A program made the position numbers and the translations under genes. The notes under the pieces were generated by a model, which worked only from the letters and a program-made list of their open reading frames with translations, had not been told where the DNA came from and did no database searches. DNA of 64,000 nucleotides from Candidatus Giovannonibacteria bacterium. GTDB taxonomy: Bacteria > Patescibacteriota > Minisyncoccia > UBA11713 > 2-01-FULL-45-33. Shown piece by piece: positions 1 through 64,000 of this stretch. The stretch spans positions 411,040 through 475,039 of the forward strand of contig CP066687.1 of the NCBI GenBank assembly GCA_016432405.1. Reading direction: 5' to 3'. Numbering within the stretch: the first letter of the stretch is position 1; each line of letters starts with the position of its first letter.

Positions 1-23
1 GCCGATTTCCTCCGAAAAATATT

Positions 24-374
24 TTATTGATAGACAAAGCTCGCGCTTTTGATAATTTCAAGGTTTTTGGGCTCTTCGTATCCTTGGGCAAAAAAATATT
101 CAAGATTCTTGCCGTAACTTGCCGCGACGAACGCGGTCTCGGTTTCCATGTTTTTCTGAAGCGCTTCGTCAGCCGCGGCAGAGAGCGCCGCCCTTTCTGC
201 GGTTTTTGAAACGACCGCGCCGGCAAGGTAAAGATGCACTGAAACAAATAAAATAAAAAGAGAAATCATGCTTTTTAAAATAAGCATTTTTTGTTTTAAA
301 GGCAAATCGGCGGCCTCTTTGCCCGCCGAGATATACGGCCTTGCGTATGAAAACGTTAAATGAAACACGCTCAT
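24..374 (-). CDS. FtsL-like single-pass membrane cell-division protein (positional inference)
   Basis: 116 aa with one central hydrophobic helix (LFILFVSVHLYLAGAVV). It lies immediately downstream of mraZ-rsmH on the same strand with a 4-nt overlap, which is the classic ftsL slot in dcw clusters. No family-level sequence recognition. Confidence 0.45.
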   Translation of the reverse strand: MSVFHLTFSYARPYISAGKEAADLPLKQKMLILKSMISLFILFVSVHLYLAGAVVSKTAERAALSAAADEALQKNMETETAFVAASYGKNLEYFFAQGYEEPKNLEIIKSASFVYQ

Positions 375-1234
375 ATTTTTTCTAAAACTCTTAATTTTGC
401 CGACCTCGCGCTTGAGTTGCGTCTTACTTCTTCATCTCCGGCAACAATCGGCTTTTTTGTTAAAATTTCGGCTCTCCCGTCGGCGCTCAATTTCTTGAAA
501 AAATTCTTCACAATGCGGTCCTCCAAAGAATGGTAGGATATTGCGGCGAGCCGCCCGCCCGGAAGCAAAATTTCAAATCCTTTCAGAAGCCCTTCCAAAA
601 GCGCGGCCAGCTCGTCGTTTACGGCTATGCGCAGCGCTTGGAAAACCCGCGCAAGTAACCTCTCTTTTCCTCTTATGTCATCTATCCCCAAAGCCGCCAA
701 AAAATCTCCTACCGAAAGCATCTTCCCTTTCTTTCTGGCCAAAACCAGTTTTTTCGCAATCAGCCGCGCCCTTGGCTCTTCCCCGAATTCTCTGAATATG
801 CGGGTGAGTTCGCGCTCGCTTGTCTGATTAACTATCTCCGCGGCGCTTTTCGCGCCGGCTCCCAAATTCATCAGCAGCGGCTCTTTAGACCTGCCAAAGG
901 AAAACCCGCGCCCGCTTTGCTCCAGATGCCACCGCGACATTCCCAAATCAAAGAGTATTGCTTTTGCTTTCCCGAAACCTTTTTGCTTGGCCAAAAGGTC
1001 AATGTTTCTGAAATTACCCAGCGCCGTCAGAAAATTTTTATTCTCGGGCATCAGTTTTATCATTGCTTCGTCCTGGTCTATGCCCAAAATAATTCCCTCG
1101 CCGCCGACAAGCCCCAGCATCATCTTTGCGTGCCCGCCGCCGTCCATTGTCGCGTCAATCGCTTTATCGCCCTTCCCTAGATTTAAAAGAGCTTTTAACT
1201 CTTCCGTCAGAACCGGGGTGTGAATCGCCTCCAT
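371..1234 (-). CDS. rsmH: 16S rRNA (cytosine1402-N4)-methyltransferase RsmH/MraW
   Basis: 287 aa. N-terminal HTPVL...DATMDGGGH SAM-binding signature and an RsmH-like C-terminus. Follows mraZ. Confidence 0.9.
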   Translation of the reverse strand: MEAIHTPVLTEELKALLNLGKGDKAIDATMDGGGHAKMMLGLVGGEGIILGIDQDEAMIKLMPENKNFLTALGNFRNIDLLAKQKGFGKAKAILFDLGMSRWHLEQSGRGFSFGRSKEPLLMNLGAGAKSAAEIVNQTSERELTRIFREFGEEPRARLIAKKLVLARKKGKMLSVGDFLAALGIDDIRGKERLLARVFQALRIAVNDELAALLEGLLKGFEILLPGGRLAAISYHSLEDRIVKNFFKKLSADGRAEILTKKPIVAGDEEVRRNSSARSAKLRVLEKI

Positions 1235-1236
1235 TT

Positions 1237-1671
1237 TCAGTAAAGTCCGCTCTCTCCTAATTTCTCCGCTATCGCCTCAACGCTGTCCCGCGAAAGCTCG
1301 CTGTAGTTCGCCCACAAATCCGGATTCCAAATCTCCACTCTGCTGTAAAGTCCGACAACAACTGCCGCCTCCGCCAATTTCGCGTAGACCTTGAGATAGT
1401 CGGGAATTAAAATTCTCCCCAAAGAATCTATTTCAGCGTCAGCGGCTCCCGCTATCATTGTGCGCACAAAGCTGCGGTTCTCGGCTTTGCCCCAAGGGAG
1501 TTTGGCGAGCTTTTCGGCAAGCTCTTTCCATTCACCCAATGGATATAAAAACAGGCACCTATCCAGCCCTCGCGTCAGCACCAGCCGGGTTCCCAAATCC
1601 TTGCGGAATTTTGAAGGTACTGAAATGCGGTTTTTCTGGTCTATTGTGTGTAAATATTCGCCTATTAGCAT
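1237..1671 (-). CDS. mraZ: Transcriptional regulator MraZ
   Basis: 144 aa with duplicated MraZ halves (DQKNRISVP ... GRILIP) and conserved N-terminus MLIGEY. First gene of the dcw cluster. Confidence 0.9.
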   Translation of the reverse strand: MLIGEYLHTIDQKNRISVPSKFRKDLGTRLVLTRGLDRCLFLYPLGEWKELAEKLAKLPWGKAENRSFVRTMIAGAADAEIDSLGRILIPDYLKVYAKLAEAAVVVGLYSRVEIWNPDLWANYSELSRDSVEAIAEKLGESGLY

Positions 1672-1745
1672 GGTGTTATAAGCTCCGACGCTCTGGTCGG
1701 AGCTCCGACTTCTTGAATCTAATTTTTAATGGTGCGTCGGAGTTA

Positions 1746-1776
1746 TCCACATTATCCACAGATTTATCCACATTTT
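1746..1776 (+). promoter_or_regulatory. Cluster of three perfect consensus DnaA boxes (TTATCCACA) upstream of mraZ
   Basis: TTATCCACA occurs at 1746-1754, 1755-1763 and 1768-1776, in tandem and in the same orientation. This is about 75-100 nt upstream of the mraZ start. Confidence 0.5.
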
Positions 1777-1820
1777 CCCACTTCATATTCATTCTAACCC
1801 ACACTAGCTCAATTAGGCAA

Positions 1821-1846
1821 CAAAAAAATGTCCCACTGTGTGGGAC
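1821..1846 (-). terminator. Rho-independent terminator downstream of lysS
   Basis: Perfect hairpin GTCCCAC-TGT-GTGGGAC at 1828-1846. It is followed on the minus strand by a TTTTTTT run (plus-strand AAAAAAA at 1821-1827), about 50 nt after the lysS stop. Confidence 0.55.
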
Positions 1847-1895
1847 AAAATAAAGCTAAATCTACTTATTTATTCACAGCTTGTCCCCAAATATA

Positions 1896-3419
1896 TCATT
1901 TCGGCTTCATTGTGGGGAAAATGATAACTTCCTTAATATTGTGCGTATTCGTTAAAAGCATGGCCAGACGGTCTATGCTTACGGCAAGTCCCGCGGCCGG
2001 GGGCATGCCGTATTCAAGCATTTCTATAAACTCCTCGTCCATCGGATGGGCCTCTTTGTTTTCCGCGGCTCTTAATTTCTCCTGCGCCTCCAGGCGCCTC
2101 CTTTGCTCTTCCGGGTCGTTAAGTTCGGAAAAGCCATTGGCAAGTTCCAGGCCGCCAACAATAAGCTGAAAACGGTCAACAATCTTCGGGTTGCCGGAAA
2201 TACCCGCCTTGCCGTCGGGCAGGTTTTTCGCCAAAGGAGACATTTCTATCGGGTAGTCCACGACATAGACCGGATTTGTCATCTTGGGGCGGCAGATTTT
2301 TTTGAAAATCTCATCCGATATTTTTTCTTTTGTTTCCCATCCTTCGGAATTTATGCCGAATTGTTTCGCGCGTAAAGCCAAATCCTCGCGGTTCAACTTT
2401 TCGGCTCCGGGAAGCAGGGCGTACCTTTCAAGCGTCTGCCAGAATTTTATCGTAGGTACTTTTTTTGGAAATTTGAGCGCCTTCCCTTCAAATTTAAACA
2501 CCGGCGCGCCCAAAACGCTTTTAATCAGCTTCTCCAAGGTCTCGGAAATAAAATCCCTAAGGTATGCCGCGTCTTTGTAAGCGGCGTAAAGCTCTACGGT
2601 GGTAAATTCAGGATTATGGGTCGCGTCCAAGCCCTCGTTCCTGAAGTTTTTTCCAATTTCGTAAATTTTATTAAATCCCGCCGCGAGCAATCTTTTTAAA
2701 TAAAGCTCCGGGGCGATTCTTAAATACATATCCATCTCCAGCATGCGATGGCGCGTCTTAAACGGCTCTGCCAGCGCCCCGCCGTATATCGGTTGGAGTA
2801 TCGGGGTTTCCACTTCTATATAATTTTCCTTGTCTAAAATATTCCGCAAATTTCGTACGATGCCGGATCGGAGTAAAAAACGCTCCATCACCTCCGGATT
2901 CATCAAAACGTCCAGATACCTTTTGCGGAACCGCTCCTCAATATCCTGAAGCCCGTGCCATTTCTCCGGCAGCGGAAGAAATGATTTTGCCAGCATCTGC
3001 CAGCGCGCGGCTTCAATGGTCGGCTCGCGCTTTTTGGTGTAAAAAGGCCTGCCGCAGACCGCGACGAAATCGCCAACGTCGGCCGCATCCGCAAATAATT
3101 TATATGGCTCGGCGCCTACTTTATCTTCTCCCATGAAAATCTGAATCCTCCCGCCTGCGGCGAGTCCGCCAGCTGGCGGATTAGAACCATCAAAAATATC
3201 AAAAAAAACGGCTCCGCCGTGCCCGCGCTTGGCCATAATTCTCCCGGCAGCGCACACGGATTTTTTTGCCGCGGCCCGCTTCTTAAAATTTTTTTTCACG
3301 GCGCTTATTTCCGTAAGCGCGAACGGCGCGGCGGCGGGATAAGGGTCAATCCCAAATGAGCGCAAAATGCCGGTTTTCCTGACGCGATGTTTTCTTATTT
3401 CTTCTCCCGAAGAAGACAT
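1896..3419 (-). CDS. lysS: Lysyl-tRNA synthetase, class II
   Basis: 507 aa. N-terminal OB anticodon-binding region, class II motifs, and the LysRS-typical segment NPEFTTVELYAAYKD...GLELANGFSELNDP...GMPPAAGLAVSIDRL. Confidence 0.9.
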   Translation of the reverse strand: MSSSGEEIRKHRVRKTGILRSFGIDPYPAAAPFALTEISAVKKNFKKRAAAKKSVCAAGRIMAKRGHGGAVFFDIFDGSNPPAGGLAAGGRIQIFMGEDKVGAEPYKLFADAADVGDFVAVCGRPFYTKKREPTIEAARWQMLAKSFLPLPEKWHGLQDIEERFRKRYLDVLMNPEVMERFLLRSGIVRNLRNILDKENYIEVETPILQPIYGGALAEPFKTRHRMLEMDMYLRIAPELYLKRLLAAGFNKIYEIGKNFRNEGLDATHNPEFTTVELYAAYKDAAYLRDFISETLEKLIKSVLGAPVFKFEGKALKFPKKVPTIKFWQTLERYALLPGAEKLNREDLALRAKQFGINSEGWETKEKISDEIFKKICRPKMTNPVYVVDYPIEMSPLAKNLPDGKAGISGNPKIVDRFQLIVGGLELANGFSELNDPEEQRRRLEAQEKLRAAENKEAHPMDEEFIEMLEYGMPPAAGLAVSIDRLAMLLTNTHNIKEVIIFPTMKPK

Positions 3420-3422
3420 ATT

Positions 3423-3893
3423 TTAAATTATATCAACGATTTTATACAAAACCGCGCCCTTTGGCGTTTGAGCCGAAACGGAATCGTATTTTTTACGTCC
3501 CAAGAGCGCCTTGCCCAGCGGGGATTCGTTTGAAATCTTGTTCTCGGCGGGAGAGGCCTCGTTTGAACCAACGATGGTGAAGGTGAGCCGCTGGCCGGAA
3601 GGGTCTTCAACCGTGATTTTTGACCCTATGTTCGCGGCGCCTCCTTTGGCGCCGCCTTCAACTACTATGGCCCGGCGGAGCATATCTTCCAGCTCTGCTA
3701 TTTTGGCCTCGTTTAATATCTGCGACTCTTTCGCCTCCTGATATTCCGAGTTTTCCGACAAATCACCCAAGCTCTTCGCAAACTCAAGCCGGTCGGCTAT
3801 TTCCTTCCGTTTTTTGGTCTTAAGCGCTTCAAGTTCTTTTTTAAGCTTTGCCAGACCTTCTTTTGAAAAATAAGCTGAATCTAGATCGTTCAT
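3423..3893 (-). CDS. greA: Transcription elongation factor GreA
   Basis: 156 aa. N-terminal coiled-coil (LTxEGLxKLKxEL...SENSEYxxAKExQ) and a C-terminal FKBP-like domain (VEDPSGQRLTFTIVG). Confidence 0.9.
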   Translation of the reverse strand: MNDLDSAYFSKEGLAKLKKELEALKTKKRKEIADRLEFAKSLGDLSENSEYQEAKESQILNEAKIAELEDMLRRAIVVEGGAKGGAANIGSKITVEDPSGQRLTFTIVGSNEASPAENKISNESPLGKALLGRKKYDSVSAQTPKGAVLYKIVDII

Positions 3894-4111
3894 AATTTAA
3901 TTTGTCTATTTGGGGAGTATATCATTATTACAAATTTATACCAATGGGGATATTATTGAAGCATTTAAGCAATAAGAATTCCCAAAAACTGAATTATAAA
4001 TCTGAGCGCTATCGCATTCAAACTTAGAATTCCAAATTTGCAATTTTCACGCTATAGCAAGTAAATTGCAAATTCAAAATTATACATACTTTTACGATCG
4101 TGAGAGAATGA

Positions 4112-4162
4112 ACAAAAATGACAAAACAAAAAGGCCCCTGGTACAATAACCAGACAGGGCCT
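4112..4162 (-). terminator. Rho-independent terminator of hypothetical gene 4201..4785
   Basis: Hairpin AGGCCC(C)TG-N13-CAGGGCCT at 4132-4162, followed on the minus strand by a T-rich run (rc of 4112-4131 = TTTTGTTTTGTCATTTTTGT). Confidence 0.45.
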
Positions 4163-4200
4163 TTCTTTTTTGTTGATTTTGCGGAGGAGCGGACGAATCG

Positions 4201-4785
4201 TCACAGAACAGCTGGGAATTTCGGGAGGCGACTGCCTGGCATATCAACATTGAAACCAGCGATGAGAAAATGGATGAAGTCAGTCCACTGGCATCTGTAT
4301 AACCTGTTTCCTTTCTGAAGGACTTTCATTTCCTCCAGAAGTAGGGAGATGCGTCGAAGGATGATGGGTACCACCCTACTTTTCTTGTCAAGCTCCTTCT
4401 TAAAATTCGTTGTTCTGCCATCTTCCCACTCCCACATTACACCGTCGTAAGCTTGTCTTAAGCGGCTCATTACTTCATTCTCACTAAGACCAAGCTTATG
4501 GCCGTTGAAGAGTGCCACTGCGACACAGACGGGGAGTGGCATAAGAGGCAACGAGCCAGAATCGGAATCCTGGCCAACAACTATAGCCAGCAATTCCGTA
4601 TTGTCAGGAGCTTTCCCGAGCCACGTTTCAATCTCTTTCAAACTTTCCCGATCCTCGTGCATAGAAACATTCAAGACAACATTTGTCCTCGGCTCCTCTT
4701 CCATTTCTCCAACGGGAATGAGAAACGCTAAGAATGTACGGAGCCTTCTTAGTTGTTCTCTGAGCGATTTATTAACATTTTCCAT
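4201..4785 (-). CDS. Hypothetical protein, compositionally distinct (possible acquired accessory gene)
   Basis: 194-aa ORF with no recognisable family. Its GC is about 47%, versus about 55% for the flanking core genes. It has its own terminator and is bounded by AT-rich non-coding DNA between greA and PBP2. Confidence 0.5.
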   Translation of the reverse strand: MENVNKSLREQLRRLRTFLAFLIPVGEMEEEPRTNVVLNVSMHEDRESLKEIETWLGKAPDNTELLAIVVGQDSDSGSLPLMPLPVCVAVALFNGHKLGLSENEVMSRLRQAYDGVMWEWEDGRTTNFKKELDKKSRVVPIILRRISLLLEEMKVLQKGNRLYRCQWTDFIHFLIAGFNVDMPGSRLPKFPAVL

Positions 4786-4829
4786 TATTAAGCTCCTTTT
4801 TGTGAATGGGCTACTTTGGCTAGCCTGCC

Positions 4830-6545
4830 CTATTCTCTGCCCCCATTATACTCCCAAAAAAGCTGTTTGTCAATAGTATCTAAAAAACCCGTGTCCGCCG
4901 CCCACCGGAAAACTTCCGAAGCGACGTATGTCGCGCCAATCGTGTTTTGCCGCGGCCCAGATTCAAGCAATATCGCAAATGCCAGCCGCGGAGCGCCTGC
5001 CGGCAAAAACCCTATTGACCATGAATTCACCCTGTCTTTTTGGCCAAGCTCCGCAGTGCCCGTTTTGGCCGCGATCTCCAGCGGAATGCCGCCGAGCCCG
5101 GCCGCCGTGCCGCGGAGCGCCGACGCCCTCATCCCGTCTTGGATAACTCTAAAAATTTCCGGCGGCAGCGCCAATTTTTCTTTCTGGGGGTAGCTAAAAA
5201 CCTGAACCGGTTTTTTGTTTTGGTCTAAAACCGCGGTAACTAAATGGGGATAAACAATTGCCCCTTCCCCCGCTATGGCCGATGCGTAAACTGCTGCCTC
5301 AATCGGCGTTATGGAAATATTCCCCTGGCCGATGGAGATGTGATAAGTGTCGCCCACGGTCCAATCTCTCCCGCCTTGTTTTTCCAACGGGTCCGGCAGG
5401 TGCCCGGACGCCTCCCCCGGCAAATCAATTCCGCTTTTTGAATCCATCCCGAACATGGATAAATATTTTTTTATGTTCCACGGCCCGAGGCCTTTCCGGC
5501 CCTGGTATCCTCCGCCGATTTCATAAAAATAAACGTCGCTGGACTGGGCAAGTGCTTGGCGCATATCAACCCATCCATGGGCTTTCCAATCCAAAAATAT
5601 ATTTGGCCGCGACGGGTCGTAGGGATTCGGCAAGCTTATGCTCCCGGTGCTTAAAATTTTTTCCTCCGGAGTTATAATATTTTCAAAAAGCGCGCCGGCC
5701 GCCAGCGCCGGCTTGACTATTGACCCCGGAGCGTAAAGCCCGGAGACGGCCCTGTTTAAAAACGGCTTGCCGGCGTCGCCAAGAATCCTGTTTACCTCCT
5801 CCGGTTTGTTTCTGCCTGCGAGCAGATTGGGGTCAAATTCCGGCGCGCTTACAAGGGCAAGAATTTCGCCGCTTCGCGCGTCCATAATCACTCCGGCTCC
5901 GCCCCGAAATCCTCTGGAGCGCATTGTCTCGTCCAGCGCCTCCGCAAGCTTTTGCTGAAGGTCGTAAGAGATGCTTGTTAAAATATTTTCGCCCGGCTTG
6001 CCTTTCTCCAAAATCCCTTCGCCAATCACGTTTCCTTTCGCGTCAACTTCCTCAATTCCTTTGGCGGGCTCTCCCCGGAGCACTTCGTCGTAAGACGATT
6101 CAAGCCCGCTCGCTCCATAAGCAAGTTCACCCTGCTCTTTGCCGGAATAACTTAAAAAACCCAAAACGTGCAGAAATCCGCGCGGCGGATATTTTCTCAC
6201 GCCGCCGGAGACGGCGGTTTCGTTGTAGGCAAGAGGGCGCATATCCCTGTCGTAAATTATCCCCCGCTCAACGCGTTGGCTCACCGCTCTCAAAAAATTT
6301 TTCTCCGCGCGCGCGAGAAACGCCTCCCCGTTTACGATTTGAAGAAAATAAGCGCGCGAACCAAAAAACAAAAACGTCGCGGCGATAACTGCGGCCAAAA
6401 ACCAGAACATTTCCTTCTTTACCGGATTTTCTATCATGCCCTCAAGATTTTCCTTGCGGAAACCGGGCGAGTTTTTTTGGTCCAGAAAAATCTCGTCTAT
6501 TTCTATTTCTCTTTTATCCTTCCGCGCCATAAAATATGCCCGCAA
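4830..6545 (-). CDS. mrdA: Penicillin-binding protein 2 (elongation-specific transpeptidase, MrdA-like)
   Basis: 571 aa. N-terminal TM anchor, transpeptidase motifs (SxxK-type region, SGS..., KTGTAE), and a position directly after mreBCD. Confidence 0.85.
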   Translation of the reverse strand: MRAYFMARKDKREIEIDEIFLDQKNSPGFRKENLEGMIENPVKKEMFWFLAAVIAATFLFFGSRAYFLQIVNGEAFLARAEKNFLRAVSQRVERGIIYDRDMRPLAYNETAVSGGVRKYPPRGFLHVLGFLSYSGKEQGELAYGASGLESSYDEVLRGEPAKGIEEVDAKGNVIGEGILEKGKPGENILTSISYDLQQKLAEALDETMRSRGFRGGAGVIMDARSGEILALVSAPEFDPNLLAGRNKPEEVNRILGDAGKPFLNRAVSGLYAPGSIVKPALAAGALFENIITPEEKILSTGSISLPNPYDPSRPNIFLDWKAHGWVDMRQALAQSSDVYFYEIGGGYQGRKGLGPWNIKKYLSMFGMDSKSGIDLPGEASGHLPDPLEKQGGRDWTVGDTYHISIGQGNISITPIEAAVYASAIAGEGAIVYPHLVTAVLDQNKKPVQVFSYPQKEKLALPPEIFRVIQDGMRASALRGTAAGLGGIPLEIAAKTGTAELGQKDRVNSWSIGFLPAGAPRLAFAILLESGPRQNTIGATYVASEVFRWAADTGFLDTIDKQLFWEYNGGRE

Positions 6546-6822
6546 TGATTAAGAAGGGCGATAAGTAAGCGGCGATGTGAGTCAGCGCCTTGGCGGACGG
6601 CAAAACGCCGCCGCCCAAAAAAATCGTTAAAAACAACATAAGCGCGGCCCCTGAAATCCAGGCGACGGCCAGATTCGCAAGCCTGGTTGTAAAAGGAAGC
6701 GCGCTCAGCAAAGCCGCGGCGACCATTAAAGGAACCAAATAAAATCCAAAAGGGCCCGCCCCAAAACTTTCAAACACAATACCGTATAAAAACGCCGAAA
6801 TTAAAATCTTATAATCAATCAT
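6514..6822 (-). CDS. mreD: Rod shape-determining protein MreD-like (polytopic membrane protein)
   Basis: 102 aa and almost entirely hydrophobic helices. Sits between mreC and PBP2 in the canonical order. Confidence 0.6.
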   Translation of the reverse strand: MIDYKILISAFLYGIVFESFGAGPFGFYLVPLMVAAALLSALPFTTRLANLAVAWISGAALMLFLTIFLGGGVLPSAKALTHIAAYLSPFLIIAGIFYGAEG

Positions 6823-7520
6823 TTTTTCAAAATCACCCTGACTTCGTAAAGCTCGCCCGGGTAAAATGGCGTTCTTATGAAAACTTTTTTTAACTGGCTC
6901 CCCTCTTCAACCGCGATTTTATCCACAAGCCCGGCTATGTAGTCAGGCAAATCCGAAAAGCGCGCCGCATCCCCGACTTTAACGTCCGCGCCGGCCGGAA
7001 GTTCTGCGACAAACTCGCCTCCCCCTCGCCCCCTTGCCTCCACCGGAGAGCCGGGCTCCTTGCCCAAGCGCAGCGCCGCCTCCTCGCCAATTCTGCCGGA
7101 AAGCAAAACCTTGCTCCTGCCGTTTAAGCTTTCGGAAACCCTTCCAACCAAAACGCCGCCTTCTGAAATTACCGGATCTCCCGGCTCCACCCCCGCATCA
7201 TTCCCAATGTTAACGAAAACCGCGTCCATAAAAAAATATCCGCCGCCAAAGATAACTTTTGCGGGGAGAGAGCGCGGCGCCCGCAGGCCCAGAGAGTTTT
7301 TCAAAAGCCCGTTTTCGCGCTCAAGGTCCGCTATTCTCAAAAGCAGGGCGAGGTCTTGGCGGCTTGTGCGCAGCCCTTCCGACTCCGGAGCGAAAAATAA
7401 AACAGCTCTCGCAGTAATATTTTTCAAAAACACCTTTGGTGCGTTAAAAAAAAGAAGCGTAATTATCGCCGCCAATAAAATAATTTTTTTATTTCGGCGG
7501 AATGTCATAGTCGTCTTCAA
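6819..7520 (-). CDS. mreC: Rod shape-determining protein MreC
   Basis: 233 aa. N-terminal TM, a coiled-coil, and beta-rich C-terminal domains (GDPVISEGGVLVGRV, GxxVxTSG-like). Immediately downstream of mreB. Confidence 0.75.
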   Translation of the reverse strand: MKTTMTFRRNKKIILLAAIITLLFFNAPKVFLKNITARAVLFFAPESEGLRTSRQDLALLLRIADLERENGLLKNSLGLRAPRSLPAKVIFGGGYFFMDAVFVNIGNDAGVEPGDPVISEGGVLVGRVSESLNGRSKVLLSGRIGEEAALRLGKEPGSPVEARGRGGGEFVAELPAGADVKVGDAARFSDLPDYIAGLVDKIAVEEGSQLKKVFIRTPFYPGELYEVRVILKK

Positions 7521-8541
7521 TAAAAACTTCGCGGAGTCCCTCCAAATCCTCCAAAATTATGCCGGTGCCGCGGACGACCGCCGTGAGCGGGTCTTCCATC
7601 AGATAAACCGGCATTTTTGTCTCCCTTTCCAAGAGCCGGTCCAGGCCTCTTATCAATCCTCCTCCGCCCACAAGCAATATCCCGCGGTGCATAATGTCCG
7701 CCACAAGTTCCGGAGGGGTGTCTTCAATGGTCGCTTTCACCGCCTCAACGATTGTCTTAGTTGATTTTGAGAGAGCCGCCCGCACGTCGCTGTCCGTAAT
7801 CAAAACTTCTCTCGGCAAACCGGTGACCAAATCCCGGCCGCGCAAAGTCCCCTCCAAAACCTCATTTGTTTTCCAAACGGAGCCGATTGAAATTTTAACA
7901 TCCTCCGCGGTGCGCTCGCCGATAAGAAGCTTAAATTCGTCCCTGGCGTAATTGGCAATATCTTCGTTGAATCTGTCTCCGGCAATGCGTAGATTGCGCG
8001 AAGCGACTATCCCCCCAAGCGAAATTACCGCTATATCCGTGGTCCCTCCGCCCAAATCTATAACCATGCTTCCGACCGCTTCTTGTATGGGCAGGCGCGC
8101 GCCGATGGCGGCGGCCATCGGCTCTTCCACCAAATAAACTTCCCTCGCGCCGGCGCTGTGAGCCGCGTCTCTCACGGCTCTTCGCTCAACCTCTGTAATG
8201 CTTGAAGGAATGCCGATGACGACTCTGGGCCTCGCGAAAAGCTGAGAAGTCGCGCTATGCACGCTTTTTATAAAATAAGTAAGCATCTCCGCCGTCACCT
8301 CAAAATCAGAAATCACGCCCTCCACCAAAGGGCGCATGGCCACGATATGCCCCGGCGTGCGGCCGACCATTTTCTTCGCCTCGTTGCCGATAGCCACCAC
8401 CTGCCCGGTTTTTTGGTTAAGCGCGACGACGGACGGCTCGTTTATCACAATCCCTTCGCCTTTTACATAAACCAGGGTGTTGGCCGTGCCTAAATCAATC
8501 CCCAGGTCTTTTGAAAATGCTCCGAAAATTTTATTAAACAT
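7489..8541 (-). CDS. mreB: Rod shape-determining actin homolog MreB
   Basis: 350 aa with actin-fold motifs: DLGTANTLVYVKG, VIDLGGGTTD, GIxLVGGG. Confidence 0.9.
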   Translation of the reverse strand: MFNKIFGAFSKDLGIDLGTANTLVYVKGEGIVINEPSVVALNQKTGQVVAIGNEAKKMVGRTPGHIVAMRPLVEGVISDFEVTAEMLTYFIKSVHSATSQLFARPRVVIGIPSSITEVERRAVRDAAHSAGAREVYLVEEPMAAAIGARLPIQEAVGSMVIDLGGGTTDIAVISLGGIVASRNLRIAGDRFNEDIANYARDEFKLLIGERTAEDVKISIGSVWKTNEVLEGTLRGRDLVTGLPREVLITDSDVRAALSKSTKTIVEAVKATIEDTPPELVADIMHRGILLVGGGGLIRGLDRLLERETKMPVYLMEDPLTAVVRGTGIILEDLEGLREVFIEDDYDIPPK

Positions 8542-8552
8542 GACACTACGAA

Positions 8553-9776
8553 TTACGAATTTTTACTAATATACGAATAAAGATTGGAAGTTTTAATGAG
8601 TTCAATTTTGTTTGAATCACGCTTTTTAATTTCCACCGAGCCGTTTTTCATCGTCCGGGCGCTTAAAACAACCCTTACTGGCGCGCCGATGAGGTCGGCG
8701 TCAACAAATTTTTCTCCGGCAGTCGCGCCTCGGCGGTCATCATATAACACTTCCCTCCCCTCCGCAACCATCCTGGAGTAAATTTTTGAGGCGTCTTTAT
8801 CCAACTCTATTAAATGTATCTGGAACGGCGCGATTTCCTTAGGCCAAATTATTCCGCGCTCATCGTGCCCCGCCTCCACCGCCGCCCCCATTACGCGCGT
8901 CGTGCCCAACCCGTAGCATCCGGCTGAAACCAGTCGTTCTTTTCCTTTGGCGTCTTTGAACTTCAAACCGAAATCCTCGGCGAATTTTTCTTTTAACGGG
9001 AAAATATTGCCCGCTTCTATTGTTTTAATTTCTTCCGTTCTCCCGCCGCACTTTCGGCATTTTTCGCCGCCGGCGGCGATTTCTTTATTTCGCGCGAAAC
9101 CGCACTTTCGGCATAAGAACAAAATGTCTTCTCCGGCGGCCGAAGCAACCTGAAACTCCAGCGAAAGCTCCGAAAAAGTTCCGCCGGACGCCTCCGCCAC
9201 TATCACCTTAAGCCCAAGCCGCCGGAAAGTTTTGAGATATGCCCTTTTCATCTCTTCATAAAACTTGTCGCGCTCTTTATCGCCCGCGTGAAAGCTGTAA
9301 AAATCCTTCATCCGAAATTCGCGCGAGCGCAAAAGTCCGGCTTTTGCCCTTTTTTCGTCCCTGAACTTCGTCTGAATCTGATAAGCCTTAATTGGCAGGT
9401 CTTTATACGAGCTTAAAAAACGCTTAAGCAACGGATAAATTATTTCTTCATGCGTCGGGCCCAAAGCATACCTGCCGCCAAAACGGCTTTCGGTTTTAAA
9501 AAGCGCGTCAAACTTATTCCATCTGCCTGTCGCCTCCCAATTTTCGGCGGGATGCAGCGCAGGCATCAAAATTTCTGCGCCGCCGATTCTGTTCATTTCC
9601 TCCCGGACGATATTTTCTATCTTATTTAAAACCCGGAGCCCCAAGGGCAAAAAGGTATAAACCCCAGCCGCTTCTTTTTTGATAAACCCGCCCTGCTCCA
9701 AAAAAATGGCGTTTGCGCTCTCCTCGTCCTTTGGCGGAGTCCTCCGGGTTTTAGTAAATAATTCCGAAAGCCGCAT
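8553..9776 (-). CDS. proS: Prolyl-tRNA synthetase, bacterial-type core lacking the INS editing domain; a Cys4 zinc ribbon sits in its place
   Basis: 407 aa. Strong ProRS N-terminal and motif 1/2 similarity (GVYTFLPLGLRVLNKIENIVREEM...LGPTHEE...YQIQTKFRDE...LRSREFRMKDFYSF). The insert CRKCGFARNKEIAAGGEKCRKCGG replaces the editing domain. A C-terminal anticodon-binding domain follows. Confidence 0.85.
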   Translation of the reverse strand: MRLSELFTKTRRTPPKDEESANAIFLEQGGFIKKEAAGVYTFLPLGLRVLNKIENIVREEMNRIGGAEILMPALHPAENWEATGRWNKFDALFKTESRFGGRYALGPTHEEIIYPLLKRFLSSYKDLPIKAYQIQTKFRDEKRAKAGLLRSREFRMKDFYSFHAGDKERDKFYEEMKRAYLKTFRRLGLKVIVAEASGGTFSELSLEFQVASAAGEDILFLCRKCGFARNKEIAAGGEKCRKCGGRTEEIKTIEAGNIFPLKEKFAEDFGLKFKDAKGKERLVSAGCYGLGTTRVMGAAVEAGHDERGIIWPKEIAPFQIHLIELDKDASKIYSRMVAEGREVLYDDRRGATAGEKFVDADLIGAPVRVVLSARTMKNGSVEIKKRDSNKIELIKTSNLYSYISKNS

Positions 9777-9822
9777 AGATTTATTATAGATTTATTATAC
9801 CTATAATCAACTTCAACGCAAT

Positions 9823-10548
9823 TGGTCAACCTGCCAGGTTGACCAAAAAATCTTCATAATCCTTTGCTTTGCTGCTGCTTACAAACGCGCCGTACTCTTC
9901 AGAACTAGAAAATTGATCCAACAAAATAGACCTGTTTATAAAATTGCCGAATCTATTCGAACCGATATAATCTTGATAACTAGACCATGGATACTTAGAT
10001 TCTTTATTGCGCCAACCAATCAACTCTCTAGGATTGCGGTGAATATACGCAGATAAATGCAAAAGATATTCATTGGTATCAACCAATATTTTATGGCAGT
10101 GGCTGCTGAACAAGTAGCCACTGCGCTTGTGTCTAAGGTTGAAATATTTAGTGTAGCTATTTCCTAATCTGCTCATAAACTTACTAATTCCATTTTCTTG
10201 TAATTCCAGAAGCATCAAATGGTAGTGATTTGGCATCAAAACAAATCCAATAAGCTCAACGATCTGCGCATTAAAAATGTCTCGCTCAATTTCTTGAAGC
10301 GCCGACGTGCCACGTTGACCAAATTTTTTCGCTAGGCTGGAAATGTGATTGAAAAATACATTACCCTGAAGCGCGCAGAGCAAAAATAAAAATCTATTTC
10401 TGTCGTCGTCATCAGCAAAAATATCACGTTTTTCCACGCCTCTGCTAAAAATGTGGTATACCGAATGCTCGCCCTCAAAAGTTATTTTCTTGTTCATGTC
10501 GTTATATTACACCCGCAGGCACTTTTTGGTCAACCTGGCAGGTTGACG
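9823..10548. mobile_element. REP-RAYT-REP unit (family A)
   Basis: The RAYT gene is bracketed by two copies of the 25-nt palindrome TTGGTCAACCTGCCAGGTTGACCAA (9823-9847 and 10527-10548). The two copies are in mutually inverted orientation. Confidence 0.7.
9826..10497 (-). CDS. REP-associated tyrosine transposase (RAYT; IS200/IS605-like HuH Y1 domain), copy 1
   Basis: 223 aa. HuH motif PNHYHLML. Conserved GxHxxFxRGxxKRDIF N-terminus and a catalytic-Tyr region (YIHRNP). The C-terminal codons are encoded by the REP palindrome. Confidence 0.8.
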   Translation of the reverse strand: MNKKITFEGEHSVYHIFSRGVEKRDIFADDDDRNRFLFLLCALQGNVFFNHISSLAKKFGQRGTSALQEIERDIFNAQIVELIGFVLMPNHYHLMLLELQENGISKFMSRLGNSYTKYFNLRHKRSGYLFSSHCHKILVDTNEYLLHLSAYIHRNPRELIGWRNKESKYPWSSYQDYIGSNRFGNFINRSILLDQFSSSEEYGAFVSSSKAKDYEDFLVNLAG

Positions 10549-10563
10549 GTTGACCAGTTGGTC

Positions 10564-11625
10564 TCAGAAGATTTTAGCAATGTCGCGGTAGGTTATGGCA
10601 AGCATAAGGGCGATTAAAATCATAAGCCCCAAGCTGTGAGCCAAAGCGCTGGTTCTGGAAGAAATGCGCTTGCCGCGCAAGGCCTCAATCAAAAGAAAAA
10701 ATAATCTCCCGCCGTCCAAACCCGGAAACGGCAGAATATTGACTAGGGCAAGATTAACGGATAAAACGGCAATTAATATAAGGAGTACGCCGAAGCCCAG
10801 ATTGATTGCGGAAGAGGTAATGTTGAAAATTCCAACGGGACCCGCCACTTCAACAGGCAAAGCTTCTCTTTTAAAAAGGCTTTGGATAAGCCCCCACAGT
10901 CCCAAAACCGTTCCTTTTAAAATTTCCCAAGTGAACTTCGCGCCGTCTATCGGAGCCAGATACCACGGAGATTTTTTTACGCGCACAAGCCCAAGAGCAA
11001 TTCCCAACGGCCCCTCGCCTTCCGGCGGATTCTGGCGGGACAGAGCGCTGACCGCAAGCGATTTTTCTCCCCGAATCAGAGAAAGCGAGATATTTTTGCC
11101 TTGGTTTTGTTTAATAAAGTTTTGCACTTCTCCTATTTTTTGAAATCCTGGGATTTGGTCTCCTGGTATTATACCGGCGCGCTCGGCGGGTGAATCCGGG
11201 GCGATATCCATAATAATTATTTTGGCGTCGGGATAATTGCCGCTTTCTTCTTCGGAGACGGCTTGCAGGACGCCCAAACCACTGACCAAAGTAAGCGCGA
11301 AATAAGCCAAAATAATATTGGCAAATACTCCGCTGGCCAGTATCACGGCTCTTTTTGGCGCAGATTTTGAGCCGAAACTGCCCAGCTTATCGCCGGCGTC
11401 TCCTTCCTCGCCGAAAATTTTTACGAACCCGCCGAAGGGCAGAAGGTTCAAAGAAAAAAGCGTCCCGCGCTTGTCCCGCCATAGCTCCAGAATGCGCGGC
11501 GGGATTCCAAAGCCGAATTCTTCAACTTTTATTCCGAAAGCCCGCGCCGCGAAAAAATGCCCAAATTCATGGGAAAGAACCAAAATTAACAATATTGCTA
11601 TAAAAATGAATGCCGTGATTATCAT
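10564..11625 (-). CDS. rseP: RIP zinc metalloprotease RseP (site-2 protease, M50) with PDZ domain
   Basis: 353 aa. HEFGH motif in TM1, a PDZ-like middle region, and LDGG in the C-terminal TM. Confidence 0.85.
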   Translation of the reverse strand: MIITAFIFIAILLILVLSHEFGHFFAARAFGIKVEEFGFGIPPRILELWRDKRGTLFSLNLLPFGGFVKIFGEEGDAGDKLGSFGSKSAPKRAVILASGVFANIILAYFALTLVSGLGVLQAVSEEESGNYPDAKIIIMDIAPDSPAERAGIIPGDQIPGFQKIGEVQNFIKQNQGKNISLSLIRGEKSLAVSALSRQNPPEGEGPLGIALGLVRVKKSPWYLAPIDGAKFTWEILKGTVLGLWGLIQSLFKREALPVEVAGPVGIFNITSSAINLGFGVLLILIAVLSVNLALVNILPFPGLDGGRLFFLLIEALRGKRISSRTSALAHSLGLMILIALMLAITYRDIAKIF

Positions 11626-11633
11626 TGAAAATT

Positions 11634-12185
11634 CTAGATTTCCATTATCTCTTTTTCTTTTTTTTCAGAAAGTTTTTTTATTTTTTCATTGACGTTTTCA
11701 GTCATTCGCTCCATCTTTTCTTTTTGCGAATATTTTTGGGTTTCGGAAATCAATTTTGCCCGCTCCTCCTCCTGGATTGTTTTCCAAATATCATCCCTTC
11801 TTTTTCTGACTTCTATTCTTGCTTCTTCCTCTTTTTTGCCCAAGAGCTTAACAAATTCCTTCCGGCGTTCCTCCGTAAGCGCCGGGAAAACCGCTCTAAC
11901 CTGGTCCCCTTCAGAAATAATGGAAAGCCCTAAATCGGCTTTCTCCAAAGCGGCTTCTATCGCCAGGAGCAAATTTTTGTCCCACGGTTTTATGAGCACG
12001 CTCTTTGGGTCCGGCGAGGACAAAGCGGCCAAGTGCGCGAGCGGGGTCGGCGCCCCGTAAGAATCCGCCGTAATCCCTTCCAAGACGGCCGGGGACGCCC
12101 TTCCTATGCGGATTTTTTTTAACTCTTCCTCAAAATTAGCCAAAATTTTTTTAAATTCTTTTTCTTCTGCGGAAAAATCAATCAT
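11634..12185 (-). CDS. frr: Ribosome recycling factor
   Basis: 183 aa with the Frr signature RIGRASPAVLEGI...VRAVFPALTEERRKE. Confidence 0.85.
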   Translation of the reverse strand: MIDFSAEEKEFKKILANFEEELKKIRIGRASPAVLEGITADSYGAPTPLAHLAALSSPDPKSVLIKPWDKNLLLAIEAALEKADLGLSIISEGDQVRAVFPALTEERRKEFVKLLGKKEEEARIEVRKRRDDIWKTIQEEERAKLISETQKYSQKEKMERMTENVNEKIKKLSEKKEKEIMEI

Positions 12186-12790
12186 GGCGCCATATTTAAG
12201 TATTCTCCGATTAAACGTTTATTCGCCGTCGGGTCGGCGGAAAGAGCGCAGGCCCGGAGCGCTTTCTCCAATTTTAAAATATTGTCCCGGTTTAACCCGG
12301 CGCGCAGCGCATCCTCGCTGCTCATAAGCGATTTTTTGAGGCGGAGCTCAAACTCGTCTCCCCCGCTCCGCTCGGCGAACGCGGATTTTGAAAAAAATCT
12401 GAAGGCCGAAAAACGCGATTTAATCGTGAGAGGAATCGCCCGCGTGTTTTTTGTGGTCGCGATGATAATTGAGCCGGCCGGCGGCTCTTCAAGGATTTTC
12501 AGCATGGCCGGCGCGGCCTCGCGGCTTAGGTTTTCAATACTTTCCACCAGAAAAACGTTTTTGGGGCTCACAATCGGCCTTCGCGATGCCTTGGACTTAA
12601 GCGAACGCACGTCTTCTATCGTAATAGGAGCGGATTCAATTTTAAAAAAATCCGGACTTTTCTCGGCTTGTTCCCCCAAAAAACGGCCGAGCAAAAATTT
12701 TATCGCCTCGCTCTTCGCCCTCTCGTCGTTGCCGTAAAAGAGATACGCGTGATTTGGAAATTGGAAATTGGAAATTGGAAATTTCATCAT
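12182..12790 (-). CDS. holB: DNA polymerase III delta-prime-like subunit (short form)
   Basis: 202 aa. HAYLFYG P-loop-degenerate N-terminus, sensor-1-like ...NVFLVE..., and APAMLKILEEPP / TIKSRFSAFRF matching the delta-prime signature. The N-terminus contains a TTGGAAA x4 tandem repeat. Confidence 0.55.
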   Translation of the reverse strand: MMKFPISNFQFPNHAYLFYGNDERAKSEAIKFLLGRFLGEQAEKSPDFFKIESAPITIEDVRSLKSKASRRPIVSPKNVFLVESIENLSREAAPAMLKILEEPPAGSIIIATTKNTRAIPLTIKSRFSAFRFFSKSAFAERSGGDEFELRLKKSLMSSEDALRAGLNRDNILKLEKALRACALSADPTANKRLIGEYLNMAP

Positions 12791-13800
12791 CTTTTGGCGA
12801 TTATGCTTTTTTTATAGGACTCAAGATGCTCCATGGCGATGCCGGTTCCTTTGGCCACGCAGTAAAGCGCGTCTTTGGCCACCGCCGCCGGCACGCCGGT
12901 TGACCTTGAAACCAAAACGTTGAGGTTTCGGAGAAGCGACCCTCCGCCGGTCATCACTATTCCGTTTTCAATTATGTCGGAGGCAAGTTCGGGAGGAGTG
13001 TTGTGCAAAACCTGCTTTATGGCCTTCACTATATCCCGCAGCTCGCCGTCTATCGCTTTAACCACTTCGTTCGTGCGGATATCAATTGACCTCGGAAGTC
13101 CGGTGAGAAAATCCCTTCCTTTTATGGCCATCGTGAGCTCTTCCTCAATAGGAATCGCGGAGCCGATGCCGATTTTTATCTGCTCGGCGGTTGAGTCCCC
13201 TATCGCCAGATTAAATTGCCTTTTAATGTAGTCGGCGATTGCCTGGTCTATTTTATTGCCGGCGACTTTTACCGAAATTGAGCTTACTATCCCGCCCAAT
13301 GAAATCACCGCCGCGTCCGCCGTCCCTCCGCCGATATCCACCACCATATGCCCCTGGGGCTCGTGTATCGGAATGCCCGCGCCGATGGCGGCCAGCACCG
13401 GCTCTTTTACGACGTACGCCGATTTTGCTCCGGCCTTAACCGCCGCCTCAACCACTGACCTGCGTTCCGTTGAAGTCACGCCCGCGGGCACGGAAACCAA
13501 AACCTCCGGCTTGACGAGATTCCATCTGCCGGTCGTCTTGGAAATAAAATAGCGCAGCATCGCCTCCGTCACGCGGTAGTCCGCGATTACGCCGTCTTTC
13601 ATCGGCCGGTAAGCGACAATCGTCTCCGGCGTGCGGCCAATCATCACCTTGGCTTCGTTGCCCACGGCCAAGACGCGGTTTTCCGGGAGCGTCACCGCCA
13701 CAACCGAGGGCTCGTTTAACACTATTCCTTTCCCGGGAATATAAACCAGCGTGTTGGCCGTGCCCAAGTCAATTCCGATTTTTTTTATGAAAAAATTCAT
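12787..13800 (-). CDS. Second MreB/Mbl-like actin homolog
   Basis: 337 aa with motifs DLGTANTLVYIPG, VVDIGGGTAD, GIVMTGGGS. Paralogous to the gene at 7489-8541. Confidence 0.8.
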   Translation of the reverse strand: MNFFIKKIGIDLGTANTLVYIPGKGIVLNEPSVVAVTLPENRVLAVGNEAKVMIGRTPETIVAYRPMKDGVIADYRVTEAMLRYFISKTTGRWNLVKPEVLVSVPAGVTSTERRSVVEAAVKAGAKSAYVVKEPVLAAIGAGIPIHEPQGHMVVDIGGGTADAAVISLGGIVSSISVKVAGNKIDQAIADYIKRQFNLAIGDSTAEQIKIGIGSAIPIEEELTMAIKGRDFLTGLPRSIDIRTNEVVKAIDGELRDIVKAIKQVLHNTPPELASDIIENGIVMTGGGSLLRNLNVLVSRSTGVPAAVAKDALYCVAKGTGIAMEHLESYKKSIIAKR

Positions 13801-13845
13801 CGTAAAGATGCTTCATTTATAGCATTTTTGTGTTGGAATGTAAAA

Positions 13846-15111
13846 TTACTCCACTCTTTTAATCTCCGCTCCGAGTTTGCGGAGGCGTTCGTCTATTTTT
13901 TCGTACCCGCGGTCGATTTGGTAAATGTTGCCGATTTGAGATTCCCCGTTGGCAATGAGCGCGGCCATTAGAAACGCAAGCCCAGCCCGGATATCCGGCC
14001 CCTCTAGATTCCATCCCGCTAAATTGGACGGGCCGTGCACAATTGCGCGATGAGGATCGCAAAGAGTAATACGCGCCCCCATCTTATTTAAATCTTCCAC
14101 GTAACTTAAGCGGCCTTCAAAAATAGTTTCATGTATCATGCTGGCGCCCTCCGCCTGCGTTGCAAAAACAACGTATGGCGCCTGCAAATCAGTGGCAAAA
14201 CCCGGATATTCTTTTGTTTGAATGTTAACCGCTCTCCCGACGTAACGTCGGGATTGCTTCAAAGCAAGCTCGCCATTCCCGATTTCATATTCAACTCCGG
14301 CGGCTTTTAAAACCGCAAGCAGGGCTGTAAGTTCTTCTGCCGGAAAATTTTTAATTGTCATTTCTTTTGCGGCAACAGCCCCGAGGATCGCCAAGCTCCC
14401 GGCTTCTATGCGGTCTGGCGGAGCAAAAAATGGAACTTGCCCGGAAAGCGGTTTTCCTGCACGGCCTTCTATAGTTATCGTGTGCGTGCCGGCTCCGCGG
14501 ATCTCCGCGCCGTTTTTATTCAGCCAATCTGCTAAACTCGCAATTTCCGGCTCTTCGGCGGCATTTCTTAAAACAGTCTGCCCTTTGGCTAAAATAGCCG
14601 TCATCATCAGCCCTTCGGTTCCGGTAACGCTCGGCACACGAAAAATAAAATCGCAGCCTTTAAGGCCTCGAGGCGCGCTGACTTCATAAATCGTTAAATT
14701 ATGGACGTCCGACGTCAATAGTTTACTATGGACGTCGGACGTCGATATATTAGCCCCCATTGCTTTCCAGCCGTCTAAAAAAACATCAATCGGCCGCGCG
14801 CCGATCACGCATCCTCCCGGGTGCGGAAAAGAGGTTTTGCCGAAATGCGCCAAAGCTGGCCCCACTGCCAAAATAGAAGCGCGGATTTTTTTTGCGATCT
14901 CATAATCAAATTGCCCGCCATTTACACTATCCAGAAGCTCTTTCATTCTTTTGATATCTTCAATTTCCGGAAGGTTTTGAAAAGCCGGTCCGCCAGCTGG
15001 CGGAGAAAAAAGCAGCGAGGCAGCCAGAGCCGGCAAAGACGCGTTTTTGGAGCCGGAAACCGAAATATTGCCTTCCAGCGCCTTGCCTCCTTTCACTAAA
15101 AATTTTGCCAT
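13846..15111 (-). CDS. murA: UDP-N-acetylglucosamine 1-carboxyvinyltransferase MurA. Start refined to MAKFLVKGG.
   Basis: About 421 aa. MurA N-terminus (KFLVKGGKALEGNISVSGSKNASLP), catalytic-Cys-region equivalents, and two EPSP-like domains. Contains in-frame palindromic inserts at 14699-14747. Confidence 0.9.
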   Translation of the reverse strand: MAKFLVKGGKALEGNISVSGSKNASLPALAASLLFSPPAGGPAFQNLPEIEDIKRMKELLDSVNGGQFDYEIAKKIRASILAVGPALAHFGKTSFPHPGGCVIGARPIDVFLDGWKAMGANISTSDVHSKLLTSDVHNLTIYEVSAPRGLKGCDFIFRVPSVTGTEGLMMTAILAKGQTVLRNAAEEPEIASLADWLNKNGAEIRGAGTHTITIEGRAGKPLSGQVPFFAPPDRIEAGSLAILGAVAAKEMTIKNFPAEELTALLAVLKAAGVEYEIGNGELALKQSRRYVGRAVNIQTKEYPGFATDLQAPYVVFATQAEGASMIHETIFEGRLSYVEDLNKMGARITLCDPHRAIVHGPSNLAGWNLEGPDIRAGLAFLMAALIANGESQIGNIYQIDRGYEKIDERLRKLGAEIKRVE

Positions 15112-15146
15112 TGGCTTAAATTTATGATAGATTAAGCCGAAAGGCA

Positions 15147-16055
15147 ATGTTAACCAAAAGAAAGCGCAGAATATTTTTCTACATATCTATTTTTGTTTTT
15201 TTGCTCGCCGCCCTTCCCATAATTTTTTACAGCCAAGGATATAGATTGGGGAAAGACCTGGCCCTGCACAAAACCGGCGGAATTTTTATAAAGGCATCCG
15301 AATCCGGAGCCGTCATAAAAGCGGATAAAAAGACCAAATCAACTTCTCTAATCAACAAATCCGCTCTCATCAAAAATCTCCTTCCGGGTGACTATCAAAT
15401 CAGCGCGGAAAAAGAGGGGTTTTGGCCGTGGGCAAAGAGGATTGAGGTTTTGCCGGAGATGGTAGCGGAACGAAGCGCGCTTTTAGTGCCCAAAAATCCA
15501 AAAATGGAAAACCTTGGGACAACCTCGCTGCAGATTGAAAACCCGAAACCCCCGTATCCATCTGTTAAAAAATTCTGGGAAGTCCCAAAAACCGGGGACT
15601 TCATTGTCTTGGGGGAGGACGGCAATTTTTACAAAAACCGCGCTCGCCTGGACGTAATCGGGCTTTGGGGCACGACAACCTATAATATTTTAAAAAGCAA
15701 AAAAAGCAGCTTTTTTGACGAAGATTTCTTAAAAATCGTCTATTGGGACACTCACTCGGTTGGCGCTTATTGGTTCGGGGACTTTGAGCGCGCGCCTAAA
15801 TGGCAGAAAGAAAGGGAACTGGACATATTTTACTCGGATTCGGAGCTTGCGGACGCAAGATTCTATCCCGGCTGGCCGGATTATCTCATAGCCGTAAGCG
15901 GCGATGGGATATACACTCTGGAGATGGACTCATCCGGCGGACAGAACATCGCCCCGCTCTACAAAGGAAGAAAACCGAAAATAGTGTTTATGGATAAAGA
16001 GACCCCGGCTTTAATTATCTTTGACTCTGGCCAATACATCCAGCTCAAACTTTAA
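15147..16055 (+). CDS. Membrane-anchored PEGA-like domain protein (hypothetical)
   Basis: 302 aa. N-terminal TM (FFYISIFVFLLAALPIIFY). The segment LLPGDYQISAEKEGFWPW resembles the PEGA motif. No enzyme motifs. Confidence 0.45.
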   Translation: MLTKRKRRIFFYISIFVFLLAALPIIFYSQGYRLGKDLALHKTGGIFIKASESGAVIKADKKTKSTSLINKSALIKNLLPGDYQISAEKEGFWPWAKRIEVLPEMVAERSALLVPKNPKMENLGTTSLQIENPKPPYPSVKKFWEVPKTGDFIVLGEDGNFYKNRARLDVIGLWGTTTYNILKSKKSSFFDEDFLKIVYWDTHSVGAYWFGDFERAPKWQKERELDIFYSDSELADARFYPGWPDYLIAVSGDGIYTLEMDSSGGQNIAPLYKGRKPKIVFMDKETPALIIFDSGQYIQLKL

Positions 16056-16134
16056 TAAACCTTAATAAATTATCCACAGCTTATAAACAAGCTTTCGCTC
16101 GACAGCCGGCTTTTCATTTTTTAGAATAAAAAAC

Positions 16135-16359
16135 ATGGAGGCGGCTAAAAAGTATTTAACCATCAACCAAACCGCGAAGCTGGTCGGCGTAACCACGCTT
16201 ACATTGCGCAACTGGGACAATGCGCGCAAATTCCGCGCCGCGCGCCACCCAATAAACAACTACAGAATGTATACCCTTGAACAAATAGAAGTACTCTTAA
16301 AAAAAATGGGATTGCCCAGACCTCCAAGAAAACTCGTGATTCAAGTTTTGGAGGACTAA
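16135..16359 (+). CDS. Small HTH DNA-binding protein (excisionase/MerR-superfamily-like HTH_17)
   Basis: 74 aa. LTINQTAKLVGVTTLTLRNWD helix-turn-helix. Paralogous to the N-terminus of the adjacent giant protein. Confidence 0.55.
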   Translation: MEAAKKYLTINQTAKLVGVTTLTLRNWDNARKFRAARHPINNYRMYTLEQIEVLLKKMGLPRPPRKLVIQVLED

Positions 16360-16421
16360 TTCTAAAACAATTTTTAATTTTCAATTTCAAATTTTAAATG
16401 AATTTTCAATTCAATAATTTT

Positions 16422-16769
16422 TTAATGATTAGCCATGGTTGCTGTTATTTTTCCAAAAATTAGCGTGAGCTGCTGAGCTTCTACCCACAATTTTTTGGCA
16501 TCAGTTTCCGATTTTTTGTCAGTATTGGCAATAATTCTTAGCCAATATTTTGTTTCTTGCGCTTCTTTCTTGCAGATGTGGATTTTGTTTCTAAAATCTT
16601 TTCTTGAACTTGCCCCATTCGCTTCGCAATAATTGGCACCGACAGAAGTACCCGCCCTTACCAGCTGTGAAATCAGCGGTAAGGTTACTGGATTTTTATC
16701 TATTTTTGAAGCCAAACTTATTACGCTTTCTGCAAATTTAGCCGTTCTTTCTTCCAAATCGTAATTCAT
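16422..16769 (-). CDS. Four-helix-bundle protein (23S rRNA intervening-sequence protein family-like)
   Basis: 115 aa, all-helical. Motif SVGANYCEA...SRKDF...ICKKEAQETKYWL is typical of this family. Confidence 0.55.
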   Translation of the reverse strand: MNYDLEERTAKFAESVISLASKIDKNPVTLPLISQLVRAGTSVGANYCEANGASSRKDFRNKIHICKKEAQETKYWLRIIANTDKKSETDAKKLWVEAQQLTLIFGKITATMANH

Positions 16770-16841
16770 AATTTAACATTAGATTTAACATTGGATCATT
16801 AGATAATTGATTCAAAATTTGAAATTCAAAATTTAAAATTT

Positions 16842-19800
16842 TTATTGAACCACCTCCACCGTCCTTACGGCTGTCGCGCTGTTTCCGGCGCTGTCGGTCG
16901 CGGAGTAAAGAATCGTGTGCGTGGTGGTGGTTGAGGTGTCCAGCGAAAGCCCGTCTCCTTGCGAAAGTGCCGGTCCCCCATTTAAAGAAGCAGTGTAACC
17001 GAGATTTGAATCAACGTTATCCGTGACGGTTACTCCCATATCCGCGTAACTCGCGCCCACGTTAATCGTCGCCGGGTTATTTCCCAAAATTGTGATTACC
17101 GGCGGGATAACATCGGGTGTTGAAGAAGAAACACCCGATGTTGAGGAGCCGGCGGCGCCGCACGCTCCTGCTTCCGATTTCAAAACCCCATTCTCCGAAA
17201 ACACGCAGACCGGCCCGCCGGTGGCGCGGTCATAAATTGTGAATCCCTGCGGCCCGGTTACGGTGAGTTTTTGCGTTTCAATTTCCTGAACAATCAATTT
17301 TCCGTTTTCATCTATACTCCACAATCCGGAGGCCGACAAAATCTTGCGGACGTTTATGATGTCGTTATTTTGCAAATCCAAGAGACCGGTCGTTCCCAAA
17401 GCAAGCCCTGAAATCTTCGCGTTCAATTCCTGAATCGCTTTTGCCAAAACCGCGGTCAGGTTCGCGTATTTAACATTGACCGGCGTAGAGGACGCGTCAA
17501 GCGTGACCAGCCGCGGGTCAATGCCGAAAACTTCTTCCGCGATTAAACCGACCTGTTCTCCCTTAACTCCGATGTCGTCATTATAAAGGAACGATACCGG
17601 GCGCAAATTTAATACCGTTTCAAGCGCTCCGGCGCCAAGCGAATTAATGTCGTGCTTGAAACGTTGCGAAGAACCCGTGCAGGCCGCGCCATCGCTATAT
17701 GTGACTTCCTTGTTCGCGGAGAGACAGAGAGCTCCGGCTCCGGCTCCGGCCGTAAGCCCGGAAAACGCCGCCGTCCCCGCAACCGACAAAGTCCTCCACG
17801 GCGTCGTGCTTGCGATGCCGAAATCTCCTCCGTTATTAATATATGATTTGTCGGTGCTCAAAACTGGATCGGAAACAATTTTAATCACAGTATCGCCAGC
17901 TTCATTAGTCATTGAAAAACTTGCTTGCTGATTACTGTCCATGCCGAGCTGATGACTAACTGAGCCGCTTGGTCTAACTATATTAACACCGAGAGGTCTT
18001 GGTGATGTTCCTAGACCTAACTGAATTTCAAGCGCGCTTTCACTTGTCGGCACACGGCCAATTCCTACTCTTTTGGTCACGCCGTCAACCGAGATAATTG
18101 GGGGGCCTACAGTTGATGAGGTTGCGATGCTCCACGCGTTAATTACTTGCGGAATTGTTGAGGTCGCGGATTTTTGATAGGAGAAAGTCAGCGCGGCCGC
18201 GGTGCTTGAAGAATAGGTGATGAGGTTGGAGTCAAGATAAGCGTTCCCCTGCACGGAAAGCAAACTTGCCGGACTCGTCGTCCCGATGCCGACGTTGCCG
18301 GTGGTTGCTGCAACAACCAAATGGTCTGCCACGCCACCTTCTCTTATGCCAAAGTTGGTATCTGAACTAGAGTTGCTAACATTGCGACCAATGAACCAAT
18401 CTGGCCCGTCGCCAGTATCAAAATACAAACTCACACTTGCCCCAGCGCCGGTGACCGTGTTGGAAAGTCGTATTTGTGCGGGATCAGTTGTGCCCGCGTC
18501 AATGTTTAATGAATAGGTCCCGGGGTTTGCCACCCCAATACCCACATTCCCCGTAAAATATCCATTTCCCGCAACTGAAAAGAGCGAAGCCGGACTCGTC
18601 GTCCCGATGCCGACGTTGCCGCCTGTTGTTATTACAAATTCATTACCTGTAAAATCAGCGTCCTCACTAATCTTAAAGGAATCCGAATCTGAATTATCTA
18701 TGCCTGCATACCATGAAATGACATCAGGCAATTGCCAACGCAATGTCGCATCCCCCGTCCCAGCTTGTTGAATTTTAATTCCCGCCGAACCAGTAAGGGC
18801 ATCATTATTTCTTACAACGAGAGACTGGTCTGGACTCGTCGTCCCAATGCCGACGTTGCCGCTTGTTTGCTGGACCACGAATTGGCTTGTGCCGATAGTG
18901 AAGCCACCTGTCCCGAATGTACTCGTCGCTGTGCCACTCACCGCGAGCGTTCCCGTCGCCGTAAGACCCGCCACAGAAAGATTGCTGGAGAACAGCCCGG
19001 CTCCATGCACCGAAAGCAAACTCCCCGGACTCGTCGTCCCGATGCCGACGTTGCCGTTATCAATTACACTCAAAACCTCCGTAATATTTACCAAGGCGGT
19101 ACTGGCATAACCAAGACTTATTCTAGAATTAGAGCCAGTAGAAAAATTTTCAATTCCTACACGAGTACTACCGCCAGCGTTCATCGCAATCCCATTCCCC
19201 GCGGCACCATTAGAGAAATAAATCTTTGATGCCGCTCCGCCAATTTCCACTTTAGTCGTAGGATTCGCTAACCCGATGCCGACATTGCCGCCATTAAGCA
19301 GAGTTAATACAGGCGGAGTTGAAGTGGCATACGCATCAGTTGATGTTCCCACATAGAGATTCCCTCCCATTGACGATAAGAGCCAATGTTTCAGGTTTGC
19401 TCCGGCAGAAGTATCGGAAAGCGCGAAAGAAGGCCTCGTCCCCGCCGCCTGCAGGAGCCAGTTCGGCGTCGTCGTCCCGATGCCGACGTTGCCACTGATT
19501 ATTGCTCCATTAGTTGGTGGAGTGGCTCCCCCGTCAGCGTAAGTTCCCACAGCTATGCCCTGATAGCCGACAGAAAGTGAGGGGGCTGTAACTCCATTAC
19601 TTCCGGTACCTTTAAGGTCTATTCGAACAGGACCCGAATCCGAAGCGCTGGCTCCGCTCTGTACAAACCGTATTTGTGCGTACCCGTCACCCTCACTAAA
19701 AAATAGATTATTAGCATTTACACCAAGAGCTCGTATCACACCGAGTTCGTCTCCACTGGCAGTCTGAGAAAGCGTGTCTACGCTTGTTCCAACAGATTTT

Positions 19801-22800
19801 CTGAAAGACAGAGTGCCACTATGAGTTAGAGTGGCGCTGTAAGCAGATATTGTTTGGACTGTATCGGCAGATGCTCCAGCCAGTTCTAGTAATGAACTCG
19901 GGCTAGCGTCCCCGATGCCGATTCTGCCGTTTTGATTTACTCCGCCAACCACAAATGACGGCGTTGAACTTCCGGTATTTGATATCACGAACGAATTTGT
20001 CTCCGTTCCCTGTTCAACCGACAACAACCCCCACGGACTCGTCGTCCCGATGCCGACGTTGCCGCCTTCTGCAATAGACATCCTTATGGCACTTGAGCCG
20101 CCGCCTATTGGGTCTGTATAAAAGTTCAATACATTATTGGTCTCGTCCCACTGAATGTAGGCGCGGTCCACGCCATTTTCATTGAAGCGGATATTTGAAC
20201 TCCCCTCCGCACCATCTAAAATCAATTTATCGGTGTTGGCCGAATTAAAGATATGCAAGGCGTTAGCCGGACTCATCGTCCCGATGCCGACGTTGCCGTT
20301 TTCCGCCACATACAAGCTGTTGGCGGTTGCTCCGCGATTTACAACAAAAGCGGTGTTGTTGCCAACAGTAAGCCCTCCAGAAATAGTGGAAGTGGCGGTG
20401 GTGGAAGTCGCGTTGAAAATAGGGATATTGAGAGTCCCGTAGCTTGTGATGCTTGAATTAAACAATCCTCCGCCCGCCACCGAAAGCAAAGCCCCCGGAC
20501 TCGTCGTCCCGATGCCGACGTTGCCTCCGCTTAACAATGTCATCACAATAGCATCATTGATAGCAAATTGAATTGGGTAAGTGCCAGTTGATTGAAGCAC
20601 ACTTGCGTATGCAGATGCTCCTGTTAGTAATCCTCCAGTAGTGCTCCAATTTTTACCCAACTCAAATGTACCGCCAGTATTTATAATATCGATATATGCA
20701 TAGTTTGTGCCTGTAGTTGATGTGATTTTCATCCTTCCAGTTTCACTTTGAATATCAAGTGGCAGTGTTGGATTCGTCGTCCCGATGCCGACGTTACCGC
20801 CGGATGTAGCCAGATACGTTGAGCCGGTGGTGGTTAATTGCGTCCCCGAAGCATTTCCAAAAGTTAGAAGCCCAGTAACATTCAGCGTTGAAGTCGCCGT
20901 TATCGCCCCGCCGAAGAATCCCGTGCCGGAGAAGTATCCGCTTCCCTGCACCGAGAGCAATGCCCCCGGACTCGTCGTCCCGATGCCGACGTTGCCGGCA
21001 GCATTTATCGTTATAGCCGGTGTTGTAGCTAACGCTCCGAGAGGCGCGGTATAGAACTTCAAACCAGCATCGTTGTTTGTGGCACTTTGGATAAAACCGC
21101 TTATCCGACCCATTGGTAAGACATCACTCCGCTGTTTGAAGTCTATGCTTATCTCGTCATTTGCAAGCATCTGGAGGTCGGAATATGACATACTGAGCAA
21201 AGTAATTTGTGTTGCGGCTCTATTTCCCCCTACCACATCTAATTTATACAAAGGCCCCGTCGTCCCGATGCCGACGTTGCCGCCATTAGTAACTATGAAA
21301 TTCGTTGCCGTTGAAGAGCCAACCACGAATGAAGGGACACCCGCGCCAAGAGCGTTCGGATTTACCGAAAGAAGCCCCCACGGCGAAGTTGATGCGATGC
21401 CGACGTTGCCGGTGGAGGTGACATTAAAAAGCGAAGAGTCAGATGAAGAAAGGACGCGGAAAAGGTCGGCGGATTGGCTGGTAACTCCCTTGATTGTTAA
21501 AGGAATGGCGGTGGTGGAAGTAGCTCCGATTGTGAGCACGGAAAGTCCGGAGTGAGTAGTGGTGCCGAAAGCGGCCTGTCCCGCGGCCGAGAAGACAAAT
21601 CTGGTTGTGGGCTCGCTGGCGCCATCCTGAAGCCGCAAAAGGTCTCCCGAAACGGTGGAGTTCCACATTGTGTATGCGGCGCCGGTAGTGGTGGCCAAAT
21701 GAGTAATTCTTCCCTTAAAAATATGGCTGTCGGCGTTGGGGGCGTCTCCCATTGTAAATTGATTTTCAACAGTGAAGTTGGATGCGGTGGTGGAAGCCAA
21801 AGTTGTGCCGCCAACGGTGGTCAGTCCATTTGCAAAAACGTCCCCGTCAGCATCAACAAGGAAGCGAACCGCTCCGCCGACAGCTATGCCCAGAAGATTG
21901 GTATCCGCCGCCGCCGAAGCCGGATTGATGACCACAACCGAGTCCGTGACCGCGGAGTTGGCAACGCCAACAGCCCAGGTGCCGAAAGTGTGCGAAACCG
22001 TCGGGCTTTTTGTGACTAAAAGCTGTTCGGTGAGAGTCGTGGTGGAGTTTACATTCATTGAAGCGCCGGAGACGTTAAGCCCGCCGCTCGCAAGTATGTC
22101 TCCCGAAACCGAAAAAGTTGCGCTGGGAGTCGTGGTGCCTATGCCAATTCTGTAGTTTTTTGTGTCAAAAGTAAGAAAAGGAGTGACGGAAGTGGAAGTG
22201 GCGAAAGAGAAAGCGTTGATTAAGGAAGAGGCGATGGTGGTGGTGGCCTGGTTGAAGAAAGCGAGATTTCCGTAAAGAGTCATGTCCCCCGTAAGTTGGA
22301 GGGTGGAAGAAGCGTAAACGGCGCTGGCGAAGTCGGAGCGGCCGGAGACGGTAAGAGCGCCGATGGAAGCGGAAGTTGAGTTAAGCGAGGTTGAGGTCAG
22401 AGAAGCCAAGCCCGATACCGCTCCGGCTGAAGTTACGTTCCAGACGTTTGAGGTTATGGATACGTTTTTGCCTTCAGCCCCAAGAGTCACGTTTCCTGAA
22501 GCGTTTAAATTGCCGCCGGTGGAAATTCCGTTGGAGAAGTCCCCGAAAGAAGCCGAGACGCCGGAGCCGGTCTGGGGAGGAGACGAAGCGTAAGGGCCGG
22601 GGATTGAAGTCGTGAGAAAGACAACCGGATTTTGGACCTGGTTGGAAGGAAGCCGTTTTTCCAAAGCGGCAAGAGAAAGCTGGACCTGTGCCAAGACGGC
22701 TTGGTTGAGAGAAGAGAGGCGCTGGTCAAGCTCTGTTTGGGAGATGCCTGCCTTGCCGGCAGGCAGGCCGGAGACGACGCGTTCAACTACTCCGACGCTC

Positions 22801-23987
22801 GGCTTTGCCGAGGTCGGAGCCCCGACCAAAGCGTCGGGGCGGGATGGAGGTGTGGAAGTTGATTCTCCAAATGTGATAATTTTACTTCCATCTTGAGGTA
22901 AATTGGGAGCCGGAGGAGTTTCCGCGGCTTCAGGCGGTTTAACCGAGAAAAAATCCATTGCCACCAGCTTCAGGTCGCCCCCCAAAGACGCTATGTATCC
23001 CCGCCAGCCGAGGACATTGTTTATAAATCTGTCTTTAATATCCGAGAGAGAGAGTTTGGCGTCTTTAAAAGTAAAGGGCAAAGAAAAGGTAGCTCCGACG
23101 TCAGGAAGTCGGAGTCCCGACCAAAGCGTCGGGGGAAGCGAGAATTCGGGCAAAGCAAGAGCCAGCGAGGGGAGTTTGATTTCCGGCCAAGCGAAAAGTT
23201 CTGTGAGAGGTTGGAAATTTGGAAGTTGAAAAGTCGGAAGTTTGAAAGTAAGTTGAGGCAGTTTTGGTTTTGGTAAAGTTAATTTTGGAAGTTTGATTTC
23301 GGGCAGGGAGAGGGCTAGAGAGGCTCGGTCTTTGATGCTTTGAAAAACGTTTCCGAGCACTGCTTTAATGTTAACCTCACCTCCCAACCCCCTCTCCTTA
23401 CGAAGGAGAGGGGGCGGAGGGGGTGAGGTAAGGGTCTCAAAAAATCCGGCTGCAAATTTTTTCGCAGAGACAATAGAATTCCCAATTTCATCCGCGACGA
23501 CGAAAATCTCACCTGCCAACTCTTTCACGGAGACATTAATATTTTCGGTTGCATCCGCAATAGAATTTTTGATTGCGCCCGCGTTATAAAAAATCAGCAC
23601 GGCAATCAGTACTGACGAGAGAGAAGCCGCTCCCAGCGACCATTGCTTCAGAGAAAATTTCGGAAACCGAATTTTTGGAAATTGAAAGTATTCTTTCTCT
23701 TTCTCCCCCAAAATCGCCTTGTCCCACTCATCTGTTGTATGAAAGATTTCCGGCTTTGTAAGGATAACTTGCGGCTCTGTTTTCTCTTGCGTCCGCAAGA
23801 TGGATTTTTTGTAATCCAAAATAGATTTTTCGGAAACCATCCAATCGGTGCCGAATTTTTTTCCTTTTACTTTTTCCTCGCGGCAAAGCTGTCCGACATA
23901 GATGCGTGTATAGCCGCAAAGAGCCGCGGCCTCGGAAGCCGTGATATATTTTTCCCCTTCTAAGATAATTTCACGAGAATCTTTCAT
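16842..23987 (-). CDS. Giant (2381 aa) membrane-anchored fibre-like surface protein: N-terminal HTH, TM, Pro-rich linker, GNVGIGTTSP repeats, C-terminal intramolecular-chaperone (peptidase S74-like) domain, Ig-like tail
   Basis: Single uninterrupted ORF. The N-terminal ITASEAAALCGYTRIYVGQLCREEKV is an HTH. A TM segment lies at about aa 110-135. The LPKLTLPKPKLPQLTFKLPTF Pro-rich repeats follow. There are more than 12 G(G)NVGIGTTSPxxLLSV modules. The C-terminus (SSQRFKHDINSL...LRPVSFLY...GLIAEEV) matches the auto-cleaving tailspike chaperone domain. The final approximately 120 aa (PVITILGNNPATINVGASYADMGVTVTDNVD) resemble a bacterial Ig-like/DUF5011-type domain. Confidence 0.8.
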   Translation of the reverse strand: MKDSREIILEGEKYITASEAAALCGYTRIYVGQLCREEKVKGKKFGTDWMVSEKSILDYKKSILRTQEKTEPQVILTKPEIFHTTDEWDKAILGEKEKEYFQFPKIRFPKFSLKQWSLGAASLSSVLIAVLIFYNAGAIKNSIADATENINVSVKELAGEIFVVADEIGNSIVSAKKFAAGFFETLTSPPPPPLLRKERGLGGEVNIKAVLGNVFQSIKDRASLALSLPEIKLPKLTLPKPKLPQLTFKLPTFQLPNFQPLTELFAWPEIKLPSLALALPEFSLPPTLWSGLRLPDVGATFSLPFTFKDAKLSLSDIKDRFINNVLGWRGYIASLGGDLKLVAMDFFSVKPPEAAETPPAPNLPQDGSKIITFGESTSTPPSRPDALVGAPTSAKPSVGVVERVVSGLPAGKAGISQTELDQRLSSLNQAVLAQVQLSLAALEKRLPSNQVQNPVVFLTTSIPGPYASSPPQTGSGVSASFGDFSNGISTGGNLNASGNVTLGAEGKNVSITSNVWNVTSAGAVSGLASLTSTSLNSTSASIGALTVSGRSDFASAVYASSTLQLTGDMTLYGNLAFFNQATTTIASSLINAFSFATSTSVTPFLTFDTKNYRIGIGTTTPSATFSVSGDILASGGLNVSGASMNVNSTTTLTEQLLVTKSPTVSHTFGTWAVGVANSAVTDSVVVINPASAAADTNLLGIAVGGAVRFLVDADGDVFANGLTTVGGTTLASTTASNFTVENQFTMGDAPNADSHIFKGRITHLATTTGAAYTMWNSTVSGDLLRLQDGASEPTTRFVFSAAGQAAFGTTTHSGLSVLTIGATSTTAIPLTIKGVTSQSADLFRVLSSSDSSLFNVTSTGNVGIASTSPWGLLSVNPNALGAGVPSFVVGSSTATNFIVTNGGNVGIGTTGPLYKLDVVGGNRAATQITLLSMSYSDLQMLANDEISIDFKQRSDVLPMGRISGFIQSATNNDAGLKFYTAPLGALATTPAITINAAGNVGIGTTSPGALLSVQGSGYFSGTGFFGGAITATSTLNVTGLLTFGNASGTQLTTTGSTYLATSGGNVGIGTTNPTLPLDIQSETGRMKITSTTGTNYAYIDIINTGGTFELGKNWSTTGGLLTGASAYASVLQSTGTYPIQFAINDAIVMTLLSGGNVGIGTTSPGALLSVAGGGLFNSSITSYGTLNIPIFNATSTTATSTISGGLTVGNNTAFVVNRGATANSLYVAENGNVGIGTMSPANALHIFNSANTDKLILDGAEGSSNIRFNENGVDRAYIQWDETNNVLNFYTDPIGGGSSAIRMSIAEGGNVGIGTTSPWGLLSVEQGTETNSFVISNTGSSTPSFVVGGVNQNGRIGIGDASPSSLLELAGASADTVQTISAYSATLTHSGTLSFRKSVGTSVDTLSQTASGDELGVIRALGVNANNLFFSEGDGYAQIRFVQSGASASDSGPVRIDLKGTGSNGVTAPSLSVGYQGIAVGTYADGGATPPTNGAIISGNVGIGTTTPNWLLQAAGTRPSFALSDTSAGANLKHWLLSSMGGNLYVGTSTDAYATSTPPVLTLLNGGNVGIGLANPTTKVEIGGAASKIYFSNGAAGNGIAMNAGGSTRVGIENFSTGSNSRISLGYASTALVNITEVLSVIDNGNVGIGTTSPGSLLSVHGAGLFSSNLSVAGLTATGTLAVSGTATSTFGTGGFTIGTSQFVVQQTSGNVGIGTTSPDQSLVVRNNDALTGSAGIKIQQAGTGDATLRWQLPDVISWYAGIDNSDSDSFKISEDADFTGNEFVITTGGNVGIGTTSPASLFSVAGNGYFTGNVGIGVANPGTYSLNIDAGTTDPAQIRLSNTVTGAGASVSLYFDTGDGPDWFIGRNVSNSSSDTNFGIREGGVADHLVVAATTGNVGIGTTSPASLLSVQGNAYLDSNLITYSSSTAAALTFSYQKSATSTIPQVINAWSIATSSTVGPPIISVDGVTKRVGIGRVPTSESALEIQLGLGTSPRPLGVNIVRPSGSVSHQLGMDSNQQASFSMTNEAGDTVIKIVSDPVLSTDKSYINNGGDFGIASTTPWRTLSVAGTAAFSGLTAGAGAGALCLSANKEVTYSDGAACTGSSQRFKHDINSLGAGALETVLNLRPVSFLYNDDIGVKGEQVGLIAEEVFGIDPRLVTLDASSTPVNVKYANLTAVLAKAIQELNAKISGLALGTTGLLDLQNNDIINVRKILSASGLWSIDENGKLIVQEIETQKLTVTGPQGFTIYDRATGGPVCVFSENGVLKSEAGACGAAGSSTSGVSSSTPDVIPPVITILGNNPATINVGASYADMGVTVTDNVDSNLGYTASLNGGPALSQGDGLSLDTSTTTTHTILYSATDSAGNSATAVRTVEVVQ
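18276..21420. repeat. Intragenic dispersed repeat, about 24-29 nt conserved between copies (GGACTCGTCGTCCCGATGCCGACGTTGCC and variants), at least 12 copies
   Basis: Copies sit at about 18276, 18590, 18830, 19030, 19460, 20033, 20268, 20500, 20773, 20960, 21250 and 21385. They are spaced irregularly at 130-600 nt. On the minus strand each encodes GNVGIGTTSP. Confidence 0.8.
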
Positions 23988-24083
23988 AGAAAGCTTTCAT
24001 AAGAAATATTCTTTTTAGAACATTCTATATCTTTCAGTATAAGTCCGCGGATTTTTTATTTAAACAAAAAATCCGCAATTTTC

Positions 24084-24092
24084 TGTGGATAA
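24084..24092 (-). promoter_or_regulatory. Consensus DnaA box (TGTGGATAA on plus = TTATCCACA) in the giant-gene promoter region
   Basis: Exact 9-mer, about 95 nt upstream of the giant ORF start. Next to the inverted repeat CGGATTTTTT-N8-AAAAAATCCG (24046-24073) and AT-rich AAATTTAAAATTTT tandem repeats. Confidence 0.4.
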
Positions 24093-24165
24093 GTATTAAA
24101 AAAATTTTAAATTTAAAATTTTAAATTTAAAATTAAGTTTTAATAAACGTTATTAAACCTTGATA

Positions 24166-24894
24166 CTAACTAGCTTTATTTGCCTGTCGCCAGGCGGCTA
24201 TTTTTTTATGATTCCCGGAAAGAAGGATTTTGGGGACTTTATATGTTTTCCCCTTCCATTTGAATATTTCCGGCCTTGTGTAGGCCGGCACGCCGATGCC
24301 GTGCCTTTTTTCTTCAAGCGATTCGGACTTGCCCAAAACCCCGGGAATTTTTCTTAAAACTGCGTCAACAATAACCATCGCGGGGAGTTCCCCGCCGGTG
24401 AGGACATAGGGACCTATGCTCAAATTTTCAATTTTTAACCCGCCTGCCGGACGGGCAGGTTTCCAATTTTCAATTATTGATTTAACGCGCTCGTCAATGC
24501 CTTCATAGCGGCCGCAGATAAAAATAATCCGTTTATATTTCTTGGCGAAATCTCCGGCCATTTTAGAATTAAATTGTTTTCCGGAAGCGGAGAGTAAAAT
24601 TATCAAGACGTCCGACGTCTTCTCTGACTTAGACGTCGGACGTCTAAGTTGAAGAATTGAATCAAGAGCTTTGGCAAGCGGCTCAATTTTCAATACCATC
24701 CCCGGGCCGCCGCCGTAGGGCCGGTCGTCAACCCGCCCAAAGCTACGCATTGAGGCGGGCAAGAAATTTCTTAAATCCCAGATTTTTATTTTTGCCAATT
24801 TCTTTTTTTGGGCGCGCGAAATTATGGACTCGTTAAAATAATCCCTAAAAACTTTCGGAAAAATTGTGATGATATCGAAACGCAAGTTTGACAT
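24166..24894 (-). CDS. trmD: tRNA (guanine37-N1)-methyltransferase TrmD. Start refined to MSNLRFDII.
   Basis: About 243 aa with a TrmD SPOUT fold (RFDIITIFP...GRYEGIDERV...GGELPAMV). The ORF-track N-terminal extension is encoded by a REP-B palindrome. In-frame GACGTC(C/G)GACGTC palindromes lie at 24606-24645. Confidence 0.85.
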   Translation of the reverse strand: MSNLRFDIITIFPKVFRDYFNESIISRAQKKKLAKIKIWDLRNFLPASMRSFGRVDDRPYGGGPGMVLKIEPLAKALDSILQLRRPTSKSEKTSDVLIILLSASGKQFNSKMAGDFAKKYKRIIFICGRYEGIDERVKSIIENWKPARPAGGLKIENLSIGPYVLTGGELPAMVIVDAVLRKIPGVLGKSESLEEKRHGIGVPAYTRPEIFKWKGKTYKVPKILLSGNHKKIAAWRQANKAS

Positions 24895-24912
24895 TTTTTT
24901 ATTTTTGCCCCG

Positions 24913-24933
24913 CTTAGCAATCCGATTGCTAAG
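24913..24933. repeat. REP family B palindrome CTTAGCAATC(C/G)GATTGCTAAG
   Basis: 21-nt palindrome between trmD and RAYT2. Other copies: 25391-25411 (inside RAYT2 coding, in-frame LLSNRIAKL), 25605-25625 (variant at the RAYT2 5' end) and 48691-48715 (25-nt perfect). Confidence 0.8.
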
Positions 24934-24940
24934 TAAATCT

Positions 24941-25588
24941 CTATTCACATAACAAATCCTCCATTTCTTTAAATAGCCGCTTTCGCTCCAAAATATCGTT
25001 GAGGGAGCTTTCCGCAAACTTCCTATATTCATCGGCGCTATCAAACTGTTCAAGAATAATAGCCGATCTGCAAAGGGAAGATTTAGATTTTTGCTTAGAA
25101 AAATATTCTTCCCAACTTGATCTAAACTTTTTGTTGCCTTTAATTCTGTGCGCTTTATTGTTTAGGTTTACGTATGCGCTCAAATGCAATAAATACTCGT
25201 TTGAATTGATATGTTTAGCTTTGAATTTTCCTTGGAGAAGAACGCCTGTTCTGTGATATTTAAAATTGAAATGTTGAGTAAACCCGGTCCCTATTCTTCG
25301 CATATATTCACTGATCCCATTGTCTACCCTTTGGCGCAAAATCATATGATAATGATTGGGGTTAAGACAAAAACACACGACGTCCACCAACTTAGCAATC
25401 CGATTGCTAAGTAGAAGTTTTCTAAAAGAATGTTCAAAAATACTGCCAATTGGTTTTACGGAATTAAAATCTTCCATGCCTTGAAGAAATCTTTCGAAAT
25501 CATAACCGTCCAAAAATATATCCCGTTTATCTACACCGCGATTATAAACGTGATAAAACTCTCCGTTTGTAAATCTAAATTTACGCAT
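24941..25588 (-). CDS. REP-associated tyrosine transposase (RAYT), copy 2. Start refined to MRKFRFTNGEFYHVYNRG.
   Basis: HuH motif NPNHYHMIL. Conserved N-terminal HVYNRGVDKRDIF and catalytic region YVNLN. Flanked by, and containing, REP-B. Confidence 0.75.
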   Translation of the reverse strand: MRKFRFTNGEFYHVYNRGVDKRDIFLDGYDFERFLQGMEDFNSVKPIGSIFEHSFRKLLLSNRIAKLVDVVCFCLNPNHYHMILRQRVDNGISEYMRRIGTGFTQHFNFKYHRTGVLLQGKFKAKHINSNEYLLHLSAYVNLNNKAHRIKGNKKFRSSWEEYFSKQKSKSSLCRSAIILEQFDSADEYRKFAESSLNDILERKRLFKEMEDLLCE

Positions 25589-25627
25589 AATTAAAACAAT
25601 AGCACTAAGCAATCGGATTGCCAAGTA

Positions 25628-25666
25628 AACCAACGGCTCGCATCCAAAAAATGCGAGCCGTTGGTT
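25628..25666. terminator. Perfect 16-bp-stem hairpin with an A/T-rich loop (possible bidirectional terminator)
   Basis: AACCAACGGCTCGCAT-CCAAAAA-ATGCGAGCCGTTGGTT. It lies between RAYT2 and the KH-protein gene. Confidence 0.4.
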
Positions 25667-25690
25667 ATTATTTCGCTTTTTCGGCGAAAT

Positions 25691-26017
25691 TTAAAGTTTA
25701 AGGTCGTCAACCATGTCGTCCACGCCCCGGCTTCTTGGAACATGAGTCCCTCCTTCCGGTTCCTCAATCTTGAGGTTCACCCGCGCGTGGTTTTTTATTC
25801 CGACCACGCGCAGAAGCGTGCGGAGCGCCTTGGCGGTGTTGCCTTGGCGGCCGATGAGCTTGCCGACGTCTTCTTTGCCCACTTTCACGGACAAAAGGAC
25901 GCCCATCTCATCAACCTTCCTCGCAACCTTGACAGCGCTGGGATTATCAACGAGCGCTTTGACCACATACTCCAAAAATTCCTCGTCAGAATACGTGCTA
26001 GATGCTTTTGCAGCCAT
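25691..26017 (-). CDS. KH-domain RNA-binding protein (YlqC/UPF0109-like)
   Basis: 108 aa with a KH GxxG-type loop (LIGRQGNTAKALRTL). Canonical position between rpsP and trmD. Confidence 0.8.
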   Translation of the reverse strand: MAAKASSTYSDEEFLEYVVKALVDNPSAVKVARKVDEMGVLLSVKVGKEDVGKLIGRQGNTAKALRTLLRVVGIKNHARVNLKIEEPEGGTHVPRSRGVDDMVDDLKL

Positions 26018-26074
26018 TGTAGCAAAGTCCGTTCTTTAGCCCTGTAATATCCGAATTTTCGACCATTTTCGGCG

Positions 26075-26317
26075 TTATTTGGTAATTATACCACCTTTAA
26101 TCAGTAAACTGCGCGCCGTAGCAGAAAGCTGGGCGCCGTTTATTATCCAGCGCTTAATGCGTTCGCTTTTAAAAAGTGCTTTCTTCGTTTTCGGGCTGTA
26201 AGAGCCGAGCGTCTCCAAATAGCCGCCGCTTTTGGGGCCCCTTTTGGAATCCGTAACCACCAGCCGGAAATTCGGGTCGTTTTTCCTCCCGACGCGCTGT
26301 AAGCGGATAATTAACAT
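26075..26317 (-). CDS. rpsP: 30S ribosomal protein S16
   Basis: 80 aa. MLIIRLQRVGRKNDPNFRLVV is the S16 N-terminus. Confidence 0.9.
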   Translation of the reverse strand: MLIIRLQRVGRKNDPNFRLVVTDSKRGPKSGGYLETLGSYSPKTKKALFKSERIKRWIINGAQLSATARSLLIKGGIITK

Positions 26318-26398
26318 ATAAAAAGAATCCTACACCAAAATAAAAAATCCCGCAAGGGCTTTTATATGTCAATGTGTATTAAAAAAAGCCCGGGAATA

Positions 26399-27277
26399 TC
26401 ATCTCCGGGGCTTAAGAACTTTTTGGCTTTCCTGAACAGCGTCCACGTCGGCTTTGTGGCCGGAGTAGAATGAAATAACCCGCGCCGCGAGGAGCCCAAT
26501 AGGATTAACCACGCTAAGCGCCCCCAAAAGATCTCCTAAACGGTGCAATACCGTGGCGCGCAAGGTTTCGTCAGCCCCGAGTTCCCGCAGCCAAGTTATA
26601 TTTTGGTGATGCGGCCACCAAATCTTAGACGCCAGACGGGAAAGATGATAAGTCCAGTTCGGCCAGCCCAGAGCGCAGGCTTCCAACGCGATTTCCAACA
26701 TCCTTGCGTCAGCGGGAAGATTTAATTCCAACAATTCCGTGCCGATGCCGTGGTAGTGGCAAGTTATGGATATGTCCAGCTCTGGGGATTCCTTGGGCTG
26801 AATTTCGGTGTAGCCAATTTTGGTCTCGCGTTTTATCGGCCGCCCGACGGTAATCCATTCCATCTCGCTTCCCAAATCGGAATGGCAGGCAATTTTTATG
26901 TGCCGCCAGAGTTCGTATGGCCGGCCATAATATGGAGGCCAGGCAGTGGACTGGATTATTATCCGTTCCAGACCCAGCCAGCGCAGAACCCCGATATGCT
27001 CAAAAACTTCCAGCTTAGCCCCGTGATATTCAAGCCGGGTACGCCTGAACTTATGATGAAGCAAATCCGCAGTAATCCTAACAGGCTCCATCCTTGGATC
27101 ATAAAGCCAAAACCAGCCCTTTTTGTCGGTCGGCAAAAACTTAATCCAGGCATCTCTTCCCCAATAATCTTTGCCCCAGACAACAATTTCCCGGCCAAGC
27201 CGGATAGGGTGCAGTTTTCTTTCTTCTATCTCCTCTATCTGCTCAATAATCCAACTTTCTCGCTCTCCGTAAGCCAT
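26399..27277 (-). CDS. Divergent LpxC-like (UDP-3-O-acyl-GlcNAc deacetylase fold) protein, function uncertain
   Basis: 292 aa. The C-terminal DETLRATVLHRLGDLLG...FYSGHKADVD aligns with E. coli LpxC DEFVRHKMLDAIGDLFMCG...YKSGHALNN. FEH is present upstream. The H238/D242 equivalents appear shifted (A...H). Confidence 0.4.
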   Translation of the reverse strand: MAYGERESWIIEQIEEIEERKLHPIRLGREIVVWGKDYWGRDAWIKFLPTDKKGWFWLYDPRMEPVRITADLLHHKFRRTRLEYHGAKLEVFEHIGVLRWLGLERIIIQSTAWPPYYGRPYELWRHIKIACHSDLGSEMEWITVGRPIKRETKIGYTEIQPKESPELDISITCHYHGIGTELLELNLPADARMLEIALEACALGWPNWTYHLSRLASKIWWPHHQNITWLRELGADETLRATVLHRLGDLLGALSVVNPIGLLAARVISFYSGHKADVDAVQESQKVLKPRR

Positions 27278-27346
27278 AAATCTCCCTCCTTTTTGCCAAA
27301 GTAAACTATCAAAAACATATCATTGGAAAAATATTATGTCAAGTAA

Positions 27347-28114
27347 CTATTTTAGATATTTATATTTATTAAGCGCGTGCTCTTCCAATGTCTTGGCGTA
27401 ATGCGTTTTGCCGCCTTTATCCGTAAGGTAATAAAAATATTCGGAGCCAGTCGGACGCAAAGCCGCCAAAATCGCGTCCATCCCGGGGTTGGAAATCGGC
27501 CCGGGCGGCAAACCGCGATAACGGTAGGTATTGTAGGAAGAATCGTATTTTAAGTCCGCCTCCGTCAGCTCGCCGCTCGGTTTGCCCAAAACGTAAGTAA
27601 GCGCGGCGTCAACATTAAGCCCCATGCCAAGCCGAAGCCGCTTCCACAAAATCCCCGCTACTATTTTCCTGTCCGCGGTGCTTTTAACTTCTTCTTCCAA
27701 AAGCGAGGCCATTATTATAATCTGCTCCAAGGTCTTGCCGGAGCTCTTTGCCTCCGCCAAAATCTCGGGGGTTATCTTCTTATTGAAATTATCCCTCATT
27801 TTGGCTATCACCTGCTCCGGCTTCGCGGTTTTGTAAAATCTATAAGTGTCCGGGAACAAATATCCTTCGTGCTTTTGGGCCTCCAAAACAAATTCGTCTT
27901 TTGAAAAAAGCCCCGCTTTCTCAAGCGCTTCCCCTATCTGGCGGACGCTGTATCCTTCCGGAATGGTCACGGCCGCCTCATTGGAAACCATTCTTTCTTT
28001 TTCTTTGTATTTTATGTAAGCCGGAAATTTTCCCAAAAAGAAAATACCCGAAAGGAGAAGGAAGAGCGCGAGGGCCGCGGTTAAAAGTTTTTTAATGTCA
28101 CCGTTTTGAATCAT
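27347..28114 (-). CDS. mltG: Endolytic murein transglycosylase MltG (YceG-like)
   Basis: 255 aa. N-terminal TM and YceG-like core (EGYLFPDTYRF...SIIEKE-like...YNTY...GLPPGPISNPG). Confidence 0.8.
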   Translation of the reverse strand: MIQNGDIKKLLTAALALFLLLSGIFFLGKFPAYIKYKEKERMVSNEAAVTIPEGYSVRQIGEALEKAGLFSKDEFVLEAQKHEGYLFPDTYRFYKTAKPEQVIAKMRDNFNKKITPEILAEAKSSGKTLEQIIIMASLLEEEVKSTADRKIVAGILWKRLRLGMGLNVDAALTYVLGKPSGELTEADLKYDSSYNTYRYRGLPPGPISNPGMDAILAALRPTGSEYFYYLTDKGGKTHYAKTLEEHALNKYKYLK

Positions 28115-28844
28115 TGTCGGAAATTAAAGGCACAAACACAAAACCGGGATGCTCGGTCGCATCAAATTTATGCGCTGTATTAGCGGGCGCGGTTTTATTT
28201 TTTTTAATAAACCCACACACCAAACAGTTTGGTGTGTGGGTAAATTCAAAAATACTGCCGCCGATAGGGGCGACGATTTTGCCGCCGATTTTTAATTGAT
28301 TCCGCCAAGTAGCCGGCAAATGCCCCAAACCCAAATGCCCCAAACCTGGTTTGGGGCTAGCGGAGGCCGCGGCGATTATTTTATCAAAGCCACCTATTTT
28401 TTGAGCAATTTCAGGGAGACCCGGAACGCCGTCCTGGCAATAAAACCTTACCTCCCCCCTCCCTTCCTTATTAAGGAGGGGATTTAAGGGGAGGTTAAAA
28501 AACTCCTCAAAATTTTCTTTTCCGAATTTACAAAGTTCCGGCACCCTTTCAATCGCGTAGACATTTGCGCCTACATAGGCCAAAAGCGCCGTCTGCCAGC
28601 CGGAGCCGTAGCCAACCTCCATAATATTATCCCCGGACTCCGGGTTTAAAAGCTCAAGCATAAAAGCCACCGTCCACGGCTGGGAAATCGTCTGCCCCTC
28701 ACCTATCGCAAGCGGCTCATCAATATATGCGTAATCCTCAAATTCTTTTGGCACAAAATTTTTTCTATCAACTGCCCGGAACGCCTCAATCAGCCGAGGT
28801 GTTTTCAGAACTCCTCTTTTGATTAAATTGTCAGCTAAAGCCAT
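28098..28844 (-). CDS. pcm: Protein-L-isoaspartate O-methyltransferase with in-frame palindromic inserts. Start refined to MALADNLIK.
   Basis: Pcm motifs: SQPWTVAFMLELL, EVGYGSGWQTALLA and C-terminal VFVPL. Contains two palindromes in-frame (28212-28240 and 28337-28355). Confidence 0.75.
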   Translation of the reverse strand: MALADNLIKRGVLKTPRLIEAFRAVDRKNFVPKEFEDYAYIDEPLAIGEGQTISQPWTVAFMLELLNPESGDNIMEVGYGSGWQTALLAYVGANVYAIERVPELCKFGKENFEEFFNLPLNPLLNKEGRGEVRFYCQDGVPGLPEIAQKIGGFDKIIAAASASPKPGLGHLGLGHLPATWRNQLKIGGKIVAPIGGSIFEFTHTPNCLVCGFIKKNKTAPANTAHKFDATEHPGFVFVPLISDNDSKR

Positions 28845-28853
28845 ACCAAATGT

Positions 28854-28870
28854 CCGAAACTTAGTTTCGG
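28854..28870. repeat. REP family C hairpin CCGAAAC-TTAG-TTTCGG
   Basis: Copies at 28854-28870 (between pcm and RAYT3), 29526-29542 (other side of RAYT3) and 29327-29344 (inside RAYT3, in-frame DLNLVSDI). Confidence 0.75.
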
Positions 28871-29517
28871 TCATCTAATGTATAATTATCATTTCTGGCG
28901 GTTTCAATAAAACGTCTCACCTCTCTTCTATCAGAATCAAAATAATTGAGCAGGAAATCTGTCTTCAACAACTCCCCCCACCTGTTTTCGCCTATGTAAT
29001 CCTGGAAGCTGGACCAAGGATATTTATGCTCCCGTCTTTTCCAACCCTTGATATCTTTGGGATTAAGATGCGCATATGCCAGTGCTCGCAACAAATAATT
29101 ATCGCCGTTTAAATATTTAGCATCAAAAGTTCTTTCAAAAACATGCCCGCGTCTTTTATACTTCAAATTAAAGTATTTTGCATAGCTAACAAGTAGTTTG
29201 TGCATAAATAAAGAAACGTTGCCGTCTTCTTTTTCACGCAAAATTAAATGAAAGTGATTCGGCATAAAACAAAAGCCGACTATATCTATTAAATTATCTC
29301 CGATATCTATCTTTCTATTCCTTATGTCCGAAACTAAGTTTAGGTCAGGAAAGCGGTCCAGGTGTGAAATATCGCGTTTTCCATTAGCCGCAAATAAAGT
29401 AGTTAAAAATCGTTTGTAGTCGCGGTCGGTACCAAACAAAGCCACATCGCCAATGGCGTGAGAATAAACATGATAATGTTCCCCTTCCGTAAAAGCGTAC
29501 TTACGCATAATGCTCAT
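28861..29517 (-). CDS. REP-associated tyrosine transposase (RAYT), copy 3
   Basis: 218 aa. HuH motif PNHFHLIL. N-terminal EGEHYHVYSH and catalytic region YAHLNP. Flanked by REP-C hairpins. Confidence 0.75.
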   Translation of the reverse strand: MSIMRKYAFTEGEHYHVYSHAIGDVALFGTDRDYKRFLTTLFAANGKRDISHLDRFPDLNLVSDIRNRKIDIGDNLIDIVGFCFMPNHFHLILREKEDGNVSLFMHKLLVSYAKYFNLKYKRRGHVFERTFDAKYLNGDNYLLRALAYAHLNPKDIKGWKRREHKYPWSSFQDYIGENRWGELLKTDFLLNYFDSDRREVRRFIETARNDNYTLDDRN

Positions 29518-29613
29518 ATTATTGTCTGAAACTTAGTTTCGGTCAAGTTTCAATTAAATCATCCACAGGCGCCTATTTTCAATGTTAACACCCCGTGGTA
29601 AAATTAGAATAAC

Positions 29614-29865
29614 GTGGAGATTCAAGATGTTAAAACAAAACTGGTTTTGGCGGCCATCCTGCTTGTAGCAGTCGCGGCCGGAGCTTGGTATTGGTTTGCG
29701 GGAAGGCCCAAGCCGATTAAAACCCCTGAAGATATTGTTGAGGCAGTGACGAACCCGAATCTGGAGGTGCCCTCAAATCCGGTTCAAAATAAAGTGCCGG
29801 AGCTAAATCCGATTGACCGGGCAAACCCATTTAAAGACGCTTATAAGAATCCTTTCGCGGAGTAA
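29614..29865 (+). CDS. Small single-TM protein (hypothetical)
   Basis: 83 aa. TM LVLAAILLVAVAAGAWYWFA, then a Pro/Asn-rich tail. Immediately upstream of the Cys-rich secreted protein. Confidence 0.35.
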   Translation: MEIQDVKTKLVLAAILLVAVAAGAWYWFAGRPKPIKTPEDIVEAVTNPNLEVPSNPVQNKVPELNPIDRANPFKDAYKNPFAE

Positions 29866-29873
29866 AATAAAAT

Positions 29874-31853
29874 ATGAAAAAAGCGATAATTTTGGCAGGA
29901 TTATTAATCGCCGCGATGCAGGTAAGCGCCGGCGGCGGCAATGCTTCCTTTTCGCTCCAAAAAGACAAGAGCACCGACCTTTTTATATTGAATATGCGCG
30001 ACTCCCAAGGCATCCGCAGTTTCGCCCTTGTTTTCCCGACAGACAAGCTCCCCTACAGCGGCGATCTGAACGGGTGCCCCCAAAGCCGCAAAATAGACAA
30101 TGTTTTGATAAACGAAATCTCCGATTTTAAGCCGATGATGAAAGCGGTAATCGTTGACTGCCGCGGAGAGGAAACGGAATTTGAAATAACCGCGCCGGTA
30201 GGCGGAGTGGCCCAGGTTAAAAAAGTTGAGCCGCCTCCACCCCCGCCGCCTCCGCCACCGCCTCCGCCGCCTTCTCCCCTCCCGACGCCCGCCGAAGGCG
30301 GGGTCGGGACTCCGACTACAGAAGTTTCTAAAACAAACGTTGGAGCAGCCACGCCGGCAACTTTAGAATACCCGATTAAAGAACTTGGCGGGTGCGAGAG
30401 TCAGGAGGCCTGCAAAACTTATTGCGACGCCCCGGCGAACCTTGAGCGCTGCATCGCCTTCGCCGAAACAAACGGGCTTTTAACGAAAAGTGAAATTGAA
30501 CGCGGCAAAAAATTCGCCGCGATAGTCAAATCCGGCGGCGGGCCAGGAGGATGCAAAACCGAGGCATCCTGCAAGGATTACTGCAACGACGTGGGGCGGC
30601 TTGACGAGTGCGTCGCTTTCGCGGAAAATAGCGGCCTGGTTTCCGGCGCGGAGCTGGAAGAGATGAAAAAAATTCAAAACGTCGTTAAGCGCGGGACTAA
30701 ATTCCCCGGCAACTGCACCAACCGCGCCGCCTGCGAGCTTTACTGCAAGACACCGGAGCACGCGGACGAATGCGTTGCTTTCGCCAAAGAAGCCGGATTC
30801 ATGAGCGAAGAGGAATCCAGAGAAATGGAGAAAATTCTTCCCTTAATGAGAAGCGGCCAGATGCCCGGCGGATGCACATCAAAAGAATTATGCGAGGCGT
30901 ACTGCGAAGACGAGGGGCATTTTGACGAATGCGTCGCTTTCGCCCAAAAGGCGGGATTGGTGTCAGAAAAAGAGCTTGAGATAATGCGAAAAACCGGCGG
31001 CAAGGGCCCGGGCGGCTGCCGCGGAAGGGCATGCCAGACGTTTTGCGAAAATCCGGCAAACCAGCAGGCCTGTTTTGAATTCGGCAAACAGTACGGCCTT
31101 ATCTCGGAAGAGGACTTAAGCAGAATGGAAGAAGGTAAGCGGCTCATCCGCGAACAGCTTGAAAGCGGGCCTCCGGAAGTTCAGGAATGCCTTAAGTCGG
31201 TGGTGGACGTGACCGTTTTAGAATCAGAGGGTTTCGCGGGCGGGCCGGAATTGGGCGAAAAGATGAAAGAGTGTTTCGAAAAAATGATTCCAGAAGGCAT
31301 GGAAGGGAAATTTGAGTTTGGCGCAAACGGAGAATTTAAAGGCCCGGGCGATTGCAAGTCGCGCGAGGAGTGCGAGACATATTGCACATCAAATCCGGAA
31401 GCATGCGGCGAGAGCGGTGACCGCGGCGGCGAGGAATGTGTAAAACAAGGGGGCAGTTGGAACGGCGAAACTTGTAATTTCCCCGGCAGTGATCGCGGCA
31501 CAGAAGAATGCGCCAAGCAGGGAGGAACCTGGGACGGAACAAATTGTAATTACCCCCACATTGAACGCGGCGGCGAGGAATGTGTAAAACAAGGGGGCAG
31601 TTGGGACGGGGCGAACTGCGATTTTTCTAACTCACAGCGACCCCCGCAACAGCCGCCATCACAAGAGCAATACCAGCAACAATATCAACAGCAATACCAA
31701 CAGCAGTATCAGGAAGAGGTTCGGAAGCAATGCGAATCCCAGGGCGGAGTTTGGGACGGCGCTCAATGCAAAGCCCCCACAAATTTCCAGCAACCGCCAG
31801 CGGAACTCTCGCCCGGCTCGGCGCTGGACGCTCTGTTGCGGCTGGTCAGGTAA
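29874..31853 (+). CDS. Secreted modular cysteine-rich repeat protein (novel)
   Basis: 659 aa. Signal peptide MKKAIILAGLLIAAMQVSA. A 14-residue poly-Pro run. Five modules of about 46 aa (GGC-x5-C-x2-YC-x8-EC-x-AFA-x3-GL-S-x2-E). Four EC-x-KQGG-x-W(D/N)G-x-NC modules. A QQYQ x4 tail. Confidence 0.7.
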   Translation: MKKAIILAGLLIAAMQVSAGGGNASFSLQKDKSTDLFILNMRDSQGIRSFALVFPTDKLPYSGDLNGCPQSRKIDNVLINEISDFKPMMKAVIVDCRGEETEFEITAPVGGVAQVKKVEPPPPPPPPPPPPPPSPLPTPAEGGVGTPTTEVSKTNVGAATPATLEYPIKELGGCESQEACKTYCDAPANLERCIAFAETNGLLTKSEIERGKKFAAIVKSGGGPGGCKTEASCKDYCNDVGRLDECVAFAENSGLVSGAELEEMKKIQNVVKRGTKFPGNCTNRAACELYCKTPEHADECVAFAKEAGFMSEEESREMEKILPLMRSGQMPGGCTSKELCEAYCEDEGHFDECVAFAQKAGLVSEKELEIMRKTGGKGPGGCRGRACQTFCENPANQQACFEFGKQYGLISEEDLSRMEEGKRLIREQLESGPPEVQECLKSVVDVTVLESEGFAGGPELGEKMKECFEKMIPEGMEGKFEFGANGEFKGPGDCKSREECETYCTSNPEACGESGDRGGEECVKQGGSWNGETCNFPGSDRGTEECAKQGGTWDGTNCNYPHIERGGEECVKQGGSWDGANCDFSNSQRPPQQPPSQEQYQQQYQQQYQQQYQEEVRKQCESQGGVWDGAQCKAPTNFQQPPAELSPGSALDALLRLVR

Positions 31854-31870
31854 TCTGTTAAAATGCTTCT

Positions 31871-32029
31871 ATGTCTCAAGACAATCTGATAAAATTGCAG
31901 TGCCAAAGCTGCAAAAGAATCGGCTATTGGTCAAGCAAAAATAAGAAAACAGTGGAACGCAAAATTGAGCTAAGTAAGTTCTGCAAATGGTGTCGGAAAC
32001 ATACCACACACAAAGAAGGTAAAAAGTAA
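31871..32029 (+). CDS. rpmG: 50S ribosomal protein L33
   Basis: 52 aa MSQDNLIKLQCQSCKRIGYWSSKNKKTVERKIELSKFCKWCRKHTTHKEGKK. Four Cys zinc ribbon plus the HTxHKE tail typical of L33. Not in the ORF track because it is under 60 aa. Confidence 0.8.
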   Translation: MSQDNLIKLQCQSCKRIGYWSSKNKKTVERKIELSKFCKWCRKHTTHKEGKK

Positions 32030-32033
32030 GCAA

Positions 32034-32120
32034 CCCCGACGCCTAGAAGGGTCGGGGCTCCGACCGAAGCGTCGGAGATGGTGCAGAAAGCATACGGAGC
32101 ACAAAGAAGGGAAAAAATAA
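32034..32120 (+). repeat. Two GTCGG(G/A)GCTCCGAC-type hairpins (REP family F), followed by a degenerate duplicate of the rpmG 3' end
   Basis: CCCCGAC-GCCTAGAAG-GGTCGGGG and CTCCGAC-CGAAGC-GTCGGAG at 32034-32077. Then ATGGTGCAGAAAGCATACGGAGCACAAAGAAGGGAAAAAATAA at 32078-32120, which aligns to the last about 42 nt of rpmG. Confidence 0.7.
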
Positions 32121-32135
32121 ATTGTCTACTTACAT

Positions 32136-32921
32136 CTAGTTCTGTTCGATTAGTAGTACACGAATAGGTATGCCGAGTGTATTGGTAGTTTTATTAAATA
32201 TTGCCGTCACAAAAACTTTTAGTTGAGAACTCAAACCTTGCCTAGACCAAGCACGGGCATAAGCTACACAATTTGGCTCCAAAACAACATCTTTAAAACC
32301 AGGCAAGCTTCCAAATCCCTCAATCAAATCTCTATTAATAGCCAACACACGTCCCTCACGAAGAATAATCACCTTATTACTCCCTTCGTAAGCAATACAA
32401 ATATTTTCCGTTTGATTTGGGGCATTAGCACCCATTTTAATTTCAAGAGACTTTAATAAACCTAGACCCTTATCAGAAACCAAAAAAGACAACGATCTAG
32501 GTTGCCCCCCTCCGATAACTAAGGGGATTGAAGGGAAAATATATACAGAGTAGATAATAATCCAAATTATTAAAAACAAAAATACAAATTCCAACCACAA
32601 CGATTTAAACATTCGTTCTCCTATTTTTTTAAAAAACAAACCAAAATCATTGGCATGACAATAAATATTGATAAAAAAATAACTCAGAAGCTTTCCTAAT
32701 ACTTTTAAAATAGAGAAAAGAATTATAGTTAGGAAAAAGAAAAAAAATCCAGTTATAATAAATCTTGCTTTAATAATTTCGTCTTCAATAAAACCCAGAG
32801 TATAAAGGTAAACATTCCAAATCACGAAACCAAATACTAAAAGTGTTATCGATATGATAGAGAAATAAAGTACCAAGTTTTTACTTTCAAGTATTTTAAC
32901 TATTAAATTAAAAACTCTCAT
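32136..32921 (-). CDS. Polytopic membrane protein in a low-GC gene (hypothetical, probably acquired)
   Basis: 261 aa. Several TM helices, then a soluble C-terminal domain. About 30% GC versus about 50% background. Its start codon abuts the 3' end of tRNA-Trp. Confidence 0.55.
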   Translation of the reverse strand: MRVFNLIVKILESKNLVLYFSIISITLLVFGFVIWNVYLYTLGFIEDEIIKARFIITGFFFFFLTIILFSILKVLGKLLSYFFINIYCHANDFGLFFKKIGERMFKSLWLEFVFLFLIIWIIIYSVYIFPSIPLVIGGGQPRSLSFLVSDKGLGLLKSLEIKMGANAPNQTENICIAYEGSNKVIILREGRVLAINRDLIEGFGSLPGFKDVVLEPNCVAYARAWSRQGLSSQLKVFVTAIFNKTTNTLGIPIRVLLIEQN

Positions 32922-32994
32922 GGCGGGAGATGAGGGAATCGAACCCCCGATAGCGGTTTTGGAGACCGCAGTTATGCCACTTAACTAATCTCCC
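32921..32994 (-). tRNA. tRNA-Trp (anticodon CCA)
   Basis: The reverse complement folds as a cloverleaf. Acceptor GGGAGAT/ATCTCCC. Anticodon stem GCGGT/ACCGC with loop CTCCAAA. T-loop GGTTCGATTCC. 3' GCCA encoded. Confidence 0.8.
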
Positions 32995-33080
32995 ATCAAA
33001 AAGATTATAACAAAAAATAAGAAACCCGGCTAGAGGCCGGGGATTTTTATTTGATTGAATATCGGTTAAAATTAGTATTT

Positions 33081-34049
33081 ATGAATAAGGCGGTCAAAAT
33101 TACGCTTTTGATTGCCGCGATCGCGGCTCTTGTTTACGCCTTCCGTGGGCAGATTCAAGAAAAAATCAGCGGAAAAATTGAGCTTCCGCTGGCGAATTTT
33201 GAGCTGCCGTTCTCCGCCCCCCTCTCCCCTTGCCAAAAACCGATTGCTTACGGCTTGGGAGCATTTGACGAAAAATTCGGCCTTACCCAAAAAGATTTTT
33301 TGGACGCCGTATCCAAATCCGAAGACGTCTGGGAGCGCCCGATGGCGCTGGAGCTTTTTTCTTACAAGCCGGGCGGAGCGCTTAAAATAAATCTCATCTA
33401 TGACTACCGCCAGGACGCGACTTTGAAACTCCAAAAACTGGGAATCGCGGTTAAAGACACGAAGTCCTCCTACGAAACGGTTAAAGCGCAGTACGAAGCA
33501 ATGAAAGTTTCTTACGGAACCCTTAAAACGGCGTACGAAAAGCGCTTTGCCGAGTTTGAAGCGCGCCAAGAGGATTACAACGCCGAAGTGGCATCATGGA
33601 ACCGGCGCGGAGGCGCGCCTAAAGATGTCTACGACCGCCTGACGGCGGAAAAAAACGCGCTTGACCAGGAATTTTCAAAAATAAAAGCGCTGGAAGCAGA
33701 GCTCAACGCAAAAGTAGACGACATAAACGCCTTTGTCGTCGTGCTGAATAGATTGGCGCAGACGCTCAACCTCAACGTCGCAAAATACAACGAAATCGGC
33801 GGCAGCGCCGGGCGAGAGTTTGAAGAAGGAACCTACCGGAGCGGCTCCGGGGGCGAGCAAATAGACATTTACCAGTTTGACAGCCGGCAAAAATTGGTAA
33901 GGGTGCTGGCGCACGAGCTTGGGCACGCGTTGGGGCTGGAGCATCTGGAAAACTCCAAAGCGATAATGTACCGCCTAAACAGCGGGGCAAACGAAACCGC
34001 AACCCCCGACGACCTTGCGGCGCTGAAGGCGCTCTGCGAGATAAAATAA
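33081..34049 (+). CDS. Membrane-anchored metzincin (matrixin-like) zinc metalloprotease. Start refined to MNKAVKI.
   Basis: HELGHALGLEH (HExxHxxGxxH) followed by the Met-turn SKAIMY. N-terminal TM and a long coiled-coil region. Confidence 0.6.
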   Translation: MNKAVKITLLIAAIAALVYAFRGQIQEKISGKIELPLANFELPFSAPLSPCQKPIAYGLGAFDEKFGLTQKDFLDAVSKSEDVWERPMALELFSYKPGGALKINLIYDYRQDATLKLQKLGIAVKDTKSSYETVKAQYEAMKVSYGTLKTAYEKRFAEFEARQEDYNAEVASWNRRGGAPKDVYDRLTAEKNALDQEFSKIKALEAELNAKVDDINAFVVVLNRLAQTLNLNVAKYNEIGGSAGREFEEGTYRSGSGGEQIDIYQFDSRQKLVRVLAHELGHALGLEHLENSKAIMYRLNSGANETATPDDLAALKALCEIK

Positions 34050-34356
34050 AAGGTGGCGGCACATAGCCGCCCGCTTCAGATTCTTTTTACAAACCGGGGC
34101 TGATTAAAAATAAGCGGTTTGATCTCGCTCTATGTCTCATAATTGCGCTCCTTCCAACGAACAAATACTAAAACAAGTTTAACGCGCAGCGCCGAGAAAG
34201 TCAATTGCTAAAATTGTTGTGTTTTTTATTTTGGTTTGCTATCATTTGAATGTATATGCAAACGAAAGATATTCAGAAAATTAAAAAAAACTGAAAGACC
34301 GAAAGGCAATTCTCCGATGCACCAATGCTTAAGGAGCGACTTGTAACCTAAACACT

Positions 34357-35781
34357 ATGAAAAATTTTGACTTAATCATCATCGGCGGCGGAGCGGGCGC
34401 GTTTGCCGCCGCTATCCGCGCCAATGAGCTAAAAGCGAAAACGGCGATTGTGAATGCCGGACTGCCGCTCGGCGGCACCTGCGTCAATGTTGGGTGCGTA
34501 CCGTCAAAGACGCTTCTTTACGCTGGTGAAGTGTTACATCACGCCAAACATCACGGCGTTCCCGGCGTTGAGCTTGAAGTGAAAAATTTTGATTTTCAAA
34601 AAGTCGTGCAAGACGAGCTCTCGCTTGTGGAAAAATTGCGTCAAGAGAAATACGAAAAAGTATTAAAAAATTTAGAGCATGTAACCGCCATCGAGGGCAA
34701 AGCAAAATTTGTTTCTCAAAACGAGGTAGAGGTGAATGGAGAAAAGTTGAGTGCGGAAAAATTTATTATCGCTGCCGGATCAACAGCAACAGTGCCGCCC
34801 ATAGAAAATATCCGCGAAGTCGGATTCGTTACGCATATTGAAGCGTTGCGACTTCCGCGCCAGCCGAAAGAGCTAGTTATCATCGGCGCGGGACCGCTTG
34901 GCTTAGAGTTTGCCCAGATGTTCGCTCGCTTTGGCACGAAAGTAACTGTTTTACAGCGCGGCGATTCAATTTTACCGCACTCTGAAAAAACTCTCACCGA
35001 TCGTCTCACCGAAATCCTCTCAAAAGAAGGAATTACTATCAAAACAAATGTTGAGGTAAAAAGCGCCCGCCTGCGCCAAGGCTCCGGCGGGCAAGCGCGC
35101 AAAGTATTGACATGCACACAAACCGACCTGTCCGCCGAAACTTCAGTGGAGGCGGATGAAATACTTTTAGCGGCAGGCAAAACGCCCAACACGCAAGGAC
35201 TCGGTCTCGATGTTGTTGGCGTTGAAATTGATAAACGGCAAGCAATCGTTGTCAATCAAAATTTCCAAACAACCGATAAAAACATTTTTGCAGTCGGCGA
35301 TGTTACAAACGGCCCCTTGCGGCTTGAGCCGACCGCCGGACGCGAGGGCACGCTTGCGGCAGAAAACGCACTCAAAGGTGCGGCACTTTCGATTGATTAC
35401 AACGCCGTACCCTACACCATTTTTACCGACCCCCAACTTGCGGGTGTCGGCTTTACCGAAGACGAGCAGATGAAGCAAATGGGCGTTTGTGCCTGCCGCA
35501 CGGTTTCGTTTGAAAATGTGCCGAAAGCGATTCTAATGCACCGCACCGAGGGAATGATAAAAATGGCAATTCACCCGCAAACAAAACAAATTCTCGGCGT
35601 GCATATTCTTGCGCCGAACGCCGGTGAGCTGATCGCCGAAGCGATGATGCTGGTAAAAAACAAAAATACGATTGACGATGTGGTGAATTCTCTCCCGATG
35701 TTCCCGACGCTTTCCGAGGCGATAAAGATTGTCGCACTCTCATTTACCAAAGATATTTCCAAATTAAGCTGTTGTATATGA
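34357..35781 (+). CDS. merA: Mercuric reductase MerA core (no N-terminal HMA domain)
   Basis: 474 aa class I pyridine-nucleotide-disulfide oxidoreductase (GGGAGAFAAA...GGTCVNVGCVPSK). The C-terminus FPTLSEAIKIVALSFTKDISKLSCCI matches the MerA-specific C-terminal vicinal Cys pair and the surrounding motif. Confidence 0.75.
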   Translation: MKNFDLIIIGGGAGAFAAAIRANELKAKTAIVNAGLPLGGTCVNVGCVPSKTLLYAGEVLHHAKHHGVPGVELEVKNFDFQKVVQDELSLVEKLRQEKYEKVLKNLEHVTAIEGKAKFVSQNEVEVNGEKLSAEKFIIAAGSTATVPPIENIREVGFVTHIEALRLPRQPKELVIIGAGPLGLEFAQMFARFGTKVTVLQRGDSILPHSEKTLTDRLTEILSKEGITIKTNVEVKSARLRQGSGGQARKVLTCTQTDLSAETSVEADEILLAAGKTPNTQGLGLDVVGVEIDKRQAIVVNQNFQTTDKNIFAVGDVTNGPLRLEPTAGREGTLAAENALKGAALSIDYNAVPYTIFTDPQLAGVGFTEDEQMKQMGVCACRTVSFENVPKAILMHRTEGMIKMAIHPQTKQILGVHILAPNAGELIAEAMMLVKNKNTIDDVVNSLPMFPTLSEAIKIVALSFTKDISKLSCCI

Positions 35782-36200
35782 AAAAATTTTTAAATCTTTT
35801 TGGAACCGGGGCATCTGGTATTATTGCCGTAGCAGTGTGTCCTTCCTGCATACCCGCTTTAGCTTCACTCGTTACCTCATTGGGGATTTGGCCATTCTTT
35901 CAACTGAAATATATGCAGCCATTGGCGATTATTGCCTTTCTTATCGGGCTTTTTGGCCTCATCTATTCTTGGCGGCGACATAAAAACTTCGTTCCTCTTA
36001 TAATTGGAATCGTCAGCATCTTTTGGCTTTATGTTGCTATATTCATCAAATTTTATACCATTCTTTACTGGCAGGTTTGGTTTCCTACGCTTTTACTAAT
36101 TTTTTCTTCCGCGATGAATCTCTACTTTGAAAAAACCTGCGCTTCTTGTAAAATATCTGCAGAGGTCGGGAAAAGCAATCAAGAAAAAATCTATGAATAA
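35772..36200 (+). CDS. MerC-like Hg(II) transporter (4-TM membrane protein with a CxxC in TM1)
   Basis: 142 aa. AVCPSCIPALASLVTSLGIW resembles the MerC GCAACFPALASFGAAIGLGF metal-binding helix. A second Cys pair, CASC, lies at the C-terminus. Confidence 0.5.
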   Translation: MYMKKFLNLFGTGASGIIAVAVCPSCIPALASLVTSLGIWPFFQLKYMQPLAIIAFLIGLFGLIYSWRRHKNFVPLIIGIVSIFWLYVAIFIKFYTILYWQVWFPTLLLIFSSAMNLYFEKTCASCKISAEVGKSNQEKIYE

Positions 36201-36768
36201 AAAAGTGCAATTTATAGTCGTTGGACTTTTCCTGCTATTTATCGGGGGCGTTTTTGTCCTTTCTTCAAAAGAAAAGGCTACCCCCTCTAATGTTTTAGTT
36301 CCTCAAACCTTGGCTGCAAAATTTGACTACCTTTCCAAAAACGGCAATTCGTCTTGCTCGGCCACATTCAGAGAATCAATTCCGTCAATGCCGGATACTG
36401 CTCGTCTTCAAGGTTCATGTTGCAGTCCTATGAGCATGCACCGCTACAACGAACAGATTGAAGGATTGAAAAAATATAGCAACATACCGGAAATTCCTCC
36501 TGACCCTTATGATGTTGAGGTCGGCCTCGCAAAAAAGCTGATGGGTTACTACGATATGAAACTCACGCCAGAAGAACAAAAGGTGTATGAATATGCAATG
36601 CAAAACTCCGATGAAAAAGGGCCGTGCTGTTGCAAGTGCTGGCGATGGTATGTGTATGGAGGACTGGGAAAACTTCTTATCCAAAAGTACGGTTTTACTG
36701 GCGAGCAAGTTACGGAAGTATGGAATTTGTCTGATGGCTGTGGAGGTGCAGACGATCATTTGCATTGA
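36193..36768 (+). CDS. Exported vicinal-cysteine-rich protein (novel, candidate Hg/thiol-metal binding). Start refined to MNKKVQF.
   Basis: N-terminal signal anchor (FIVVGLFLLFIGGVFVLSS). Motifs SCCSPM, GPCCCKCWRW, DGCGGADDH. Third gene of the mer locus. Confidence 0.5.
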   Translation: MNKKVQFIVVGLFLLFIGGVFVLSSKEKATPSNVLVPQTLAAKFDYLSKNGNSSCSATFRESIPSMPDTARLQGSCCSPMSMHRYNEQIEGLKKYSNIPEIPPDPYDVEVGLAKKLMGYYDMKLTPEEQKVYEYAMQNSDEKGPCCCKCWRWYVYGGLGKLLIQKYGFTGEQVTEVWNLSDGCGGADDHLH

Positions 36769-36881
36769 TTGAAACTTTGTAAGCCCGCCAAAAAATCGTC
36801 AGCCAAGCGAGTGCATGGCGGAAAAGAGGGAGGGTATGGGGGTCACAGCACCAGAGCAAAGCTCGGAAAGTCTAATTCCGG

Positions 36882-36953
36882 AGCCAACGGCCGGGATTGA
36901 ACCGGCGACCTACTCCTTACCATGGAGTTGCTCTACCGCTGAGCTACGTTGGC
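36882..36953 (-). tRNA. tRNA-Thr (anticodon GGT)
   Basis: Reverse-complement cloverleaf. Acceptor GCCAACG/CGTTGGC. D-arm GCTCAGCGGTAGAGC. Anticodon loop ATGGTAA. T-arm GCCGGTTCAATCCCGGC. CCA not encoded. Confidence 0.8.
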
Positions 36954-36968
36954 CTAAAAAATAATTTT

Positions 36969-37053
36969 TGCGCAGGGCAGGATTCGAACCTGCGTAGCCC
37001 TTCCGGGCGCGCGGTTTACAGCCGCGTGCGATTGACCACTCCGCCACCTGCGC
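36969..37053 (-). tRNA. tRNA-Tyr (anticodon GTA), class II with long variable arm
   Basis: Reverse complement: acceptor GCGCAGG/CCTGCGC. Anticodon stem CGCGG/CCGCG with loop CTGTAAA. Long variable arm GCCCGGAAGGGC. T-arm GCAGGTTCGAATCCTGC. Confidence 0.8.
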
Positions 37054-37056
37054 CTA

Positions 37057-39738
37057 TTACGCAACTATTTTAACCTTTTTCGGCTTTTCTGGCAAAGGTG
37101 CAGACAGTTTTTGGGCGGAGATTATAAACTCGCCGTTTTTGAACTCCACCGAAGCTACGTCTCCTTCCTTGATTTCTTTGGAGATAATTTTCTCCGCCAA
37201 GGGATTTAAAATCCTGTTTTGAATAAGGCGGCGCAGCGGCCGCGCGCCGTAATTTGGGTCGTAACCCTCTTTGGCCAGCGCGTCCTCGGCGGACTTCTGC
37301 ACCAAAATCTCAATGCCCCTGCCGCTTACGCGCCGGGCGAGCTTCATAATCTGTATTTTGGCGATTTGCTTCAGCATCTCCGGCGTCAGGGAATTAAATA
37401 TGATTATCTCGTCCAAGCGGTTTAAAAATTCCGGACGGAAATGGTTCTCCAGCGCGCGCTGGATTTTGGTTTTAAGCTCGTCTCCACGCTTGGCGGCTTT
37501 CCTGTCGCTCTCCGAAACAAACCCCAAACTCCCCATCTCGCGGATAAATTCCCCGCCTATATTGGAGGTCATGATTATAACCGTGTTTTTAAAATTTACG
37601 TGCCTTCCTTTGGCGTCGGTGAGGGTGCCGTTGTCCAAGATCTGGAGCATTATGTTGAATACCTCCGGATGCGCTTTTTCAATCTCGTCAAAAAGCAAAA
37701 CGGCGTAAGGCCTGTGGCGGATGGCTTCAGTAAGATGTCCGCTTTCTTCATAGCCGACGTATCCCGGCGGCGAGCCGATGAATTTGGAGACGGCGTGCCG
37801 CTCCATGTATTCCGACATATCCACCCGCACCAGCGCTTTTTCATCGTTGAAAAGAAACTCAGCCAAGGCCAGAGCCAGCTCGGTTTTTCCAACCCCCGTC
37901 GGCCCCAAAAACATGAATGATCCTATGGGCCGCTTCTCGTCCGCGATGCCGGCGCGCGAGCGGCGGATGGCCTGGGACACTTTTTCAATAACCTCTTCCT
38001 GGCCCACAACGCGCTTTTTAAGCTCGCCCTCCATTCTCAAAAGTTTTTTGGCTTCGGATTCAAGCATCCGGCGCACGGGTACGCCCGTCCATTTTGAAAC
38101 AATGTCGGCAATGTCCTCTTCAATGATTTCTTCGCGCAAAATGCGTTTTGACCCCTGCAGTTTCCGGAGCTTGCCCTCTTCGGCAAACAGCTTTTTTTGG
38201 AGTTCCGGAACGCGTCCGTAGCGGATTTCGGCGACTTTCGCCAAATCTCCCTTCCGCTCCGCCGCCTCCGATTCCTGGCGCAAAACGTCCAAATCCTTTT
38301 TCAGCTGGCGGATGGAATCTATGGTTTCCTTCTCATGCTTCCAGCGGAGCTCCAGCCCGCCGGTTTTTTCCTTAAGCTCTCCGAGCTGTTTGTGTATTTT
38401 TCTCACTTTTTGCTTATTGTCCGCGACATTTTCTTCCTTTTTCAGCGCCTCCTTTTCAATCTCCAGCCGCATCGTTTCCCTCCTGGTTTCCTCCAGTTCG
38501 TTCGGCATGCTGTCCATCTGAAGGCGCAAGGAAGAGGCGGCTTCGTCTATAAGGTCAATGGCTTTGTCCGGCAGAAAGCGGTCGGTGATGTAGCGCGCGG
38601 AAAGATTTACTGCCGCGGTTATCGCCGCATCGGTAATTTTTATGCCGTGGTGCAGCTCGTACTTGCTTTTGATGCCGCGAAGAATTGAAATCGTGTCCTC
38701 GGTTGAGGGCTCCTCCACGTAAACCGGCTGGAAACGTCTGGCCAGCGCCGCGTCCTTTTCTATATATTTCTGGTATTCCTTTAAAGTCGTGGCGCCGATC
38801 GCGTGCAGCTCTCCGCGCGCCAAAGCGGGTTTTAACATATTGGACGCGTCCATAGACCCCTCGGCGGCTCCGGCGCCCACAAGCGTATGGAGTTCGTCTA
38901 TGAATAATATGAATTTGCCGGAGGCGCGCTCCAACTCTTTCATTACCGCCTTTAAACGTTCCTCAAATTCTCCCCTGTATTTCGTCCCGGCCACCAAAGC
39001 GCCCAAATCAAGTGAAATCAATTCCCTGTCTTTCAGGCCTTCCGGAACGTCTCCGGAGGCGATGCGCAGAGCCAAGCCCTCAACGATAGCGGTTTTTCCC
39101 ACGCCGGCCTCGCCTATCAAAACCGGATTGTTTTTCGTCCGGCGGGAAAGCACCTGCATCACCCGCCTGATTTCGCCGTCCCGGCCGATAACCGGGTCAA
39201 GCTTGTCTTCGCGCGCGAGACGGGTCAGATTTCTGGCGTATCTTTCAAGCGCGCGGTATTTGTGTTCCGGCTCGGCGTCCGTAACCCTCTGGGTTCCGCG
39301 TATGTCGGCAAGCGCCCGCAAAACCATTTCGCGGTTTAAAGAAAATCTGGAAAGCAAATCTTTCGCGCGCGACGGCGCTTCCAAAATACCCAAAAACAGG
39401 TGCTCGGTTGAAATGAATTCGTCTTTTAAAAAGATAGCCGACTTGTGGGCTTCTTCCAAAATTCTGGCCAGCTCCGGCGTCAAATAAATCTGGTGCGCCG
39501 GGGAAAGCACGCTGGAGCGGATGGGGCTCTCAAGCTCGCCCATCATCAAATCCAAAAGGCCGGCGTGGTCTATTTCCAATTTGTCCAGCAAAGACGGCAC
39601 GACGCCTTCTTCCTGCAAAATCAGCGCGGCCAAAAGGTGCGAGCCGTCTATCTGGCTGGACCCGCGCTCTATCGCCAGCTCATGCGCCTTTTTCAAGGCC
39701 TCCTGCGCCTTTATCGTAAATTGTCCTAATGGAGGCAT
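37057..39738 (-). CDS. clpB: Chaperone ClpB (two AAA+ modules plus coiled-coil M-domain)
   Basis: 893 aa. Clp N-domain, Walker A GEAGVGKT and GPTGVGKT, a long M-domain coiled coil, and sensor/arginine fingers. Confidence 0.9.
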
Positions 39739-39803
39739 TGTTTTTTTATTAACTCTATGCTAGCATAAAAATCAGAGTAAATCAAACCTTAAGGAGGTGT
39801 ACT

Positions 39804-40115
39804 ATGCTACCAGAAGTGAAATGTGAGGTCGCGAAAGAAGAATGCGATTTTGTATGGCTGAATGCAGAGGCATGTGGGCCAGTTGATCCTATGTGTCATT
39901 CTAAGTCGTTGGTAATCCTGGCATACGAGCACTATGAGGACCATCGTTGCTTTTCGCATGCGGCATATGATTTAGCAGAGACCCTCTGCAAACAAATCGG
40001 TATTCCGAGAACCGACGTACCCACAAAAGCTTTCAAGTCGCTACGTTTCTTTTTCGCGGCGTATATTTTAAAAAAACTTCATCCACTAGCAATAAAAACA
40101 CCGCGCGCCTCATAA
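39804..40115 (+). CDS. Hypothetical small Cys/His-containing protein
   Basis: 103-aa ORF in a low-GC islet after clpB. No family recognised. Confidence 0.3.
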   Translation: MLPEVKCEVAKEECDFVWLNAEACGPVDPMCHSKSLVILAYEHYEDHRCFSHAAYDLAETLCKQIGIPRTDVPTKAFKSLRFFFAAYILKKLHPLAIKTPRAS

Positions 40116-40190
40116 TTATTCTCACCACAGGCTTACCAAGTTTGATAAGCCCTTTTTTTATTTTTATCTACGCCATGATACTTTTTATAT

Positions 40191-40472
40191 TTATTTCTTA
40201 TACAGTCGTTTGTAAATCTCATCGCGATGTTCAACAAAATATAAAACTATCTCTTTCTTCTCATGGTTTACCCAAAAGAAAACACGCCAGTCGCCAACGC
40301 GTGTTTTATGAAGGCCAATTAAATCTTTCGGCAGCCCGCCCATTGGCCTTGGTATCAAAGCAGGATTTTCTGCCAGCCGATCGAGTTTTTCTATAACCCG
40401 CCTGGAGATATTGTTATCAAGTTTATCAAGGCTCTTATCAAAAGTCGGAAGAGGCCTAAGGTTATATGCCAT
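40191..40472 (-). CDS. RelE/ParE-family type II toxin. Start refined to MAYNLRPL.
   Basis: The C-terminal LHKTRVGDWRVFFWVNHEKKEIVLYFVEHRDEIYK matches the RelE/ParE fold signature. Overlaps the upstream antitoxin gene. Confidence 0.7.
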   Translation of the reverse strand: MAYNLRPLPTFDKSLDKLDNNISRRVIEKLDRLAENPALIPRPMGGLPKDLIGLHKTRVGDWRVFFWVNHEKKEIVLYFVEHRDEIYKRLYKK

Positions 40473-40671
40473 ATCTCGATCTGACTTTCTCCCAATCAAG
40501 AAATTGGCCCTTTTTATGTTCATGGCGCGCCTTGCGAGCTTGGGCGATAAAGTTCTTATTTCGGCTCAACATATAATTCTCGAGTTCGTCTTGGGCTCGC
40601 TCAAAATGCTCGGTGGCTTTAACTAAGTCATCAAAAACTTTTTTAGGCAATGTTATAGTCGTTCCATTCAT
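40462..40671 (-). CDS. Putative antitoxin partner of the RelE-like toxin
   Basis: 69 aa, immediately upstream of and overlapping the toxin. The C-terminal YMLSRNKNFIAQARKARHEHKKGQF resembles YefM/Phd-type C-terminal toxin-binding segments. Confidence 0.5.
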   Translation of the reverse strand: MNGTTITLPKKVFDDLVKATEHFERAQDELENYMLSRNKNFIAQARKARHEHKKGQFLDWEKVRSRYGI

Positions 40672-40709
40672 ATTATAAAATTAGCACGGAAGAATGAGAA
40701 AATCAAGTT

Positions 40710-41042
40710 TTATGCCCCAAGCCGGACGGCGTAAGCGAATTGCAGGAAGTATTTTTCCAAATCCTCAAGCGAACTTTTGTATTCCGCTCCGCCGGAAATT
40801 GCATCGCAAAAAACTTCCCTGGCCCGTGCGATTTCCAAAAGTCGGCCGCGCCAGCGCTTGTCTTCAAGCGTCAGGTCAAAAAGCTCAAGCGCCCGCTCCA
40901 CAGCGCCGTCATACAATTTTTTATCTTTTGCCCGCCAACTTGCAGCACGCGACACCTCGCTGCCGATATTTCCCATCTGCTCCTTAAGCGAGAGCCGCGA
41001 CCATCCTCCGTTCGCGAGTTCTTTGTGCGTAAATTTCCTCAC
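40710..41042 (-). CDS. Hypothetical all-helical protein, second gene of an overlapping two-gene cassette
   Basis: 110 aa. 4-nt ATGA overlap with the upstream gene. No HEPN Rx4-6H motif. Family not recognised. Confidence 0.4.
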   Translation of the reverse strand: MRKFTHKELANGGWSRLSLKEQMGNIGSEVSRAASWRAKDKKLYDGAVERALELFDLTLEDKRWRGRLLEIARAREVFCDAISGGAEYKSSLEDLEKYFLQFAYAVRLGA

Positions 41043-41389
41043 GGCTTTACCAATCTGCGCACAATCGCCTTAATTTGCTCTCTGATAGCCGGGCTTTCAA
41101 TCCCGCGAGAACGGTTCCCAAAAGCCGGCTTTATGTTAACCATTGAATCAAACTCAATAAACTCATCGCCGGATTTTTCAGTGTATAAATTTACCCCCCA
41201 CGTATTTTCGCGGCTTGAACCTTCGCGCTCAACAAGCAAGGCCTCTTCGTCCGCGTGCAATTCGCCGCCAACCGCCATTATTCCTTGTTTAATGTCCACT
41301 ACCGCTTTTACAAAATTCCCGAACCCAGCTTTGGCGACTGCTTGAAATTCATTTTTGCCTGTTGGCTCTTTAATTATCTTTACATCCAT
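41039..41389 (-). CDS. Hypothetical protein, first gene of an overlapping two-gene cassette
   Basis: 116 aa with mixed alpha/beta character (GIMAVGGELHADEEALLVEREG...). Family not recognised. Confidence 0.4.
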   Translation of the reverse strand: MDVKIIKEPTGKNEFQAVAKAGFGNFVKAVVDIKQGIMAVGGELHADEEALLVEREGSSRENTWGVNLYTEKSGDEFIEFDSMVNIKPAFGNRSRGIESPAIREQIKAIVRRLVKP

Positions 41390-41413
41390 AATTTTAATCC
41401 GTAAACAATAAAC

Positions 41414-42664
41414 TCAAAAATTCTTGCGCTCTTCAAGAGTCAGCTCCAGTTTTATTTCGCGTCCGTCGCGCAAAATTTTGATTGTGACTTTATCGCCGAC
41501 GCTGTGAAGCTGAATAAGCTTGTTCAAAGGATTATCTATATTTACTTTAATCCCGCCGAATTCCAGAATAATGTCGCTCTCCTTTATCCCTGCCTTGGAC
41601 GCCGGCGAATTTAAAAGCACTGCATCCTCGCCCCCCGCGCCTTGGGTAATCAGCGCGCCATAATCAACGGACAATTTATTTTTCTCCTTAAGCTGGGGCG
41701 TAACAAGCACGTATCTCACGCCGACGTACGGATTTACTATCCTGCCTTTTGTCTGGACGTCGCGGAGCGCGCGCTTGATTTGGTTTATGGGAATCGCAAA
41801 CCCCACATTTTCCGCGTTTTGGGCTTTGGCCGTGTTTAAACCGATCGCCCCGCCTCTTAAATTCAAAAGCGGCCCGCCGGAATTGCCCAGATTGATTGCG
41901 GCATCCGTTTGAATCAACTGCGAAAGTTCCTCCGGCCCGGAAAGCGCGCCGGAAGCGATAATTGTCCGGCGGAGCCCGGAGATTACGCCTATGGAAACCG
42001 TGTTTTGAAATTCCCCCAGAGCGTTCCCGATGGCTATCGCCGTCTGGCCTATCCGCAAAGATTCGGAATCGCCCAAATCAATGGGGACATACGTTCCGTC
42101 CACCTTAAGTACGGCTGCGTCGTTCAAAACGTCGCGCGCCAAAACTTTCGCTTTTAACTTTCTCCCGTCGTTCATGATAACCGAATATTCCGCTTCGGCG
42201 TCTTCAACAACATGCCTGTTGGTCAGGATATATCCGTCAGAAGAAACAAAAAATCCGCTGCCGGAGGAAACCTGTCGCCTCTCCGTGCCGCGCTGGCGGT
42301 ACTGCGGTATCCTGATGTCGCCGAAAAAATCGTCGTTCGGAAACGGATTTATAAAATACTGCTCAATTACCGGTATATCCTTTGCGGCAACAATGCTCAC
42401 CACCGACGGAGAGACCCTTTGCACGATGTCTTCAATTAAAACATCTCTGGCCATGGCGTTCGCCTCCAGTTCTTTTTTCTCGTCTTTCTTTAAGGGCTCC
42501 GGCAAAGAGCCGATGGTTTTTTCAATGACGCGCTGGACGGTCTGGGTGATGGGCTGCGGCGCCTGGTTAAGCAAGGTCACGGCAACAATGCCTGTAACCA
42601 AAGCGGTCACGAAGCTTACCAAAAGCACCAAAAGGACAAGCTGCTGTTTAGACATGTCGTTCAT
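41414..42664 (-). CDS. htrA: HtrA/DegP-family serine protease with PDZ domain
   Basis: 416 aa. N-terminal TM, catalytic triad context (TNRHVV, D, GNSGGPLLN), and a C-terminal PDZ. Confidence 0.85.
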   Translation of the reverse strand: MNDMSKQQLVLLVLLVSFVTALVTGIVAVTLLNQAPQPITQTVQRVIEKTIGSLPEPLKKDEKKELEANAMARDVLIEDIVQRVSPSVVSIVAAKDIPVIEQYFINPFPNDDFFGDIRIPQYRQRGTERRQVSSGSGFFVSSDGYILTNRHVVEDAEAEYSVIMNDGRKLKAKVLARDVLNDAAVLKVDGTYVPIDLGDSESLRIGQTAIAIGNALGEFQNTVSIGVISGLRRTIIASGALSGPEELSQLIQTDAAINLGNSGGPLLNLRGGAIGLNTAKAQNAENVGFAIPINQIKRALRDVQTKGRIVNPYVGVRYVLVTPQLKEKNKLSVDYGALITQGAGGEDAVLLNSPASKAGIKESDIILEFGGIKVNIDNPLNKLIQLHSVGDKVTIKILRDGREIKLELTLEERKNF

Positions 42665-42673
42665 AGATTTATT

Positions 42674-42898
42674 TTAGTCAACTGCCTCCACTTTTTCAAC
42701 TCCTCTCACCTTTTCTTTAAGCAACGCTTCAATGCCGGTTTTGAGCGTAAGATTTGAAAGCGGGCATCCCTTGCATGTGCCCTGAAATCGCACCGAAACC
42801 ACACCATTTTCAAAACCGACAAAATCCAAAGACCCCAAATGCAATTTCAGCATCGGCTTTATCTCTTTTTCCAAAATTTCCTTGATTTCCGCCTCCAT
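42674..42898 (-). CDS. NifU C-terminal-domain (Nfu-type) Fe-S cluster carrier
   Basis: 74 aa with motif GTCKGCPLS (CxxC). Confidence 0.8.
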   Translation of the reverse strand: MEAEIKEILEKEIKPMLKLHLGSLDFVGFENGVVSVRFQGTCKGCPLSNLTLKTGIEALLKEKVRGVEKVEAVD

Positions 42899-43500
42899 TA
42901 TTTTTTCAAAAAAAACAGGCTGTATTCCGAAATTCGCATGTCTACGTATTTCCAGTCAATGTTTTTGAAAAACGCCTCAATGTATGCCTTGCGGCCCGTG
43001 GCGTAGTCAATAAAATACGCATGCTCGTAGACGTCCATGATAAGCAGCGCGAGCATGTTCCACGGAGCGCCTTGATTGTGCGAATCGCAAAGGATGTTTT
43101 TTAATTTTTTCTCGTCCAAATCATACCCCAAAACAACCCAGCCGCGCGCGCATAGCCCCATCGCCTTAAATTCTTTCTCCCAATTTTCATAAGAGCCGAA
43201 ATCACGCTCTAACATTTCCCTAATTTTACCGGAGGGAAGATTGCCCGCACTCACCATGTTATCAAAATATCCCTCGTGCAATTTTACGCCGTTTAGCGCG
43301 AAAGTTTCCTCCATTTTTAGTTCCCTAAGTTCGGAGTAGGTCGCATTTGCCGACGAGATATCGACGCTTTTTAATTTTTCTTCAATCTCCCCTATTTTTT
43401 TGACGTATCCGGCGTAGAGCACGTCGTGGTGCTCACGCAACTGCTTCTCCGAAAGCCCGTCTAACTCGGTGTATTTTAATTTTTTTATTTCTCGTGCCAT
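42898..43500 (-). CDS. sodA: Fe/Mn superoxide dismutase. Start refined to MAREIKKLKY.
   Basis: About 201 aa. HHDVLYAGYV (metal-ligand His pair region) and the C-terminal DVYEHAYFIDY signature. The 70-aa N-terminal extension in the ORF track is rejected. Confidence 0.85.
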   Translation of the reverse strand: MAREIKKLKYTELDGLSEKQLREHHDVLYAGYVKKIGEIEEKLKSVDISSANATYSELRELKMEETFALNGVKLHEGYFDNMVSAGNLPSGKIREMLERDFGSYENWEKEFKAMGLCARGWVVLGYDLDEKKLKNILCDSHNQGAPWNMLALLIMDVYEHAYFIDYATGRKAYIEAFFKNIDWKYVDMRISEYSLFFLKK

Positions 43501-43510
43501 AAATTTATAA

Positions 43511-43738
43511 TTATTCCGGATAAATTTTGTTTCCATCCTTGTCATAAAGCGAAATCGCGCGCGTGGGGCAGGACTGCGCCGCCAAAAGAATGGTCTCATC
43601 GTCCGCGCCTTCTGAATTAACCACATAGGCCTTGTTTTCATTATCCAGCGCGAAGACCCCGGGGGCAATGGCCACGCAGCTTGCCGCACCAATGCAAAGC
43701 TCCCGGTCAACATAAATTTTCGCGATTTTTTTATCCAT
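43511..43738 (-). CDS. 4Fe-4S single-cluster ferredoxin. Start refined to MDKKIAKIYVD.
   Basis: CIGAASCVAIAP...C (Cys-x2-Ala-x2-Cys...Cys-Pro pattern) is typical of small bacterial/archaeal ferredoxins. Confidence 0.7.
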   Translation of the reverse strand: MDKKIAKIYVDRELCIGAASCVAIAPGVFALDNENKAYVVNSEGADDETILLAAQSCPTRAISLYDKDGNKIYPE

Positions 43739-44378
43739 AATATTTATCCTTGTAAAATCTAACCAACTGCTCAACTTCGGTGATGATTTCCGGAGAGCCG
43801 ATGCCGACTTTCAACTTTTTCTGGACGTCTTCAAGATTTTGCGCGCCCTCCAGAACCGCTTCCTCTATATCTTTGTCCGTGATATTTAACCGCGCGTCAA
43901 TCACCCGCGCGCCTTCCACGATAATTTTATCATATTGGCCGATTTTTCTGAAATAATCGTTGGCGGTTTTTTGGAACGCCTTGTCCGCCAAAACCGAGCA
44001 GTGGATTTTGCGGTTTGGAAGCCCTCCCAATCTTTTCATCACATCCTGCGGGCGGACTTTGAGCGCCTCGTCAATCGGCAAGCCGCCGTTTTCAGTAACC
44101 ATCACCGAAAACATTGAGGTCGCGGCGATCGCCGAGGCACACCCGAATGTTTTCCATTTTAAATCTTGAACGCGCGCCGTCGCCGGATCAATCTTCATCC
44201 ACATCTCCATCATATCCCCGCAAGCCGGGCTTCCCACCATCCCATGCGCGTCGTATTCATTTTCATCTTTCGGCCGTTCCCAAAGCAAATTCCTTGGATG
44301 AAAAAAATGCTCTTTTACGATATCCGTGTAATACCACTTCTCCCCGGTGTATTGATTGATAACGTCTATGTCTTTCAT
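43731..44378 (-). CDS. IscU/NifU-type Fe-S scaffold with C-terminal extension
   Basis: 215 aa. GSPACGDMMEMW, KTFGCASAIAATS and KIHCSVLA are the three conserved scaffold Cys motifs. Confidence 0.8.
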   Translation of the reverse strand: MKDIDVINQYTGEKWYYTDIVKEHFFHPRNLLWERPKDENEYDAHGMVGSPACGDMMEMWMKIDPATARVQDLKWKTFGCASAIAATSMFSVMVTENGGLPIDEALKVRPQDVMKRLGGLPNRKIHCSVLADKAFQKTANDYFRKIGQYDKIIVEGARVIDARLNITDKDIEEAVLEGAQNLEDVQKKLKVGIGSPEIITEVEQLVRFYKDKYYG

Positions 44379-45709
44379 TTGTAACTTTGCGATTTCGCTT
44401 TAACTTTTAAATTTTCTCCCGCGAATGCCTCGGGGTGGCTCATTGATTTGGCGCCGAGTTTAAGATTTAACGGAGAAACCTTGCGGAGCCATTCCACCGC
44501 GCTCGGAAGCTCGCTTAAAACATAATCCACCTCCTCTTTTGTTGTCCCGCGGCCCATTGTAAAACGCATAGACGCGTGCGCGAATTCGTAGGGCTTGCCC
44601 AAAGCCAAAATAACGTGCGACGGCTCCAGCGACTCCGAAGTGCAAGCCGAGCCGGTTGAAAAAGAAATTCCCTTCGCGTCCAGATAAAGCACCAGCGCCT
44701 CGCCTTCAATATCCAAAATGGAAACATTTATATTGTTTGGGAGCCGCTTCGTCGGATGTCCGTTTAAGATAACTTTTGGAACGCGCTTTTGAAGTTCTGC
44801 AATAAAATAGTCGCGAAGCGGCGTCAGGCGCGCCGACTCGGCAAACCGCTCGGCTTGAGCAATCTCCAGCGCCTTGGCCAAACCGACAATCAAAGCCACC
44901 GGTTCCGTGCCGGAGCGCATCCGCATCTCCTGCCCACCGCCGATAATCTGCGGTTTTATTTTTACTCCCATTTTGCGGTATAAAAATCCAATTCCTTTCG
45001 GCCCGTAAATCTTTGAGCCGTTCACCGTCATCAAATCAACACCCAATCCGCCAGCTGGCGGATTCACGTTCAAATCCAAATACCCCGCCGCCTGGCAGGC
45101 GTCGGTATGGAAATAGGGATAAGCTGATTTATTTTGTGCCCTAAATTCTCTAATAATATTCCCGATCTCCGCGATCGGCTGGACTGTGCCGATTTCGTTA
45201 TTGGCGTACATTATGGAAACCAAAATCGTTTCTGGCCGCAAAGAACGTTTGACGTTCTCCGGTTTTACAATCCCGTCTTCACCGACATCCAAAAAGGTTA
45301 CGTCAAAATTTTCTTTCGCTAATTGCTGGCATGGCTCCAAAACCGCGTGATGCTCAAATTTTGTGGTTATGATGTGTGGTTTTATCGCGCCGCTCGGGAA
45401 AAAACCAGGTTTTTTTGCAGATTCAAAACCTGGTTTTGAGGAGAGCGGCGCGGCCCCAAAAGCAACCCCGAAAATCGCGAGATTATCCGACTCGGTCCCG
45501 CCGGAGGTAAAAATAATCTCCTCCGGCCGCGCGCCGATTATTCTCGCAATTGTTTCGCGAGATTTTACTAAAGCATTTTTCGCAAGGCGGCCCTCTTCAT
45601 AAAGCCCCCCGGCGTTGCCGAACTCTTCCGTCCAAAAAGAATTCATCGCTTCCTTAACGCGCTGGTCCGTTGGAGTCGTCGCAGCATGGTCTAAATACAC
45701 TCTACGCAT
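44375..45709 (-). CDS. Cysteine desulfurase (NifS/IscS class) carrying an in-frame palindromic insert
   Basis: 444 aa. YLDHAATTP, a PLP-Lys region and the active-site loop SxGSACTS. The insert SSKPGFESAKKPGFFPS is encoded by the AAAACCAGGTTTT/AAAACCTGGTTTT palindromes at 45401-45437. Confidence 0.85.
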   Translation of the reverse strand: MRRVYLDHAATTPTDQRVKEAMNSFWTEEFGNAGGLYEEGRLAKNALVKSRETIARIIGARPEEIIFTSGGTESDNLAIFGVAFGAAPLSSKPGFESAKKPGFFPSGAIKPHIITTKFEHHAVLEPCQQLAKENFDVTFLDVGEDGIVKPENVKRSLRPETILVSIMYANNEIGTVQPIAEIGNIIREFRAQNKSAYPYFHTDACQAAGYLDLNVNPPAGGLGVDLMTVNGSKIYGPKGIGFLYRKMGVKIKPQIIGGGQEMRMRSGTEPVALIVGLAKALEIAQAERFAESARLTPLRDYFIAELQKRVPKVILNGHPTKRLPNNINVSILDIEGEALVLYLDAKGISFSTGSACTSESLEPSHVILALGKPYEFAHASMRFTMGRGTTKEEVDYVLSELPSAVEWLRKVSPLNLKLGAKSMSHPEAFAGENLKVKAKSQSYK

Positions 45710-45721
45710 AATTTTTAATTT

Positions 45722-46003
45722 TCAATTTCTAATTTTTAATCTAGTAATCGGGCAAATATTGTAAGGCCTTTCAAAAAAATTAATCAGCTCCGAAACCTGC
45801 AAATCTTTTTTAATCAATCTATATCCGCCGCCGATGCCCCGGCGCGCCTCAAGCCACCCCGCACGCCGAAGTTCCTGCGCCACCTTTTCCATATAAGCGG
45901 TAGGTAAGCCGTGTTCTTTTGCTACGCTTTTCGCGTCCAAATAAGCCCCATCCGCAACTTTCAGGCGCTCAATCAAAATAACCCCGTAATCAAACTTTTT
46001 CAT
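45722..46003 (-). CDS. Rrf2-family HTH regulator, short form lacking the C-terminal Cys ligands. Start refined to MKKFDYG.
   Basis: The RRGIGGGYRL signature and wHTH are present. Directly upstream of the nifS-nifU operon. Confidence 0.65.
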   Translation of the reverse strand: MKKFDYGVILIERLKVADGAYLDAKSVAKEHGLPTAYMEKVAQELRRAGWLEARRGIGGGYRLIKKDLQVSELINFFERPYNICPITRLKIRN

Positions 46004-46311
46004 AAATCGGACACTTATAGTCCGATTATAATCCACACTAAAAGCCATGCAATATTGACAAACGCTAATTAAAACTATATTCTAAATATTAGAATAAGAT
46101 TTGTGAAGGAGGGCTCAATCAATGGCTATTGAAGAATTTGGAGATTGGATGACCGATCATATCTTATTGATATCCTTCCTGGGGCTTATAGCATGGATAC
46201 TGCTAATAGTAGGCGGGATATGGGTGTATCACTCATTCACTTATTTTTTTTAAAGCCGATATTTCGGCGGCGGACCCTAGACGGAGCACCGCCTATTTTT
46301 TTACTTGTGAT

Positions 46312-46335
46312 TCTACAATTCGCGCGAATCGTAGA
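46312..46335. promoter_or_regulatory. Inverted-repeat site CTACAATTCGCGCGAATCG (copy 1, downstream of arsR)
   Basis: Core perfect palindrome ATTCGCGCGAAT. An identical 19-mer occurs at 46648-46666. Confidence 0.45.
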
Positions 46336-46343
46336 GTAATAGA

Positions 46344-46613
46344 TTAAAATATTCTTCGCAAAATTTCTTTTACTTTCGGGTGGGAACTCAAATCAATTTT
46401 GTACCACACTCTCCCATTCTTGCCGGAGCTTTCAAGAAATCCGAGGTTGTCCAGCGAAATTAGGTGCTTTGAAGTCGCTTTCAATGATATCCCAATCTCG
46501 TCTTTAATCTCTGAAACCGTCCGTTCCTTGCCGTCAAAAAGAAACTTTAAAATCTTAATCCGGCCTTCATTCCCCAACGCCTTGAAAATCTTAACCCAAG
46601 TTTTTATATTCAT
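46344..46613 (-). CDS. ArsR/SmtB-family metalloregulator
   Basis: 89 aa. ALGNEGRIKILKFL and a wHTH (VSEIKDEIGISLKATSKHL). Confidence 0.8.
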   Translation of the reverse strand: MNIKTWVKIFKALGNEGRIKILKFLFDGKERTVSEIKDEIGISLKATSKHLISLDNLGFLESSGKNGRVWYKIDLSSHPKVKEILRRIF

Positions 46614-46647
46614 ATTTTTATATGAAACATAGCACTTTATTATCTGT

Positions 46648-46666
46648 CTACAATTCGCGCGAATCG
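46648..46666. promoter_or_regulatory. Inverted-repeat site CTACAATTCGCGCGAATCG (copy 2, arsR promoter region)
   Basis: Lies 35-50 nt upstream of the arsR start. Same 19-mer as the copy at 46313-46331. A 12-2-12-like operator geometry is typical for ArsR/SmtB. Confidence 0.5.
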
Positions 46667-46688
46667 GCGGCTCAATATATATCCGATC

Positions 46689-47954
46689 TTAATCGTTCCG
46701 CGAGTGGATTTCAAGCCCTTTTCTCCACAAGCCATATGCCCTCTGCCAGCCCAGAAGCCCGGCCCAATAGCGGAGCGCGATAAATTCTTTTAAAAACCAT
46801 GGCAAAAAGCCGGAAAAACGGACGCCGTAAAGCTCTAAAAGGGCGTATTTGCCCCCCAGTGGGATTATAAAGCCGGGATGATTTACGCGATAGTGAAGAA
46901 GCGTTTTCCTGGCAGCCGTCCTTTTTATATTTTCCGCAACGCATTTCGCTTCCCTTAAAGCGACCGAAGCCGTCATAGGCAGCGATTTGCCGGTTGCCTC
47001 GTCAACGCAGTAAGTAATATCCCCCACTCCGAAAACGTTTTCGTAAGGCGCGATTCTTAAATTTTTATCAACCGCGACGCAAGAGGCCTTTTCAAATTTC
47101 ACGCCCTCCAGCGCCTTGACGGATTCGCTGGCTTTGACTCCGGCCGTCCAAACGAGCAAATCGTATGGGACTTTAGGGCATGCCTCGCCGGCAGGCGGGC
47201 CGCCACCCAAAATAATTTCTTTTTGCCCGATTTCTTTTATGGCGCTTTTGAACATAAATTTCACGCCGAGTTTTTGGAGCCGCGCTTTGGCTTTTTTTTG
47301 AACCCACGGGCTCGCGCTGCCCAAGAGCGCCTCCGCCGCCTCAACAATCAAACATTCCGCGTAGTAGCGCGGCCTGCCGTGGATTTGGGAGAGCTTATCC
47401 ATGTATCCCATGAGCTCGCCGGCCAGCTCGCAACCGGTGAACCCCCCTCCGCCTATCACGATTTTTATGAGATGGTTCTTCGGCGCCCTGAAAAAAAGCT
47501 CGTCAATTGCGTTTCGGAGCGCGAGCGCGTCAAAAAAATTTTTAAGCGGCAGGGCTTTTTCCGTCATTCCGGGGATGCCGAAATAATTCGTCTCGCTGCC
47601 CATCGCGAGCACTAAAAAATCATACCGCAATTTTCCGGTTCTTTTTAAATTTACAAAATGTTTTTTAAAATCCGCGCCCAAAAACTCGTCTTCCAGCACG
47701 GAAACGTTCAGGTCATCCAAAAAAATATCCTCCAGAGGATAAATGACGGAAGATTTCAGGTCAACAAAATCAATCGGCAGATGGCCGAAAACCTCCGGCA
47801 GATGCGCAGTAGCCACCTCGTAAAGATTGGGATAAAAAGTATGGTAGCGGCTTTTGTCCACCAAAGTAACGCGCAGGTTTTTCTCATCTGCCAAAATTTT
47901 CGCGATTTTGACCCCCCCAAACCCCCCGCCGATTATCACGACATCGTGGATCAT
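46689..47954 (-). CDS. ndh: Type II NADH dehydrogenase (NDH-2) / FAD-dependent pyridine-nucleotide-disulfide oxidoreductase
   Basis: 421 aa. Two Rossmann GxGxxG motifs (VVIIGGGFGG and KIVIGGGGFTGCE). Confidence 0.8.
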   Translation of the reverse strand: MIHDVVIIGGGFGGVKIAKILADEKNLRVTLVDKSRYHTFYPNLYEVATAHLPEVFGHLPIDFVDLKSSVIYPLEDIFLDDLNVSVLEDEFLGADFKKHFVNLKRTGKLRYDFLVLAMGSETNYFGIPGMTEKALPLKNFFDALALRNAIDELFFRAPKNHLIKIVIGGGGFTGCELAGELMGYMDKLSQIHGRPRYYAECLIVEAAEALLGSASPWVQKKAKARLQKLGVKFMFKSAIKEIGQKEIILGGGPPAGEACPKVPYDLLVWTAGVKASESVKALEGVKFEKASCVAVDKNLRIAPYENVFGVGDITYCVDEATGKSLPMTASVALREAKCVAENIKRTAARKTLLHYRVNHPGFIIPLGGKYALLELYGVRFSGFLPWFLKEFIALRYWAGLLGWQRAYGLWRKGLEIHSRND

Positions 47955-48484
47955 AGAAATTGATTAATATCTTCTTTTGTCAAAAGTCTTCTTATATCCG
48001 AATGTGTAATCAAGCCATAAGATGGTTTATGGCTAAACCCGATATATTCAACTTTCTTTTTCATTGAGCGTACTTTAGCTAATGCCGGAATCAAATCGGT
48101 ATCGGAGCTAACCAAAATTGCGGTATCATAAAGATTTTCGTAAGCTCCAATCAACAAATCAACAGCGATTTGAACATCAACTCCTTTTTCGTGATAACCG
48201 TCGGTTTTAAGCATATGACCGAATTTAACTATCCAGCCGTCTCTTTGAAGTATGCCTGTCAATTTTTGCTGCCCAGTCATTAACTCCTTGCTTTTTGGAT
48301 TATTGTGTTCTTCGCGGATAGCGCCGATGTAATAATTTTTTGACATCAAAAACCTGCGACCGACAAGAAACCGAGTAATTTTTTCATAATCAAAAGATAA
48401 TAGATTAGTCAACTTTAACTCTTTCAGTCGGTGATAAAAATTATTGCCGTCAATAATTATAAAAATTCTCTCTTTTTCATCCAC
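47951..48484 (-). CDS. NYN/LabA-like (DUF88) domain protein
   Basis: 177 aa. Motifs IFIIIDGNNF...GVDVQIAVD...SSDTDLIP are characteristic of the NYN nuclease-like fold. Confidence 0.7.
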   Translation of the reverse strand: MDEKERIFIIIDGNNFYHRLKELKLTNLLSFDYEKITRFLVGRRFLMSKNYYIGAIREEHNNPKSKELMTGQQKLTGILQRDGWIVKFGHMLKTDGYHEKGVDVQIAVDLLIGAYENLYDTAILVSSDTDLIPALAKVRSMKKKVEYIGFSHKPSYGLITHSDIRRLLTKEDINQFL

Positions 48485-48584
48485 AAAATCATTTTAACAT
48501 AAACAAAACCCCGCACCTACAAGTAAGCGCGGGGGTGGTTAATAGTTCTAGAGTAACAAGCCCTCCAAAAAAGTCAATAGGGCA

Positions 48585-48760
48585 TTATCCACACCCTTCA
48601 TTTTTCCCGCCCGCCGAAAATCTGCTGTTTTGCTCTCAACAACATTCCAACATTCTGCAGAATGTTGGAATGTTGTTTGTTAATAATTCGCACTTAGCAA
48701 TCGGATTGCTAAGTGACTGGCGTCTTATTTCTAACGCGGCCCGCCGGAAATCTGCAGATT
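48585..48760. repeat. Palindrome-dense intergenic region containing a consensus DnaA box
   Basis: TTATCCACA at 48585-48593. A 36-nt perfect palindrome CAACATTCCAACATTCTGCAGAATGTTGGAATGTTG at about 48631-48666. A 25-nt REP-B palindrome CACTTAGCAATCGGATTGCTAAGTG at 48691-48715. GAAA(A)TCTGCAGATTT(T)C motifs at about 48612 and 48740. Confidence 0.75.
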
Positions 48761-48763
48761 TTC

Positions 48764-50545
48764 TCAATCAATAACCTGCCAATTATAACTATCCTTTTTA
48801 GTTCGGTATAATTTGCATTTATCCAACTCTAAAGCATCGAGACCTAATTGAGCGCATTGGAGTTCTGGATTGAAATCAGATGAAAAAATAGTGCTTCGTT
48901 TAATTGTAATTGTGCTACCAAAAGTTGGCAGAAAGTTAGATAATACTTTATCGCTTATTGCTTGGTTTATGTTATCTGTGTATTCATTTACCTCTACCCA
49001 TACATAATTTTTTGGAAAGGAACGGTATAAATTACAGGCAAATAAATCTTTGTCAGTAAAACCCAACATAGAACAGCTTAATGATGGATTGAGGTCCACT
49101 CTAACCTTAACATCTGTACGAATCTGCACTTCACTTCCTACCGGCGGGGCAGGCTGACCTTGATAATCAATTTTATTTTCTCCTTGTTTGAGCTTTGGGA
49201 TTATACTTTTGATAAAGTTTATTGGTACAGCGAAGTTAAGCCCTACATCTATTTTAATGCCCTGAATTTTGGGCCCTATACCTGCTACGTGTAATCCAAT
49301 AAGTTTTCCGTGTTCACTAACCCACCCACCTCCACTACTGCCTGGTTGTGTTTTTGCGTCTGTTTGTAAGAAGGTAAAATTATTGCCGGGCTGCTTGCCA
49401 CCAATTATCCCAGTCGAAAGCACTGCGCTTGGAAGGTCTAGGGGGTGTCCAAATACTAAAACTTTATCACCAATCATTATGTGGTCTGAATCACCAAACA
49501 CCACAATGGGCAAATTATTTTTACTTATTCGAACCAGCGCCATATCATTAAACTCATCTCTTCCTATAATTTTTCCTATGTGTGTTTCGCCGTTGCTTAA
49601 ATAAACTTGCACACTGTCAAAACCTTTCACAACATGCGCAGCTGTTAATATCAAACCATCAGATTCAATTGTTACTCCGCTTCCTACGCTCTCTGAATCC
49701 GTAGTAAATGTTTTAATCCGTGTTATTGCAGGTATAATCCTATTAGCTATTTCTGTAACAGTGAGTACACCATTTTCTGTTTTGATTTTATCTTCAGATT
49801 TTGGAATACTAATAATATTTCCATACCGATCAACAACCACACCAGTAGAAAGAATGAAGTTTCCTGACTCCTGTGAATTTTGCTGAGTTGTTTTTGCCCC
49901 CGCAGTTGATTGGCTTTGTATTTTATTCTCCAACTCTTCCCGCTTTTTTCGTTCTTGCAACAACAAATTACGAAGTTCATCTAACTCTTTTTTTGTTAAG
50001 TTCACTTCATTCGATCCCATTTCTGACCCGCCGCCTTCAGATTTATTTAACTCGGCGATTTTGTTGAGTGCTTCTTCTTGGCCTTTTTTGCTGGCTTCAA
50101 GAGCTTTCGTTATCGCCTCTTTGGCTTCGTCGGGGACTTTAGACAAAACATCAGCCAAAATTTCTTGGTGCTTTGAGGTATTATTCGCGATTAAATTAAG
50201 CAAACTTTCGGCTTTGGTTTCGTCTTTAACTTTTTTTGACGCCTCCGCCGCGAGAGCGATGTTTGCTTCATAGCCCGAAATCGCCGTTTTAACCGCGTCT
50301 GAATTTTTATCTCCGGCAACCGCCTCGGCTTCGGTGAGCCGCTTTTCGGCGTATTTAAGCGCCTTCTCCGCTTTTTTCTCGGGATTGAAAGTGAAAAAGA
50401 GATTTATCTTTTCAAAAGTCGTAACAAAACCGTATAAAAAACTGCCGGGCTTAATTCCGGTGCTTTGGGCGGCCGAAACAGAAAGAGGAGCTACGAAAAC
50501 AGCCGTTAGAAGCAAAAAGGAAACAACAAAAGAGAGCTTTTTCAT
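48764..50545 (-). CDS. Secreted trypsin-like (S1/HtrA-type) serine protease with an N-terminal helical domain and a twin-Cys C-terminal repeat. Start refined to MKKLSFVV.
   Basis: Signal peptide. Catalytic context TAAHVV...D...TQPGSSGGG. C-terminal repeats Cx2LGxxxxxLxxCxLYR x2. Low GC. Confidence 0.7.
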   Translation of the reverse strand: MKKLSFVVSFLLLTAVFVAPLSVSAAQSTGIKPGSFLYGFVTTFEKINLFFTFNPEKKAEKALKYAEKRLTEAEAVAGDKNSDAVKTAISGYEANIALAAEASKKVKDETKAESLLNLIANNTSKHQEILADVLSKVPDEAKEAITKALEASKKGQEEALNKIAELNKSEGGGSEMGSNEVNLTKKELDELRNLLLQERKKREELENKIQSQSTAGAKTTQQNSQESGNFILSTGVVVDRYGNIISIPKSEDKIKTENGVLTVTEIANRIIPAITRIKTFTTDSESVGSGVTIESDGLILTAAHVVKGFDSVQVYLSNGETHIGKIIGRDEFNDMALVRISKNNLPIVVFGDSDHIMIGDKVLVFGHPLDLPSAVLSTGIIGGKQPGNNFTFLQTDAKTQPGSSGGGWVSEHGKLIGLHVAGIGPKIQGIKIDVGLNFAVPINFIKSIIPKLKQGENKIDYQGQPAPPVGSEVQIRTDVKVRVDLNPSLSCSMLGFTDKDLFACNLYRSFPKNYVWVEVNEYTDNINQAISDKVLSNFLPTFGSTITIKRSTIFSSDFNPELQCAQLGLDALELDKCKLYRTKKDSYNWQVID

Positions 50546-50605
50546 TGGCTTAATTATACGCGATTTATTGCTTTTTCGCAATACGCGGTGTAAAATTAAA
50601 AAATT

Positions 50606-50678
50606 GCCGGAGTAGCTCAATGGCAGAGCAACGGTTTTGTAAACCGTAGGTTGGAGGTTCAAATCCTCTCTCCGGCTT
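50606..50678 (+). tRNA. tRNA-Thr (anticodon TGT)
   Basis: Acceptor GCCGGAG/CTCCGGC. D-arm TAGCTCAATGGCAGAGCA. Anticodon stem ACGGT/ACCGT with loop TTTGTAA. T-arm GGAGGTTCAAATCCTCT. CCA not encoded. Confidence 0.8.
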
Positions 50679-51021
50679 AGCGATTTATATCGGCGTTGTC
50701 TCCGTGGCCGTCACCGCTCGCGCCGTTCCCGTTTTCGGGGTTTCCGTTCCCATTCCTTTCTTTTATCCCGCGTATTTTGCTGGCCGTGCGGAAAAGCATG
50801 CTTTCGGTCTTCAAAACCCAAATTCTCGCTTCCCTAAGGCGCTTTTCCAAAAACGTGAATGACCTTTCGCGCAAGTGCAAATGCCACGCCTCCGCGGCGT
50901 CGTCCACAAGCCCCTCCATAAACTCCGCGAAATTAAACGCGGCGAATTCCTCGCGGTTGCGGCGGATAATCGCGATTATCCCGCCGGCGCTCAAAAGAAA
51001 AATTATGGAGTAAAAGATCAT
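50677..51021 (-). CDS. Hypothetical membrane protein
   Basis: 114-aa ORF with an N-terminal TM and a Gly/Asn-rich tail. Weak support. Confidence 0.3.
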   Translation of the reverse strand: MIFYSIIFLLSAGGIIAIIRRNREEFAAFNFAEFMEGLVDDAAEAWHLHLRERSFTFLEKRLREARIWVLKTESMLFRTASKIRGIKERNGNGNPENGNGASGDGHGDNADINR

Positions 51022-51028
51022 GTCAATT

Positions 51029-51481
51029 TTACACCTCGTACCTTGTAAACCGCGCTACTTCTATTTTTTCCCCGAAACGCCCGATGGCGCGCTTGATTAA
51101 TTCTTCAATGCTTGTGCTCGGGTCTTTGACATAGGGCTGGGCCATAAGCGCAATAACATCCTCCGGAGCCATTCCAGCGATGTGCAGGGCCAAATCATGC
51201 GCCAGGGCCTGAAACTCCGCGTTTTTGGCCACAAAATCTGTTTCGCACCGAAGTTCAAGCAAAACCCCCACGCGCCTGTTTACGTGGATATAAGAATCAA
51301 TAACGCCGGCGCCGGTTTTGCGCTCCGCTTTTTTAAGGGCTACCGCTTCGGAAGATTTTTGGAGCAGCGCTATTGCTTTGTCCGTGTCTCCTTCCGCTTC
51401 TTCCAGCGCCTTTTTACAAAGCGCCACGGACGCCCCAGTGAGCTCCCTTAGACGTTTAACTGAATCCGCGGATACGGTCAT
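51029..51481 (-). CDS. tsf: Elongation factor Ts, short form. Start refined to [11 protein letters not shown].
   Basis: UBA-like N-terminus LRELTGASVALCKKALEEAEGDTDKAIALL. Core HVNRRVGVLLELRCETDFVAKN. Confidence 0.8.
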   Translation of the reverse strand: MTVSADSVKRLRELTGASVALCKKALEEAEGDTDKAIALLQKSSEAVALKKAERKTGAGVIDSYIHVNRRVGVLLELRCETDFVAKNAEFQALAHDLALHIAGMAPEDVIALMAQPYVKDPSTSIEELIKRAIGRFGEKIEVARFTRYEV

Positions 51482-52200
51482 AATTGTGTTGTTTGTGCTG
51501 TTTGTTCTTTCTCCCTGAGGCCCGCCTCGTAAGCCAAGGCAAGGCGGTCCAAAACCAAAGCGATTGCGGCCGAAGAGTTGTCGTTTAATGGTATGGGGTA
51601 ATTTACGTCCCGGGGGTCGCAATCAACGTTGAGCAAGGCCACAACCGGAATATTTTTTCTTTCGGCTTCCGCCAGAGCAGTTTTTTCCTCGCCCGGGTCA
51701 ACAATCACCAGCGCCCCAAGGAGGGATTTAAGGGGCCTTAACCCTCCAAACATTCTAGCAAGTTTTTTGATTTCTATCGTCTTCATCATTTTTTCTTTCT
51801 TGGAGTATTTTTCAAATTCTCCGGCTTTCTCTTCCGCTTCAAGCTTCACCAGATGCCCCAGCCGGCCCTCAAAGATTTTGAAATTAGTCAATGTCCCGCC
51901 AAGCCATCTCTCAAAAACGTAAGGCGATTTTGTTTTTTTGCCGGCGGCCTCAACATGCGCCCTGGCCGGGGCCTTTGTGCCAACCCACAAAACCGTCCCA
52001 CCGGCTTTGCCCAGCGCCCTTAAAAATTCTTCCGCCTCCTTGAGCTTGGCTTCGGTTTTAACCAAATCAAAAACCTCCACATTGTTTCTGGTCCCGAAAA
52101 CAAATTCGGACATTTTGGGATGGCGGCGCGATTTCGTATATCCGATGTGCGCACCGGCGACAAAAAGCTGCTCAATTCCGGCATTTTCCGTAATTTCCAT
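51478..52200 (-). CDS. rpsB: 30S ribosomal protein S2. Start refined to MEITENAG.
   Basis: [19 protein letters not shown] is the S2 N-terminus. LLNVDCDP in the C-terminal part. Confidence 0.9.
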
Positions 52201-52263
52201 AATACGGTTAAGTATACGCGAAAAACGTTGCAAAAGCAAGCGCGGCGTGTTAAAATGACATTT

Positions 52264-52473
52264 ATGAAAACCGATATACATCCGAAATACCACAAAGCAA
52301 AAATAGAGTGCGCCTGCGGCGCGGTTTTTTCAGTCGGCTCCGCGAAAGAAAAAATGTCCGTTGAAATCTGTTCAAATTGCCATCCCTTCTACACCGGGAA
52401 GGAAAAATTGGTTGACGCAGCCGGCAGAGTGGAAAAATTCAGGGCGAGAGCCGCTAAAAAATCTAAAAAATAA
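52264..52473 (+). CDS. rpmE: 50S ribosomal protein L31. Start refined to [10 protein letters not shown].
   Basis: 69 aa. [19 protein letters not shown]...[10 protein letters not shown] (CxxC...CxxC zinc form). Confidence 0.85.
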
Positions 52474-52476
52474 CTC

Positions 52477-53445
52477 ATGGACTTCGAACTGCAAAAAAAA
52501 CTCGATGAAGCCCTTCGAGAATACGATGCCTTGGAGATGGATGTCGCCGAAAGCTTTAAGTGGACCAAAGATAAAGTGGTGAAGTTCGGAGAGCTCTCAA
52601 AACTGAAAGTCATGGTTGACGAATACGAAAAAGCGGACGAGGCCGGAAAAAAAGATATTGAAGAAAAACTGAAAGGCATGCTGGGTCTGGCAACCGGCGA
52701 AGACGGTAAAGAGAGAAACAAAGCGATTTTGGAAATTCGTGCCGGCGTCGGCGGAGACGAAGCCGCACTTTTTGCGTCCGACCTTTTAAACATGTATAAA
52801 AATTATGCCCAAAAACAGGGCTGGTGCTTTTCCGTTTTGGACGAGTCAAAAAATGATTTGGGCGGGCACAAAGAAGCGGTCGCCGAGATAAAAGGCAAAG
52901 ACGTTTACAGCGCACTGCGCCACGAATCCGGCGTGCATAGAATCCAGCGCGTGCCGGCTACGGAGAAATCCGGCAGAATCCATACCTCAACCGCTTCCGT
53001 GGCCGTTTTACCTGCGGCGGAAGAAAAAGAAATAGAAATAAAAGAGTCAGAATTGGAAGTGAGTTTTTCAAGGGCCGGAGGGCCGGGCGGGCAGAATGTG
53101 AATAAGGTGGAAACGGCGGTGCGCCTGCTTCACAAGCCGACCGGAATTATAATATCCTCGCGGACGGAACGGTCCCAGCAGGCAAACCGCGAGCGCGCTA
53201 TGGAGATTCTTCGCGCCAAACTTTTGGATGAAAAATTGAGAAAAGAAGAAGAGATGCTCCGTAAGGAAAGAAAAGAGCAAATCGGCACTGCCGACAGAAG
53301 CGAAAAAATCCGCACCTACAATTTTCTGCAGGACCGCGTCACCGACCACCGCCTTAAAAAATCCTGGCACAATATAGAGCGTATTCTGGACGGCGATTTA
53401 GACCCGATCGTTAAGGCGTTGGGGAAGTTTCAACAGGAACCATAG
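52477..53445 (+). CDS. prfA: Peptide chain release factor 1
   Basis: 322 aa. GGQ motif ([13 protein letters not shown]) and the PAT tripeptide anticodon motif ([14 protein letters not shown]), indicating RF1 rather than RF2. Confidence 0.85.
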
Positions 53446-54850
53446 GTTCAGCAGGCAAAGCGTCAATGATACTAAACGGCGCATCGCTGTCATCCACAGT
53501 GCAGGAATAATCAGCGCACTCAACAAATATAACGTAATTACCAGAGGGGGGTAAAGATTGGCCATTTTTATCGATTAATTCAGCAAGCGGCGCGACTTTC
53601 CAGTCAACAAAACCGCTATTCGGGATGTTTTGAAAAATAATTTGTCCGAATCTGGTCGGCTCATCCAAAAGCCAAATGTTCAAATTGGCAGAAGCGGGAA
53701 CATCAGAAGAAACCCATTTAATGGTATAAGATTCGCCCGATACTAGATTCTCACCGCCATTCGGTGAGAGAATTGTTAAATAAGGATATCCCTTGGGGGG
53801 TTCAAGAGGTTCAACAGGAACGGAAGGAGGAACGGTTTTCACAATGTCTATTCTTGCATGGTCATCGACTCGCCAAGGTTTACTCTCAAGATCAACGGCT
53901 CTATAACCAAATACATCAATTACATAGTTGCCTTCTGTTAAATCTTGTGGACAATTCTCCCGAACACAAGCGAGCGTGGAGCCAACTACCCATTCAAAAG
54001 AATTTGTGCCTTTGGGAAGTTCTGGCGAAATTGACCAGACGCTGACGGTTTGTGCGTCGCCTACATAGCCAGAAATTTCTATCCCATAGGTTACAAGGTC
54101 GCCGCTGTCCTCCCATTGAAAAGTTTGTTTCTCGCCCAATGTCCAAGTTTCCCCGCCGACGGGATAAGAAAGGGTAATAAAAGAGGAAGGTAGGATATAA
54201 AAAATGCTGTCGCTGTCATCGAAGACATCATTTTGAGGAGCATCTTTATCTACAACCCGGATTGAATAATCCTTGCCGGCCGGAAGCGTATCTGGAATTT
54301 TCCACTCAAAAAAACCTTCGTTTTTAATTACATCAGAAATCATCCCTTCCGGTCCAGCATAAGTATCGTCACCCTTGCGAAGTTTTATATAAACCTGCGG
54401 AACTTGCTCGGATTCCCATTTGATAGTATAAGTTTCGCCGCCCTTCAACTTCTCACCGCCATTCGGAGTCAAAACTTTTATAAAAGCTTTCGGACGGGGA
54501 GTTTCCTCGCTCTTGGCATTTCCTCCACCTCCTCCACCTCCCCCGCCACCACCTCCGCCGAAACCAGCATAAGGAAGAGCAACCATAAAGCTGCCGCTTG
54601 CTGGCTCGTCCTTTCCGGTTTTGTTGCGCAAAACATCTTTGAGCGGTTTCGGCTCCGGCGGCCTGAAAGCCGCGGATTCAATGGACTGCGGAGCCGTTAC
54701 CTTCAGTCCGGAGGGCAGGGTAAATTCTTTCATCACTAAGTCGAAAAACGCGGCTTCGGCAGGCACAACAAAAACCGCGAGCATAATGATTAAAATCGCT
54801 GGGAAATACGGGAAATAAAGGCTTTTTTGACTAAAACTCATATTGGCCAT
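53411..54850 (-). CDS. Secreted repeat protein with Kre9/KNH-like (SPNGGExLxxGxxYxIxW) domains and a Gly13 run
   Basis: 479 aa. N-terminal TM/signal. Two or three repeats [22 protein letters not shown] / [22 protein letters not shown]. Poly-Gly stretch GGGGGGGGGGGGG. Confidence 0.55.
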
Positions 54851-54947
54851 ATGATAGCAAACTCACCCCAAAATGTCAACAACAAAAAAGAGGGCCTCCT
54901 AGATATGCCGGGGGAAGCCCTCATAAATTATGAAACTGGCGCAAAAA

Positions 54948-55322
54948 TCATTTTTCTACTATTACACTAACTTTTATGAAGGTCCCTCCTTTCCCATCTG
55001 TCATGAACTTCACCAGATAAGGGACCATCTTCCCACAGCGCCACAATTGCCAGCGCTCGGTCCACCCGCCTGTACGCAAGCCACCACCTGGGAAACGTTT
55101 GCCCTTGGGCGGTTCAATGACATCAGCCCAAAGGATTACTCTTTCTTGGCGGCAGCTTGAGTAAGCCGCCATATCTGCCAAGATTAAAATCCGTGTTGCG
55201 TCTCTCTGTAATAAAGTATCTGCCACGGAACCAGGCAATGTCCTCGGTGCCTCGCTTTGTGCTATAGAATCATCCCCCACCATTAGCGCCAGCAAGCAAA
55301 AAACCCAAACAGCCACTTTCAT
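54948..55322 (-). CDS. Small secreted protein (hypothetical). Start refined to MKVAVWV.
   Basis: Signal peptide MKVAVWVFCLLALMVG, then a 100-aa domain with no recognised family. Confidence 0.4.
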   Translation of the reverse strand: MKVAVWVFCLLALMVGDDSIAQSEAPRTLPGSVADTLLQRDATRILILADMAAYSSCRQERVILWADVIEPPKGKRFPGGGLRTGGWTERWQLWRCGKMVPYLVKFMTDGKGGTFIKVSVIVEK

Positions 55323-55394
55323 GGGATTCTCCTTTCTTAAGATCAAATCCCGTTCATTATTTAGGATATTTAGAAATTTTGCAAGGGGCGCTAA

Positions 55395-55546
55395 CGCTGG
55401 GCGAATTGCTGGAGAAGATCAATCTGCTCCTGATATTTCTGCAGGACCGCGTCACCGACCACCGCATCAAAAAATCCTGGTACAATATCCAAAATATTAT
55501 GGCAGGAAACCTTGACATAATTGTTGACGAAATAATCAGTCGTTGA
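55395..55546. pseudogene. Chimeric junction of two gene-3'-end remnants: the C-terminal fragment of gene 55866..57203 (minus) abutting a C-terminal fragment of prfA (plus)
   Basis: 55395-55432 rc encodes LQKYQEQIDLLQQFAQR*, versus the real KKYQEQIDLLQELAQR* at 55866. 55436-55546 encodes [36 protein letters not shown], versus the prfA end [30 protein letters not shown]... The first about 50 nt are nearly identical to prfA 53322-53372, then diverged. Confidence 0.6.
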
Positions 55547-55788
55547 TAGAACGCAAGTTTGTCTTTTCCGAAGATGGGCTTTTAGCCCTAGAAAAGCTAG
55601 GTGACGAACTTGGTCTAAAAGATAAAGGCGAGGTAATCAACCACGCGCTTGGGGTGTTAAAAAGCACCGTTGCGCAGATAAAAAGTGGGGGGTTGATAAT
55701 CTACACCAACCCCGATACCTGCGTCGCCAAAACGATAATTTTTGACGAGCTTGAGGCTTTACTACGCAAAGTGCCCACCACTGCTTAA
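55543..55788 (+). CDS. Hypothetical small protein
   Basis: 81-aa ORF followed by an AAACC-GCGGT-GGTTT hairpin plus a T-run. No family recognised. Confidence 0.3.
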   Translation: MIERKFVFSEDGLLALEKLGDELGLKDKGEVINHALGVLKSTVAQIKSGGLIIYTNPDTCVAKTIIFDELEALLRKVPTTA

Positions 55789-55865
55789 ACCGCGGTGGTT
55801 TTTATTTTTAGTTCTATAACAAAATCGACCGATCGGTCAGAAATGTTATATCGAATTAATTTTAT

Positions 55866-57203
55866 CTATCTTTGCGCTAGCTCTTGGAGCAAATCAATCT
55901 GCTCCTGGTATTTTTTGGCAATGGCCATGACGTCGTCGCCATAGAAGCGGTAGGCCTTTTTATTCCAATTGCTCCCGGCCAGGTATTTCATAGCGGCTGT
56001 CCACTCAGCGTTGTAATTTCCCGCTTTGGCGCCGTTGTCTTTTAGAAGCAAAGCCGCGGCCATAAACGCGTCTTTTGGTTCCCATGGCGAGGGCGGATTA
56101 TTTCCGGTGCGCCTGGCAACGGCGTTTTTATAAAGCTGCCAAGTCGTTGGGATAAACTGCGCCGGACCCATCGCTCCTCCGCAATATCCGTACCACGCTT
56201 TTTTTGAAACCGGCATAAGGTCGGGGTCCAAGCCAAGTTCCGAAGTTATCTGTAAAAACGCCTCTCTTTGCTTGGCGCACCTCGCGTGCGATAAATCTAT
56301 TCTCCAGTTTCCCTTGCCGACGTTTTGCCCAAGATTTGATTCTTCTGTAATCAGCCCCAGAAGAAACGCCGGCCGCACGCCCGTAGCTTTCTCGGCCAAA
56401 TCGGCGTATTCCAAGGCCTTTTCAAACGGGATGGACGGCGACCCGACCAAAAGGAAAAGCTGGCTCCGGATGCTTGCCGCGTTTTTTTGCTTGTCTTTGA
56501 GGACTTTTTGGTATTCGGATTCTTTCCCCTTGGTGTCTTTGAGCAATTTTTGTTTTTCTTTTTCGTTTTTCTCCAAGGCCTTTTTCTGCAATTCCTGCAA
56601 AGCCCGCAGTTCCAACTCTTCCCGCTTCTGTTCTTCCAGCTCGTCTCTGACTTTTTCCTCTTCTATTTTTAAACTGCTGAATTTCGCGAAGGCCTGCTGC
56701 AAAGACGCCTGCAGATTGTTAATTGACTGCAATTCCCCGAAGAATTCCGATACGTTGTCGTAAATCAAGGCGAGCTCCAAGGCGGAAAAATTATCGTTTT
56801 GCCTGACCTTGCGCAAAAATTCCGTAAGCGACTGCCGGGACGCGTTTATCTCGGCGACCAGCTCTTCAATATTTTTTGATTTTTGGTTTATATCTCCGAT
56901 TAATTTTTGGATGTTTAAAGTTCTGGCTTTGATTTCCAGTTTGGCTTTGGATATTTCGGCGTTCAAAATGTCTATCTCCCGCTTCAGCGAATCCGCTTCC
57001 GCCTGTTTGGCCTGAATCAATCCTTGATATTGGTCTATCTGCGTTTCGTACTCGCGGAGCTGCGTTTCCAGCTCCGCGCGGCGCGAATTAACCAGCGCTG
57101 GGTCAATCCCGTTAGAGGCGATGCCTCTAACGGGATCAACCTGGGCGTTGGCCAAAGACGCGGCAAGCAAAAAAACGCTTATTAAATTTATCAGATTACT
57201 CAT
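55866..57203 (-). CDS. Secreted coiled-coil protein with a C-terminal lytic-transglycosylase (MltB/Slt35-like) domain
   Basis: 445 aa. Signal peptide, about 250 aa of coiled coil. The C-terminal TEESNLGQN...GYCGGAMGPAQFIPTTW resembles the GxMQFMPxTW motif of family-3 lytic transglycosylases. Confidence 0.6.
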   Translation of the reverse strand: MSNLINLISVFLLAASLANAQVDPVRGIASNGIDPALVNSRRAELETQLREYETQIDQYQGLIQAKQAEADSLKREIDILNAEISKAKLEIKARTLNIQKLIGDINQKSKNIEELVAEINASRQSLTEFLRKVRQNDNFSALELALIYDNVSEFFGELQSINNLQASLQQAFAKFSSLKIEEEKVRDELEEQKREELELRALQELQKKALEKNEKEKQKLLKDTKGKESEYQKVLKDKQKNAASIRSQLFLLVGSPSIPFEKALEYADLAEKATGVRPAFLLGLITEESNLGQNVGKGNWRIDLSHARCAKQREAFLQITSELGLDPDLMPVSKKAWYGYCGGAMGPAQFIPTTWQLYKNAVARRTGNNPPSPWEPKDAFMAAALLLKDNGAKAGNYNAEWTAAMKYLAGSNWNKKAYRFYGDDVMAIAKKYQEQIDLLQELAQR

Positions 57204-57870
57204 TTTTTGGAGCGGCTTTGCCCGCCACGCCTTCTTCGGCTTCGGCTTTGGGCTTCTTGCTCAAAACTTCAATGGACTCCAAAGACGGCTCTGCGGCGGT
57301 TTCAGCCGCCTTTGGCTCTTCCTCTGCCCTCGGGGCTTCAACCACGGCAACCGTCTCAGACCGGCTATCCAACAAAGAAACCGCTGCCGGAATTTTTAAA
57401 TCGCTTATTAAAATGGAATTCCCTATGGTTTTGATGGCGGATATGTCAACGGAGATTGAGTGAGGCAGGTCATTCGGCAAGGCCTCGATTTTAAGAGAGT
57501 GCAAGACTTTAACCAAAACTCCCCCGGCTTTCACAGCCTCCGACTCTCCGACGAACTCCAAAGGCACGTCAACACGGATTTTTTTGTGCATATCCACCGC
57601 GTAAAAATCAGCGTGAACGGGCGTATCTTTTAAAGGGTCAATGGCAACGTCGTGTATCAGCACGTTTCTTTTATGCCCGCCTAAAACCAGCTCAATAACG
57701 GTGGATTCTCCGGCAAACCTCCAAGTCCTGTTGAAATCCGACTCTTTTACCGAAATCGGCTCCGCCGCCTTGCCGCCGCTATAAACCACGGCAGGCAAAA
57801 AGCCCTTGCTGCGCAAGATTTTTACTTTTTTACCCAAAATATCCCGCTTTTCGGCAGTTATTGACTGCAT
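57196..57870 (-). CDS. rplY: 50S ribosomal protein L25 / general stress protein Ctc
   Basis: 224 aa. N-terminal L25 domain (EKRDILGKKVKILRSKGFLPAVVYS) plus the Ctc C-terminal domain and an acidic tail. Confidence 0.85.
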   Translation of the reverse strand: MQSITAEKRDILGKKVKILRSKGFLPAVVYSGGKAAEPISVKESDFNRTWRFAGESTVIELVLGGHKRNVLIHDVAIDPLKDTPVHADFYAVDMHKKIRVDVPLEFVGESEAVKAGGVLVKVLHSLKIEALPNDLPHSISVDISAIKTIGNSILISDLKIPAAVSLLDSRSETVAVVEAPRAEEEPKAAETAAEPSLESIEVLSKKPKAEAEEGVAGKAAPKNE

Positions 57871-57895
57871 AAACTCAATATTACCCCGAAACGCG

Positions 57896-58867
57896 CTATT
57901 TTACAATATTAGGCGGTTCTTTGCCGGAAAGCGCCGCGATGATATTTTCGGCAGCCAACTCCGCCATCTTATCGCGCGTTGCTTCCGTGGCGGAAGCGAT
58001 GTGGGGAGTCAAAATAATATTTTCCAATTTTAAAAGCTCGGGTTCAATCACCGGCTCATTTTCAAAGACGTCAAGTGCGGCGCCTTTTATAATATTATTT
58101 TTCAAAGCTTCCGCTAAAGCTTTTTCATCAATTACTGGCCCGCGGGAAGTGTTAATCAGATACGCTGTGGGTTTCATAATCTTCAAACTCTCCGCGTTAA
58201 TCAAATGATGTGTCATCGGCAAAAGAGGGACATGGACGGAAACGAAATCCGCTTCTTTTAAAACTTCCTCCGCGCTCGCCCGAAACTGGGCGTTGAACTC
58301 TTTTTCAAAATTCTCGTTTCGCTTCACGTCGTAATAAACAACTTTCATGTCAAAACCGCGAACGGCATGGTGCGCCACTCTGGAACCAATTCTACCGAGA
58401 CCCAAAATCCCGAGCGTTTTTTTAGAAACATCCGCCCCCAAAAGCATCATCGGCTCCCAACCGTGGTATTTTCCCGCGCGGACAAATCTATCGGCCTCGG
58501 CAATGCGGTGAGCAATGGCAAGCATCAAAGCGAAAGTGTGTTCGGCCACGGTGTCAGTAAGCACGCCCGGCGTATTTGAAATCATAATCCCCGCTTTTTT
58601 GGCGGCTTCCAAATCAACATTATCAAAACCCACAGCCATATTGGCAAAAATTTTAACGCTTTCTTTTGCCGCCTCAAAAACATCGGCGTCCAATTTATCG
58701 GTAAGTAAAGCCAAAACCGCGTCCGGCTTAACTCGCTTAACTTGCTTAATTAGCTCGTCCTTAGTAAGCGCTCTGTCTTCCGGATTTACCTCCACCTCAT
58801 ATCCGGCGCTTTTTAGCTTACTTATCCCCGCCTCCGGAATTTTTCTGGTCACAAATATTTTAGGCAT
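57896..58867 (-). CDS. D-isomer-specific 2-hydroxyacid dehydrogenase (glyoxylate/hydroxypyruvate reductase-like)
   Basis: 323 aa. NAD-binding GLGRIGSRVAHHA and catalytic R/E/H context (SVHVPLLPMTHHLI...NTSRGPVID). Confidence 0.8.
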   Translation of the reverse strand: MPKIFVTRKIPEAGISKLKSAGYEVEVNPEDRALTKDELIKQVKRVKPDAVLALLTDKLDADVFEAAKESVKIFANMAVGFDNVDLEAAKKAGIMISNTPGVLTDTVAEHTFALMLAIAHRIAEADRFVRAGKYHGWEPMMLLGADVSKKTLGILGLGRIGSRVAHHAVRGFDMKVVYYDVKRNENFEKEFNAQFRASAEEVLKEADFVSVHVPLLPMTHHLINAESLKIMKPTAYLINTSRGPVIDEKALAEALKNNIIKGAALDVFENEPVIEPELLKLENIILTPHIASATEATRDKMAELAAENIIAALSGKEPPNIVK

Positions 58868-58958
58868 AAGTTTATTGTATCAAATTCAAAACCGCTTCAC
58901 CTCTTGACAAATTATGCTTTATTTTGCTAGTATTGTAGCTGGAAAGGAGGTGATAAAA

Positions 58959-59228
58959 ATGAAAAAGAGCTTGCGTTTTTTGCTAGTTCCGGTTTCTATT
59001 CTTGTGGTTTTTGGAGTGGTTTTTGGAGCCATTTGGACCGGAATTACTTTGACCGGTAGGCGAGCTTACGCCGCGCAAGAAAACTGCGAGAAGCTTTATC
59101 AAGAAGCCCAAAAAGCGCTAGAACTAAGTAAAAGTCCGCACATTTCCCATAATACCCACCGCATAGCGGACGGTATCTCAAAGGGCCTTGAATACATCAG
59201 ATGCCTAGATAAGCTGATTAAGCGCTAA
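58959..59228 (+). CDS. Hypothetical small membrane protein. Start refined to MKKSLRF.
   Basis: TM FLLVPVSILVVFGVVFGAIWTGITL, then a 55-aa soluble tail. Confidence 0.4.
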   Translation: MKKSLRFLLVPVSILVVFGVVFGAIWTGITLTGRRAYAAQENCEKLYQEAQKALELSKSPHISHNTHRIADGISKGLEYIRCLDKLIKR

Positions 59229-59235
59229 ACGCGTC

Positions 59236-59278
59236 CACGCTGCCGAGGAGAATAGCGATCCTCCCGGCAGTTTTTTTA
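59236..59278 (+). terminator. Rho-independent terminator
   Basis: Hairpin GCTGCCGAGGAG-AATAGCGA-TCCTCCCGGCAG followed by TTTTTTTATTTTATTT. Confidence 0.6.
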
Positions 59279-59356
59279 TTTTATTTAGAAATTTATAACA
59301 CGATAAAACAGCGATACATCGTTTTCTTCCGATCGTGAGAAAACAGTGTATGTATA

Positions 59357-59899
59357 TTAAAGACTAAAAAAATTACGTAAATTTTCGTCTTCAGTAATTT
59401 TCGCGGACTCTATCGCTACTAAATGGTTATCCAGATTAAAATCGCTCCACAAATCAAAGAAGTCTTTGGGCAAAGGATATGGATACGCCCAAACGCTTTT
59501 TTGAAGCTGGTAAAATCCAAAATCTTGCAATTCTTTTCTGAAAAAATCCCGACGCGCGCGGATACGCTCCGGAATATCAAAAATTAAGAGCCGCCATTTG
59601 CCGTCCCACTTCTTCGCTTTAGCCAGTTTTAGTTTGAGAAAAATCCTATCTGCTAATTTTTGACCCCTCTTCGTAAGAGAAAACGCTACTCGCCCGCCTT
59701 TCTGTCTTTCGCCAACTATTAAATCACGACTTCTTAGGCGATCAATGGCATTGCGGAAAGAACGTTTATTGGCGTGTTCGCAAAAAGTATGATAATAAGG
59801 ATGCGGCCAAAATGATTCAATAAAAATTTTACTTACCCCGCCGAGTATTAAAAGCGCGGCATCAGATAAAGTTGGCTCATAGATTATCCTTTTTCTCAT
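59357..59899 (-). CDS. PaaX-like regulator-domain protein (winged helix plus PaaX_C-like WDGxW...DIPE...QxSVW segment)
   Basis: KWDGKWRLLIFDIPERIRARRDFFRKELQDFGFYQLQKSVWAYP matches the PaaX C-terminal domain pattern. The gene is flanked by TCCGATCGT direct repeats and CAGTGTAT/ATACACTG inverted repeats. Confidence 0.45.
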   Translation of the reverse strand: MRKRIIYEPTLSDAALLILGGVSKIFIESFWPHPYYHTFCEHANKRSFRNAIDRLRSRDLIVGERQKGGRVAFSLTKRGQKLADRIFLKLKLAKAKKWDGKWRLLIFDIPERIRARRDFFRKELQDFGFYQLQKSVWAYPYPLPKDFFDLWSDFNLDNHLVAIESAKITEDENLRNFFSL

Positions 59900-59981
59900 G
59901 CAATTTTATGATACACTGAAATCCTCCGATCGTACAAATTCAGTGCACTATTGACAACTTATCATAGCTTATAGATAATTT

Positions 59982-60893
59982 TTATATTCGATCTTCTGCG
60001 CAGAATAAAATAAGTTTTTCTTTTACGATTTTTTTGACGGCTTCTCTGGCGGAAGAGTCAAATTTGTATGGCGCGACTTCATCGGGATTTTTGGAAAATT
60101 CTTCGCGTAAGGCCATCGTATAAGCCACGCGGATATCTGTGTTTATGTGGATATTCGCGATGCCCGCTCCGATCGCCGCCTTAATCTGTTCATCCGGTAT
60201 TCCAGACCCCCCATGCAACACCAGCGCGACATTTTTCGGCACTGCTTCCCTTATTTTTTTTATTCTTTCAATATCTAGAGTCGGCTCCCCCAGAGAAAGC
60301 CCGTGTATATTGCCGACGGCAATGGCTAGCCGGTTCACGCCGGTGCGCGAAATAAAGTTCTTAGCCGTGTCCGGATTGGTTAAATCTTCCGGCTTGACCG
60401 TTATTTTTTCTTTCTGTATTTTTGACTCCCCTCTCAAATACCCCAGCTCGCCCTCAACGCTTATCTGGAAATTTTTTCCACCCGAGGCGGATCCGCCTAT
60501 GGCGGAATTTTTCGCGTACTCAACAATTTCTTTGGTGCCGGCAACATTCTCTTCATACGGCTCCGCGGATAAATCAATGTGGATTGAATCGTACCCGGCA
60601 TCCACCGCTTTTTTTGCGGCCTCCACGCTTTTATGATGGTCGGAATTTAAAAAAACCGGAGTGCCAAGCTCTTTTCTAAAGGCATCGCGCAAAGCAACCG
60701 CCTCAAAATAACCCAGATGTTTTGCCTCGCCTTCAGATGTTCCGATTATTGCAGGAATTTCGATATTTCGATATTTCGATATTTCGAGTGCTGCTTCGCA
60801 GATTGCCCGGAATTGGTCGGACTCCGACGCGTTAAAATGCCCCGTCGCCCAACCTTCTTTCAGCGCTTTATTTAAATAATCATTCAGATTCAT
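59982..60893 (-). CDS. fba: Class II fructose-bisphosphate aldolase carrying an 8-nt tandem-repeat in-frame insert
   Basis: 303 aa. Zn ligand His residues (HLDHG-like SDHHKS, HGGSG) and EGELGYLRG. The inserted peptide ISKYRNIEI is encoded by ATATTTCG x3.5 at 60757-60787. Confidence 0.85.
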   Translation of the reverse strand: MNLNDYLNKALKEGWATGHFNASESDQFRAICEAALEISKYRNIEIPAIIGTSEGEAKHLGYFEAVALRDAFRKELGTPVFLNSDHHKSVEAAKKAVDAGYDSIHIDLSAEPYEENVAGTKEIVEYAKNSAIGGSASGGKNFQISVEGELGYLRGESKIQKEKITVKPEDLTNPDTAKNFISRTGVNRLAIAVGNIHGLSLGEPTLDIERIKKIREAVPKNVALVLHGGSGIPDEQIKAAIGAGIANIHINTDIRVAYTMALREEFSKNPDEVAPYKFDSSAREAVKKIVKEKLILFCAEDRI

Positions 60894-61879
60894 ATCAACT
60901 TAGGAATATAGTCAGCCGGGGCTTCTGATAAATATTTTTCCAATTTATAGCGGGTGAGCAACCCTTCGCGCGCGCCGACATACTGCACAACCGACATGGA
61001 ATTTATCGGCGCCCAACGGAGTGCTTCTTCAACGCGAAGGCCAAGGCAAAGCGCGACGATAAAAGTGGAAGAAAAAGCATCGCCCGCCCCCGTCCGCTCA
61101 AAGGGCGGCTTGGGGTCTGGGTAAGGAGGCATAAACCAAGCGGATGCGCCATCGTAAGCGCAAGCGCCCGCCGGGCCATCCGTAACCACGACGATTTTCG
61201 GGCCCAAATCCGCCAGATTCTTCATTAATTTTTTCACGTCTTTCTCGTTTGACTCTAAAATTCTCTGCGCCTCTTCTTTATTGCAGACAAAAACTTCCGT
61301 CCGTTTGTAAATGCCCACCAATTTTTTTCTTCCGAATTTCATCTGGAAAGTTCCCGGCTGGAAAGCTAGTTTTACCTTCGGGTGCTCGTTCATATATCTT
61401 TCAAAAACTTCGTGAAACGGAAGAGAATTTTCAGCCATTGAGGAAAAATAAACCCACTTGGGGTCGTTAAAATACGGCAGTTTATAATCGTATTCTTGGT
61501 GCTTGATTAAAAGAGTGCGGTCGTCTTCGTACCAAAGCACGTAGTGATAATTAGTTTTTTTGCCCGGGTGAGCTATAACAAATTCCGTCCCGACATTTTC
61601 TTTTTTAAGAGCGTCCAGGGCTTCCTGGCCAAAGTAATCGTCACCAACATTGGAAATCAGCGCGCTTTGAAGCCCCAAGCGCGAAGCGGCAACCGATGCG
61701 TTCGCGGCATTACCAACAGCAGGCACGACATAAACTTCTTCGTAAGGAATTTTGTCCTTGAATCGCAAACAGATCTCGCACTTTTCCTTGTTAATATTGC
61801 AATGCACCGACGCGTCTTTCAATTTAATAAACGCGTCGGTCGTGGAATCCCCTATCGCGATAAAATCATACTGCTTCAT
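60890..61879 (-). CDS. PfkB-family sugar/nucleoside kinase (ribokinase-like)
   Basis: 329 aa. GG dipeptide region and C-terminal TGAGDAF anion-hole motif. Confidence 0.75.
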   Translation of the reverse strand: MKQYDFIAIGDSTTDAFIKLKDASVHCNINKEKCEICLRFKDKIPYEEVYVVPAVGNAANASVAASRLGLQSALISNVGDDYFGQEALDALKKENVGTEFVIAHPGKKTNYHYVLWYEDDRTLLIKHQEYDYKLPYFNDPKWVYFSSMAENSLPFHEVFERYMNEHPKVKLAFQPGTFQMKFGRKKLVGIYKRTEVFVCNKEEAQRILESNEKDVKKLMKNLADLGPKIVVVTDGPAGACAYDGASAWFMPPYPDPKPPFERTGAGDAFSSTFIVALCLGLRVEEALRWAPINSMSVVQYVGAREGLLTRYKLEKYLSEAPADYIPKLI

Positions 61880-61880
61880 T

Positions 61881-62882
61881 TTATTTTTTTCTTTTTAAAA
61901 CCCTTTTAACCGCCTCTTTGATGTGCGAAACGCCCATGCCAAATGCTTCCACAAGTTCGTTTGGCGCGCCAGATTCTCCGAAGCGGTTCTGCACTCCGAT
62001 AAATTCCATCGGCACCGGACAATTTTTCGCCAAAACTTCCGCCACCGCCGAACCCATTCCTCCCTGAACCTGATGTTCTTCAACCGTCACCACCGCGCCC
62101 GCGTCTCTGGCGGCCTGAATAATAGTTTTTTCATCCATCGGTTTAATTGTGTGATTATTTATCACGCGGATTTTCAGCCCTTCTTTTTCCAAATCCGCCG
62201 CGGCTAAAATCGCGTTATACACCAAAGGACCACAAGCAACTATGCTCACGTCCAACTTCTCACTAGAGCCAAAGAGCACTTCGGCTCGTCCCACTTCAAA
62301 GGGCGACTCTATTGTAGTAAACACGGGCGTCTTTTCACGTGCGAAACGGAGATAAACCGGCCCATTTATGTCGACTGCCGCCATCGTTGCTTTTCTGGCC
62401 TCGTGCACATCGCACGGATTGATTACGGTCATATTCGGAATCGGCCGCATAAGAGCGATGTCTTCAATCGCCTGATGCGTCGCGCCGTCCGGCCCCACGG
62501 AAACCCCGGCATGCGATCCGGCAATTTTCACAGGAACATCATTGTAGCAAATCGTTGTCCGGATCTGCTCCCAGTTTCTCCCCGGAGAAAACATCGCGTA
62601 AGAAGAAATAAATGGAATCTTGCCGTAATTCGCGAGCCCCGCCGCAACGGTTGCCATATTCTGCTCGGCAACCCCCATCTCAATAAACCTTTGCGGAAAT
62701 TTCTTTGCGAACAGATGCATCTGCGTTGATTCGGTGAGGTCGGCGCAGAGCGCGACAACTTTTTCATTCGCCTCGCCGGCAGCCAAAAGCCCCTCGCCGT
62801 AACCCTTTCTCGTCGGCGCCTGTTCAATTGTTTTGAACTCCAGAATGTTCAGTACTAATTTTACTTTCGGATTTATCGGCAT
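61881..62882 (-). CDS. Transketolase, C-terminal subunit (split form)
   Basis: 333 aa. Pyrimidine-binding and C-terminal domains (EMGVAEQNMATVAAGLA...GPDGATHQAIEDIA). Confidence 0.85.
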   Translation of the reverse strand: MPINPKVKLVLNILEFKTIEQAPTRKGYGEGLLAAGEANEKVVALCADLTESTQMHLFAKKFPQRFIEMGVAEQNMATVAAGLANYGKIPFISSYAMFSPGRNWEQIRTTICYNDVPVKIAGSHAGVSVGPDGATHQAIEDIALMRPIPNMTVINPCDVHEARKATMAAVDINGPVYLRFAREKTPVFTTIESPFEVGRAEVLFGSSEKLDVSIVACGPLVYNAILAAADLEKEGLKIRVINNHTIKPMDEKTIIQAARDAGAVVTVEEHQVQGGMGSAVAEVLAKNCPVPMEFIGVQNRFGESGAPNELVEAFGMGVSHIKEAVKRVLKRKK

Positions 62883-62883
62883 A

Positions 62884-63744
62884 TTATTGGTGCTCGCTTT
62901 TTATTTTACCGCCCAGCGTGCGGAGCTCCGCTAAAAATTTCGCGGCCTGCTCTTTATTTGGCGGAATGCCGTGCCATTTGTAATCAAACTCAATTTCTTT
63001 AATCCCCTTTCCGGGAATATTGTGCGAAATTATAACCGTTGGCTTTTCATAGATTGCTTTGGCTTCCTCCACAGCGTTTACGATTTCTTCAAAATCGTGG
63101 CCGTTGATTTCCAAAACATGCCAGTTGAAAGCTTCATATTTTTCTTTGAGGGGCTCTAAAGGCATAATATCCTCGGTCATCCCGTCAATCTGAATGTTGT
63201 TGCGGTCAATTAAGGCGGTCAAATTGTCCAGCTTTAACTTGCCGGCAAGCATTGCGGCCTCCCATGTGTTTCCCGCTTCCTGCTCGCCGTCCGACATCAG
63301 GCAATAAACTTGATTTTTCTTTCCATCCATTTTAAACCCGATCGCCATGCCGACCGCCTGCGAAAGACCGCTGCCAAGCGGCCCCGAGGTTATTTCAATC
63401 CCGGGCAAAGAGCCGCGGTGCGGGTGCCCCTGAAGACGCGTACCGAATTTTCTTAAAGTTTTGAGTTCTGATATCGGAAAATACCCGGCGTGCGCCATCG
63501 CAGCATAGTGCACCGGGCAGATGTGCCCATTGGATAAAATCAGGTGGTCTCTTTCCTCCCAAAATGGATTTTTCGGGTCGTGGTTTAAAATATGAAAATA
63601 AAACGCGGTAAAAACATCCGCCATCCCCAAGGTACCGGCCGTATGCCCGCTCCCAGCTTCCAAAAGCATCTCAATAATCGACTGCCTCACAGCATTCGCC
63701 TTCTCCTCCAAAAATTTAATTTTTTCTTCGTGCAGATGAAACAT
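62884..63744 (-). CDS. Transketolase, N-terminal TPP-binding subunit (split form)
   Basis: 286 aa. GHTAGTLGMADV and TPP motif GDG-x-EGxxxE region (SDGEQEAGNTWEA). Confidence 0.85.
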   Translation of the reverse strand: MFHLHEEKIKFLEEKANAVRQSIIEMLLEAGSGHTAGTLGMADVFTAFYFHILNHDPKNPFWEERDHLILSNGHICPVHYAAMAHAGYFPISELKTLRKFGTRLQGHPHRGSLPGIEITSGPLGSGLSQAVGMAIGFKMDGKKNQVYCLMSDGEQEAGNTWEAAMLAGKLKLDNLTALIDRNNIQIDGMTEDIMPLEPLKEKYEAFNWHVLEINGHDFEEIVNAVEEAKAIYEKPTVIISHNIPGKGIKEIEFDYKWHGIPPNKEQAAKFLAELRTLGGKIKSEHQ

Positions 63745-64000
63745 TTTCTAGTTCTGCGATTGCTTTTTTAATATTTTTTGACTCAAAAATTGCTTTGCCG
63801 GCGACGAGCAGATTCGCACCTTCTTTTATCAGCCGCGCGGCGACGCGCTTGTTCACCCCGCCGTCAACTTCTATTATACACTTTTTGCAAAGCGAGCGGA
63901 TATGCCCTATTTTGTGGAGAATTTCTTCGCTAAACTCTTGCCCCGAGGGGCCGGGGGGCACAGCAAGCAATTGCAAAACCTCAACTTTTCCTAAGTAAGG
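63716..64000 (-). CDS. rpe: Ribulose-phosphate 3-epimerase, C-terminal part (gene continues beyond window end)
   Basis: IIEVDGGVN...ANLLVAGKAIF matches the Rpe C-terminal barrel strands. The N-terminus lies outside the window. Confidence 0.6.
   Translation of the reverse strand, partial: PYLGKVEVLQLLAVPPGPSGQEFSEEILHKIGHIRSLCKKCIIEVDGGVNKRVAARLIKEGANLLVAGKAIFESKNIKKAIAELENVSSARRKN

What the first reader, a model, noticed from the sequence alone, without database searches (positions are those of the whole stretch)
16842..23987. Giant surface protein combining a cytoplasmic HTH, a TM anchor, GNVGIGTTSP fibre repeats and a phage-tailspike intramolecular-chaperone domain
The domain order is HTH (aa about 10-60), TM (about 110-135), Pro-rich LPxL repeats, about 1500 aa of Ser/Thr/Gly/Ala-rich beta-type repeats punctuated by G(G)NVGIGTTSPxxLLSV modules, then a C-terminal segment SSQRFKHDINSL...LRPVSFLY...GLIAEEV. 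That segment matches the auto-proteolytic chaperone (peptidase S74-like) found at the C-termini of phage tail fibres and endosialidases. A bacterial Ig-like domain follows. A trimeric, self-processing fibre tethered to a DNA-binding cytoplasmic domain is an unusual architecture. Plausible roles are a host-attachment fibre of an episymbiont or a domesticated phage tail fibre.
Basis: partly seen in the sequence, partly recalled or inferred. Interest (0 to 1): 0.7.

Follow-up and report, generated by a model that had tools for sequence, protein, structure and literature searches.

The report
Membrane-anchored phage-like fibre of CPR bacterium
A tiny, probably host-dependent bacterium (Candidatus Giovannonibacteria) encodes a 2381-residue cell-surface fibre built like a phage tail fibre, held in its own membrane by an unusual DNA-binding-type anchor; it is a strong candidate for how such bacteria grab their partners.

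Summary
ORF 16842-23987 (-) encodes 2381 aa. From N to C it has a winged HTH of the Xis/MerR (HTH_17) type, a single N-in TM helix, and a Pro-rich LPxL spacer. About 1600 aa of tail-fibre-like shaft follow, with 14 GNVGIGTTSP modules. Then come a Peptidase_S74 intramolecular chaperone with an intact Ser2106/Lys2111 dyad and a terminal Ig-like (DUF5011) domain.

It is not an assembly chimera and not a prophage. The same layout recurs in independent assemblies from several Patescibacteria lineages, and the neighbours are housekeeping genes with conserved synteny.

The shaft is homologous to phage tail fibres and to the Bdellovibrio MAT fibres, which that predator uses to recognise prey.

The HTH-TM module belongs to a large, almost exclusively patescibacterial family. 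Most members are about 320 aa, with two HTH copies and a tiny ectodomain. This short form is a core gene that sits beside gatB in 92 of 120 loci, with obg (67) and secA (41) nearby. About one in six sampled members carries a giant ectodomain.

Best reading: a cell-anchored adhesive fibre that S74 folds into a trimer and then cleaves. The function of the cytoplasmic HTH remains inferred.

The protein is already deposited at NCBI as "DUF5011 domain-containing protein", but I found no description of the architecture. I rate it a new variant of a known kind.

The parts
16842..23987 (-). Complete ORF, 2381 aa plus stop codon. Identical to the NCBI entry 'MAG: DUF5011 domain-containing protein [Candidatus Giovannonibacteria bacterium]'.
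24036..24076 (-). Upstream control region: a hairpin after trmD (24047-24076) overlapping a promoter-like TTTAAA-17-TATACT site (24064-24036). This suggests the gene has its own transcription unit.
   Evidence: consensus matches only
23805..23969 (-). Cytoplasmic winged HTH, aa 7-61, of the Xis/MerR (HTH_17) type. Family signature: Y-I-S..A....GY..DY(V/I)GQL(C/A)R..K....R(V/I)G..W(Y/F)V.
23643..23804 (-). Cytoplasmic linker, aa 62-115. It contains the subfamily-conserved helix motif DEWDKAILGEKEKE and the K/R-rich juxtamembrane flank.
23571..23642 (-). Single transmembrane signal-anchor, aa 116-139, N-in / C-out.
22581..23570 (-). Extracellular spacer and fibre base, aa 140-469. It comprises a PPPPP stretch, Pro-rich LPxL repeats (about aa 186-335, variable in length among homologs) and the conserved segment ...RLPSNQVQNPVVFLTTSIPGP.
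17673..22580 (-). Fibre shaft and tip, aa 470-2105, rich in Ser/Thr/Gly/Ala. Homologous to phage tail fibres and to Bdellovibrio MAT fibres. A conserved Cys-x15-Cys loop lies just before the S74 cleavage site.
18243..21425 (-). Array of 14 (G)GNVGIGTTSPxxLLSV modules, aa ~855-1915, at irregular spacing of 129-744 nt. The roughly 29-nt core is nearly identical at the codon level.
17343..17672 (-). Peptidase_S74 intramolecular chaperone, aa 2106-2215. Predicted nucleophile Ser2106 (codon 17670-17672) and general base Lys2111 (codon 17655-17657) lie in the motif S-S-Q-R-F-K.
17097..17342 (-). Conserved beta-rich linker with a Cys pair, aa 2216-2297 (…WSIDENGKLIVQEIETQKLTVTG…CVFSENGVLKSEAGAC). It is shared with P0004, and with P0005, which lacks S74.
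16851..17096 (-). C-terminal Bact_surface_Ig-like / DUF5011 domain, aa 2298-2379, located distal to the predicted cleavage site.

Best explanation
This is a chromosomally encoded, cell-anchored adhesive fibre of a Patescibacteria (CPR) bacterium. It is built from phage-tail-fibre / MAT-type modules.

Proposed mechanism:
1. The protein inserts as a type II membrane protein. The N-terminal winged HTH stays in the cytoplasm, one TM helix anchors it, and about 2240 aa are exported. The topology is shown by sequence features; the export route is inferred.
2. The Pro-rich LPxL spacer carries the fibre through the cell envelope (inferred).
3. The C-terminal S74 domain trimerises and nucleates folding of the intertwined fibre. 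It then cuts itself off at Ser2106 using Lys2111, releasing the chaperone together with the Cys-linker and the Ig-like domain. This is inferred from the conserved dyad and from experimentally characterised S74 domains.
4. The mature trimer projects from the cell and binds a partner or host surface, as the homologous Bdellovibrio MAT fibres bind prey (inferred from homology and lifestyle).
5. The cytoplasmic HTH is borrowed from a Patescibacteria-wide family of HTH-TM proteins. It most likely binds DNA, or a common conserved ligand, and so ties the fibre base to the nucleoid or membrane interface. This is the weakest step and rests on fold alone.
For: Anatomy: domain order and topology are supported.

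S74: Pfam score above cutoff. The profile hits T5 pb1 (6f45, 2.5e-10), tail fibre 8jov (2e-13), MYRF ICA (7dc3, 8e-5) and the GA-1 chaperone (3gud), which starts exactly at the aligned Ser. The S-x4-K motif is invariant in four divergent homologs.

Shaft homology: PHROG tail-fibre families match at 1e-24 and 1e-18. Cyanophage, pelagiphage and roseophage fibres match at about 30% identity. Bdellovibrio Bd2133 (8ond, 2.3e-4) and 8ojn match with the same xGNVGIGTxxPxxxLxV module. The MAT paper shows surface localisation, glycan binding and S74 self-cleavage (Bd3182 S782) for that family (PMC10769870).

Real and recurrent architecture: P0004, P0005, P0006, P0014, P0017, P0067, P0070 and L182 combine HTH, TM and a giant fibre, most of them with S74.

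Cellular rather than phage: the neighbours are RseP, MreB, MurA, TrmD, MltG and PCMT. None of the 8 neighbouring ORFs tested has a PHROG hit. The rpsP-KH-trmD neighbourhood is shared with P0004 and also with the distant P0017.

HTH: a high-confidence winged-HTH model. The closest folds are all dsDNA binders: Pukovnik Xis (TM-score normalised to target, TMt, 0.70; rmsd 1.8 A), BldC, RdfS, RacA and TraN. The family has 2457 representatives at E<=1e-3. Of 167 proteins examined, 156 carry the HTH and 133 of those have exactly one TM segment after it. Genome hits are almost all Patescibacteria.

Variability: against P0004 the N- and C-terminal thirds are collinear while the centre is rearranged. 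This fits a modular recognition protein.
Against: - There is no experimental evidence for this protein or for any patescibacterial homolog.
- The trimer and the cleavage were not modelled. The monomer AlphaFold2 model of the C-terminus is poor over S74, with pLDDT of about 30-50.
- The motif reads S-S-x-R-x-K rather than the usual S-D-x-R-x-K.
- Cleavage at Ser2106 would discard the Ig-like domain. This is odd if that domain is the adhesin.
- In this protein the HTH scores below the Pfam cutoff.
- DNA binding is inferred from fold only, and an HTH in the same position in RodZ binds a protein instead.
- The host or partner of Giovannonibacteria is unknown, and some Patescibacteria may be free-living.
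- The number of internal repeats cannot be verified without read mapping.
Confidence: 0.6

Rival explanations
1. MYRF-like membrane-tethered transcription factor. Fibre engagement or S74-driven trimerisation triggers proteolysis, for example by the nearby site-2 protease RseP. This frees the HTH to regulate genes in response to host contact.
For: - A DNA-binding domain, a TM helix and an S74 domain also co-occur in eukaryotic MYRF, and the S74 profile hits the MYRF ICA domain (7dc3).
- An M50/RseP gene lies about 5 kb away, both in the window and in the syntenic L001.
- The HTH has a DNA-binder fold.
Against: - The S74 domain is about 1970 residues from the TM helix and on the opposite side of the membrane. 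Cutting at Ser2106 releases only the C-terminal 276 aa and cannot free the HTH. In MYRF the ICA domain lies between the DNA-binding domain and the TM helix, on the same side.
- Most HTH-TM family members have an ectodomain of about 50 aa and no S74, so the role of the HTH does not depend on S74.
- RseP is a housekeeping neighbour within a conserved syntenic block. No specific link was found.
Confidence: 0.1
2. The cytoplasmic HTH is a protein-docking domain, as in RodZ, rather than a DNA binder. It would couple the fibre base to MreB or another cytoplasmic scaffold to position the fibres.
For: - The layout (HTH, linker, single TM, outside domain) is the same as in RodZ (my own knowledge of RodZ).
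- mreB lies about 3 kb downstream in the window and in L001.
- The recognition helix (GQLxR) is almost invariant across thousands of members. This suggests one common ligand rather than diverse operators.
Against: - The fold is of the Xis/MerR/HTH_17 type, not the XRE type of RodZ. All close structural matches bind dsDNA.
- The mreB neighbourhood is absent in L002, L004 and L128.
- The short family members sit beside gatB, obg and secA, not beside mre genes.
Confidence: 0.15
3. A prophage, tailocin or eCIS tail fibre (a virion or particle component) that merely lies in the chromosome.
For: - PHROG tail-fibre hits and S74.
- The 23-nt core of the repeat is present in more than 120 IMG/VR contigs.
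- Matches to phage fibres.
Against: - None of the 8 neighbouring ORFs tested matches a PHROG family.
- The flanking genes are housekeeping genes, with synteny conserved between distant genomes.
- The N-terminus is an HTH plus a TM anchor, not a baseplate or virion attachment domain.
- The HTH-TM module is a core patescibacterial family.
Confidence: 0.04
4. An assembly or gene-calling artefact that fuses a small HTH gene, a membrane protein and a fibre gene.
For: - The gene is repeat-rich and comes from a metagenome assembly. Coverage could not be inspected.
Against: - The reading frame is continuous.
- The same HTH-TM-fibre N-terminus and the same fibre-S74-Ig C-terminus occur in independent assemblies. 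These are P0004 (60% identity over aa 1-1039 and 47% over aa 1656-2381), P0005, P0006, P0014, P0017, P0067 and L182.
- Internal DNA repeats are 67 bp or shorter.
Confidence: 0.03

Closest known systems
Bdellovibrio bacteriovorus MAT (mosaic adhesive trimer) fibres, S74 subfamily (Caulton et al. 2024, PMC10769870; PDB 8ond, 8ojn)
   Same: - Encoded by a cell rather than a phage, and displayed on the surface of a bacterium that lives on other bacteria.
- The shaft has the same xGNVGIGTxxPxxxLxV module.
- Many members end in an S74 chaperone/protease with an S-x4-K motif. Cleavage was shown experimentally for Bd3182.
- Both families are modular and mosaic, and both have S74 and non-S74 variants. 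P0005 lacks S74.
   Different: - MATs have a signal peptide and a conserved beta-rich N-terminal domain of about 130 aa that is thought to bind a surface element of a diderm cell. The window protein instead has a cytoplasmic winged HTH, a TM signal-anchor and a Pro-rich spacer.
- The window protein is more than twice as long.
- It carries a linker and an Ig-like domain after S74.
- The MAT paper does not mention Patescibacteria, a TM anchor or an HTH.
Phage tail fibres and tailspikes with a C-terminal intramolecular chaperone (K1F endosialidase, T5 pb1 6f45, GA-1 gp12 3gud, 8jov)
   Same: - S74 domain with the Ser/Lys dyad.
- Fibre repeats that match PHROG tail-fibre families and cyanophage, pelagiphage and roseophage fibres.
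- A shared nucleotide-level core of the repeat.
   Different: - The window protein is anchored in a cell membrane, not attached to a virion.
- It sits in a housekeeping gene neighbourhood.
- In the matched phage examples S74 ends the protein. Here about 165 further residues follow it.
MYRF (myelin regulatory factor; ICA domain, PDB 7dc3)
   Same: - To my knowledge it is the only well-known protein that combines a DNA-binding domain, a TM helix and an S74-type domain in one chain. The S74 homology was detected here.
   Different: - The order in MYRF is DNA-binding domain, ICA, TM, so cleavage frees the transcription factor. Here the order is HTH, TM, fibre, S74, and cleavage occurs outside the cell, far from the HTH.
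- MYRF has an Ndt80-type DNA-binding domain rather than a Xis/MerR-type winged HTH.
Xis/MerR-type winged HTH proteins (Pukovnik Xis 4j2n, BldC 6ama, RdfS 8dgl, RacA 5i44, TraN 4p0z)
   Same: - The N-terminal domain has the same fold and belongs to an HTH_17 subfamily.
- The tandem-HTH short form resembles the internal two-HTH arrangement of TraN.
- RacA is a precedent for tethering a chromosome to the cell envelope (my own knowledge).
   Different: - Those proteins are soluble. This family is fused to a TM helix.
- No PDB sequence homolog was found.
RodZ
   Same: - A bitopic layout: cytoplasmic HTH, linker, single TM, outside domain (my own knowledge).
   Different: - RodZ has an XRE-type HTH that binds MreB.
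- No sequence or family match was found here.

Membership tests
Peptidase_S74 / C-terminal intramolecular chaperone domain | Significant match to the PF13884 profile | tested here: met
   36.9 bits against a cutoff of 22, aa 2106-2161. The profile hits 8jov, 6f45, 7dc3 and 3gud.
Peptidase_S74 / C-terminal intramolecular chaperone domain | Catalytic Ser and a Lys five residues later (S-D-x-x-x-K) | tested here: met
   S2106 and K2111 (SSQRFK) align to SDERLK, SDRRIK and SDERHK in solved structures. Both residues are invariant in 4 homologs. The Asp at position 2 is Ser here.
Peptidase_S74 / C-terminal intramolecular chaperone domain | Trimerisation-dependent autocleavage that releases the chaperone | not testable with these tools
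   This needs expression of wild-type and S2106A fragments. The monomer AlphaFold2 model over S74 is of low confidence.
MAT (mosaic adhesive trimer) superfamily | Trimeric fibre shaft homologous to MAT and phage fibres | tested here: met
   phmmer hits to Bd2133 (8ond, 2.3e-4) and to 8ojn (7.5e-3), sharing the GNVGIGT module. The trimeric state itself was not tested.
MAT (mosaic adhesive trimer) superfamily | Signal peptide followed by a conserved beta-rich N-terminal domain of about 130 aa | tested here: not met
   The N-terminus is a folded winged HTH. The only hydrophobic segment starts at aa 116 and is followed by a Pro-rich spacer. I therefore treat the protein as MAT-like in its shaft and chaperone, not as a member of the family as defined.
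MAT (mosaic adhesive trimer) superfamily | Surface display and binding of prey or host surface molecules | not testable with these tools
   Requires microscopy or binding assays.
HTH_17 (PF12728; Xis/MerR-like winged HTH) | Profile match at or above the gathering score | tested here: inconclusive
   The window protein scores 13.2-20.5 bits, below the cutoff of 27. Homologs pass: P0067 35.9, P0049 34.6 and P0035 28 bits. 22 of 28 family members match at E<=0.01.
HTH_17 (PF12728; Xis/MerR-like winged HTH) | Winged-helix fold of the excisionase type | tested here: met
   AlphaFold2 pLDDT of 96-98. Foldseek matches Pukovnik Xis (TMt 0.70, rmsd 1.8 A), BldC (TMt 0.70) and RdfS.
HTH_17 (PF12728; Xis/MerR-like winged HTH) | Binds double-stranded DNA | not testable with these tools
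   Needs EMSA or ChIP.
MYRF-type self-cleaving membrane transcription factor | S74/ICA domain located between the DNA-binding domain and the TM helix, so that cleavage frees the DNA-binding domain | tested here: not met
   The order is HTH (aa 7-61), TM (aa 116-139), then S74 (aa 2106-2215), with S74 on the other side of the membrane.
Phage or tailocin virion tail fibre | Encoded within a phage or tail gene cluster | tested here: not met
   The neighbours are housekeeping genes, and none of the 8 tested matches a PHROG family. Chromosomal synteny is conserved.
Bact_surface_Ig-like / DUF5011 (PF16403) | Profile match above the cutoff | tested here: met
   46.3 bits against a cutoff of 27, aa 2298-2379. 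Modelled at pLDDT 76-90.
RodZ | XRE-type HTH (HTH_25) plus the RodZ C-terminal domain | tested here: not met
   No such Pfam or NCBIfam hit. The fold is of the Xis/MerR type.

The most novel reading that the evidence does not exclude
The HTH-TM module may define a Patescibacteria-specific class of membrane-to-DNA tethers. The short two-HTH form would be a core gene, found beside gatB, obg and secA. In the giant paralogs the same module would physically couple an extracellular host-binding fibre, as a trimer of three HTHs, to the nucleoid or to incoming DNA. Host contact, cell polarity and DNA handling would then be linked through a single polypeptide in bacteria that depend on their hosts for nucleotides.

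Separately, the motif-specific 21-29-nt core of the fibre repeat is conserved across phage and CPR genes regardless of GC content. It may be a dedicated recombination joint for swapping fibre modules between phages and cells.
Probability: 0.15. Interest if true: 0.85.

Novelty: new variant of a known kind. Interest (0 to 1): 0.6.

Why it matters
How Patescibacteria (CPR) cells recognise and hold on to their partners is largely unknown outside the type IV pili and a few adhesins of Saccharibacteria (PMC10633639, PMC12206443).

This locus shows that Parcubacteria-type lineages (Giovannonibacteria, Taylorbacteria, Nomurabacteria and others) carry chromosomal fibres of the phage-tail-fibre / MAT type. 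Those are the same type of molecule that phages use to recognise hosts and that Bdellovibrio uses to recognise prey. This provides concrete candidate receptor-binding proteins, with a testable S74 maturation step.

It also exposes a large, essentially patescibacterial family of HTH-TM proteins of unknown function. The short form of that family behaves like a core gene.

Finally, the pairing of an S74 chaperone with a DNA-binding domain and a TM helix is otherwise known from eukaryotic MYRF. That makes this a useful comparison point for how such modules are recombined.

Tried and rejected
1. Exact-sequence contig look-ups for the window protein, P0001 and P0002 found nothing.
2. A single-sequence PDB search of the C-terminal 352 aa missed S74. 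Only a four-sequence profile found it.
3. A PDB profile search with the HTH alignment gave no significant hit.
4. The third homologous-protein search, using the HTH alignment, returned only short fragments and added little.
I replaced it with a degenerate DNA pattern.
6. The AlphaFold2 model of the C-terminal 342 aa as a monomer, with 6 sequences, was poor over S74. I did not use it for fold searching.
7. DGR idea: a PF05635 (Avd-like) gene lies directly downstream, but none of the ORFs scanned near the giant gene matched a reverse-transcriptase family, and no template/variable repeat pair was found in 15000-26500. Rejected.
8. Prophage idea: rejected on gene context.
9. CRISPR-like reading of the 29-nt repeats: rejected, because they are in-frame codons of a protein motif at irregular spacing.
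10. Literature searches for this architecture in CPR bacteria found no description.
Full report
**1. Observation**

The window carries one uninterrupted ORF on the minus strand, 16842-23987, with an ATG start and 2381 aa. It is preceded by a 178-bp AT-rich spacer after trmD. That spacer contains a hairpin and a promoter-like site, so the gene probably has its own transcription unit.

Pfam gives two matches above their curated cutoffs. Peptidase_S74 matches aa 2106-2161 at 36.9 bits (cutoff 22). Bact_surface_Ig-like/DUF5011 matches aa 2298-2379 at 46.3 bits (cutoff 27). HTH_17 matches aa 14-61 below threshold.

PHROGs adds two tail-fibre families over the repeat region (1e-24 and 1e-18). It also gives weak excisionase and HTH DNA-binding hits for aa 4-62.

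A hydropathy scan finds exactly one TM-grade segment, aa ~116-139, with a score of 1.88 against 1.34 for the next best. Its N-terminal flank is K/R-rich and its C-terminal flank is acidic, which indicates an N-in, C-out orientation.

Fourteen N[VI]GI[GA] modules lie between aa 861 and 1898. Their 29-nt core has 11 matches, against 0 expected by chance.

**2. Organism and setting**

The identical protein exists at NCBI as [quoted passage not shown] on a 651,549-bp contig.

The neighbouring genes are RseP, MreB, MurA, TrmD, MltG/YceG, PCMT and a PF05635 protein. None of the eight neighbouring ORFs tested matches a PHROG family.

In the closest homolog locus (L001, P0004) the order PCMT-YceG-S16-KH-TrmD-giant-...-MurA-MreB-...-RseP is conserved. 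The distant homolog P0017 shows about 23% identity in its best long local alignments to the window protein. Its gene also lies next to S16-KH-TrmD.

This is a chromosomal gene inherited with the core genome, not a prophage remnant.

**3. The architecture is real and recurrent**

A search with the N-terminal 464 aa found P0001 (HTH_17, TM, LPxL, fibre start) and P0002. The full-length search found several proteins that begin with the same HTH followed by a TM segment. These are P0004 (2778 aa), P0005 (2010 aa), P0006 (Taylorbacteria, 3772 aa), P0008 (1380 aa), P0014 (2605 aa) and P0017 (2142 aa). P0007 (1439 aa) has the HTH but only a weaker hydrophobic segment. P0004, P0006, P0014 and P0017 also carry S74.

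Three further examples support this:
- P0067 (1699 aa) has a tandem HTH_17 at 35.9 bits, above the cutoff, plus a TM segment and S74.
- P0070 (3878 aa) is named [quoted passage not shown] at NCBI.
- A Nomurabacteria genome (L182) encodes a 2130-aa protein with an HTH, a TM segment, a collagen-like stretch, a fibre and S74 (SDERLK).

Against P0004 the window protein is collinear over aa 1-1039 (60% identity) and over aa 1656-2381 (47% identity). The centre is rearranged. Both domain junctions are therefore independently confirmed. Only the number of internal modules remains unverified. Internal DNA repeats are 67 bp or shorter.

**4. The S74 domain**

I built a four-sequence profile of the segment. 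It hits tail fibre 8jov (2e-13), T5 pb1 6f45 (2.5e-10), the MYRF ICA domain 7dc3 (8e-5) and the GA-1 neck-appendage chaperone 3gud. The crystallised 3gud chain begins at the aligned Ser.

Ser2106 and Lys2111 (S-S-Q-R-F-K) align with S-D-E-R-L-K and S-D-R-R-I-K. Both residues are invariant in four divergent homologs.

A conserved Cys...Cys loop lies immediately before the Ser. After the chaperone come a conserved beta-rich linker with a second Cys pair and then the Ig-like domain.

If cleavage occurs as in characterised S74 proteins, the last 276 residues leave the mature fibre, including the Ig-like domain. P0017, P0067 and L182 also have extensions after S74. A post-chaperone tail therefore recurs among these patescibacterial fibres. 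In the matched phage examples and in P0018, S74 ends the protein.

**5. The shaft**

tblastn against named phages finds Synechococcus, Pelagibacter and Roseobacter phage fibre genes at about 30% identity. Some of these are annotated "chaperone of endosialidase" or "tail fiber".

The PDB search finds two Bdellovibrio bacteriovorus proteins, Bd2133 (8ond) and a "cell wall surface anchor family protein" (8ojn), which share the xGNVGIGTxxPxxxLxV module. These are MAT fibres (PMC10769870). According to that paper:
- they are trimeric, mosaic, surface-displayed fibres of a predatory bacterium;
- 13 of 21 end in S74 (SDxxxK), and cleavage was shown for Bd3182;
- one member binds prey glycans;
- all have a signal peptide and a conserved beta-rich N-terminal domain of about 130 aa.

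The paper does not mention Patescibacteria, a TM anchor or an HTH.

The window protein shares the shaft and the chaperone with MATs, but it has a different way of being held on the cell.

**6. The HTH-TM module**

An exhaustive HMMER search with aa 1-470 found 2457 representative proteins at E<=1e-3 and 266 at E<=1e-10. I examined 167 proteins:
- 156 contain the HTH;
- 136 have two tandem copies;
- 142 have a TM segment after it, and 133 have exactly one;
- the median ectodomain is only 53 aa.

A degenerate DNA pattern for GYxxDY[IV]GQL[CA]R hit at least 120 loci in species-representative genomes. Nearly all are Patescibacteria: Saccharibacteria, Kaiser-, Nomura- and Zambryskibacteria, Paceibacterota and Minisyncoccia. 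One hit was a contig labelled Acidimicrobiales. In those loci 106 of 122 ORFs have the HTH followed by a TM segment. Nineteen ORFs exceed 700 aa, and most of these run off the 8-kb locus.

An unbiased neighbour clustering of those loci shows GatB in 92 of 120, Obg in 67 and SecA in 41. The short form therefore behaves as a core syntenic gene, and the giant fibres are paralogs that reuse its N-terminal module. The 64-kb window contains no second member of the family.

The AlphaFold2 model of aa 1-160 is very confident over aa 10-65 (pLDDT 96-98). Its topology is beta-beta-alpha-alpha-beta-beta-alpha, followed by a long helix over the TM segment. Foldseek's best-fitting targets are Pukovnik Xis (TMt 0.70, rmsd 1.8 A), BldC, RdfS, RacA bound to DNA, and the two-HTH protein TraN. 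The E-values are weak because the query includes disordered and TM parts.

22 of 28 family HTH domains match HTH_17. The recognition-helix motif GQLxR and the wing Trp are almost invariant. I read this as pointing to one common ligand rather than to diverse operators. That reading is an inference.

**7. Mechanism**

The steps shown by sequence are the domain order, the N-in topology, the intact S74 dyad, the phage/MAT-type shaft and the chromosomal setting.

The steps inferred from characterised homologs are:
- S74-driven trimerisation and C-to-N folding, then autocleavage at Ser2106;
- projection of the fibre from the cell;
- binding to a partner surface.

The role of the HTH is weakly inferred. 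DNA or nucleoid tethering is favoured by the fold. A RodZ-like docking role and a MYRF-like release mechanism are the alternatives.

The MYRF-like reading is disfavoured for two reasons. S74 is about 1970 residues away on the other side of the membrane. Most family members also have no S74.

**8. Novelty**

The protein is deposited and auto-named, so the sequence is not new. S74-capped cellular fibres are known from the MAT family.

I found no description of the following features in searches of PMC and bioRxiv:
- anchoring by a cytoplasmic Xis/MerR-type winged HTH plus a TM helix;
- the wide occurrence of that anchoring across Patescibacteria;
- the Ig-like extension after the chaperone;
- the existence of the large HTH-TM family itself.

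I rate the finding a new variant of a known kind, with interest 0.6.

**9. Side observations**

*Codon-level conservation of the repeat core.* The repeat core is conserved at the codon level far beyond what codon bias explains.
- In the window gene, 10 of 13 GNVGIG motifs use GGC AAC GTC GGC ATC GGG ACG. Codon use across the gene for those amino acids is nearly even.
- The 23-mer GGCAACGTCGGCATCGGGACGAC occurs in the homolog genes of L001-L004 and in more than 120 IMG/VR contigs.
- In CPR loci not selected on this motif, 16 of 78 GNVGIGT motifs are the identical 21-mer.
- In viral loci with GC content from 0.29 to 0.65, each motif position shows a 75-86% preference for one codon. This includes GGG at the third Gly, against GGC at the first two.

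*Inteins in homologs.* P0004 (two copies), P0006 and L245 carry inteins, with a NYN domain according to Pfam, inserted between two modules at ...FVVGSST|T... The window protein has this sequence uninterrupted.

Both features fit a gene family that exchanges modules by recombination. The cause is unresolved.

Noticed in passing
window 18271-21281 (-); also L001, L002/L003, L004 and IMG/VR loci L005-L124: The roughly 21-29-nt core that encodes GNVGIGTT(SP) is conserved at the codon level. Six copies in this gene are identical over 29 nt. Ten of 13 use GGC AAC GTC GGC ATC GGG ACG, although codon use across the gene is nearly even. The same 23-mer occurs in distant CPR homologs and in more than 120 viral contigs with GC content from 0.29 to 0.65. 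In CPR loci not selected on this motif, 16 of 78 motifs are the exact 21-mer. Possible causes are a recombination joint or gene conversion; this is unresolved.
   Followed up: partly
L001 8001-16337 (P0004 aa 1029-1375 and 1661-2057); L002 (P0006 aa 968-1330); L245; empty site at window protein aa ~890-900 (about 21290-21320): Homologous fibre genes carry inteins, with a NYN domain instead of a classical homing endonuclease according to Pfam. They are inserted between two NVGIG modules at ...FVVGSST|T(Y/A)L... P0004 has two copies. The window gene has the uninterrupted site. Inteins in an exported surface protein are unusual.
   Followed up: partly
window 16422-16769 (-); L002 13605-14174: A PF05635 (23S rRNA intervening-sequence protein, an Avd-like four-helix bundle) gene lies directly downstream of the giant gene, both here and in the Taylorbacteria homolog locus. 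In L001 a 74-aa MerR-like gene occupies that position. No reverse-transcriptase family match among the ORFs scanned near the gene and no template/variable repeat pair were found, so a DGR is not supported.
   Followed up: partly
loci L129-L248 (species-representative Patescibacteria genomes): The short form of the HTH-TM family (about 320 aa, usually two HTH copies, one TM segment and an ectodomain of about 50 aa) is a core syntenic gene. GatB is a neighbour in 92 of 120 loci, Obg in 67 and SecA in 41. In L125-L127 a small 80-aa HTH_17/MerR gene lies next to it. Function unknown.
   Followed up: partly
window 24941-25633 (-), 28861-29517 (-), 9826-10497 (-): Two ORFs with IS200-like Y1 transposase matches (PF01797: E 4.4e-4, below the cutoff, and 5e-6 at 27.1 bits, above it) are scattered among housekeeping genes. 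By synteny, the third ORF (9826-10497) corresponds to a weak Y1_Tnp hit in L001, though it was not itself scanned against Pfam. A similar ORF cluster recurs in 11 of the 120 patescibacterial loci.
   Followed up: no
window 16792-16840 and 24086-24134: An AT-rich 49-nt direct repeat (73% identity, AAATTT/AAAATT periodicity) flanks both ends of the giant gene. It is probably low-complexity intergenic or promoter sequence rather than a mobile-element boundary (family D6).
   Followed up: no
P0005 (C-terminal ~330 aa): This homolog keeps the HTH, the TM segment, the fibre, the Cys-linker and the Ig-like domain, but it has no detectable S74. A different segment (...GDRITISSAPGVGMKATTSGQTVGIALEPY...) sits where the chaperone would be. 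The CPR family thus has S74 and non-S74 variants, like the Bdellovibrio MATs.
   Followed up: no
window 15147-16055 (+); L001 16669-17577: A 302-aa ORF with no significant family match (a weak PEGA hit, E 0.014) is conserved in synteny between the giant gene and murA in both genomes.
   Followed up: no

Follow-up and report, generated by a model that had tools for sequence, protein, structure and literature searches.

A cysteine-rich helical-repeat protein and its small upstream neighbour as a candidate two-gene surface unit of Parcubacteria

We consider it a serious possibility, if still short of a probable one, that the secreted cysteine-rich protein analysed here is one half of a conserved Parcubacteria two-gene unit whose product is a stalk or attachment protein on the cell surface. 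Sequence evidence supports the ORF, its export signal, its modules, a confident helical model, the breadth of the family, the pairing with a second gene, and synteny, whereas removal of the signal peptide, the formation and pairing of disulfides, docking between the two proteins, retention at the surface and the attachment or structural role are inferred.

In groundwater and sediments the ultra-small Parcubacteria rank with the most abundant of uncultured bacteria, and to our knowledge the ways in which they attach to hosts and build their envelope are largely obscure. An easily recognised two-gene unit would offer a concrete target for cryo-ET, proteomics and heterologous expression, and a helical repeat that is apparently new and braced by disulfides would offer one for structural biology. 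The unit could also serve as a marker in comparative genomics, since host range may be reflected in the variable C-terminal heads, and a description of the family would fill a domain-database gap of ~1,700 protein clusters that currently carry no annotation.

Architecture of the exported protein

The target is a single ORF. The initial annotation described its product as a secreted, modular, cysteine-rich protein, and each part of that description stands. The protein carries 36 Cys, and its mature form has a computed mass of ~69 kDa and a computed pI of 4.7. Its layout, with structure predictions from AlphaFold2 (AF2), is as follows.

29874..31853, + strand: target gene, a single ORF of 659 aa
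29874..29930, + strand: Sec-type signal peptide, aa 1-19, MKKAIILAGLLIAAMQVSA followed by GGG (sequence read directly)
29934..30227, + strand: predicted beta-sandwich (Ig-like) domain, aa 21-118, with the Cys pair C68/C96 (AF2, pLDDT 87-97, 8 strands)
30228..30368, + strand: Pro-rich disordered linker, aa 119-165, including P14-SPLP (sequence and AF2)
30381..31157, + strand: five tandem A modules, aa 170-428, three-helix units with 4 Cys each (family HMM and AF2)
31158..31340, + strand: conserved helical cap/linker, aa 429-489, with the Cys pair C439/C467 (PPEV..CL ... KM..CF; family consensus)
31341..31430, + strand: truncated sixth A-like half module, aa 490-519, GPGDC-x5-C-x3-C-x6-C (HMM E 1e-4 to 5e-5)
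31413..31628, + strand: three tandem 24-aa B modules with 13-residue Cys-closed loops, C-x-KQGG-x-W-D/N-G-x-x-C (motif and repeat analysis)
31629..31730, + strand: Q/Y-rich tract with QQYQ periodicity (repeat analysis); predicted long helix at aa 597-622 (AF2)
31707..31778, + strand: fourth, more divergent B module, aa 612-635 (50-51% nucleotide identity to B1-B3)
31806..31850, + strand: short amphipathic C-terminal tail, LSPGSALDALLRLVR, a family-wide feature

The N-terminus runs from MKK through a hydrophobic core to VSA followed by GGG, and the AXA rule places the probable cleavage site after VSA. We found no LPXTG motif in the target sequence and, by Pfam, NCBIfam and hydrophobicity, no membrane anchor of the protein's own; the C-terminal 172 aa matched nothing in NCBIfam or Pfam, including known CTERM sorting models. 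The whole protein had no Pfam match even at E <=10 and none above threshold in NCBIfam. Sub-threshold, low-complexity or Cys-pattern matches in these two databases to Terminase_4, Nif11, SHOCT, CBP4, PRIMA1, BimA, AtDEF-like and MVL were set aside, as were the PDB sequence matches, all of which are explained by poly-Pro.

A poly-Pro tract had been placed immediately after the signal peptide. The tract itself is present (14 Pro and then SPLP, aa 120-137, with pLDDT <50 at aa 132-156 of the linker), but a conserved beta-sandwich domain of ~100 aa separates the two. This Ig-like domain occurs in 89 of 121 homologues and gave only weak Foldseek matches to Ig, FN3 and LAIR1-like structures (E about 0.04-0.1). 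Its Cys pair, like that of the cap, had been overlooked; the cap helices are predicted at aa 434-443 and 458-471.

Each of the five A modules matches the family HMM at E 1e-18 to 1e-22, far beyond chance. The initial annotation was right in counting five, although they recur with a period of 48-54 aa rather than ~46. It had also given their spacing as an invariant C-x5-C-x2-YC-x8-EC-xAFA, of which the Cys spacing (C-x5-C-x3-C-x8-C) holds for A1-A4 while the invariance does not: A1 has RC in place of EC, and A5 reads C-x4-C-x3-C-x8-C, with FC replacing YC, AC replacing EC, and EFG replacing AFA. In the AF2 prediction of the five-module fragment (pLDDT 92.6, pTM 0.75), the array is confidently modelled as a rigid helical one.

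No significant match to the A module (~50 aa, three helices) was found in Pfam, NCBIfam, PHROGs, PDB sequences, or, by Foldseek, PDB and viral structures. The modules had been judged unlike EGF, Kazal and WAP domains in their spacing, and indeed no curated family or solved fold matched. The proposed repeating unit, an eight-Cys double module, did not hold up, since A modules carry four Cys and B modules two. Two candidate relationships were rejected. The AtDEF-like defensin family PF25052, for which at least 25 bits are needed, scored 14.1 bits (E 0.06) with a single A-module consensus and did not match the target; an artificial three-module concatenate reached 26.3 bits, only via Cys-pattern stretches of 23-27 residues. 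PG_binding_1, a peptidoglycan-binding three-helix domain, had no Pfam match and was absent among the Foldseek matches. The sixth, A-like half module, missing from the earlier module list, is kept in the family consensus as GPGGCKS.EEC..YC.

Four B motifs had been noted and four are present, as C-x-[KS]-Q-G-G-x-W-[DN]-G-x-x-C at aa 522-534, 546-558, 570-582 and 620-632. Three of them had been called near-identical in DNA; they share only 62-78% nucleotide and 58-67% protein identity. Because their order is kept in orthologues, the tandem units are old repeats. Modelled confidence in this region is lower (pLDDT about 73-83). Homologues carry 0-5 B modules, and 22 of 121 have at least one; a homologue search with the B-module region as query returned a single match of 104 aa and is uninformative on B modules outside the A-module family. 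The QQYQ tract was likewise recovered, with a period of 12 nt and 3.7 copies, and comparable tracts are found in 45 of 242 family members. Of 242 members, 145 have a hydrophobic C-terminal tail, its last residue usually K or R, compared with 2 of 242 control windows. This conserved amphipathic tail could itself be an anchor or oligomerisation element.

A Parcubacteria family with one conserved neighbour

The A-module family comprises 1,695 clusters at 50% identity, nearly all from Parcubacteria and spread over at least 14 named lineages, and has a single locus in the window (the whole 64-kb stretch of DNA analysed). All 120 homologues among the matches listed carry 4-12 A modules. Within the family framework of at least four tandem modules of the form GPGG-C-x5-C-x3-C-x8-C-x-FA, the target has five full modules and one half module. 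It also shows the family's terminal features, a signal peptide and a short hydrophobic or amphipathic C-terminal tail (MKKAIILAGLLIAAMQVSA at the N-terminus, SPGSALDALLRLVR at the C-terminus), and 230 of 242 members have a hydrophobic N-terminal region. The literature search, which included Kuroda 2024, turned up no description of the family. It is a family for which we found no name, curated model or study, and the target is a typical member with a B-module C-terminus.

For gene neighbourhoods we used 85 related loci, found with the A4-A5 sub-alignment as query. The features flanking the target are the following.

28861-29517, strand opposite to the target: Y1_Tnp gene (called RAYT), an IS200-like Y1 transposase homologue (Pfam E 5e-6)
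29576..29604, + strand: promoter-like site shortly before the partner gene, TTTTCA-17-TAAAAT with TG (consensus scan only)
29614..29865, + strand: partner gene, 83 aa, ending 8 nt before the target ATG (HMM E 1.5e-44)
31871..32029, + strand: rpmG, ribosomal protein L33, 17 nt downstream of the target (Pfam E 2.6e-17)

The partner gene, which the initial annotation did not mention, is the only conserved neighbour of the family, being found at 63 of the 85 loci against at most 9 for any other gene family. Of 91 family genes, 74 have a homologue of it directly upstream in the same orientation (72 non-redundant pairs), with a median gap of 5 nt to the large gene. We took an ~80-aa single-helix protein with an NPF tail, encoded directly upstream, as one of the traits that define the family, and the target locus shows it. 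The + strand showed no terminator-like site from the partner gene to the end of the target, nor between the target and rpmG, which is possibly co-transcribed with the target. Across family loci, rpmG is not a conserved neighbour.

At its N-terminus the partner has a single hydrophobic helix, which is followed by an aromatic YW belt, a linker and a C-terminal tail of repeated NPx motifs that ends in NPFKDAYKNPFAE; the partner matched nothing in Pfam, NCBIfam or PHROGs. The NPF tail is invariant among partners, the NPx motifs are periodic, and the YW belt right after the helix is conserved. The partner occurs with or without an Ig-like domain in the large protein, which makes the shared helical array or tail the candidate contact. 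The type of partner tail co-varies with the subtype of the large protein, and partners ending in NPLR were paired with Ig-containing proteins in 13 of 13 cases. The number of NP motifs correlates weakly with the number of modules (rho 0.32, not corrected for phylogeny). The partner lacks a G/FTLIE-type prepilin motif and was rejected as a type IV pilin.

Since small residues (AGA/W, resembling an AXA site) follow the hydrophobic helix of the partner, this helix might be removed as a signal peptide instead of serving as an anchor. The pair would then be a peptide ligand and its receptor, in which a free NPF peptide of ~50 aa is bound by the helical-repeat protein for signalling, sequestration or chaperoning. 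The periodic NPx motifs and the solenoid-like array speak for this, as do the best Foldseek matches, which are the peptide-binding TPR, Rap, AimR and importin-alpha proteins. However, these matches are weak and non-significant, at probabilities <=0.1, and an aromatic belt after a helix is typical of membrane-interface anchoring. With no conserved downstream signalling component nearby at the 85 loci, we regard a ligand and receptor pair as quite improbable.

The target had been presented as an isolated novelty linked to a RAYT. The breadth of the family and its synteny without the transposase speak otherwise. A Y1 transposase homologue does lie near the target, but on the opposite strand and with the 83-aa gene in between. 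It is absent between the PCMT gene and the partner gene in two syntenic Giovannonibacteria loci (L005 and L006) and is not among the recurrent neighbours of the family. Because those syntenic loci lack it, we consider the adjacency incidental. A second Y1_Tnp copy lies at 9826-10497 of the window.

Synteny extends to an 85% identical orthologue in Ca. Giovannonibacteria RIFCSPHIGHO2_01_FULL_45_24. The presence/absence polymorphism that the initial annotation had raised was not seen for the target gene in its closest relatives; what varies among relatives is the RAYT gene and the C-terminal accessory modules. The N-terminal two thirds of the protein are conserved across many lineages at 40-60% identity, and the C-terminal half is lineage-variable, with relatives carrying LamG lectin-like or Kazal domains there. 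Kazal domains are confined to the C-terminal regions of some homologues (for example, P0038).

These patterns bear on the earlier suggestion of an adhesin or effector, of which a surface or attachment role is plausible, while a variable effector is disfavoured because the gene is conserved as a core gene. A protein freely secreted against a host cell as an effector, toxin or inhibitor would agree with its export and Cys richness, with the Kazal protease-inhibitor domains of some relatives, and with the view of Parcubacteria as symbionts or parasites. We nonetheless think this very unlikely, given the high conservation of the N-terminal two thirds and the syntenic position without presence/absence variation. 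Profile searches matched no toxin or enzyme domain in the target, and the membrane-protein partner would be left unexplained. The viral contigs scanned held no relative of the target, which also led us to reject a phage origin.

Disulfides or metal sites

The four Cys of the A module are 100% conserved in 641 instances from 121 proteins. From the even, invariant Cys counts and the isolated pairs elsewhere, we infer that the Cys are oxidised and paired within modules. To form disulfides outside the cytoplasm, CPR bacteria encode an MdbA-like oxidoreductase and VKOR (bioRxiv 10.1101/335083). None of the 40 window ORFs scanned is a Dsb or VKOR gene.

The same invariance could point to a Cys4 metal or cluster site in each A module, which would make the protein an extracellular metal store or redox array. 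A His or Asn conserved four residues before C4 would suit such a site, as might the anoxic groundwater inhabited by many of the organisms that carry the family, where we would expect disulfides to be less favoured. Against this, the 641 modules contain no CxxC knuckles and no Cys-to-His substitutions, no Pfam metal-binding family matched, and cofactor loading is ill-suited to Sec export of an unfolded chain. In the Ig-like domain, the 13-residue B loops and the cap, Cys come only as isolated pairs, which cannot make a Cys4 site and make sense only as disulfides. A metal-binding array therefore seems to us extremely improbable.

A proposed surface unit and its likeness to known systems

In the two-gene model, the large protein would be exported by Sec and its signal peptide removed. 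Oxidative folding outside the cytoplasm would then convert the 36 Cys into 18 intradomain disulfides, two per A module, probably paired C1-C3 and C2-C4. In the product, three-helix modules would form a rigid, acidic array, with the Ig-like domain set ahead of it on a poly-Pro spacer. The co-translated ~80-aa partner would be kept in the membrane by its single helix, and its extended extracellular NPx/NPF tail could dock on the helical array much as a linear peptide is bound by a solenoid, so that the large protein would be tethered to the cell via the partner tail. The lineage-variable C-terminal half may serve ligand or glycan binding or self-association, through Trp/Gly-rich disulfide loops, the Q/Y helix and the amphipathic tail in the target and through LamG lectin-like or Kazal domains in relatives.

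Alternatively, the protein could self-assemble into an envelope lattice, an S-layer-like coat held together by the Q/Y helix and amphipathic tail and possibly by intermolecular disulfides, with ligand binding secondary. The gene is core, single-copy and syntenic, its product is acidic, the modelled array would be rigid, and the C-terminal tail and Q/Y tract are conserved. S-layers were also reportedly described on CPR cells by Luef and colleagues in 2015. However, no SLH or other curated S-layer anchoring domain was matched in the target (Pfam, NCBIfam), and the C-terminal half, which varies greatly and includes lectin-like and Kazal inserts across the family, suggests a scaffold for display rather than the subunit of a lattice. 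We judge a lattice unlikely and prefer the tethered stalk or attachment protein.

A bolder version of the two-gene reading, which we rate as rather doubtful, is that the NPF-tail membrane protein and the disulfide-stapled helical-repeat protein form an unrecognised, lineage-defining envelope apparatus of Parcubacteria. Both its extracellular alpha-repeat fold and its mode of anchoring, a membrane peptide of periodic NPF motifs threaded along a solenoid, would be new, and it would serve as the main stalk displaying interchangeable heads (LamG, Kazal, Trp-loop) for host attachment.

The idea that the array may bind an extended peptide of periodic motifs borrows the logic of the alpha-solenoids (TPR, ARM/importin-alpha, PPR, Rap/AimR), which likewise stack tandem helical repeats into a rigid array. 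The target differs in that its ~50-aa units each have three helices and four Cys and lie outside the cell, and membership of the TPR/ARM/HEAT/PPR solenoids was rejected at Foldseek probability <=0.10, TM-score <=0.18 and E >=0.95, values that provide no evidence of homology or shared fold. Short helices braced by two disulfides, with CX3C on one helix, also characterise twin CX9C/CHCH proteins, the twin CX3C small Tims and plant alpha-hairpinins (CX3C-Xn-CX3C). The A module, in contrast, is spaced C-x5-C-x3-C-x8-C: helix 2 bears only one Cys, and another sits in the preceding GPGG loop. The module also adds a third helix, a tandem array, and a bacterial, extracellular setting. It has neither twin CX9C nor CX3C-Xn-CX3C spacing and no sequence match to these proteins, and was not assigned to them.

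Among secreted CPR proteins, the large Cys-rich extracellular proteins of Peribacteria (PeerJ 2016, PMC4736985) are also proposed to act in attachment and also vary by strain or lineage in their C-terminal regions. They are ~1,650 aa long, are encoded in a cluster of 14 genes and show a weak resemblance to Myxococcus Cys-rich repeats and FG-GAP (PMC4736985); unlike the target, they lack the A helical module, and no NPF partner has been described for them. Gram-positive LPXTG-anchored adhesins on Pro-rich or repeat stalks resemble the target in their signal peptide and Pro-rich spacer and in combining Ig-like and repeat domains with binding modules that vary, whereas the target has no LPXTG/sortase signal or known CTERM domain and would be anchored via a separate small membrane protein. 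Finally, nothing essential separates the target from uncharacterised hypothetical proteins of other Parcubacteria (for example, A3I24_04445 of Ca. Harrisonbacteria, HYY86_01990, and A3G49_00715 of Ca. Sungbacteria), which share with it both the upstream partner and a common architecture of signal peptide, optional Ig-like domain, 4-12 A modules, cap, half modules, Q/Y tract and C-terminal tail.

Architecture of the large protein and its repeat modules

The ORF at 29874-31853 (+) is real and encodes a 659-aa acidic protein (pI 4.7), hereafter the large protein, whose 36 cysteines fall into groups that are all even-numbered. It is built around A modules, ~50-aa four-Cys three-helix repeats, and B modules, 24-aa units that each contain a Cys-closed Trp/Gly loop.

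Layout of the large protein
N-terminus: Sec-type signal peptide (MKK, hydrophobic core, VSA/GGG)
aa 21-118: ~100-aa eight-strand beta-sandwich (Ig-like) domain (AlphaFold2, pLDDT 87-97)
after the beta-sandwich: disordered linker containing a 14-proline tract, then SPLP
aa 170-428: five tandem A modules
C439/C467, after the A modules: conserved two-helix cap with one Cys pair
aa 490-519: sixth, truncated A-like half module
next: three tandem 24-aa B modules and a more divergent fourth, C-x-[KS]-QGG-x-W-[DN]-G-x-x-C
C-terminal region, after the three tandem B modules: QQYQ-periodic tract
C-terminus: short amphipathic tail

The initial annotation had the signal peptide running directly into poly-proline; both elements are present, but the predicted beta-sandwich separates them. 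Its count of five A modules stands, with a measured period of 48-54 aa rather than ~46 aa, and the spacing that it called invariant is not: A1-A4 follow C-x5-C-x3-C-x8-C, A5 follows C-x4-C-x3-C-x8-C, and the flanking residues (YC, EC, AFA) are frequent only. The four B modules and the QQYQ periodicity were also recovered, but the three tandem B units, described as near-identical at the DNA level, share 62-78% identity. Since their order and number are unchanged in orthologues, the B units are old repeats.

Across 641 A-module instances collected from the query and 120 homologues, the consensus is GPGGCKSKEECEAYCEDPENIEECLAFAEKAGLISEEELEEAKKFLELLKS, and the four cysteines are conserved in 100%. 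In the AlphaFold2 model each module comprises three helices, with C1 in a GPGG loop preceding helix 1, C2 and C3 one turn apart on the short helix 1, and C4 on helix 2. Modelled as a fragment, the five modules reached a pLDDT of 92.6 and a pTM of 0.75, which indicates that the predicted array is rigid. The module cysteines would form intramodule disulfides. The Ig-like domain, the cap and the 13-residue B loops contain isolated Cys pairs that are explicable only as disulfides; Cys4 metal binding by the module quartets is scarcely credible beside these pairs. Going by helix geometry, C2 probably pairs with C4 across the helix 1-helix 2 hairpin, and C1-C3 would tie the GPGG loop back to helix 1. 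CPR bacteria encode an MdbA-like oxidoreductase and VKOR (bioRxiv 10.1101/335083).

Pfam-A, NCBIfam and PHROGs yielded zero A-module matches over threshold. Searches of PDB sequences returned only poly-Pro matches for the whole protein and a best E of 0.55 for a profile of 57 module sequences. Foldseek against the PDB gave only weak Ig/FN3-like matches to the N-terminal domain for the whole model and a best E of 0.95 (probability <=0.10, TM <=0.18) for the helical fragment, and against the viral BFVD none at E <=0.001. The proposal that the module resembles no familiar Cys-rich fold thus held throughout these searches.

Family breadth and the variable C-terminal third

The large protein is no orphan: it belongs to, and is representative of, an unnamed Parcubacteria family on which we found no literature. 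A word-indexed search recovered >1,000 homologues, all 'hypothetical' and, where named, from Parcubacteria; exhaustive phmmer searching, with the helical region as query, gave 1,695 clusters (50% identity) at E <=1e-3 and 893 at E <=1e-30. Two short peptide patterns alone place the family in at least 143 species-representative genomes, spanning Giovannoni-, Harrison-, Niyogi-, Yanofsky-, Wildermuth-, Lloyd-, Kaiser-, Nomura-, Lipton-, Nealson-, Jorgensen-, Sung-, Taga- and Brennerbacteria. All homologues listed carry 4-12 A modules, and none of the viral contigs scanned carries the family.

The N-terminal two thirds are conserved among members and the C-terminal third varies. Among 121 homologues, an Ig-like N-terminal domain occurs in 89, a LamG/ConA-like domain in 24, B modules (0-5 copies) in 22, a four-Cys terminal domain in 17 and a Kazal domain in a few. 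The four-Cys domain (~30 aa, C..FA.VP.C.YVG.PDSQNY..CKQCYPDK; for example at the C-termini of homologues P0028, P0041 and P0048) is without annotation and is sometimes followed by a hydrophobic tail. Of 242 members, 145 end in a short tail of hydrophobic or amphipathic character, usually closed by K or R, versus 2 of 242 control windows; the tail matches no known sorting-signal model. The variable C-terminal half could serve as the ligand-binding or self-association end; assembly of the large protein into an S-layer-like lattice is unlikely.

A coupled membrane-protein gene and its surroundings

The window covers a stretch of chromosome devoted to housekeeping genes (MraW, GreA, aminoacyl-tRNA synthetases, PBP2, MreB/C, RseP, RRF, MurA, TrmD, YceG, PCMT, L33, ClpB, HtrA, SOD, NifU, NifS).

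Further features of the window
29614-29865 (+): small gene, 83 aa, its stop codon 8 nt from the large gene's ATG
28861-29517 (-): IS200-like (RAYT-like) Y1 transposase by the large gene, Pfam E 5e-6
9826-10497 (-): second Y1_Tnp copy, Pfam E 9e-7
7489-8541, 12787-13800, 6819-7520 and 4830-6545 (all -): two MreB paralogues, MreC and a transpeptidase of PBP2 type, all within 10 kb and forming a complete rod-shape module in this ultra-small bacterium
16842-23987 (-): 2,381-aa giant ORF with Peptidase_S74 (endosialidase intramolecular chaperone) around aa 2106-2161 and, at the C-terminus, a bacterial surface Ig-like domain; looks like a chromosomal tail-fibre-like, self-cleaving surface fibre
26399-27277 (-): 292-aa ORF with an LpxC-like match below threshold (25.5 bits versus cutoff 27), odd because the lineage is believed to have no outer membrane; absent from the syntenic gap in relative L006
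32136-32921 (-): 261-aa multi-pass membrane ORF between rpmG and the M10 peptidase, no Pfam match; apparently missing from the matching ~300-nt interval in L006
48764-50662 (-) and 53411-54850 (-): further envelope/secreted candidates, a 632-aa DUF5667-trypsin-like protease and a protein of 479 aa bearing a Kre9/KNH-like Ig domain

The small protein combines a single hydrophobic helix with an aromatic YW belt and a repeated-NPx tail ending NPFKDAYKNPFAE. By HMM, 74 of 91 family genes in 85 loci have a homologue of it directly upstream in the same orientation, the exceptions being mostly contig ends or split ORFs. The 72 non-redundant pairs are separated by a median of 5 nt, with overlap in 16. 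Clustering of flanking ORFs identified it as the sole conserved neighbour (63 loci versus 9 for the next family). The whole pair is tandemly duplicated in two Niyogibacteria loci (L009, 912-5760; L034, 2203-6887) as small-large-small-large, with short and long large-protein versions adjoining. Together, these sequence data support a small membrane-protein gene obligately coupled genetically to the large gene.

The partner accompanies large proteins with or without the Ig-like domain; any contact would therefore involve the helical array or the tail. All 13 NPLR-ending partners pair with Ig-containing large proteins, and NP-motif and module counts show a weak correlation (rho 0.32, without phylogenetic correction). 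The cassette also occurs in MAGs labelled Aenigmatarchaeota, Woesearchaeota, Methylomirabilis and Gammaproteobacteria (L036, L063, L019, L041, L059), which are probably mis-binned Parcubacteria contigs; horizontal transfer may be an alternative source.

The closest genome, Ca. Giovannonibacteria RIFCSPHIGHO2_01_FULL_45_24 (large gene 85% identical), shares the order TrmD, YceG, PCMT, small, large, M10 peptidase but lacks a Y1 transposase gene in the interval from PCMT to the small gene; the copy is missing at the syntenic position in the Giovannonibacteria relatives L005 and L006. The RAYT adjacency emphasized initially is therefore a window-specific insertion, functionally unlinked to the large gene. 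The Y1 copy is an insertion polymorphism, and the presence/absence polymorphism suggested as a check was not found for the large gene among its closest relatives.

Proposed role and comparison with known systems

Taken together, the sequence features support an exported acidic multi-domain protein with invariant, even-numbered cysteines and a confidently predicted rigid helical array. Because it lacks any anchor itself, the partner probably retains it; the partner's extended NPF tail could run along the repeat array in the manner of peptides bound to solenoids. We tentatively favour, at somewhat short of even confidence, a surface stalk or attachment device made of both proteins. A pair made of a cleaved peptide (the small protein) and its receptor (the large one) we consider rather improbable; a freely secreted effector is a highly improbable reading beside so constant a membrane partner.

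When tested for membership, the large protein did not qualify as a curated Cys-rich domain protein, a defensin-like protein, a TPR/ARM-type solenoid, a sortase- or CTERM-sorted protein, an SLH S-layer protein or a CHCH/alpha-hairpinin-type hairpin. It is a putative surface repeat protein whose module and partner are both undescribed in the literature searched. Secreted proteins of unknown function abound in CPR genomes; family breadth, strict two-gene coupling and the absence of a fold match make this one tractable and worthwhile nonetheless. Its closest likeness is to stalk-displayed Gram-positive surface proteins in function and to alpha-solenoid peptide binders in architecture.

Follow-up and report, generated by a model that had tools for sequence, protein, structure and literature searches.

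The 2.06-kb island at the prfA 3' end is most likely the scar of ordinary recombination and not an integrase-driven mobile island. It is probably the orthologous prfA–transglycosylase (TG) intergenic segment of another Giovannonibacteria lineage, copied in by integrase-independent recombination, since the ends of the segment have their closest affinities with lineages carrying a Kre9-like gene in this slot and the closest relative, L010, has an empty site. The features of the region, in the coordinates of the window (the whole 64-kb stretch of DNA that was analysed), are the following:

52477–53445, plus strand: prfA (RF1), 322 aa (open reading frame; Pfam PCRF/RF-1)
53323–53375, plus strand: first copy of the 53-nt duplicated prfA segment ('a..x'), 50/53 identical to 55436–55488
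53376–55435, no strand: putative imported segment of 2,060 nt, carrying the new tail of prfA, both secreted-protein genes and the final 14 codons of a donor TG; absent from L010
53411–54850, minus strand: sec479, secreted Kre9/KNH-like Ig-repeat protein with a Gly13 run (Pfam PF10342, 2.3e-20)
54851–54879, minus strand: predicted promoter-like site just upstream of sec479, TTGACA-17-TATCAT with TG extension (consensus scan, 11/12)
54948–55322, minus strand: sec124, small protein with a signal-peptide-like N-terminus (open reading frame; gene also called in Logan contigs)
55356–55384, minus strand: predicted promoter-like site upstream of sec124, TTGCAA-17-AATAAT (consensus scan, 9/12, weak)
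55391–55438, minus strand: TG stub, the last 14 codons and stop of a donor-type TG, 75% identical to 55866–55913
55436–55442, no strand: putative illegitimate junction of TG stub and prfA remnant, microhomology of 3–7 nt
55436–55546, plus strand: displaced native prfA 3' end, the last 36 codons and stop, now a gene fragment, 88.9% identical to L010 8847–8927
55543–55788, plus strand: orf81, 81-aa ORFan with a TTG start overlapping the stop of the displaced prfA tail (open reading frame)
55777–55809, plus strand: terminator-like hairpin and T-run after orf81 (consensus scan)
55822–55852, no strand: palindromic promoter-like element TCGACCGATCGGTCA..TATATC just past the TG stop, sole exact match in the window
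55866–57203, minus strand: TG, intact gene for an SLT_2 lytic transglycosylase (Pfam PF13406); N-terminal part coiled-coil, 3' end of the native type

In agreement with the original prediction, the last 36 prfA codons are found a second time about 2 kb downstream of the intact gene, in frame until the stop codon at 55546 (36 residues, against 40 in the compared working end), and the distal part of this copy is AT-rich (34.5% GC, against 47.4% window-wide). The direct repeat 53323–53412/55436–55525 showed 78% identity across 90 nt, with the initial 30 nt identical and 50 of the initial 53 nt matching. The 30-nt core (53323–53352 and 55436–55465) occurs just twice in the 64 kb, with no occurrence expected from 100 shuffles, which speaks against the REP-type repeat considered earlier. 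A diverged copy of the TG 3' end had also been described and is present, spanning 55391–55438 rather than 55395–55432; the similarity to 55866–55913 extends over 48 nt in frame on the minus strand, the translations being YQEQIDLLQQFAQR and KYQEQIDLLQELAQR, each followed by the stop. The prfA and TG pairs are the sole gene-end repeat pairs of such kind in the window, and are neither chance nor dispersed repeats. The TG stub directly adjoins the displaced prfA tail; the two remnants are thus adjacent, as had been stated, but not tail-to-tail, since they meet by their truncated 5' sides with the stop codons facing outwards. Their order is indeed that of a tandem duplication or a circular intermediate.

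That two co-existing strain haplotypes of the prfA–TG spacer were wrongly concatenated during assembly has a negligible probability. The organism is known from metagenomes only, and some Logan contigs are interrupted close to the 53-nt repeat (L002 stops at 55476, L008 begins at 55447), but the exact repeat measures just 30 nt, and the unique junction between TG stub and prfA tail is 100% identical across several separate runs and the 651-kb NCBI contig, which carries these genes too. Positions 53201–56000 are 100% identical in Logan assemblies from separate sequencing runs, of which four (L001, L002, L005 and L006) run across the junction and L007 includes the region from 54703 onwards, and the junction sequence is present in at least four independent assemblies. 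Neither parental haplotype has this sequence, so that reads must support the junction.

Comparison with related genomes indicates that prfA is a chimera, with a native body to about 53375 and the last ~24 codons apparently imported. The match to L010 (prfA 89% and TG 92% amino acid identity) shows 87.8% nucleotide identity and stops exactly at 53375. L010 is also nearest to the 53-nt a..x segment in either copy (51/53 and 50/53), and the alignments would place the homologous exchange within or upstream of 53323–53375. The working prfA tail matched L094/L095 at 43 of 52 nt and L091 at 42, against 26 for L010; the displaced tail was nearest to L011 (37/52), followed by L013 (33/52) and L010 (30/52), and its C-terminus, NIQNIMAGNLD.., agrees with the native clade. 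When the 40 closest RF1 homologues were compared (body identity 74–92%), 35 fitted the displaced tail better than the working tail, so that by this measure the C-terminus type of prfA is at odds with its body type. These results bear out the earlier proposal of recombination inside the prfA 3' end with displacement of the old terminus: the C-terminus of the remnant is of the type usual among the closest relatives, and the working end would be the imported one. In the displaced tail the H of SWHNI, invariant elsewhere, is replaced by Y, which suggests that the constraint has relaxed. A reconstructed ancestral RF1 had as best matches the window's own protein (97%) and then that of L010 (90%); a search for the immediate donor or a pre-insertion haplotype found neither.

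The TG side gave a corresponding result. The working TG 3' end is nearest to that of L010 (38/45), and the stub is nearest to the TG end of L092/L093 (38/45, versus 33/45 to the window's own TG); both ends of the imported segment thus have their nearest matches in genomes with the Kre9 cassette, namely L094/L095 and L091 for the prfA tail and L092/L093 for the TG remnant. At 55436–55442, TTT is common to the window's own TG, and the shared stretch reaches 7 nt (TTTCTGC) if the donor TG read ..GCGCAGAAATAT.., as that of L014 does. Judged from these letters, the far junction appears to be a 3–7 nt microhomology between unrelated genes and not a recombinase core.

The uninterrupted prfA/TG junction that had been sought in relatives was found in L010, where one base separates the two stop codons and collinearity holds on both sides (window 50720–53375 with L010 6239–8899, and 55864–58868 with 8954–11961). 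The L092 locus reads Hacid-L25-TG, a small ORF, a Kre9-like gene and then convergent prfA, and in L091 and L093 the Kre9-like gene lies against prfA in the same arrangement. The sec479 homologues P0002 and P0003 sit in this slot in L091 and L092, respectively, and the slot of L091 and L092/L093 shares with the window the gene order, the orientation and the 3' overlap with prfA, which amounts to 35 nt for sec479, 44–47 nt in L091/L092 and 26 nt in L094/L095. The overlapping C-terminal tail of sec479 is conserved and homologous to the tails in these relatives. The imported tail type accompanies the cassette in all seven loci with a Kre9-like slot gene (window, L091–L095 and L101), P0003 being the protein in both L092 and L093. 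No second prfA-tail match was detected in L091–L095, nor a second TG match in L092 or L093. The GC content of the imported segment, 46.5%, is genome-like.

The two island proteins are as originally described: sec479 contains Kre9_KNH domains and the Gly13 run (residues 98–110), and sec124 is small with a signal peptide-like start. Two N-terminal hydrophobic signal-like segments were seen in the encoded secreted proteins, and the cargo would act at the cell surface. No Pfam or PHROG match was obtained for sec124, which is unrelated to the small proteins of L091 and L092. Some observations weigh against the preferred explanation, namely that no immediate donor was found, that the best sec479 homologue reaches 51% identity only and that none of the donor-type genomes examined contains a counterpart of sec124.

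The small ORF attributed to the island exists (orf81), but it lies beyond the remnants, between the displaced tail and TG and outside the 2-kb island. Its sole match among 5.8 billion proteins was itself, and no Pfam or PHROG match was obtained; other small ORFs occupy its position in relatives, and orf81 is taken to belong to a native downstream module. The hairpin and T-run after it resemble those 3' of prfA in L011, L096 and L100 (alignment to L011, score 34; shuffled mean 15.7, maximum 27), and the palindromic element is also present in L011 (twice) and L100, with a variant form in L096.

An integrative element inserted site-specifically at an att core in the prfA 3' end, bringing a replacement end, with the integrase lost or acting in trans, is improbable. 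The perfect 30-nt direct repeat flanks the island, the gene was restored by an imported 3' end with displacement of the old one, as in integrase islands at tRNA/tmRNA-type att sites, and in L011 the same gene end was used repeatedly. However, the 30 nt encode the near-universal RVTDHR motif of RF1, so that their identity is due to protein conservation. The three prfA tails of L011 (8838–8951, 9914–9998 and 10332–10360) start at different positions, with breakpoints unlike those of the window, and therefore there is no att core common to independent events. As already predicted, the island has no integrase, and no integrase or recombinase was found in its ORFs or in the 20 largest flanking ORFs (29.8–63.7 kb of the 64-kb window), and the cargo genes that were scanned in the slots of relatives likewise included no recombinase; a search for viral relatives found none. 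In other lineages the cargo, like the two imported gene ends, is normal, syntenic chromosomal content of this slot, and an att element leaves the TG stub abutting the core unexplained. The att-like, site-specific part of the original prediction is not borne out, in view of the slot content, the affinity of both imported gene ends, the L011 breakpoints and the microhomology junction. The mobile-element candidate was likewise rejected, the content being that of the same prfA–TG slot of other Giovannonibacteria chromosomes.

Under the preferred explanation, import of the orthologous segment, the ancestor would have resembled the closest relatives, with the ..NIQNIM.GNLD.. prfA C-terminus, a small ORF, the terminator, the palindrome and convergent TG. 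In the donor lineage TG, the small secreted protein and the Kre9-like surface protein would be co-directional, and the Kre9-like 3' end would overlap that of prfA, so that the cassette could not move without the prfA tail. The first joint would be a homologous exchange in the highly conserved prfA region, the crossover lying at or upstream of about 53368–53376, and the second an illegitimate one ligating donor TG codon -15 to recipient prfA codon -37 at the microhomology. The genome would thereby have gained two secreted-protein genes, both with a promoter-like site in front, and a donor TG stub of 14 codons; prfA would be chimeric yet complete, its native tail of 36 codons would lie displaced together with the native downstream module, and the native TG would be intact. 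The DNA may have entered as a linear fragment by homology-facilitated illegitimate recombination (HFIR), plausibly through natural transformation, or as a circularised fragment of 2.1 kb by a single crossover of the Campbell type (insertion-duplication).

The native-like state of both 53-nt copies fits neither a simple distant-donor circle nor a simple linear HFIR event, and either route needs additional premises, for instance that the immediate donor was a close relative as far as the prfA body is concerned. It would be accommodated if a tandem duplication of ~160 nt across the convergent prfA/TG ends had arisen first in the native lineage by microhomology slippage, and a later double crossover had exchanged unit 1 for the Kre9 cassette. 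The two-unit topology matches, and the identity between stub and real TG peaks beside the junction (26/29, 55410–55438) and is lower near the stop. This sequence of events is nevertheless unlikely, although less so than an att element: the right-hand homology arm for the second step would measure just about 29 nt, the junction ..GATATTTCTGC.. agrees more closely with a donor-type TG (AAATAT) than with the native ..GGTATTTTTTGG.., two rare events are required where one suffices, and the bare short duplication was seen in no relative examined.

The topology of unit 1, junction and unit 2 is exactly that of a circularised donor fragment, and direct copies of the homologous target flank the insert, as in Campbell-type integration. 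Unlike the latter, no replicon or circle is known here, and the reciprocal mosaic expected in the 53-nt copies could not be demonstrated. The closest known analogues are HFIR and the C-terminal displacement of Rhs and T6SS arrays. HFIR in natural transformation was described in Acinetobacter, S. pneumoniae and P. stutzeri (de Vries & Wackernagel 2002, Prudhomme 2002 and Meier & Wackernagel 2003, as cited in PMC5361080 and PMC3240628). As in those systems, one end is anchored by homology and the other lies at a few bases of microhomology, foreign DNA being trapped without a site-specific enzyme. Here, unlike the experimental cases, the process is deduced from a scar that arose in nature, in a CPR bacterium not grown in culture; the 'foreign' DNA is a related lineage's version of the orthologous slot, and a 53-nt target duplication is found instead of the recipient deletion that is the more usual HFIR outcome.

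HFIR has been proposed as the mechanism in the C-terminal displacement arrays of Rhs, CDI and T6SS effector-immunity systems (Jackson 2009, Kirchberger 2017; PMC5361080). There too, a constant 5' part gains a new 3' end and linked downstream genes, the old 3' end is pushed downstream with a piece of the conserved region, no recombinase takes part, and repeated events stack orphan ends, as in the tails of L011. In contrast to those arrays, the recipient here is the essential housekeeping RF1 and not a polymorphic toxin, the tail swap is functionally equivalent with no immunity-gene logic, co-transfer of the prfA tail is forced by the convergent 3' overlap with the cargo, and TG, the gene that flanks the slot opposite prfA, has likewise left a stub. 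Uptake by natural transformation would be compatible with the reported conservation of com genes across the CPR and with the natural transformability of Saccharibacteria (PMC10633639).

In the window, part of a Candidatus Giovannonibacteria (CPR/Patescibacteria) genome, the prfA gene, encoding RF1, and the convergent gene for an SLT_2 lytic transglycosylase (TG) are separated by a slot in which the ends of both genes are found a second time.

Features of the prfA-TG slot and its borders (window coordinates)
52477-53445, plus strand: prfA, working gene
53411-54850, minus strand: sec479, Kre9/KNH-like protein
54948-55322, minus strand: sec124, small secreted-type protein
55543-55788, plus strand: orf81, predicted small ORF
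55866-57203, minus strand: TG
53323-55435: unit 1, consisting of a prfA tail, sec479, sec124 and a TG stub
55436-55913: unit 2, consisting of a prfA tail, orf81, a terminator, a palindrome and the real TG end

The prfA end forms a direct repeat (53323-53412 versus 55436-55525, 78% identical over 90 nt) that opens with 30 perfectly matching nt and agrees in 50 of its first 53, and the TG end forms another (55391-55438 versus 55866-55913, 75% identical over 48 nt). Both second copies are still in the frame of the parent gene end and include its stop codon (36 codons of RF1 and 14 codons of TG), in agreement with the duplicated gene ends claimed in the original prediction, and the two remnants meet at 55435/55436 with their truncated sides together. 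No other gene-end repeats of this kind were detected in the window, and the 30-nt core is present in just two copies in the 64 kb, with a chance expectation of 0. A REP-type or otherwise dispersed repeat was rejected, since there are two copies only and each is in frame with a gene end. A simple tandem duplication was rejected as well: units 1 and 2 are alike at their ends only, their interiors are unrelated, and no similarity was found between 53446-55390 and 55547-55865. An assembly artefact was discarded because the stretch 53201-56000 is 100% identical in Logan assemblies of separate sequencing runs, with four contigs spanning the whole junction and a fifth covering it from 54703 onward, and the same genes are located on a 651-kb NCBI contig.

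Repeats of other types were observed elsewhere in the window. The conserved 30-nt motif GGACTCGTCGTCCCGATGCCGACGTTGCCG occurs about 14 times, irregularly spaced at 129-744 nt, in a 2,381-aa ORF (16842-23987, minus strand) whose product is probably a large surface protein with repeats. Within a 659-aa ORF (29874-31853) for which no Pfam match was obtained, a 72-nt unit is repeated three times in tandem at 31418-31624 (plus strand), with 68-86% identity between the units. Two minus-strand ORFs, 7489-8541 and 12787-13800, each of about 340-350 aa, have a 91-nt stretch in common (8422-8512 versus 13696-13786, 76% identical) and are probably paralogues.

The gene order tsf-rpsB-L31-prfA, followed by the convergent TG-L25-2-hydroxyacid dehydrogenase genes, is conserved in many relatives. 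The locus of the closest relative, L010 (amino acid identity to the window of 89% for prfA and 92% for TG), is a true empty site, because it is collinear with the window on both sides and the prfA and TG stop codons are one base apart. Further empty slots were found in L013, L014, L018, L020, L022 and L026. The cargo found in occupied slots is listed below; no recombinase was identified among the scanned cargo genes of the relatives.

Cargo of the prfA-TG slot
Histidine phosphatase: L015, with similar ORFs of about 180 aa in L016 and L019
NUDIX protein: L011, with a related 305-aa ORF in L012
PaaX/Cas2-like protein: L011, with a similar gene, by sequence similarity, at the same position in L100
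ORFs lacking annotation, hydrophobic at the N-terminus and probably encoding membrane proteins: L017
Kre9-like secreted proteins: window, L091-L095 and L101

The working prfA of the window matches L010 with 87.8% nucleotide identity over 2.7 kb, ending at 53375, and the L010 tail matches the remnant instead (55436-55516 versus L010 8847-8927, 88.9%). The prfA body is closest to L010 (92% amino acid identity before the tail); beyond the switch, the working tail agrees in 43/52 positions with L094/L095, 42/52 with L091, 39/52 with L092 and 26/52 with L010, and for the remnant tail the nearest matches are L011, L013 and L010. A C-terminus that agrees better with the remnant (..NIQNIMSGNLD..) than with the working tail is carried by 35 of the 40 RF1 proteins nearest by body (74-92%); the clear exceptions are P0058 and P0062, in which a Kre9-like gene overlaps the 3' end. 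For TG, the stub is closest to the L092/L093 gene end (38/45) and the working end to that of L010 (38/45). From the lineage affinities of the prfA tails and TG ends we infer that 55436-55546 is the displaced native prfA terminus and that 53376-55435 (the island) was imported. The remnant is of native type and contains the conserved 53-nt segment, so the predicted presence of a displaced prfA terminus on the far side was borne out. When the window body was combined with the remnant tail, to give the RF1 presumed for the ancestor, and compared with 5.8 billion proteins, the top match was the window's own protein (97%), followed by L010 (90%), and thus no pre-insertion strain is on record.

The sec479 product contains two Kre9_KNH Ig-like domains, a Gly13 run and a signal-like N-terminus, and its best full-length homologues, P0002 and P0003, are encoded in the same slot of other genomes. 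A Kre9-like cassette with the same slot, orientation and prfA overlap was found in L091, L092/93, L094 and L095. The order in L092 is dehydrogenase-L25-TG, a small protein, and a Kre9-like protein converging on prfA with an overlap of 44 nt; the arrangement in L091 is similar, with an overlap of 47 nt. This convergent 3' overlap of 26-47 nt is conserved across lineages (window 53411-53445; L091 4275-4321; L092 10261-10304; L094 2483-2508), and the same DNA specifies, from its two strands, the C-termini of prfA and of the Kre9-like protein, which are conserved together. The overlapping C-terminal tails and the opposite-strand prfA tails are homologous among the window, L091 and L092. Cassette synteny and these homologous overlapping tails indicate that the island is what this slot ordinarily holds in the chromosome of another lineage, and that the gene ends on either side of it belong to that lineage too; since the cargo overlaps prfA, it can be moved only together with the prfA tail. 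No similarity was found between sec124 and the small proteins of L091 or L092. Promoter-like sites, as consensus matches only, are located directly upstream of sec479 and sec124. An anomaly in GC content was dismissed (46.5% in the island versus 47.4% in the window), no viral relatives were found when sec479 was compared with viral contigs, and an Rfam scan of 52000-57500 gave nothing other than a sub-threshold miRNA chance match.

Displaced prfA tails were also found in L011, whose slot contains three prfA 3' ends (8838-8951, 9914-9998 and 10332-10360) separated by the PaaX/Cas2-like gene, an 89-aa ORF and the NUDIX gene. Relative to the window, the starts of the displaced tails are shifted in the 3' direction by about 40 nt and about 85 nt, and in L097, a matching JGI contig and apparent duplicate of L011, the first remnant is at 7906-7968. 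The L011 locus looks like the result of two successive displacement events, with breakpoints unlike the one in the window. No more displaced tails were identified beyond the window and L011 (with L097), either in a scan of about 85 genome loci or by tblastn of the remnant peptide against 80 metagenome loci; a weak match in L062 corresponded to EF-Ts and was rejected.

A gene of the same PaaX_M/Cas2-like family as the L011 slot cargo is present in the window at 59357-59899 (minus strand), flanked by the genes for fructose-bisphosphate aldolase and 2-hydroxyacid dehydrogenase. These two genes are neighbours in L092, and the gene between them may be another variable insertion.

The locus had been read originally as an att-type integration in the 3' end of prfA. 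A perfect 30-nt repeat (53323-53352 and 55436-55465) is indeed present at both ends of the insert, as expected for an integrase-type island; this core encodes the conserved RVTDHR, the most conserved RF1 motif, and is therefore explained equally well by gene homology. The other three features of such islands, a recombinase, a common breakpoint and mobile cargo, were not found: no tyrosine or serine recombinase was detected with Pfam and PHROG in the island ORFs or in the 20 largest ORFs of 29.8-63.7 kb, the L011 tails begin at other positions, and the Kre9-like cassette is chromosomal in the slots of L091-L095, with no viral relatives. Site-specific integration was rejected on these grounds. 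The displaced terminus and the topology of the original prediction were retained, and the candidate "novel integrative island" was withdrawn, the att-like repeats being homologous gene ends of two lineages.

The left joint of the island is homologous, lying in the conserved region of prfA, and the right joint is a fusion of unrelated genes, from TG codon -15 to prfA codon -37, with a microhomology of TTT; a donor TG with the sequence ..GCGCAGAAATAT.., found in L014, would extend it to as much as TTTCTGC. With one joint in homology and the other joining unrelated genes at a microhomology, the structure bears the signature of homology-facilitated illegitimate recombination (HFIR), or of a circularised fragment that integrated by a single crossover. 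The two 53-nt copies have only three differences and both are closest to L010, too few to tell a circle from linear HFIR. A short tandem duplication arising first, followed by replacement, is a possible alternative route. At the sequence level the locus has the features of HFIR with C-terminal displacement: a constant prfA 5' part with a 3' end of different ancestry, the old 3' end kept downstream with part of the conserved region, and a second junction in non-homologous DNA at a short microhomology. Stacking of orphan ends amounts to one event in the window, and three prfA tails are found in L011/L097. The window structure matches the C-terminal displacement reported from effector loci of the Rhs and T6SS types (PMC5361080); unlike the usual cases, the host belongs to the CPR and the target is an essential release-factor gene. 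The structure is a new instance of a known process. The com genes are reported to be conserved across the CPR and Saccharibacteria to be transformable (PMC10633639), and DNA uptake by competence in the CPR is plausible from this literature.

Unit 2 is composed of a small ORF overlapping the prfA stop codon, a terminator, and a palindromic promoter-like element just past the TG stop codon. Its layout is repeated in the native-clade loci L011, L096 and L100, each with a different small ORF, which supports a native origin of this unit. The terminator is conserved (..AACCGCGG[CT]GG..TTTT) and is followed by the palindromic element TTGACCGATAGGTCA, with a 16-nt spacing to TAnnAT (window 55777-55865; L011 9097-9180 and 9885-9912; L096 about 1205-1290; L100 about 1125-1215). 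In the window the promoter-like element points into the TG 3' end, in antisense. A role of the palindrome as an att site or as a general promoter was not upheld, as it is confined to this slot, in a few native-clade loci.

The first ORF 3' of prfA differs in every native-clade genome (window 55543-55788; L011 about 8983-9081; L096 about 1002-1180; L100 about 880-1097). It encodes short Cys-rich peptides in L011 and L096, and in the window it is the 81-aa ORFan orf81, with itself as sole homologue and no Pfam or PHROG match. Since the flanks (prfA end and terminator) are conserved while the ORF differs, this is a small variable cassette position.

A wider reading, which we put forward tentatively and hold to be possible rather than probable, is that the Giovannonibacteria prfA-TG slot is a recurrent, recombinase-free site of cassette exchange and stacking, and natural evidence for HFIR in Patescibacteria. 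Diverse cargo (Kre9-like surface proteins, NUDIX, histidine phosphatase, PaaX/Cas2-like and membrane proteins, and variable small ORFs were seen) would be swapped between lineages with the conserved gene ends as homology anchors; where a single anchor was used, the previous prfA tail would be displaced and kept. The process would be the C-terminal displacement of Rhs/T6SS toxin loci, with an essential translation gene as its target; owing to the 3' overlap with the surface-protein gene, the cassette would necessarily bring the RF1 tail along.

If this reading is true, uncultivated CPR bacteria would bear in these scars natural evidence of transformation-type HFIR. In itself, the locus of the window is a clean, datable example of a streamlined CPR genome gaining cell-surface genes from relatives without mobile-element machinery. 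It also shows how the overlap of its 3' end with the cargo gene has turned the essential RF1 gene into a chimera as a side effect. With the three tails of L011 taken into account, the prfA-TG slot is a natural place to measure how homologous and illegitimate recombination are balanced in Patescibacteria, whose genetics is only beginning.
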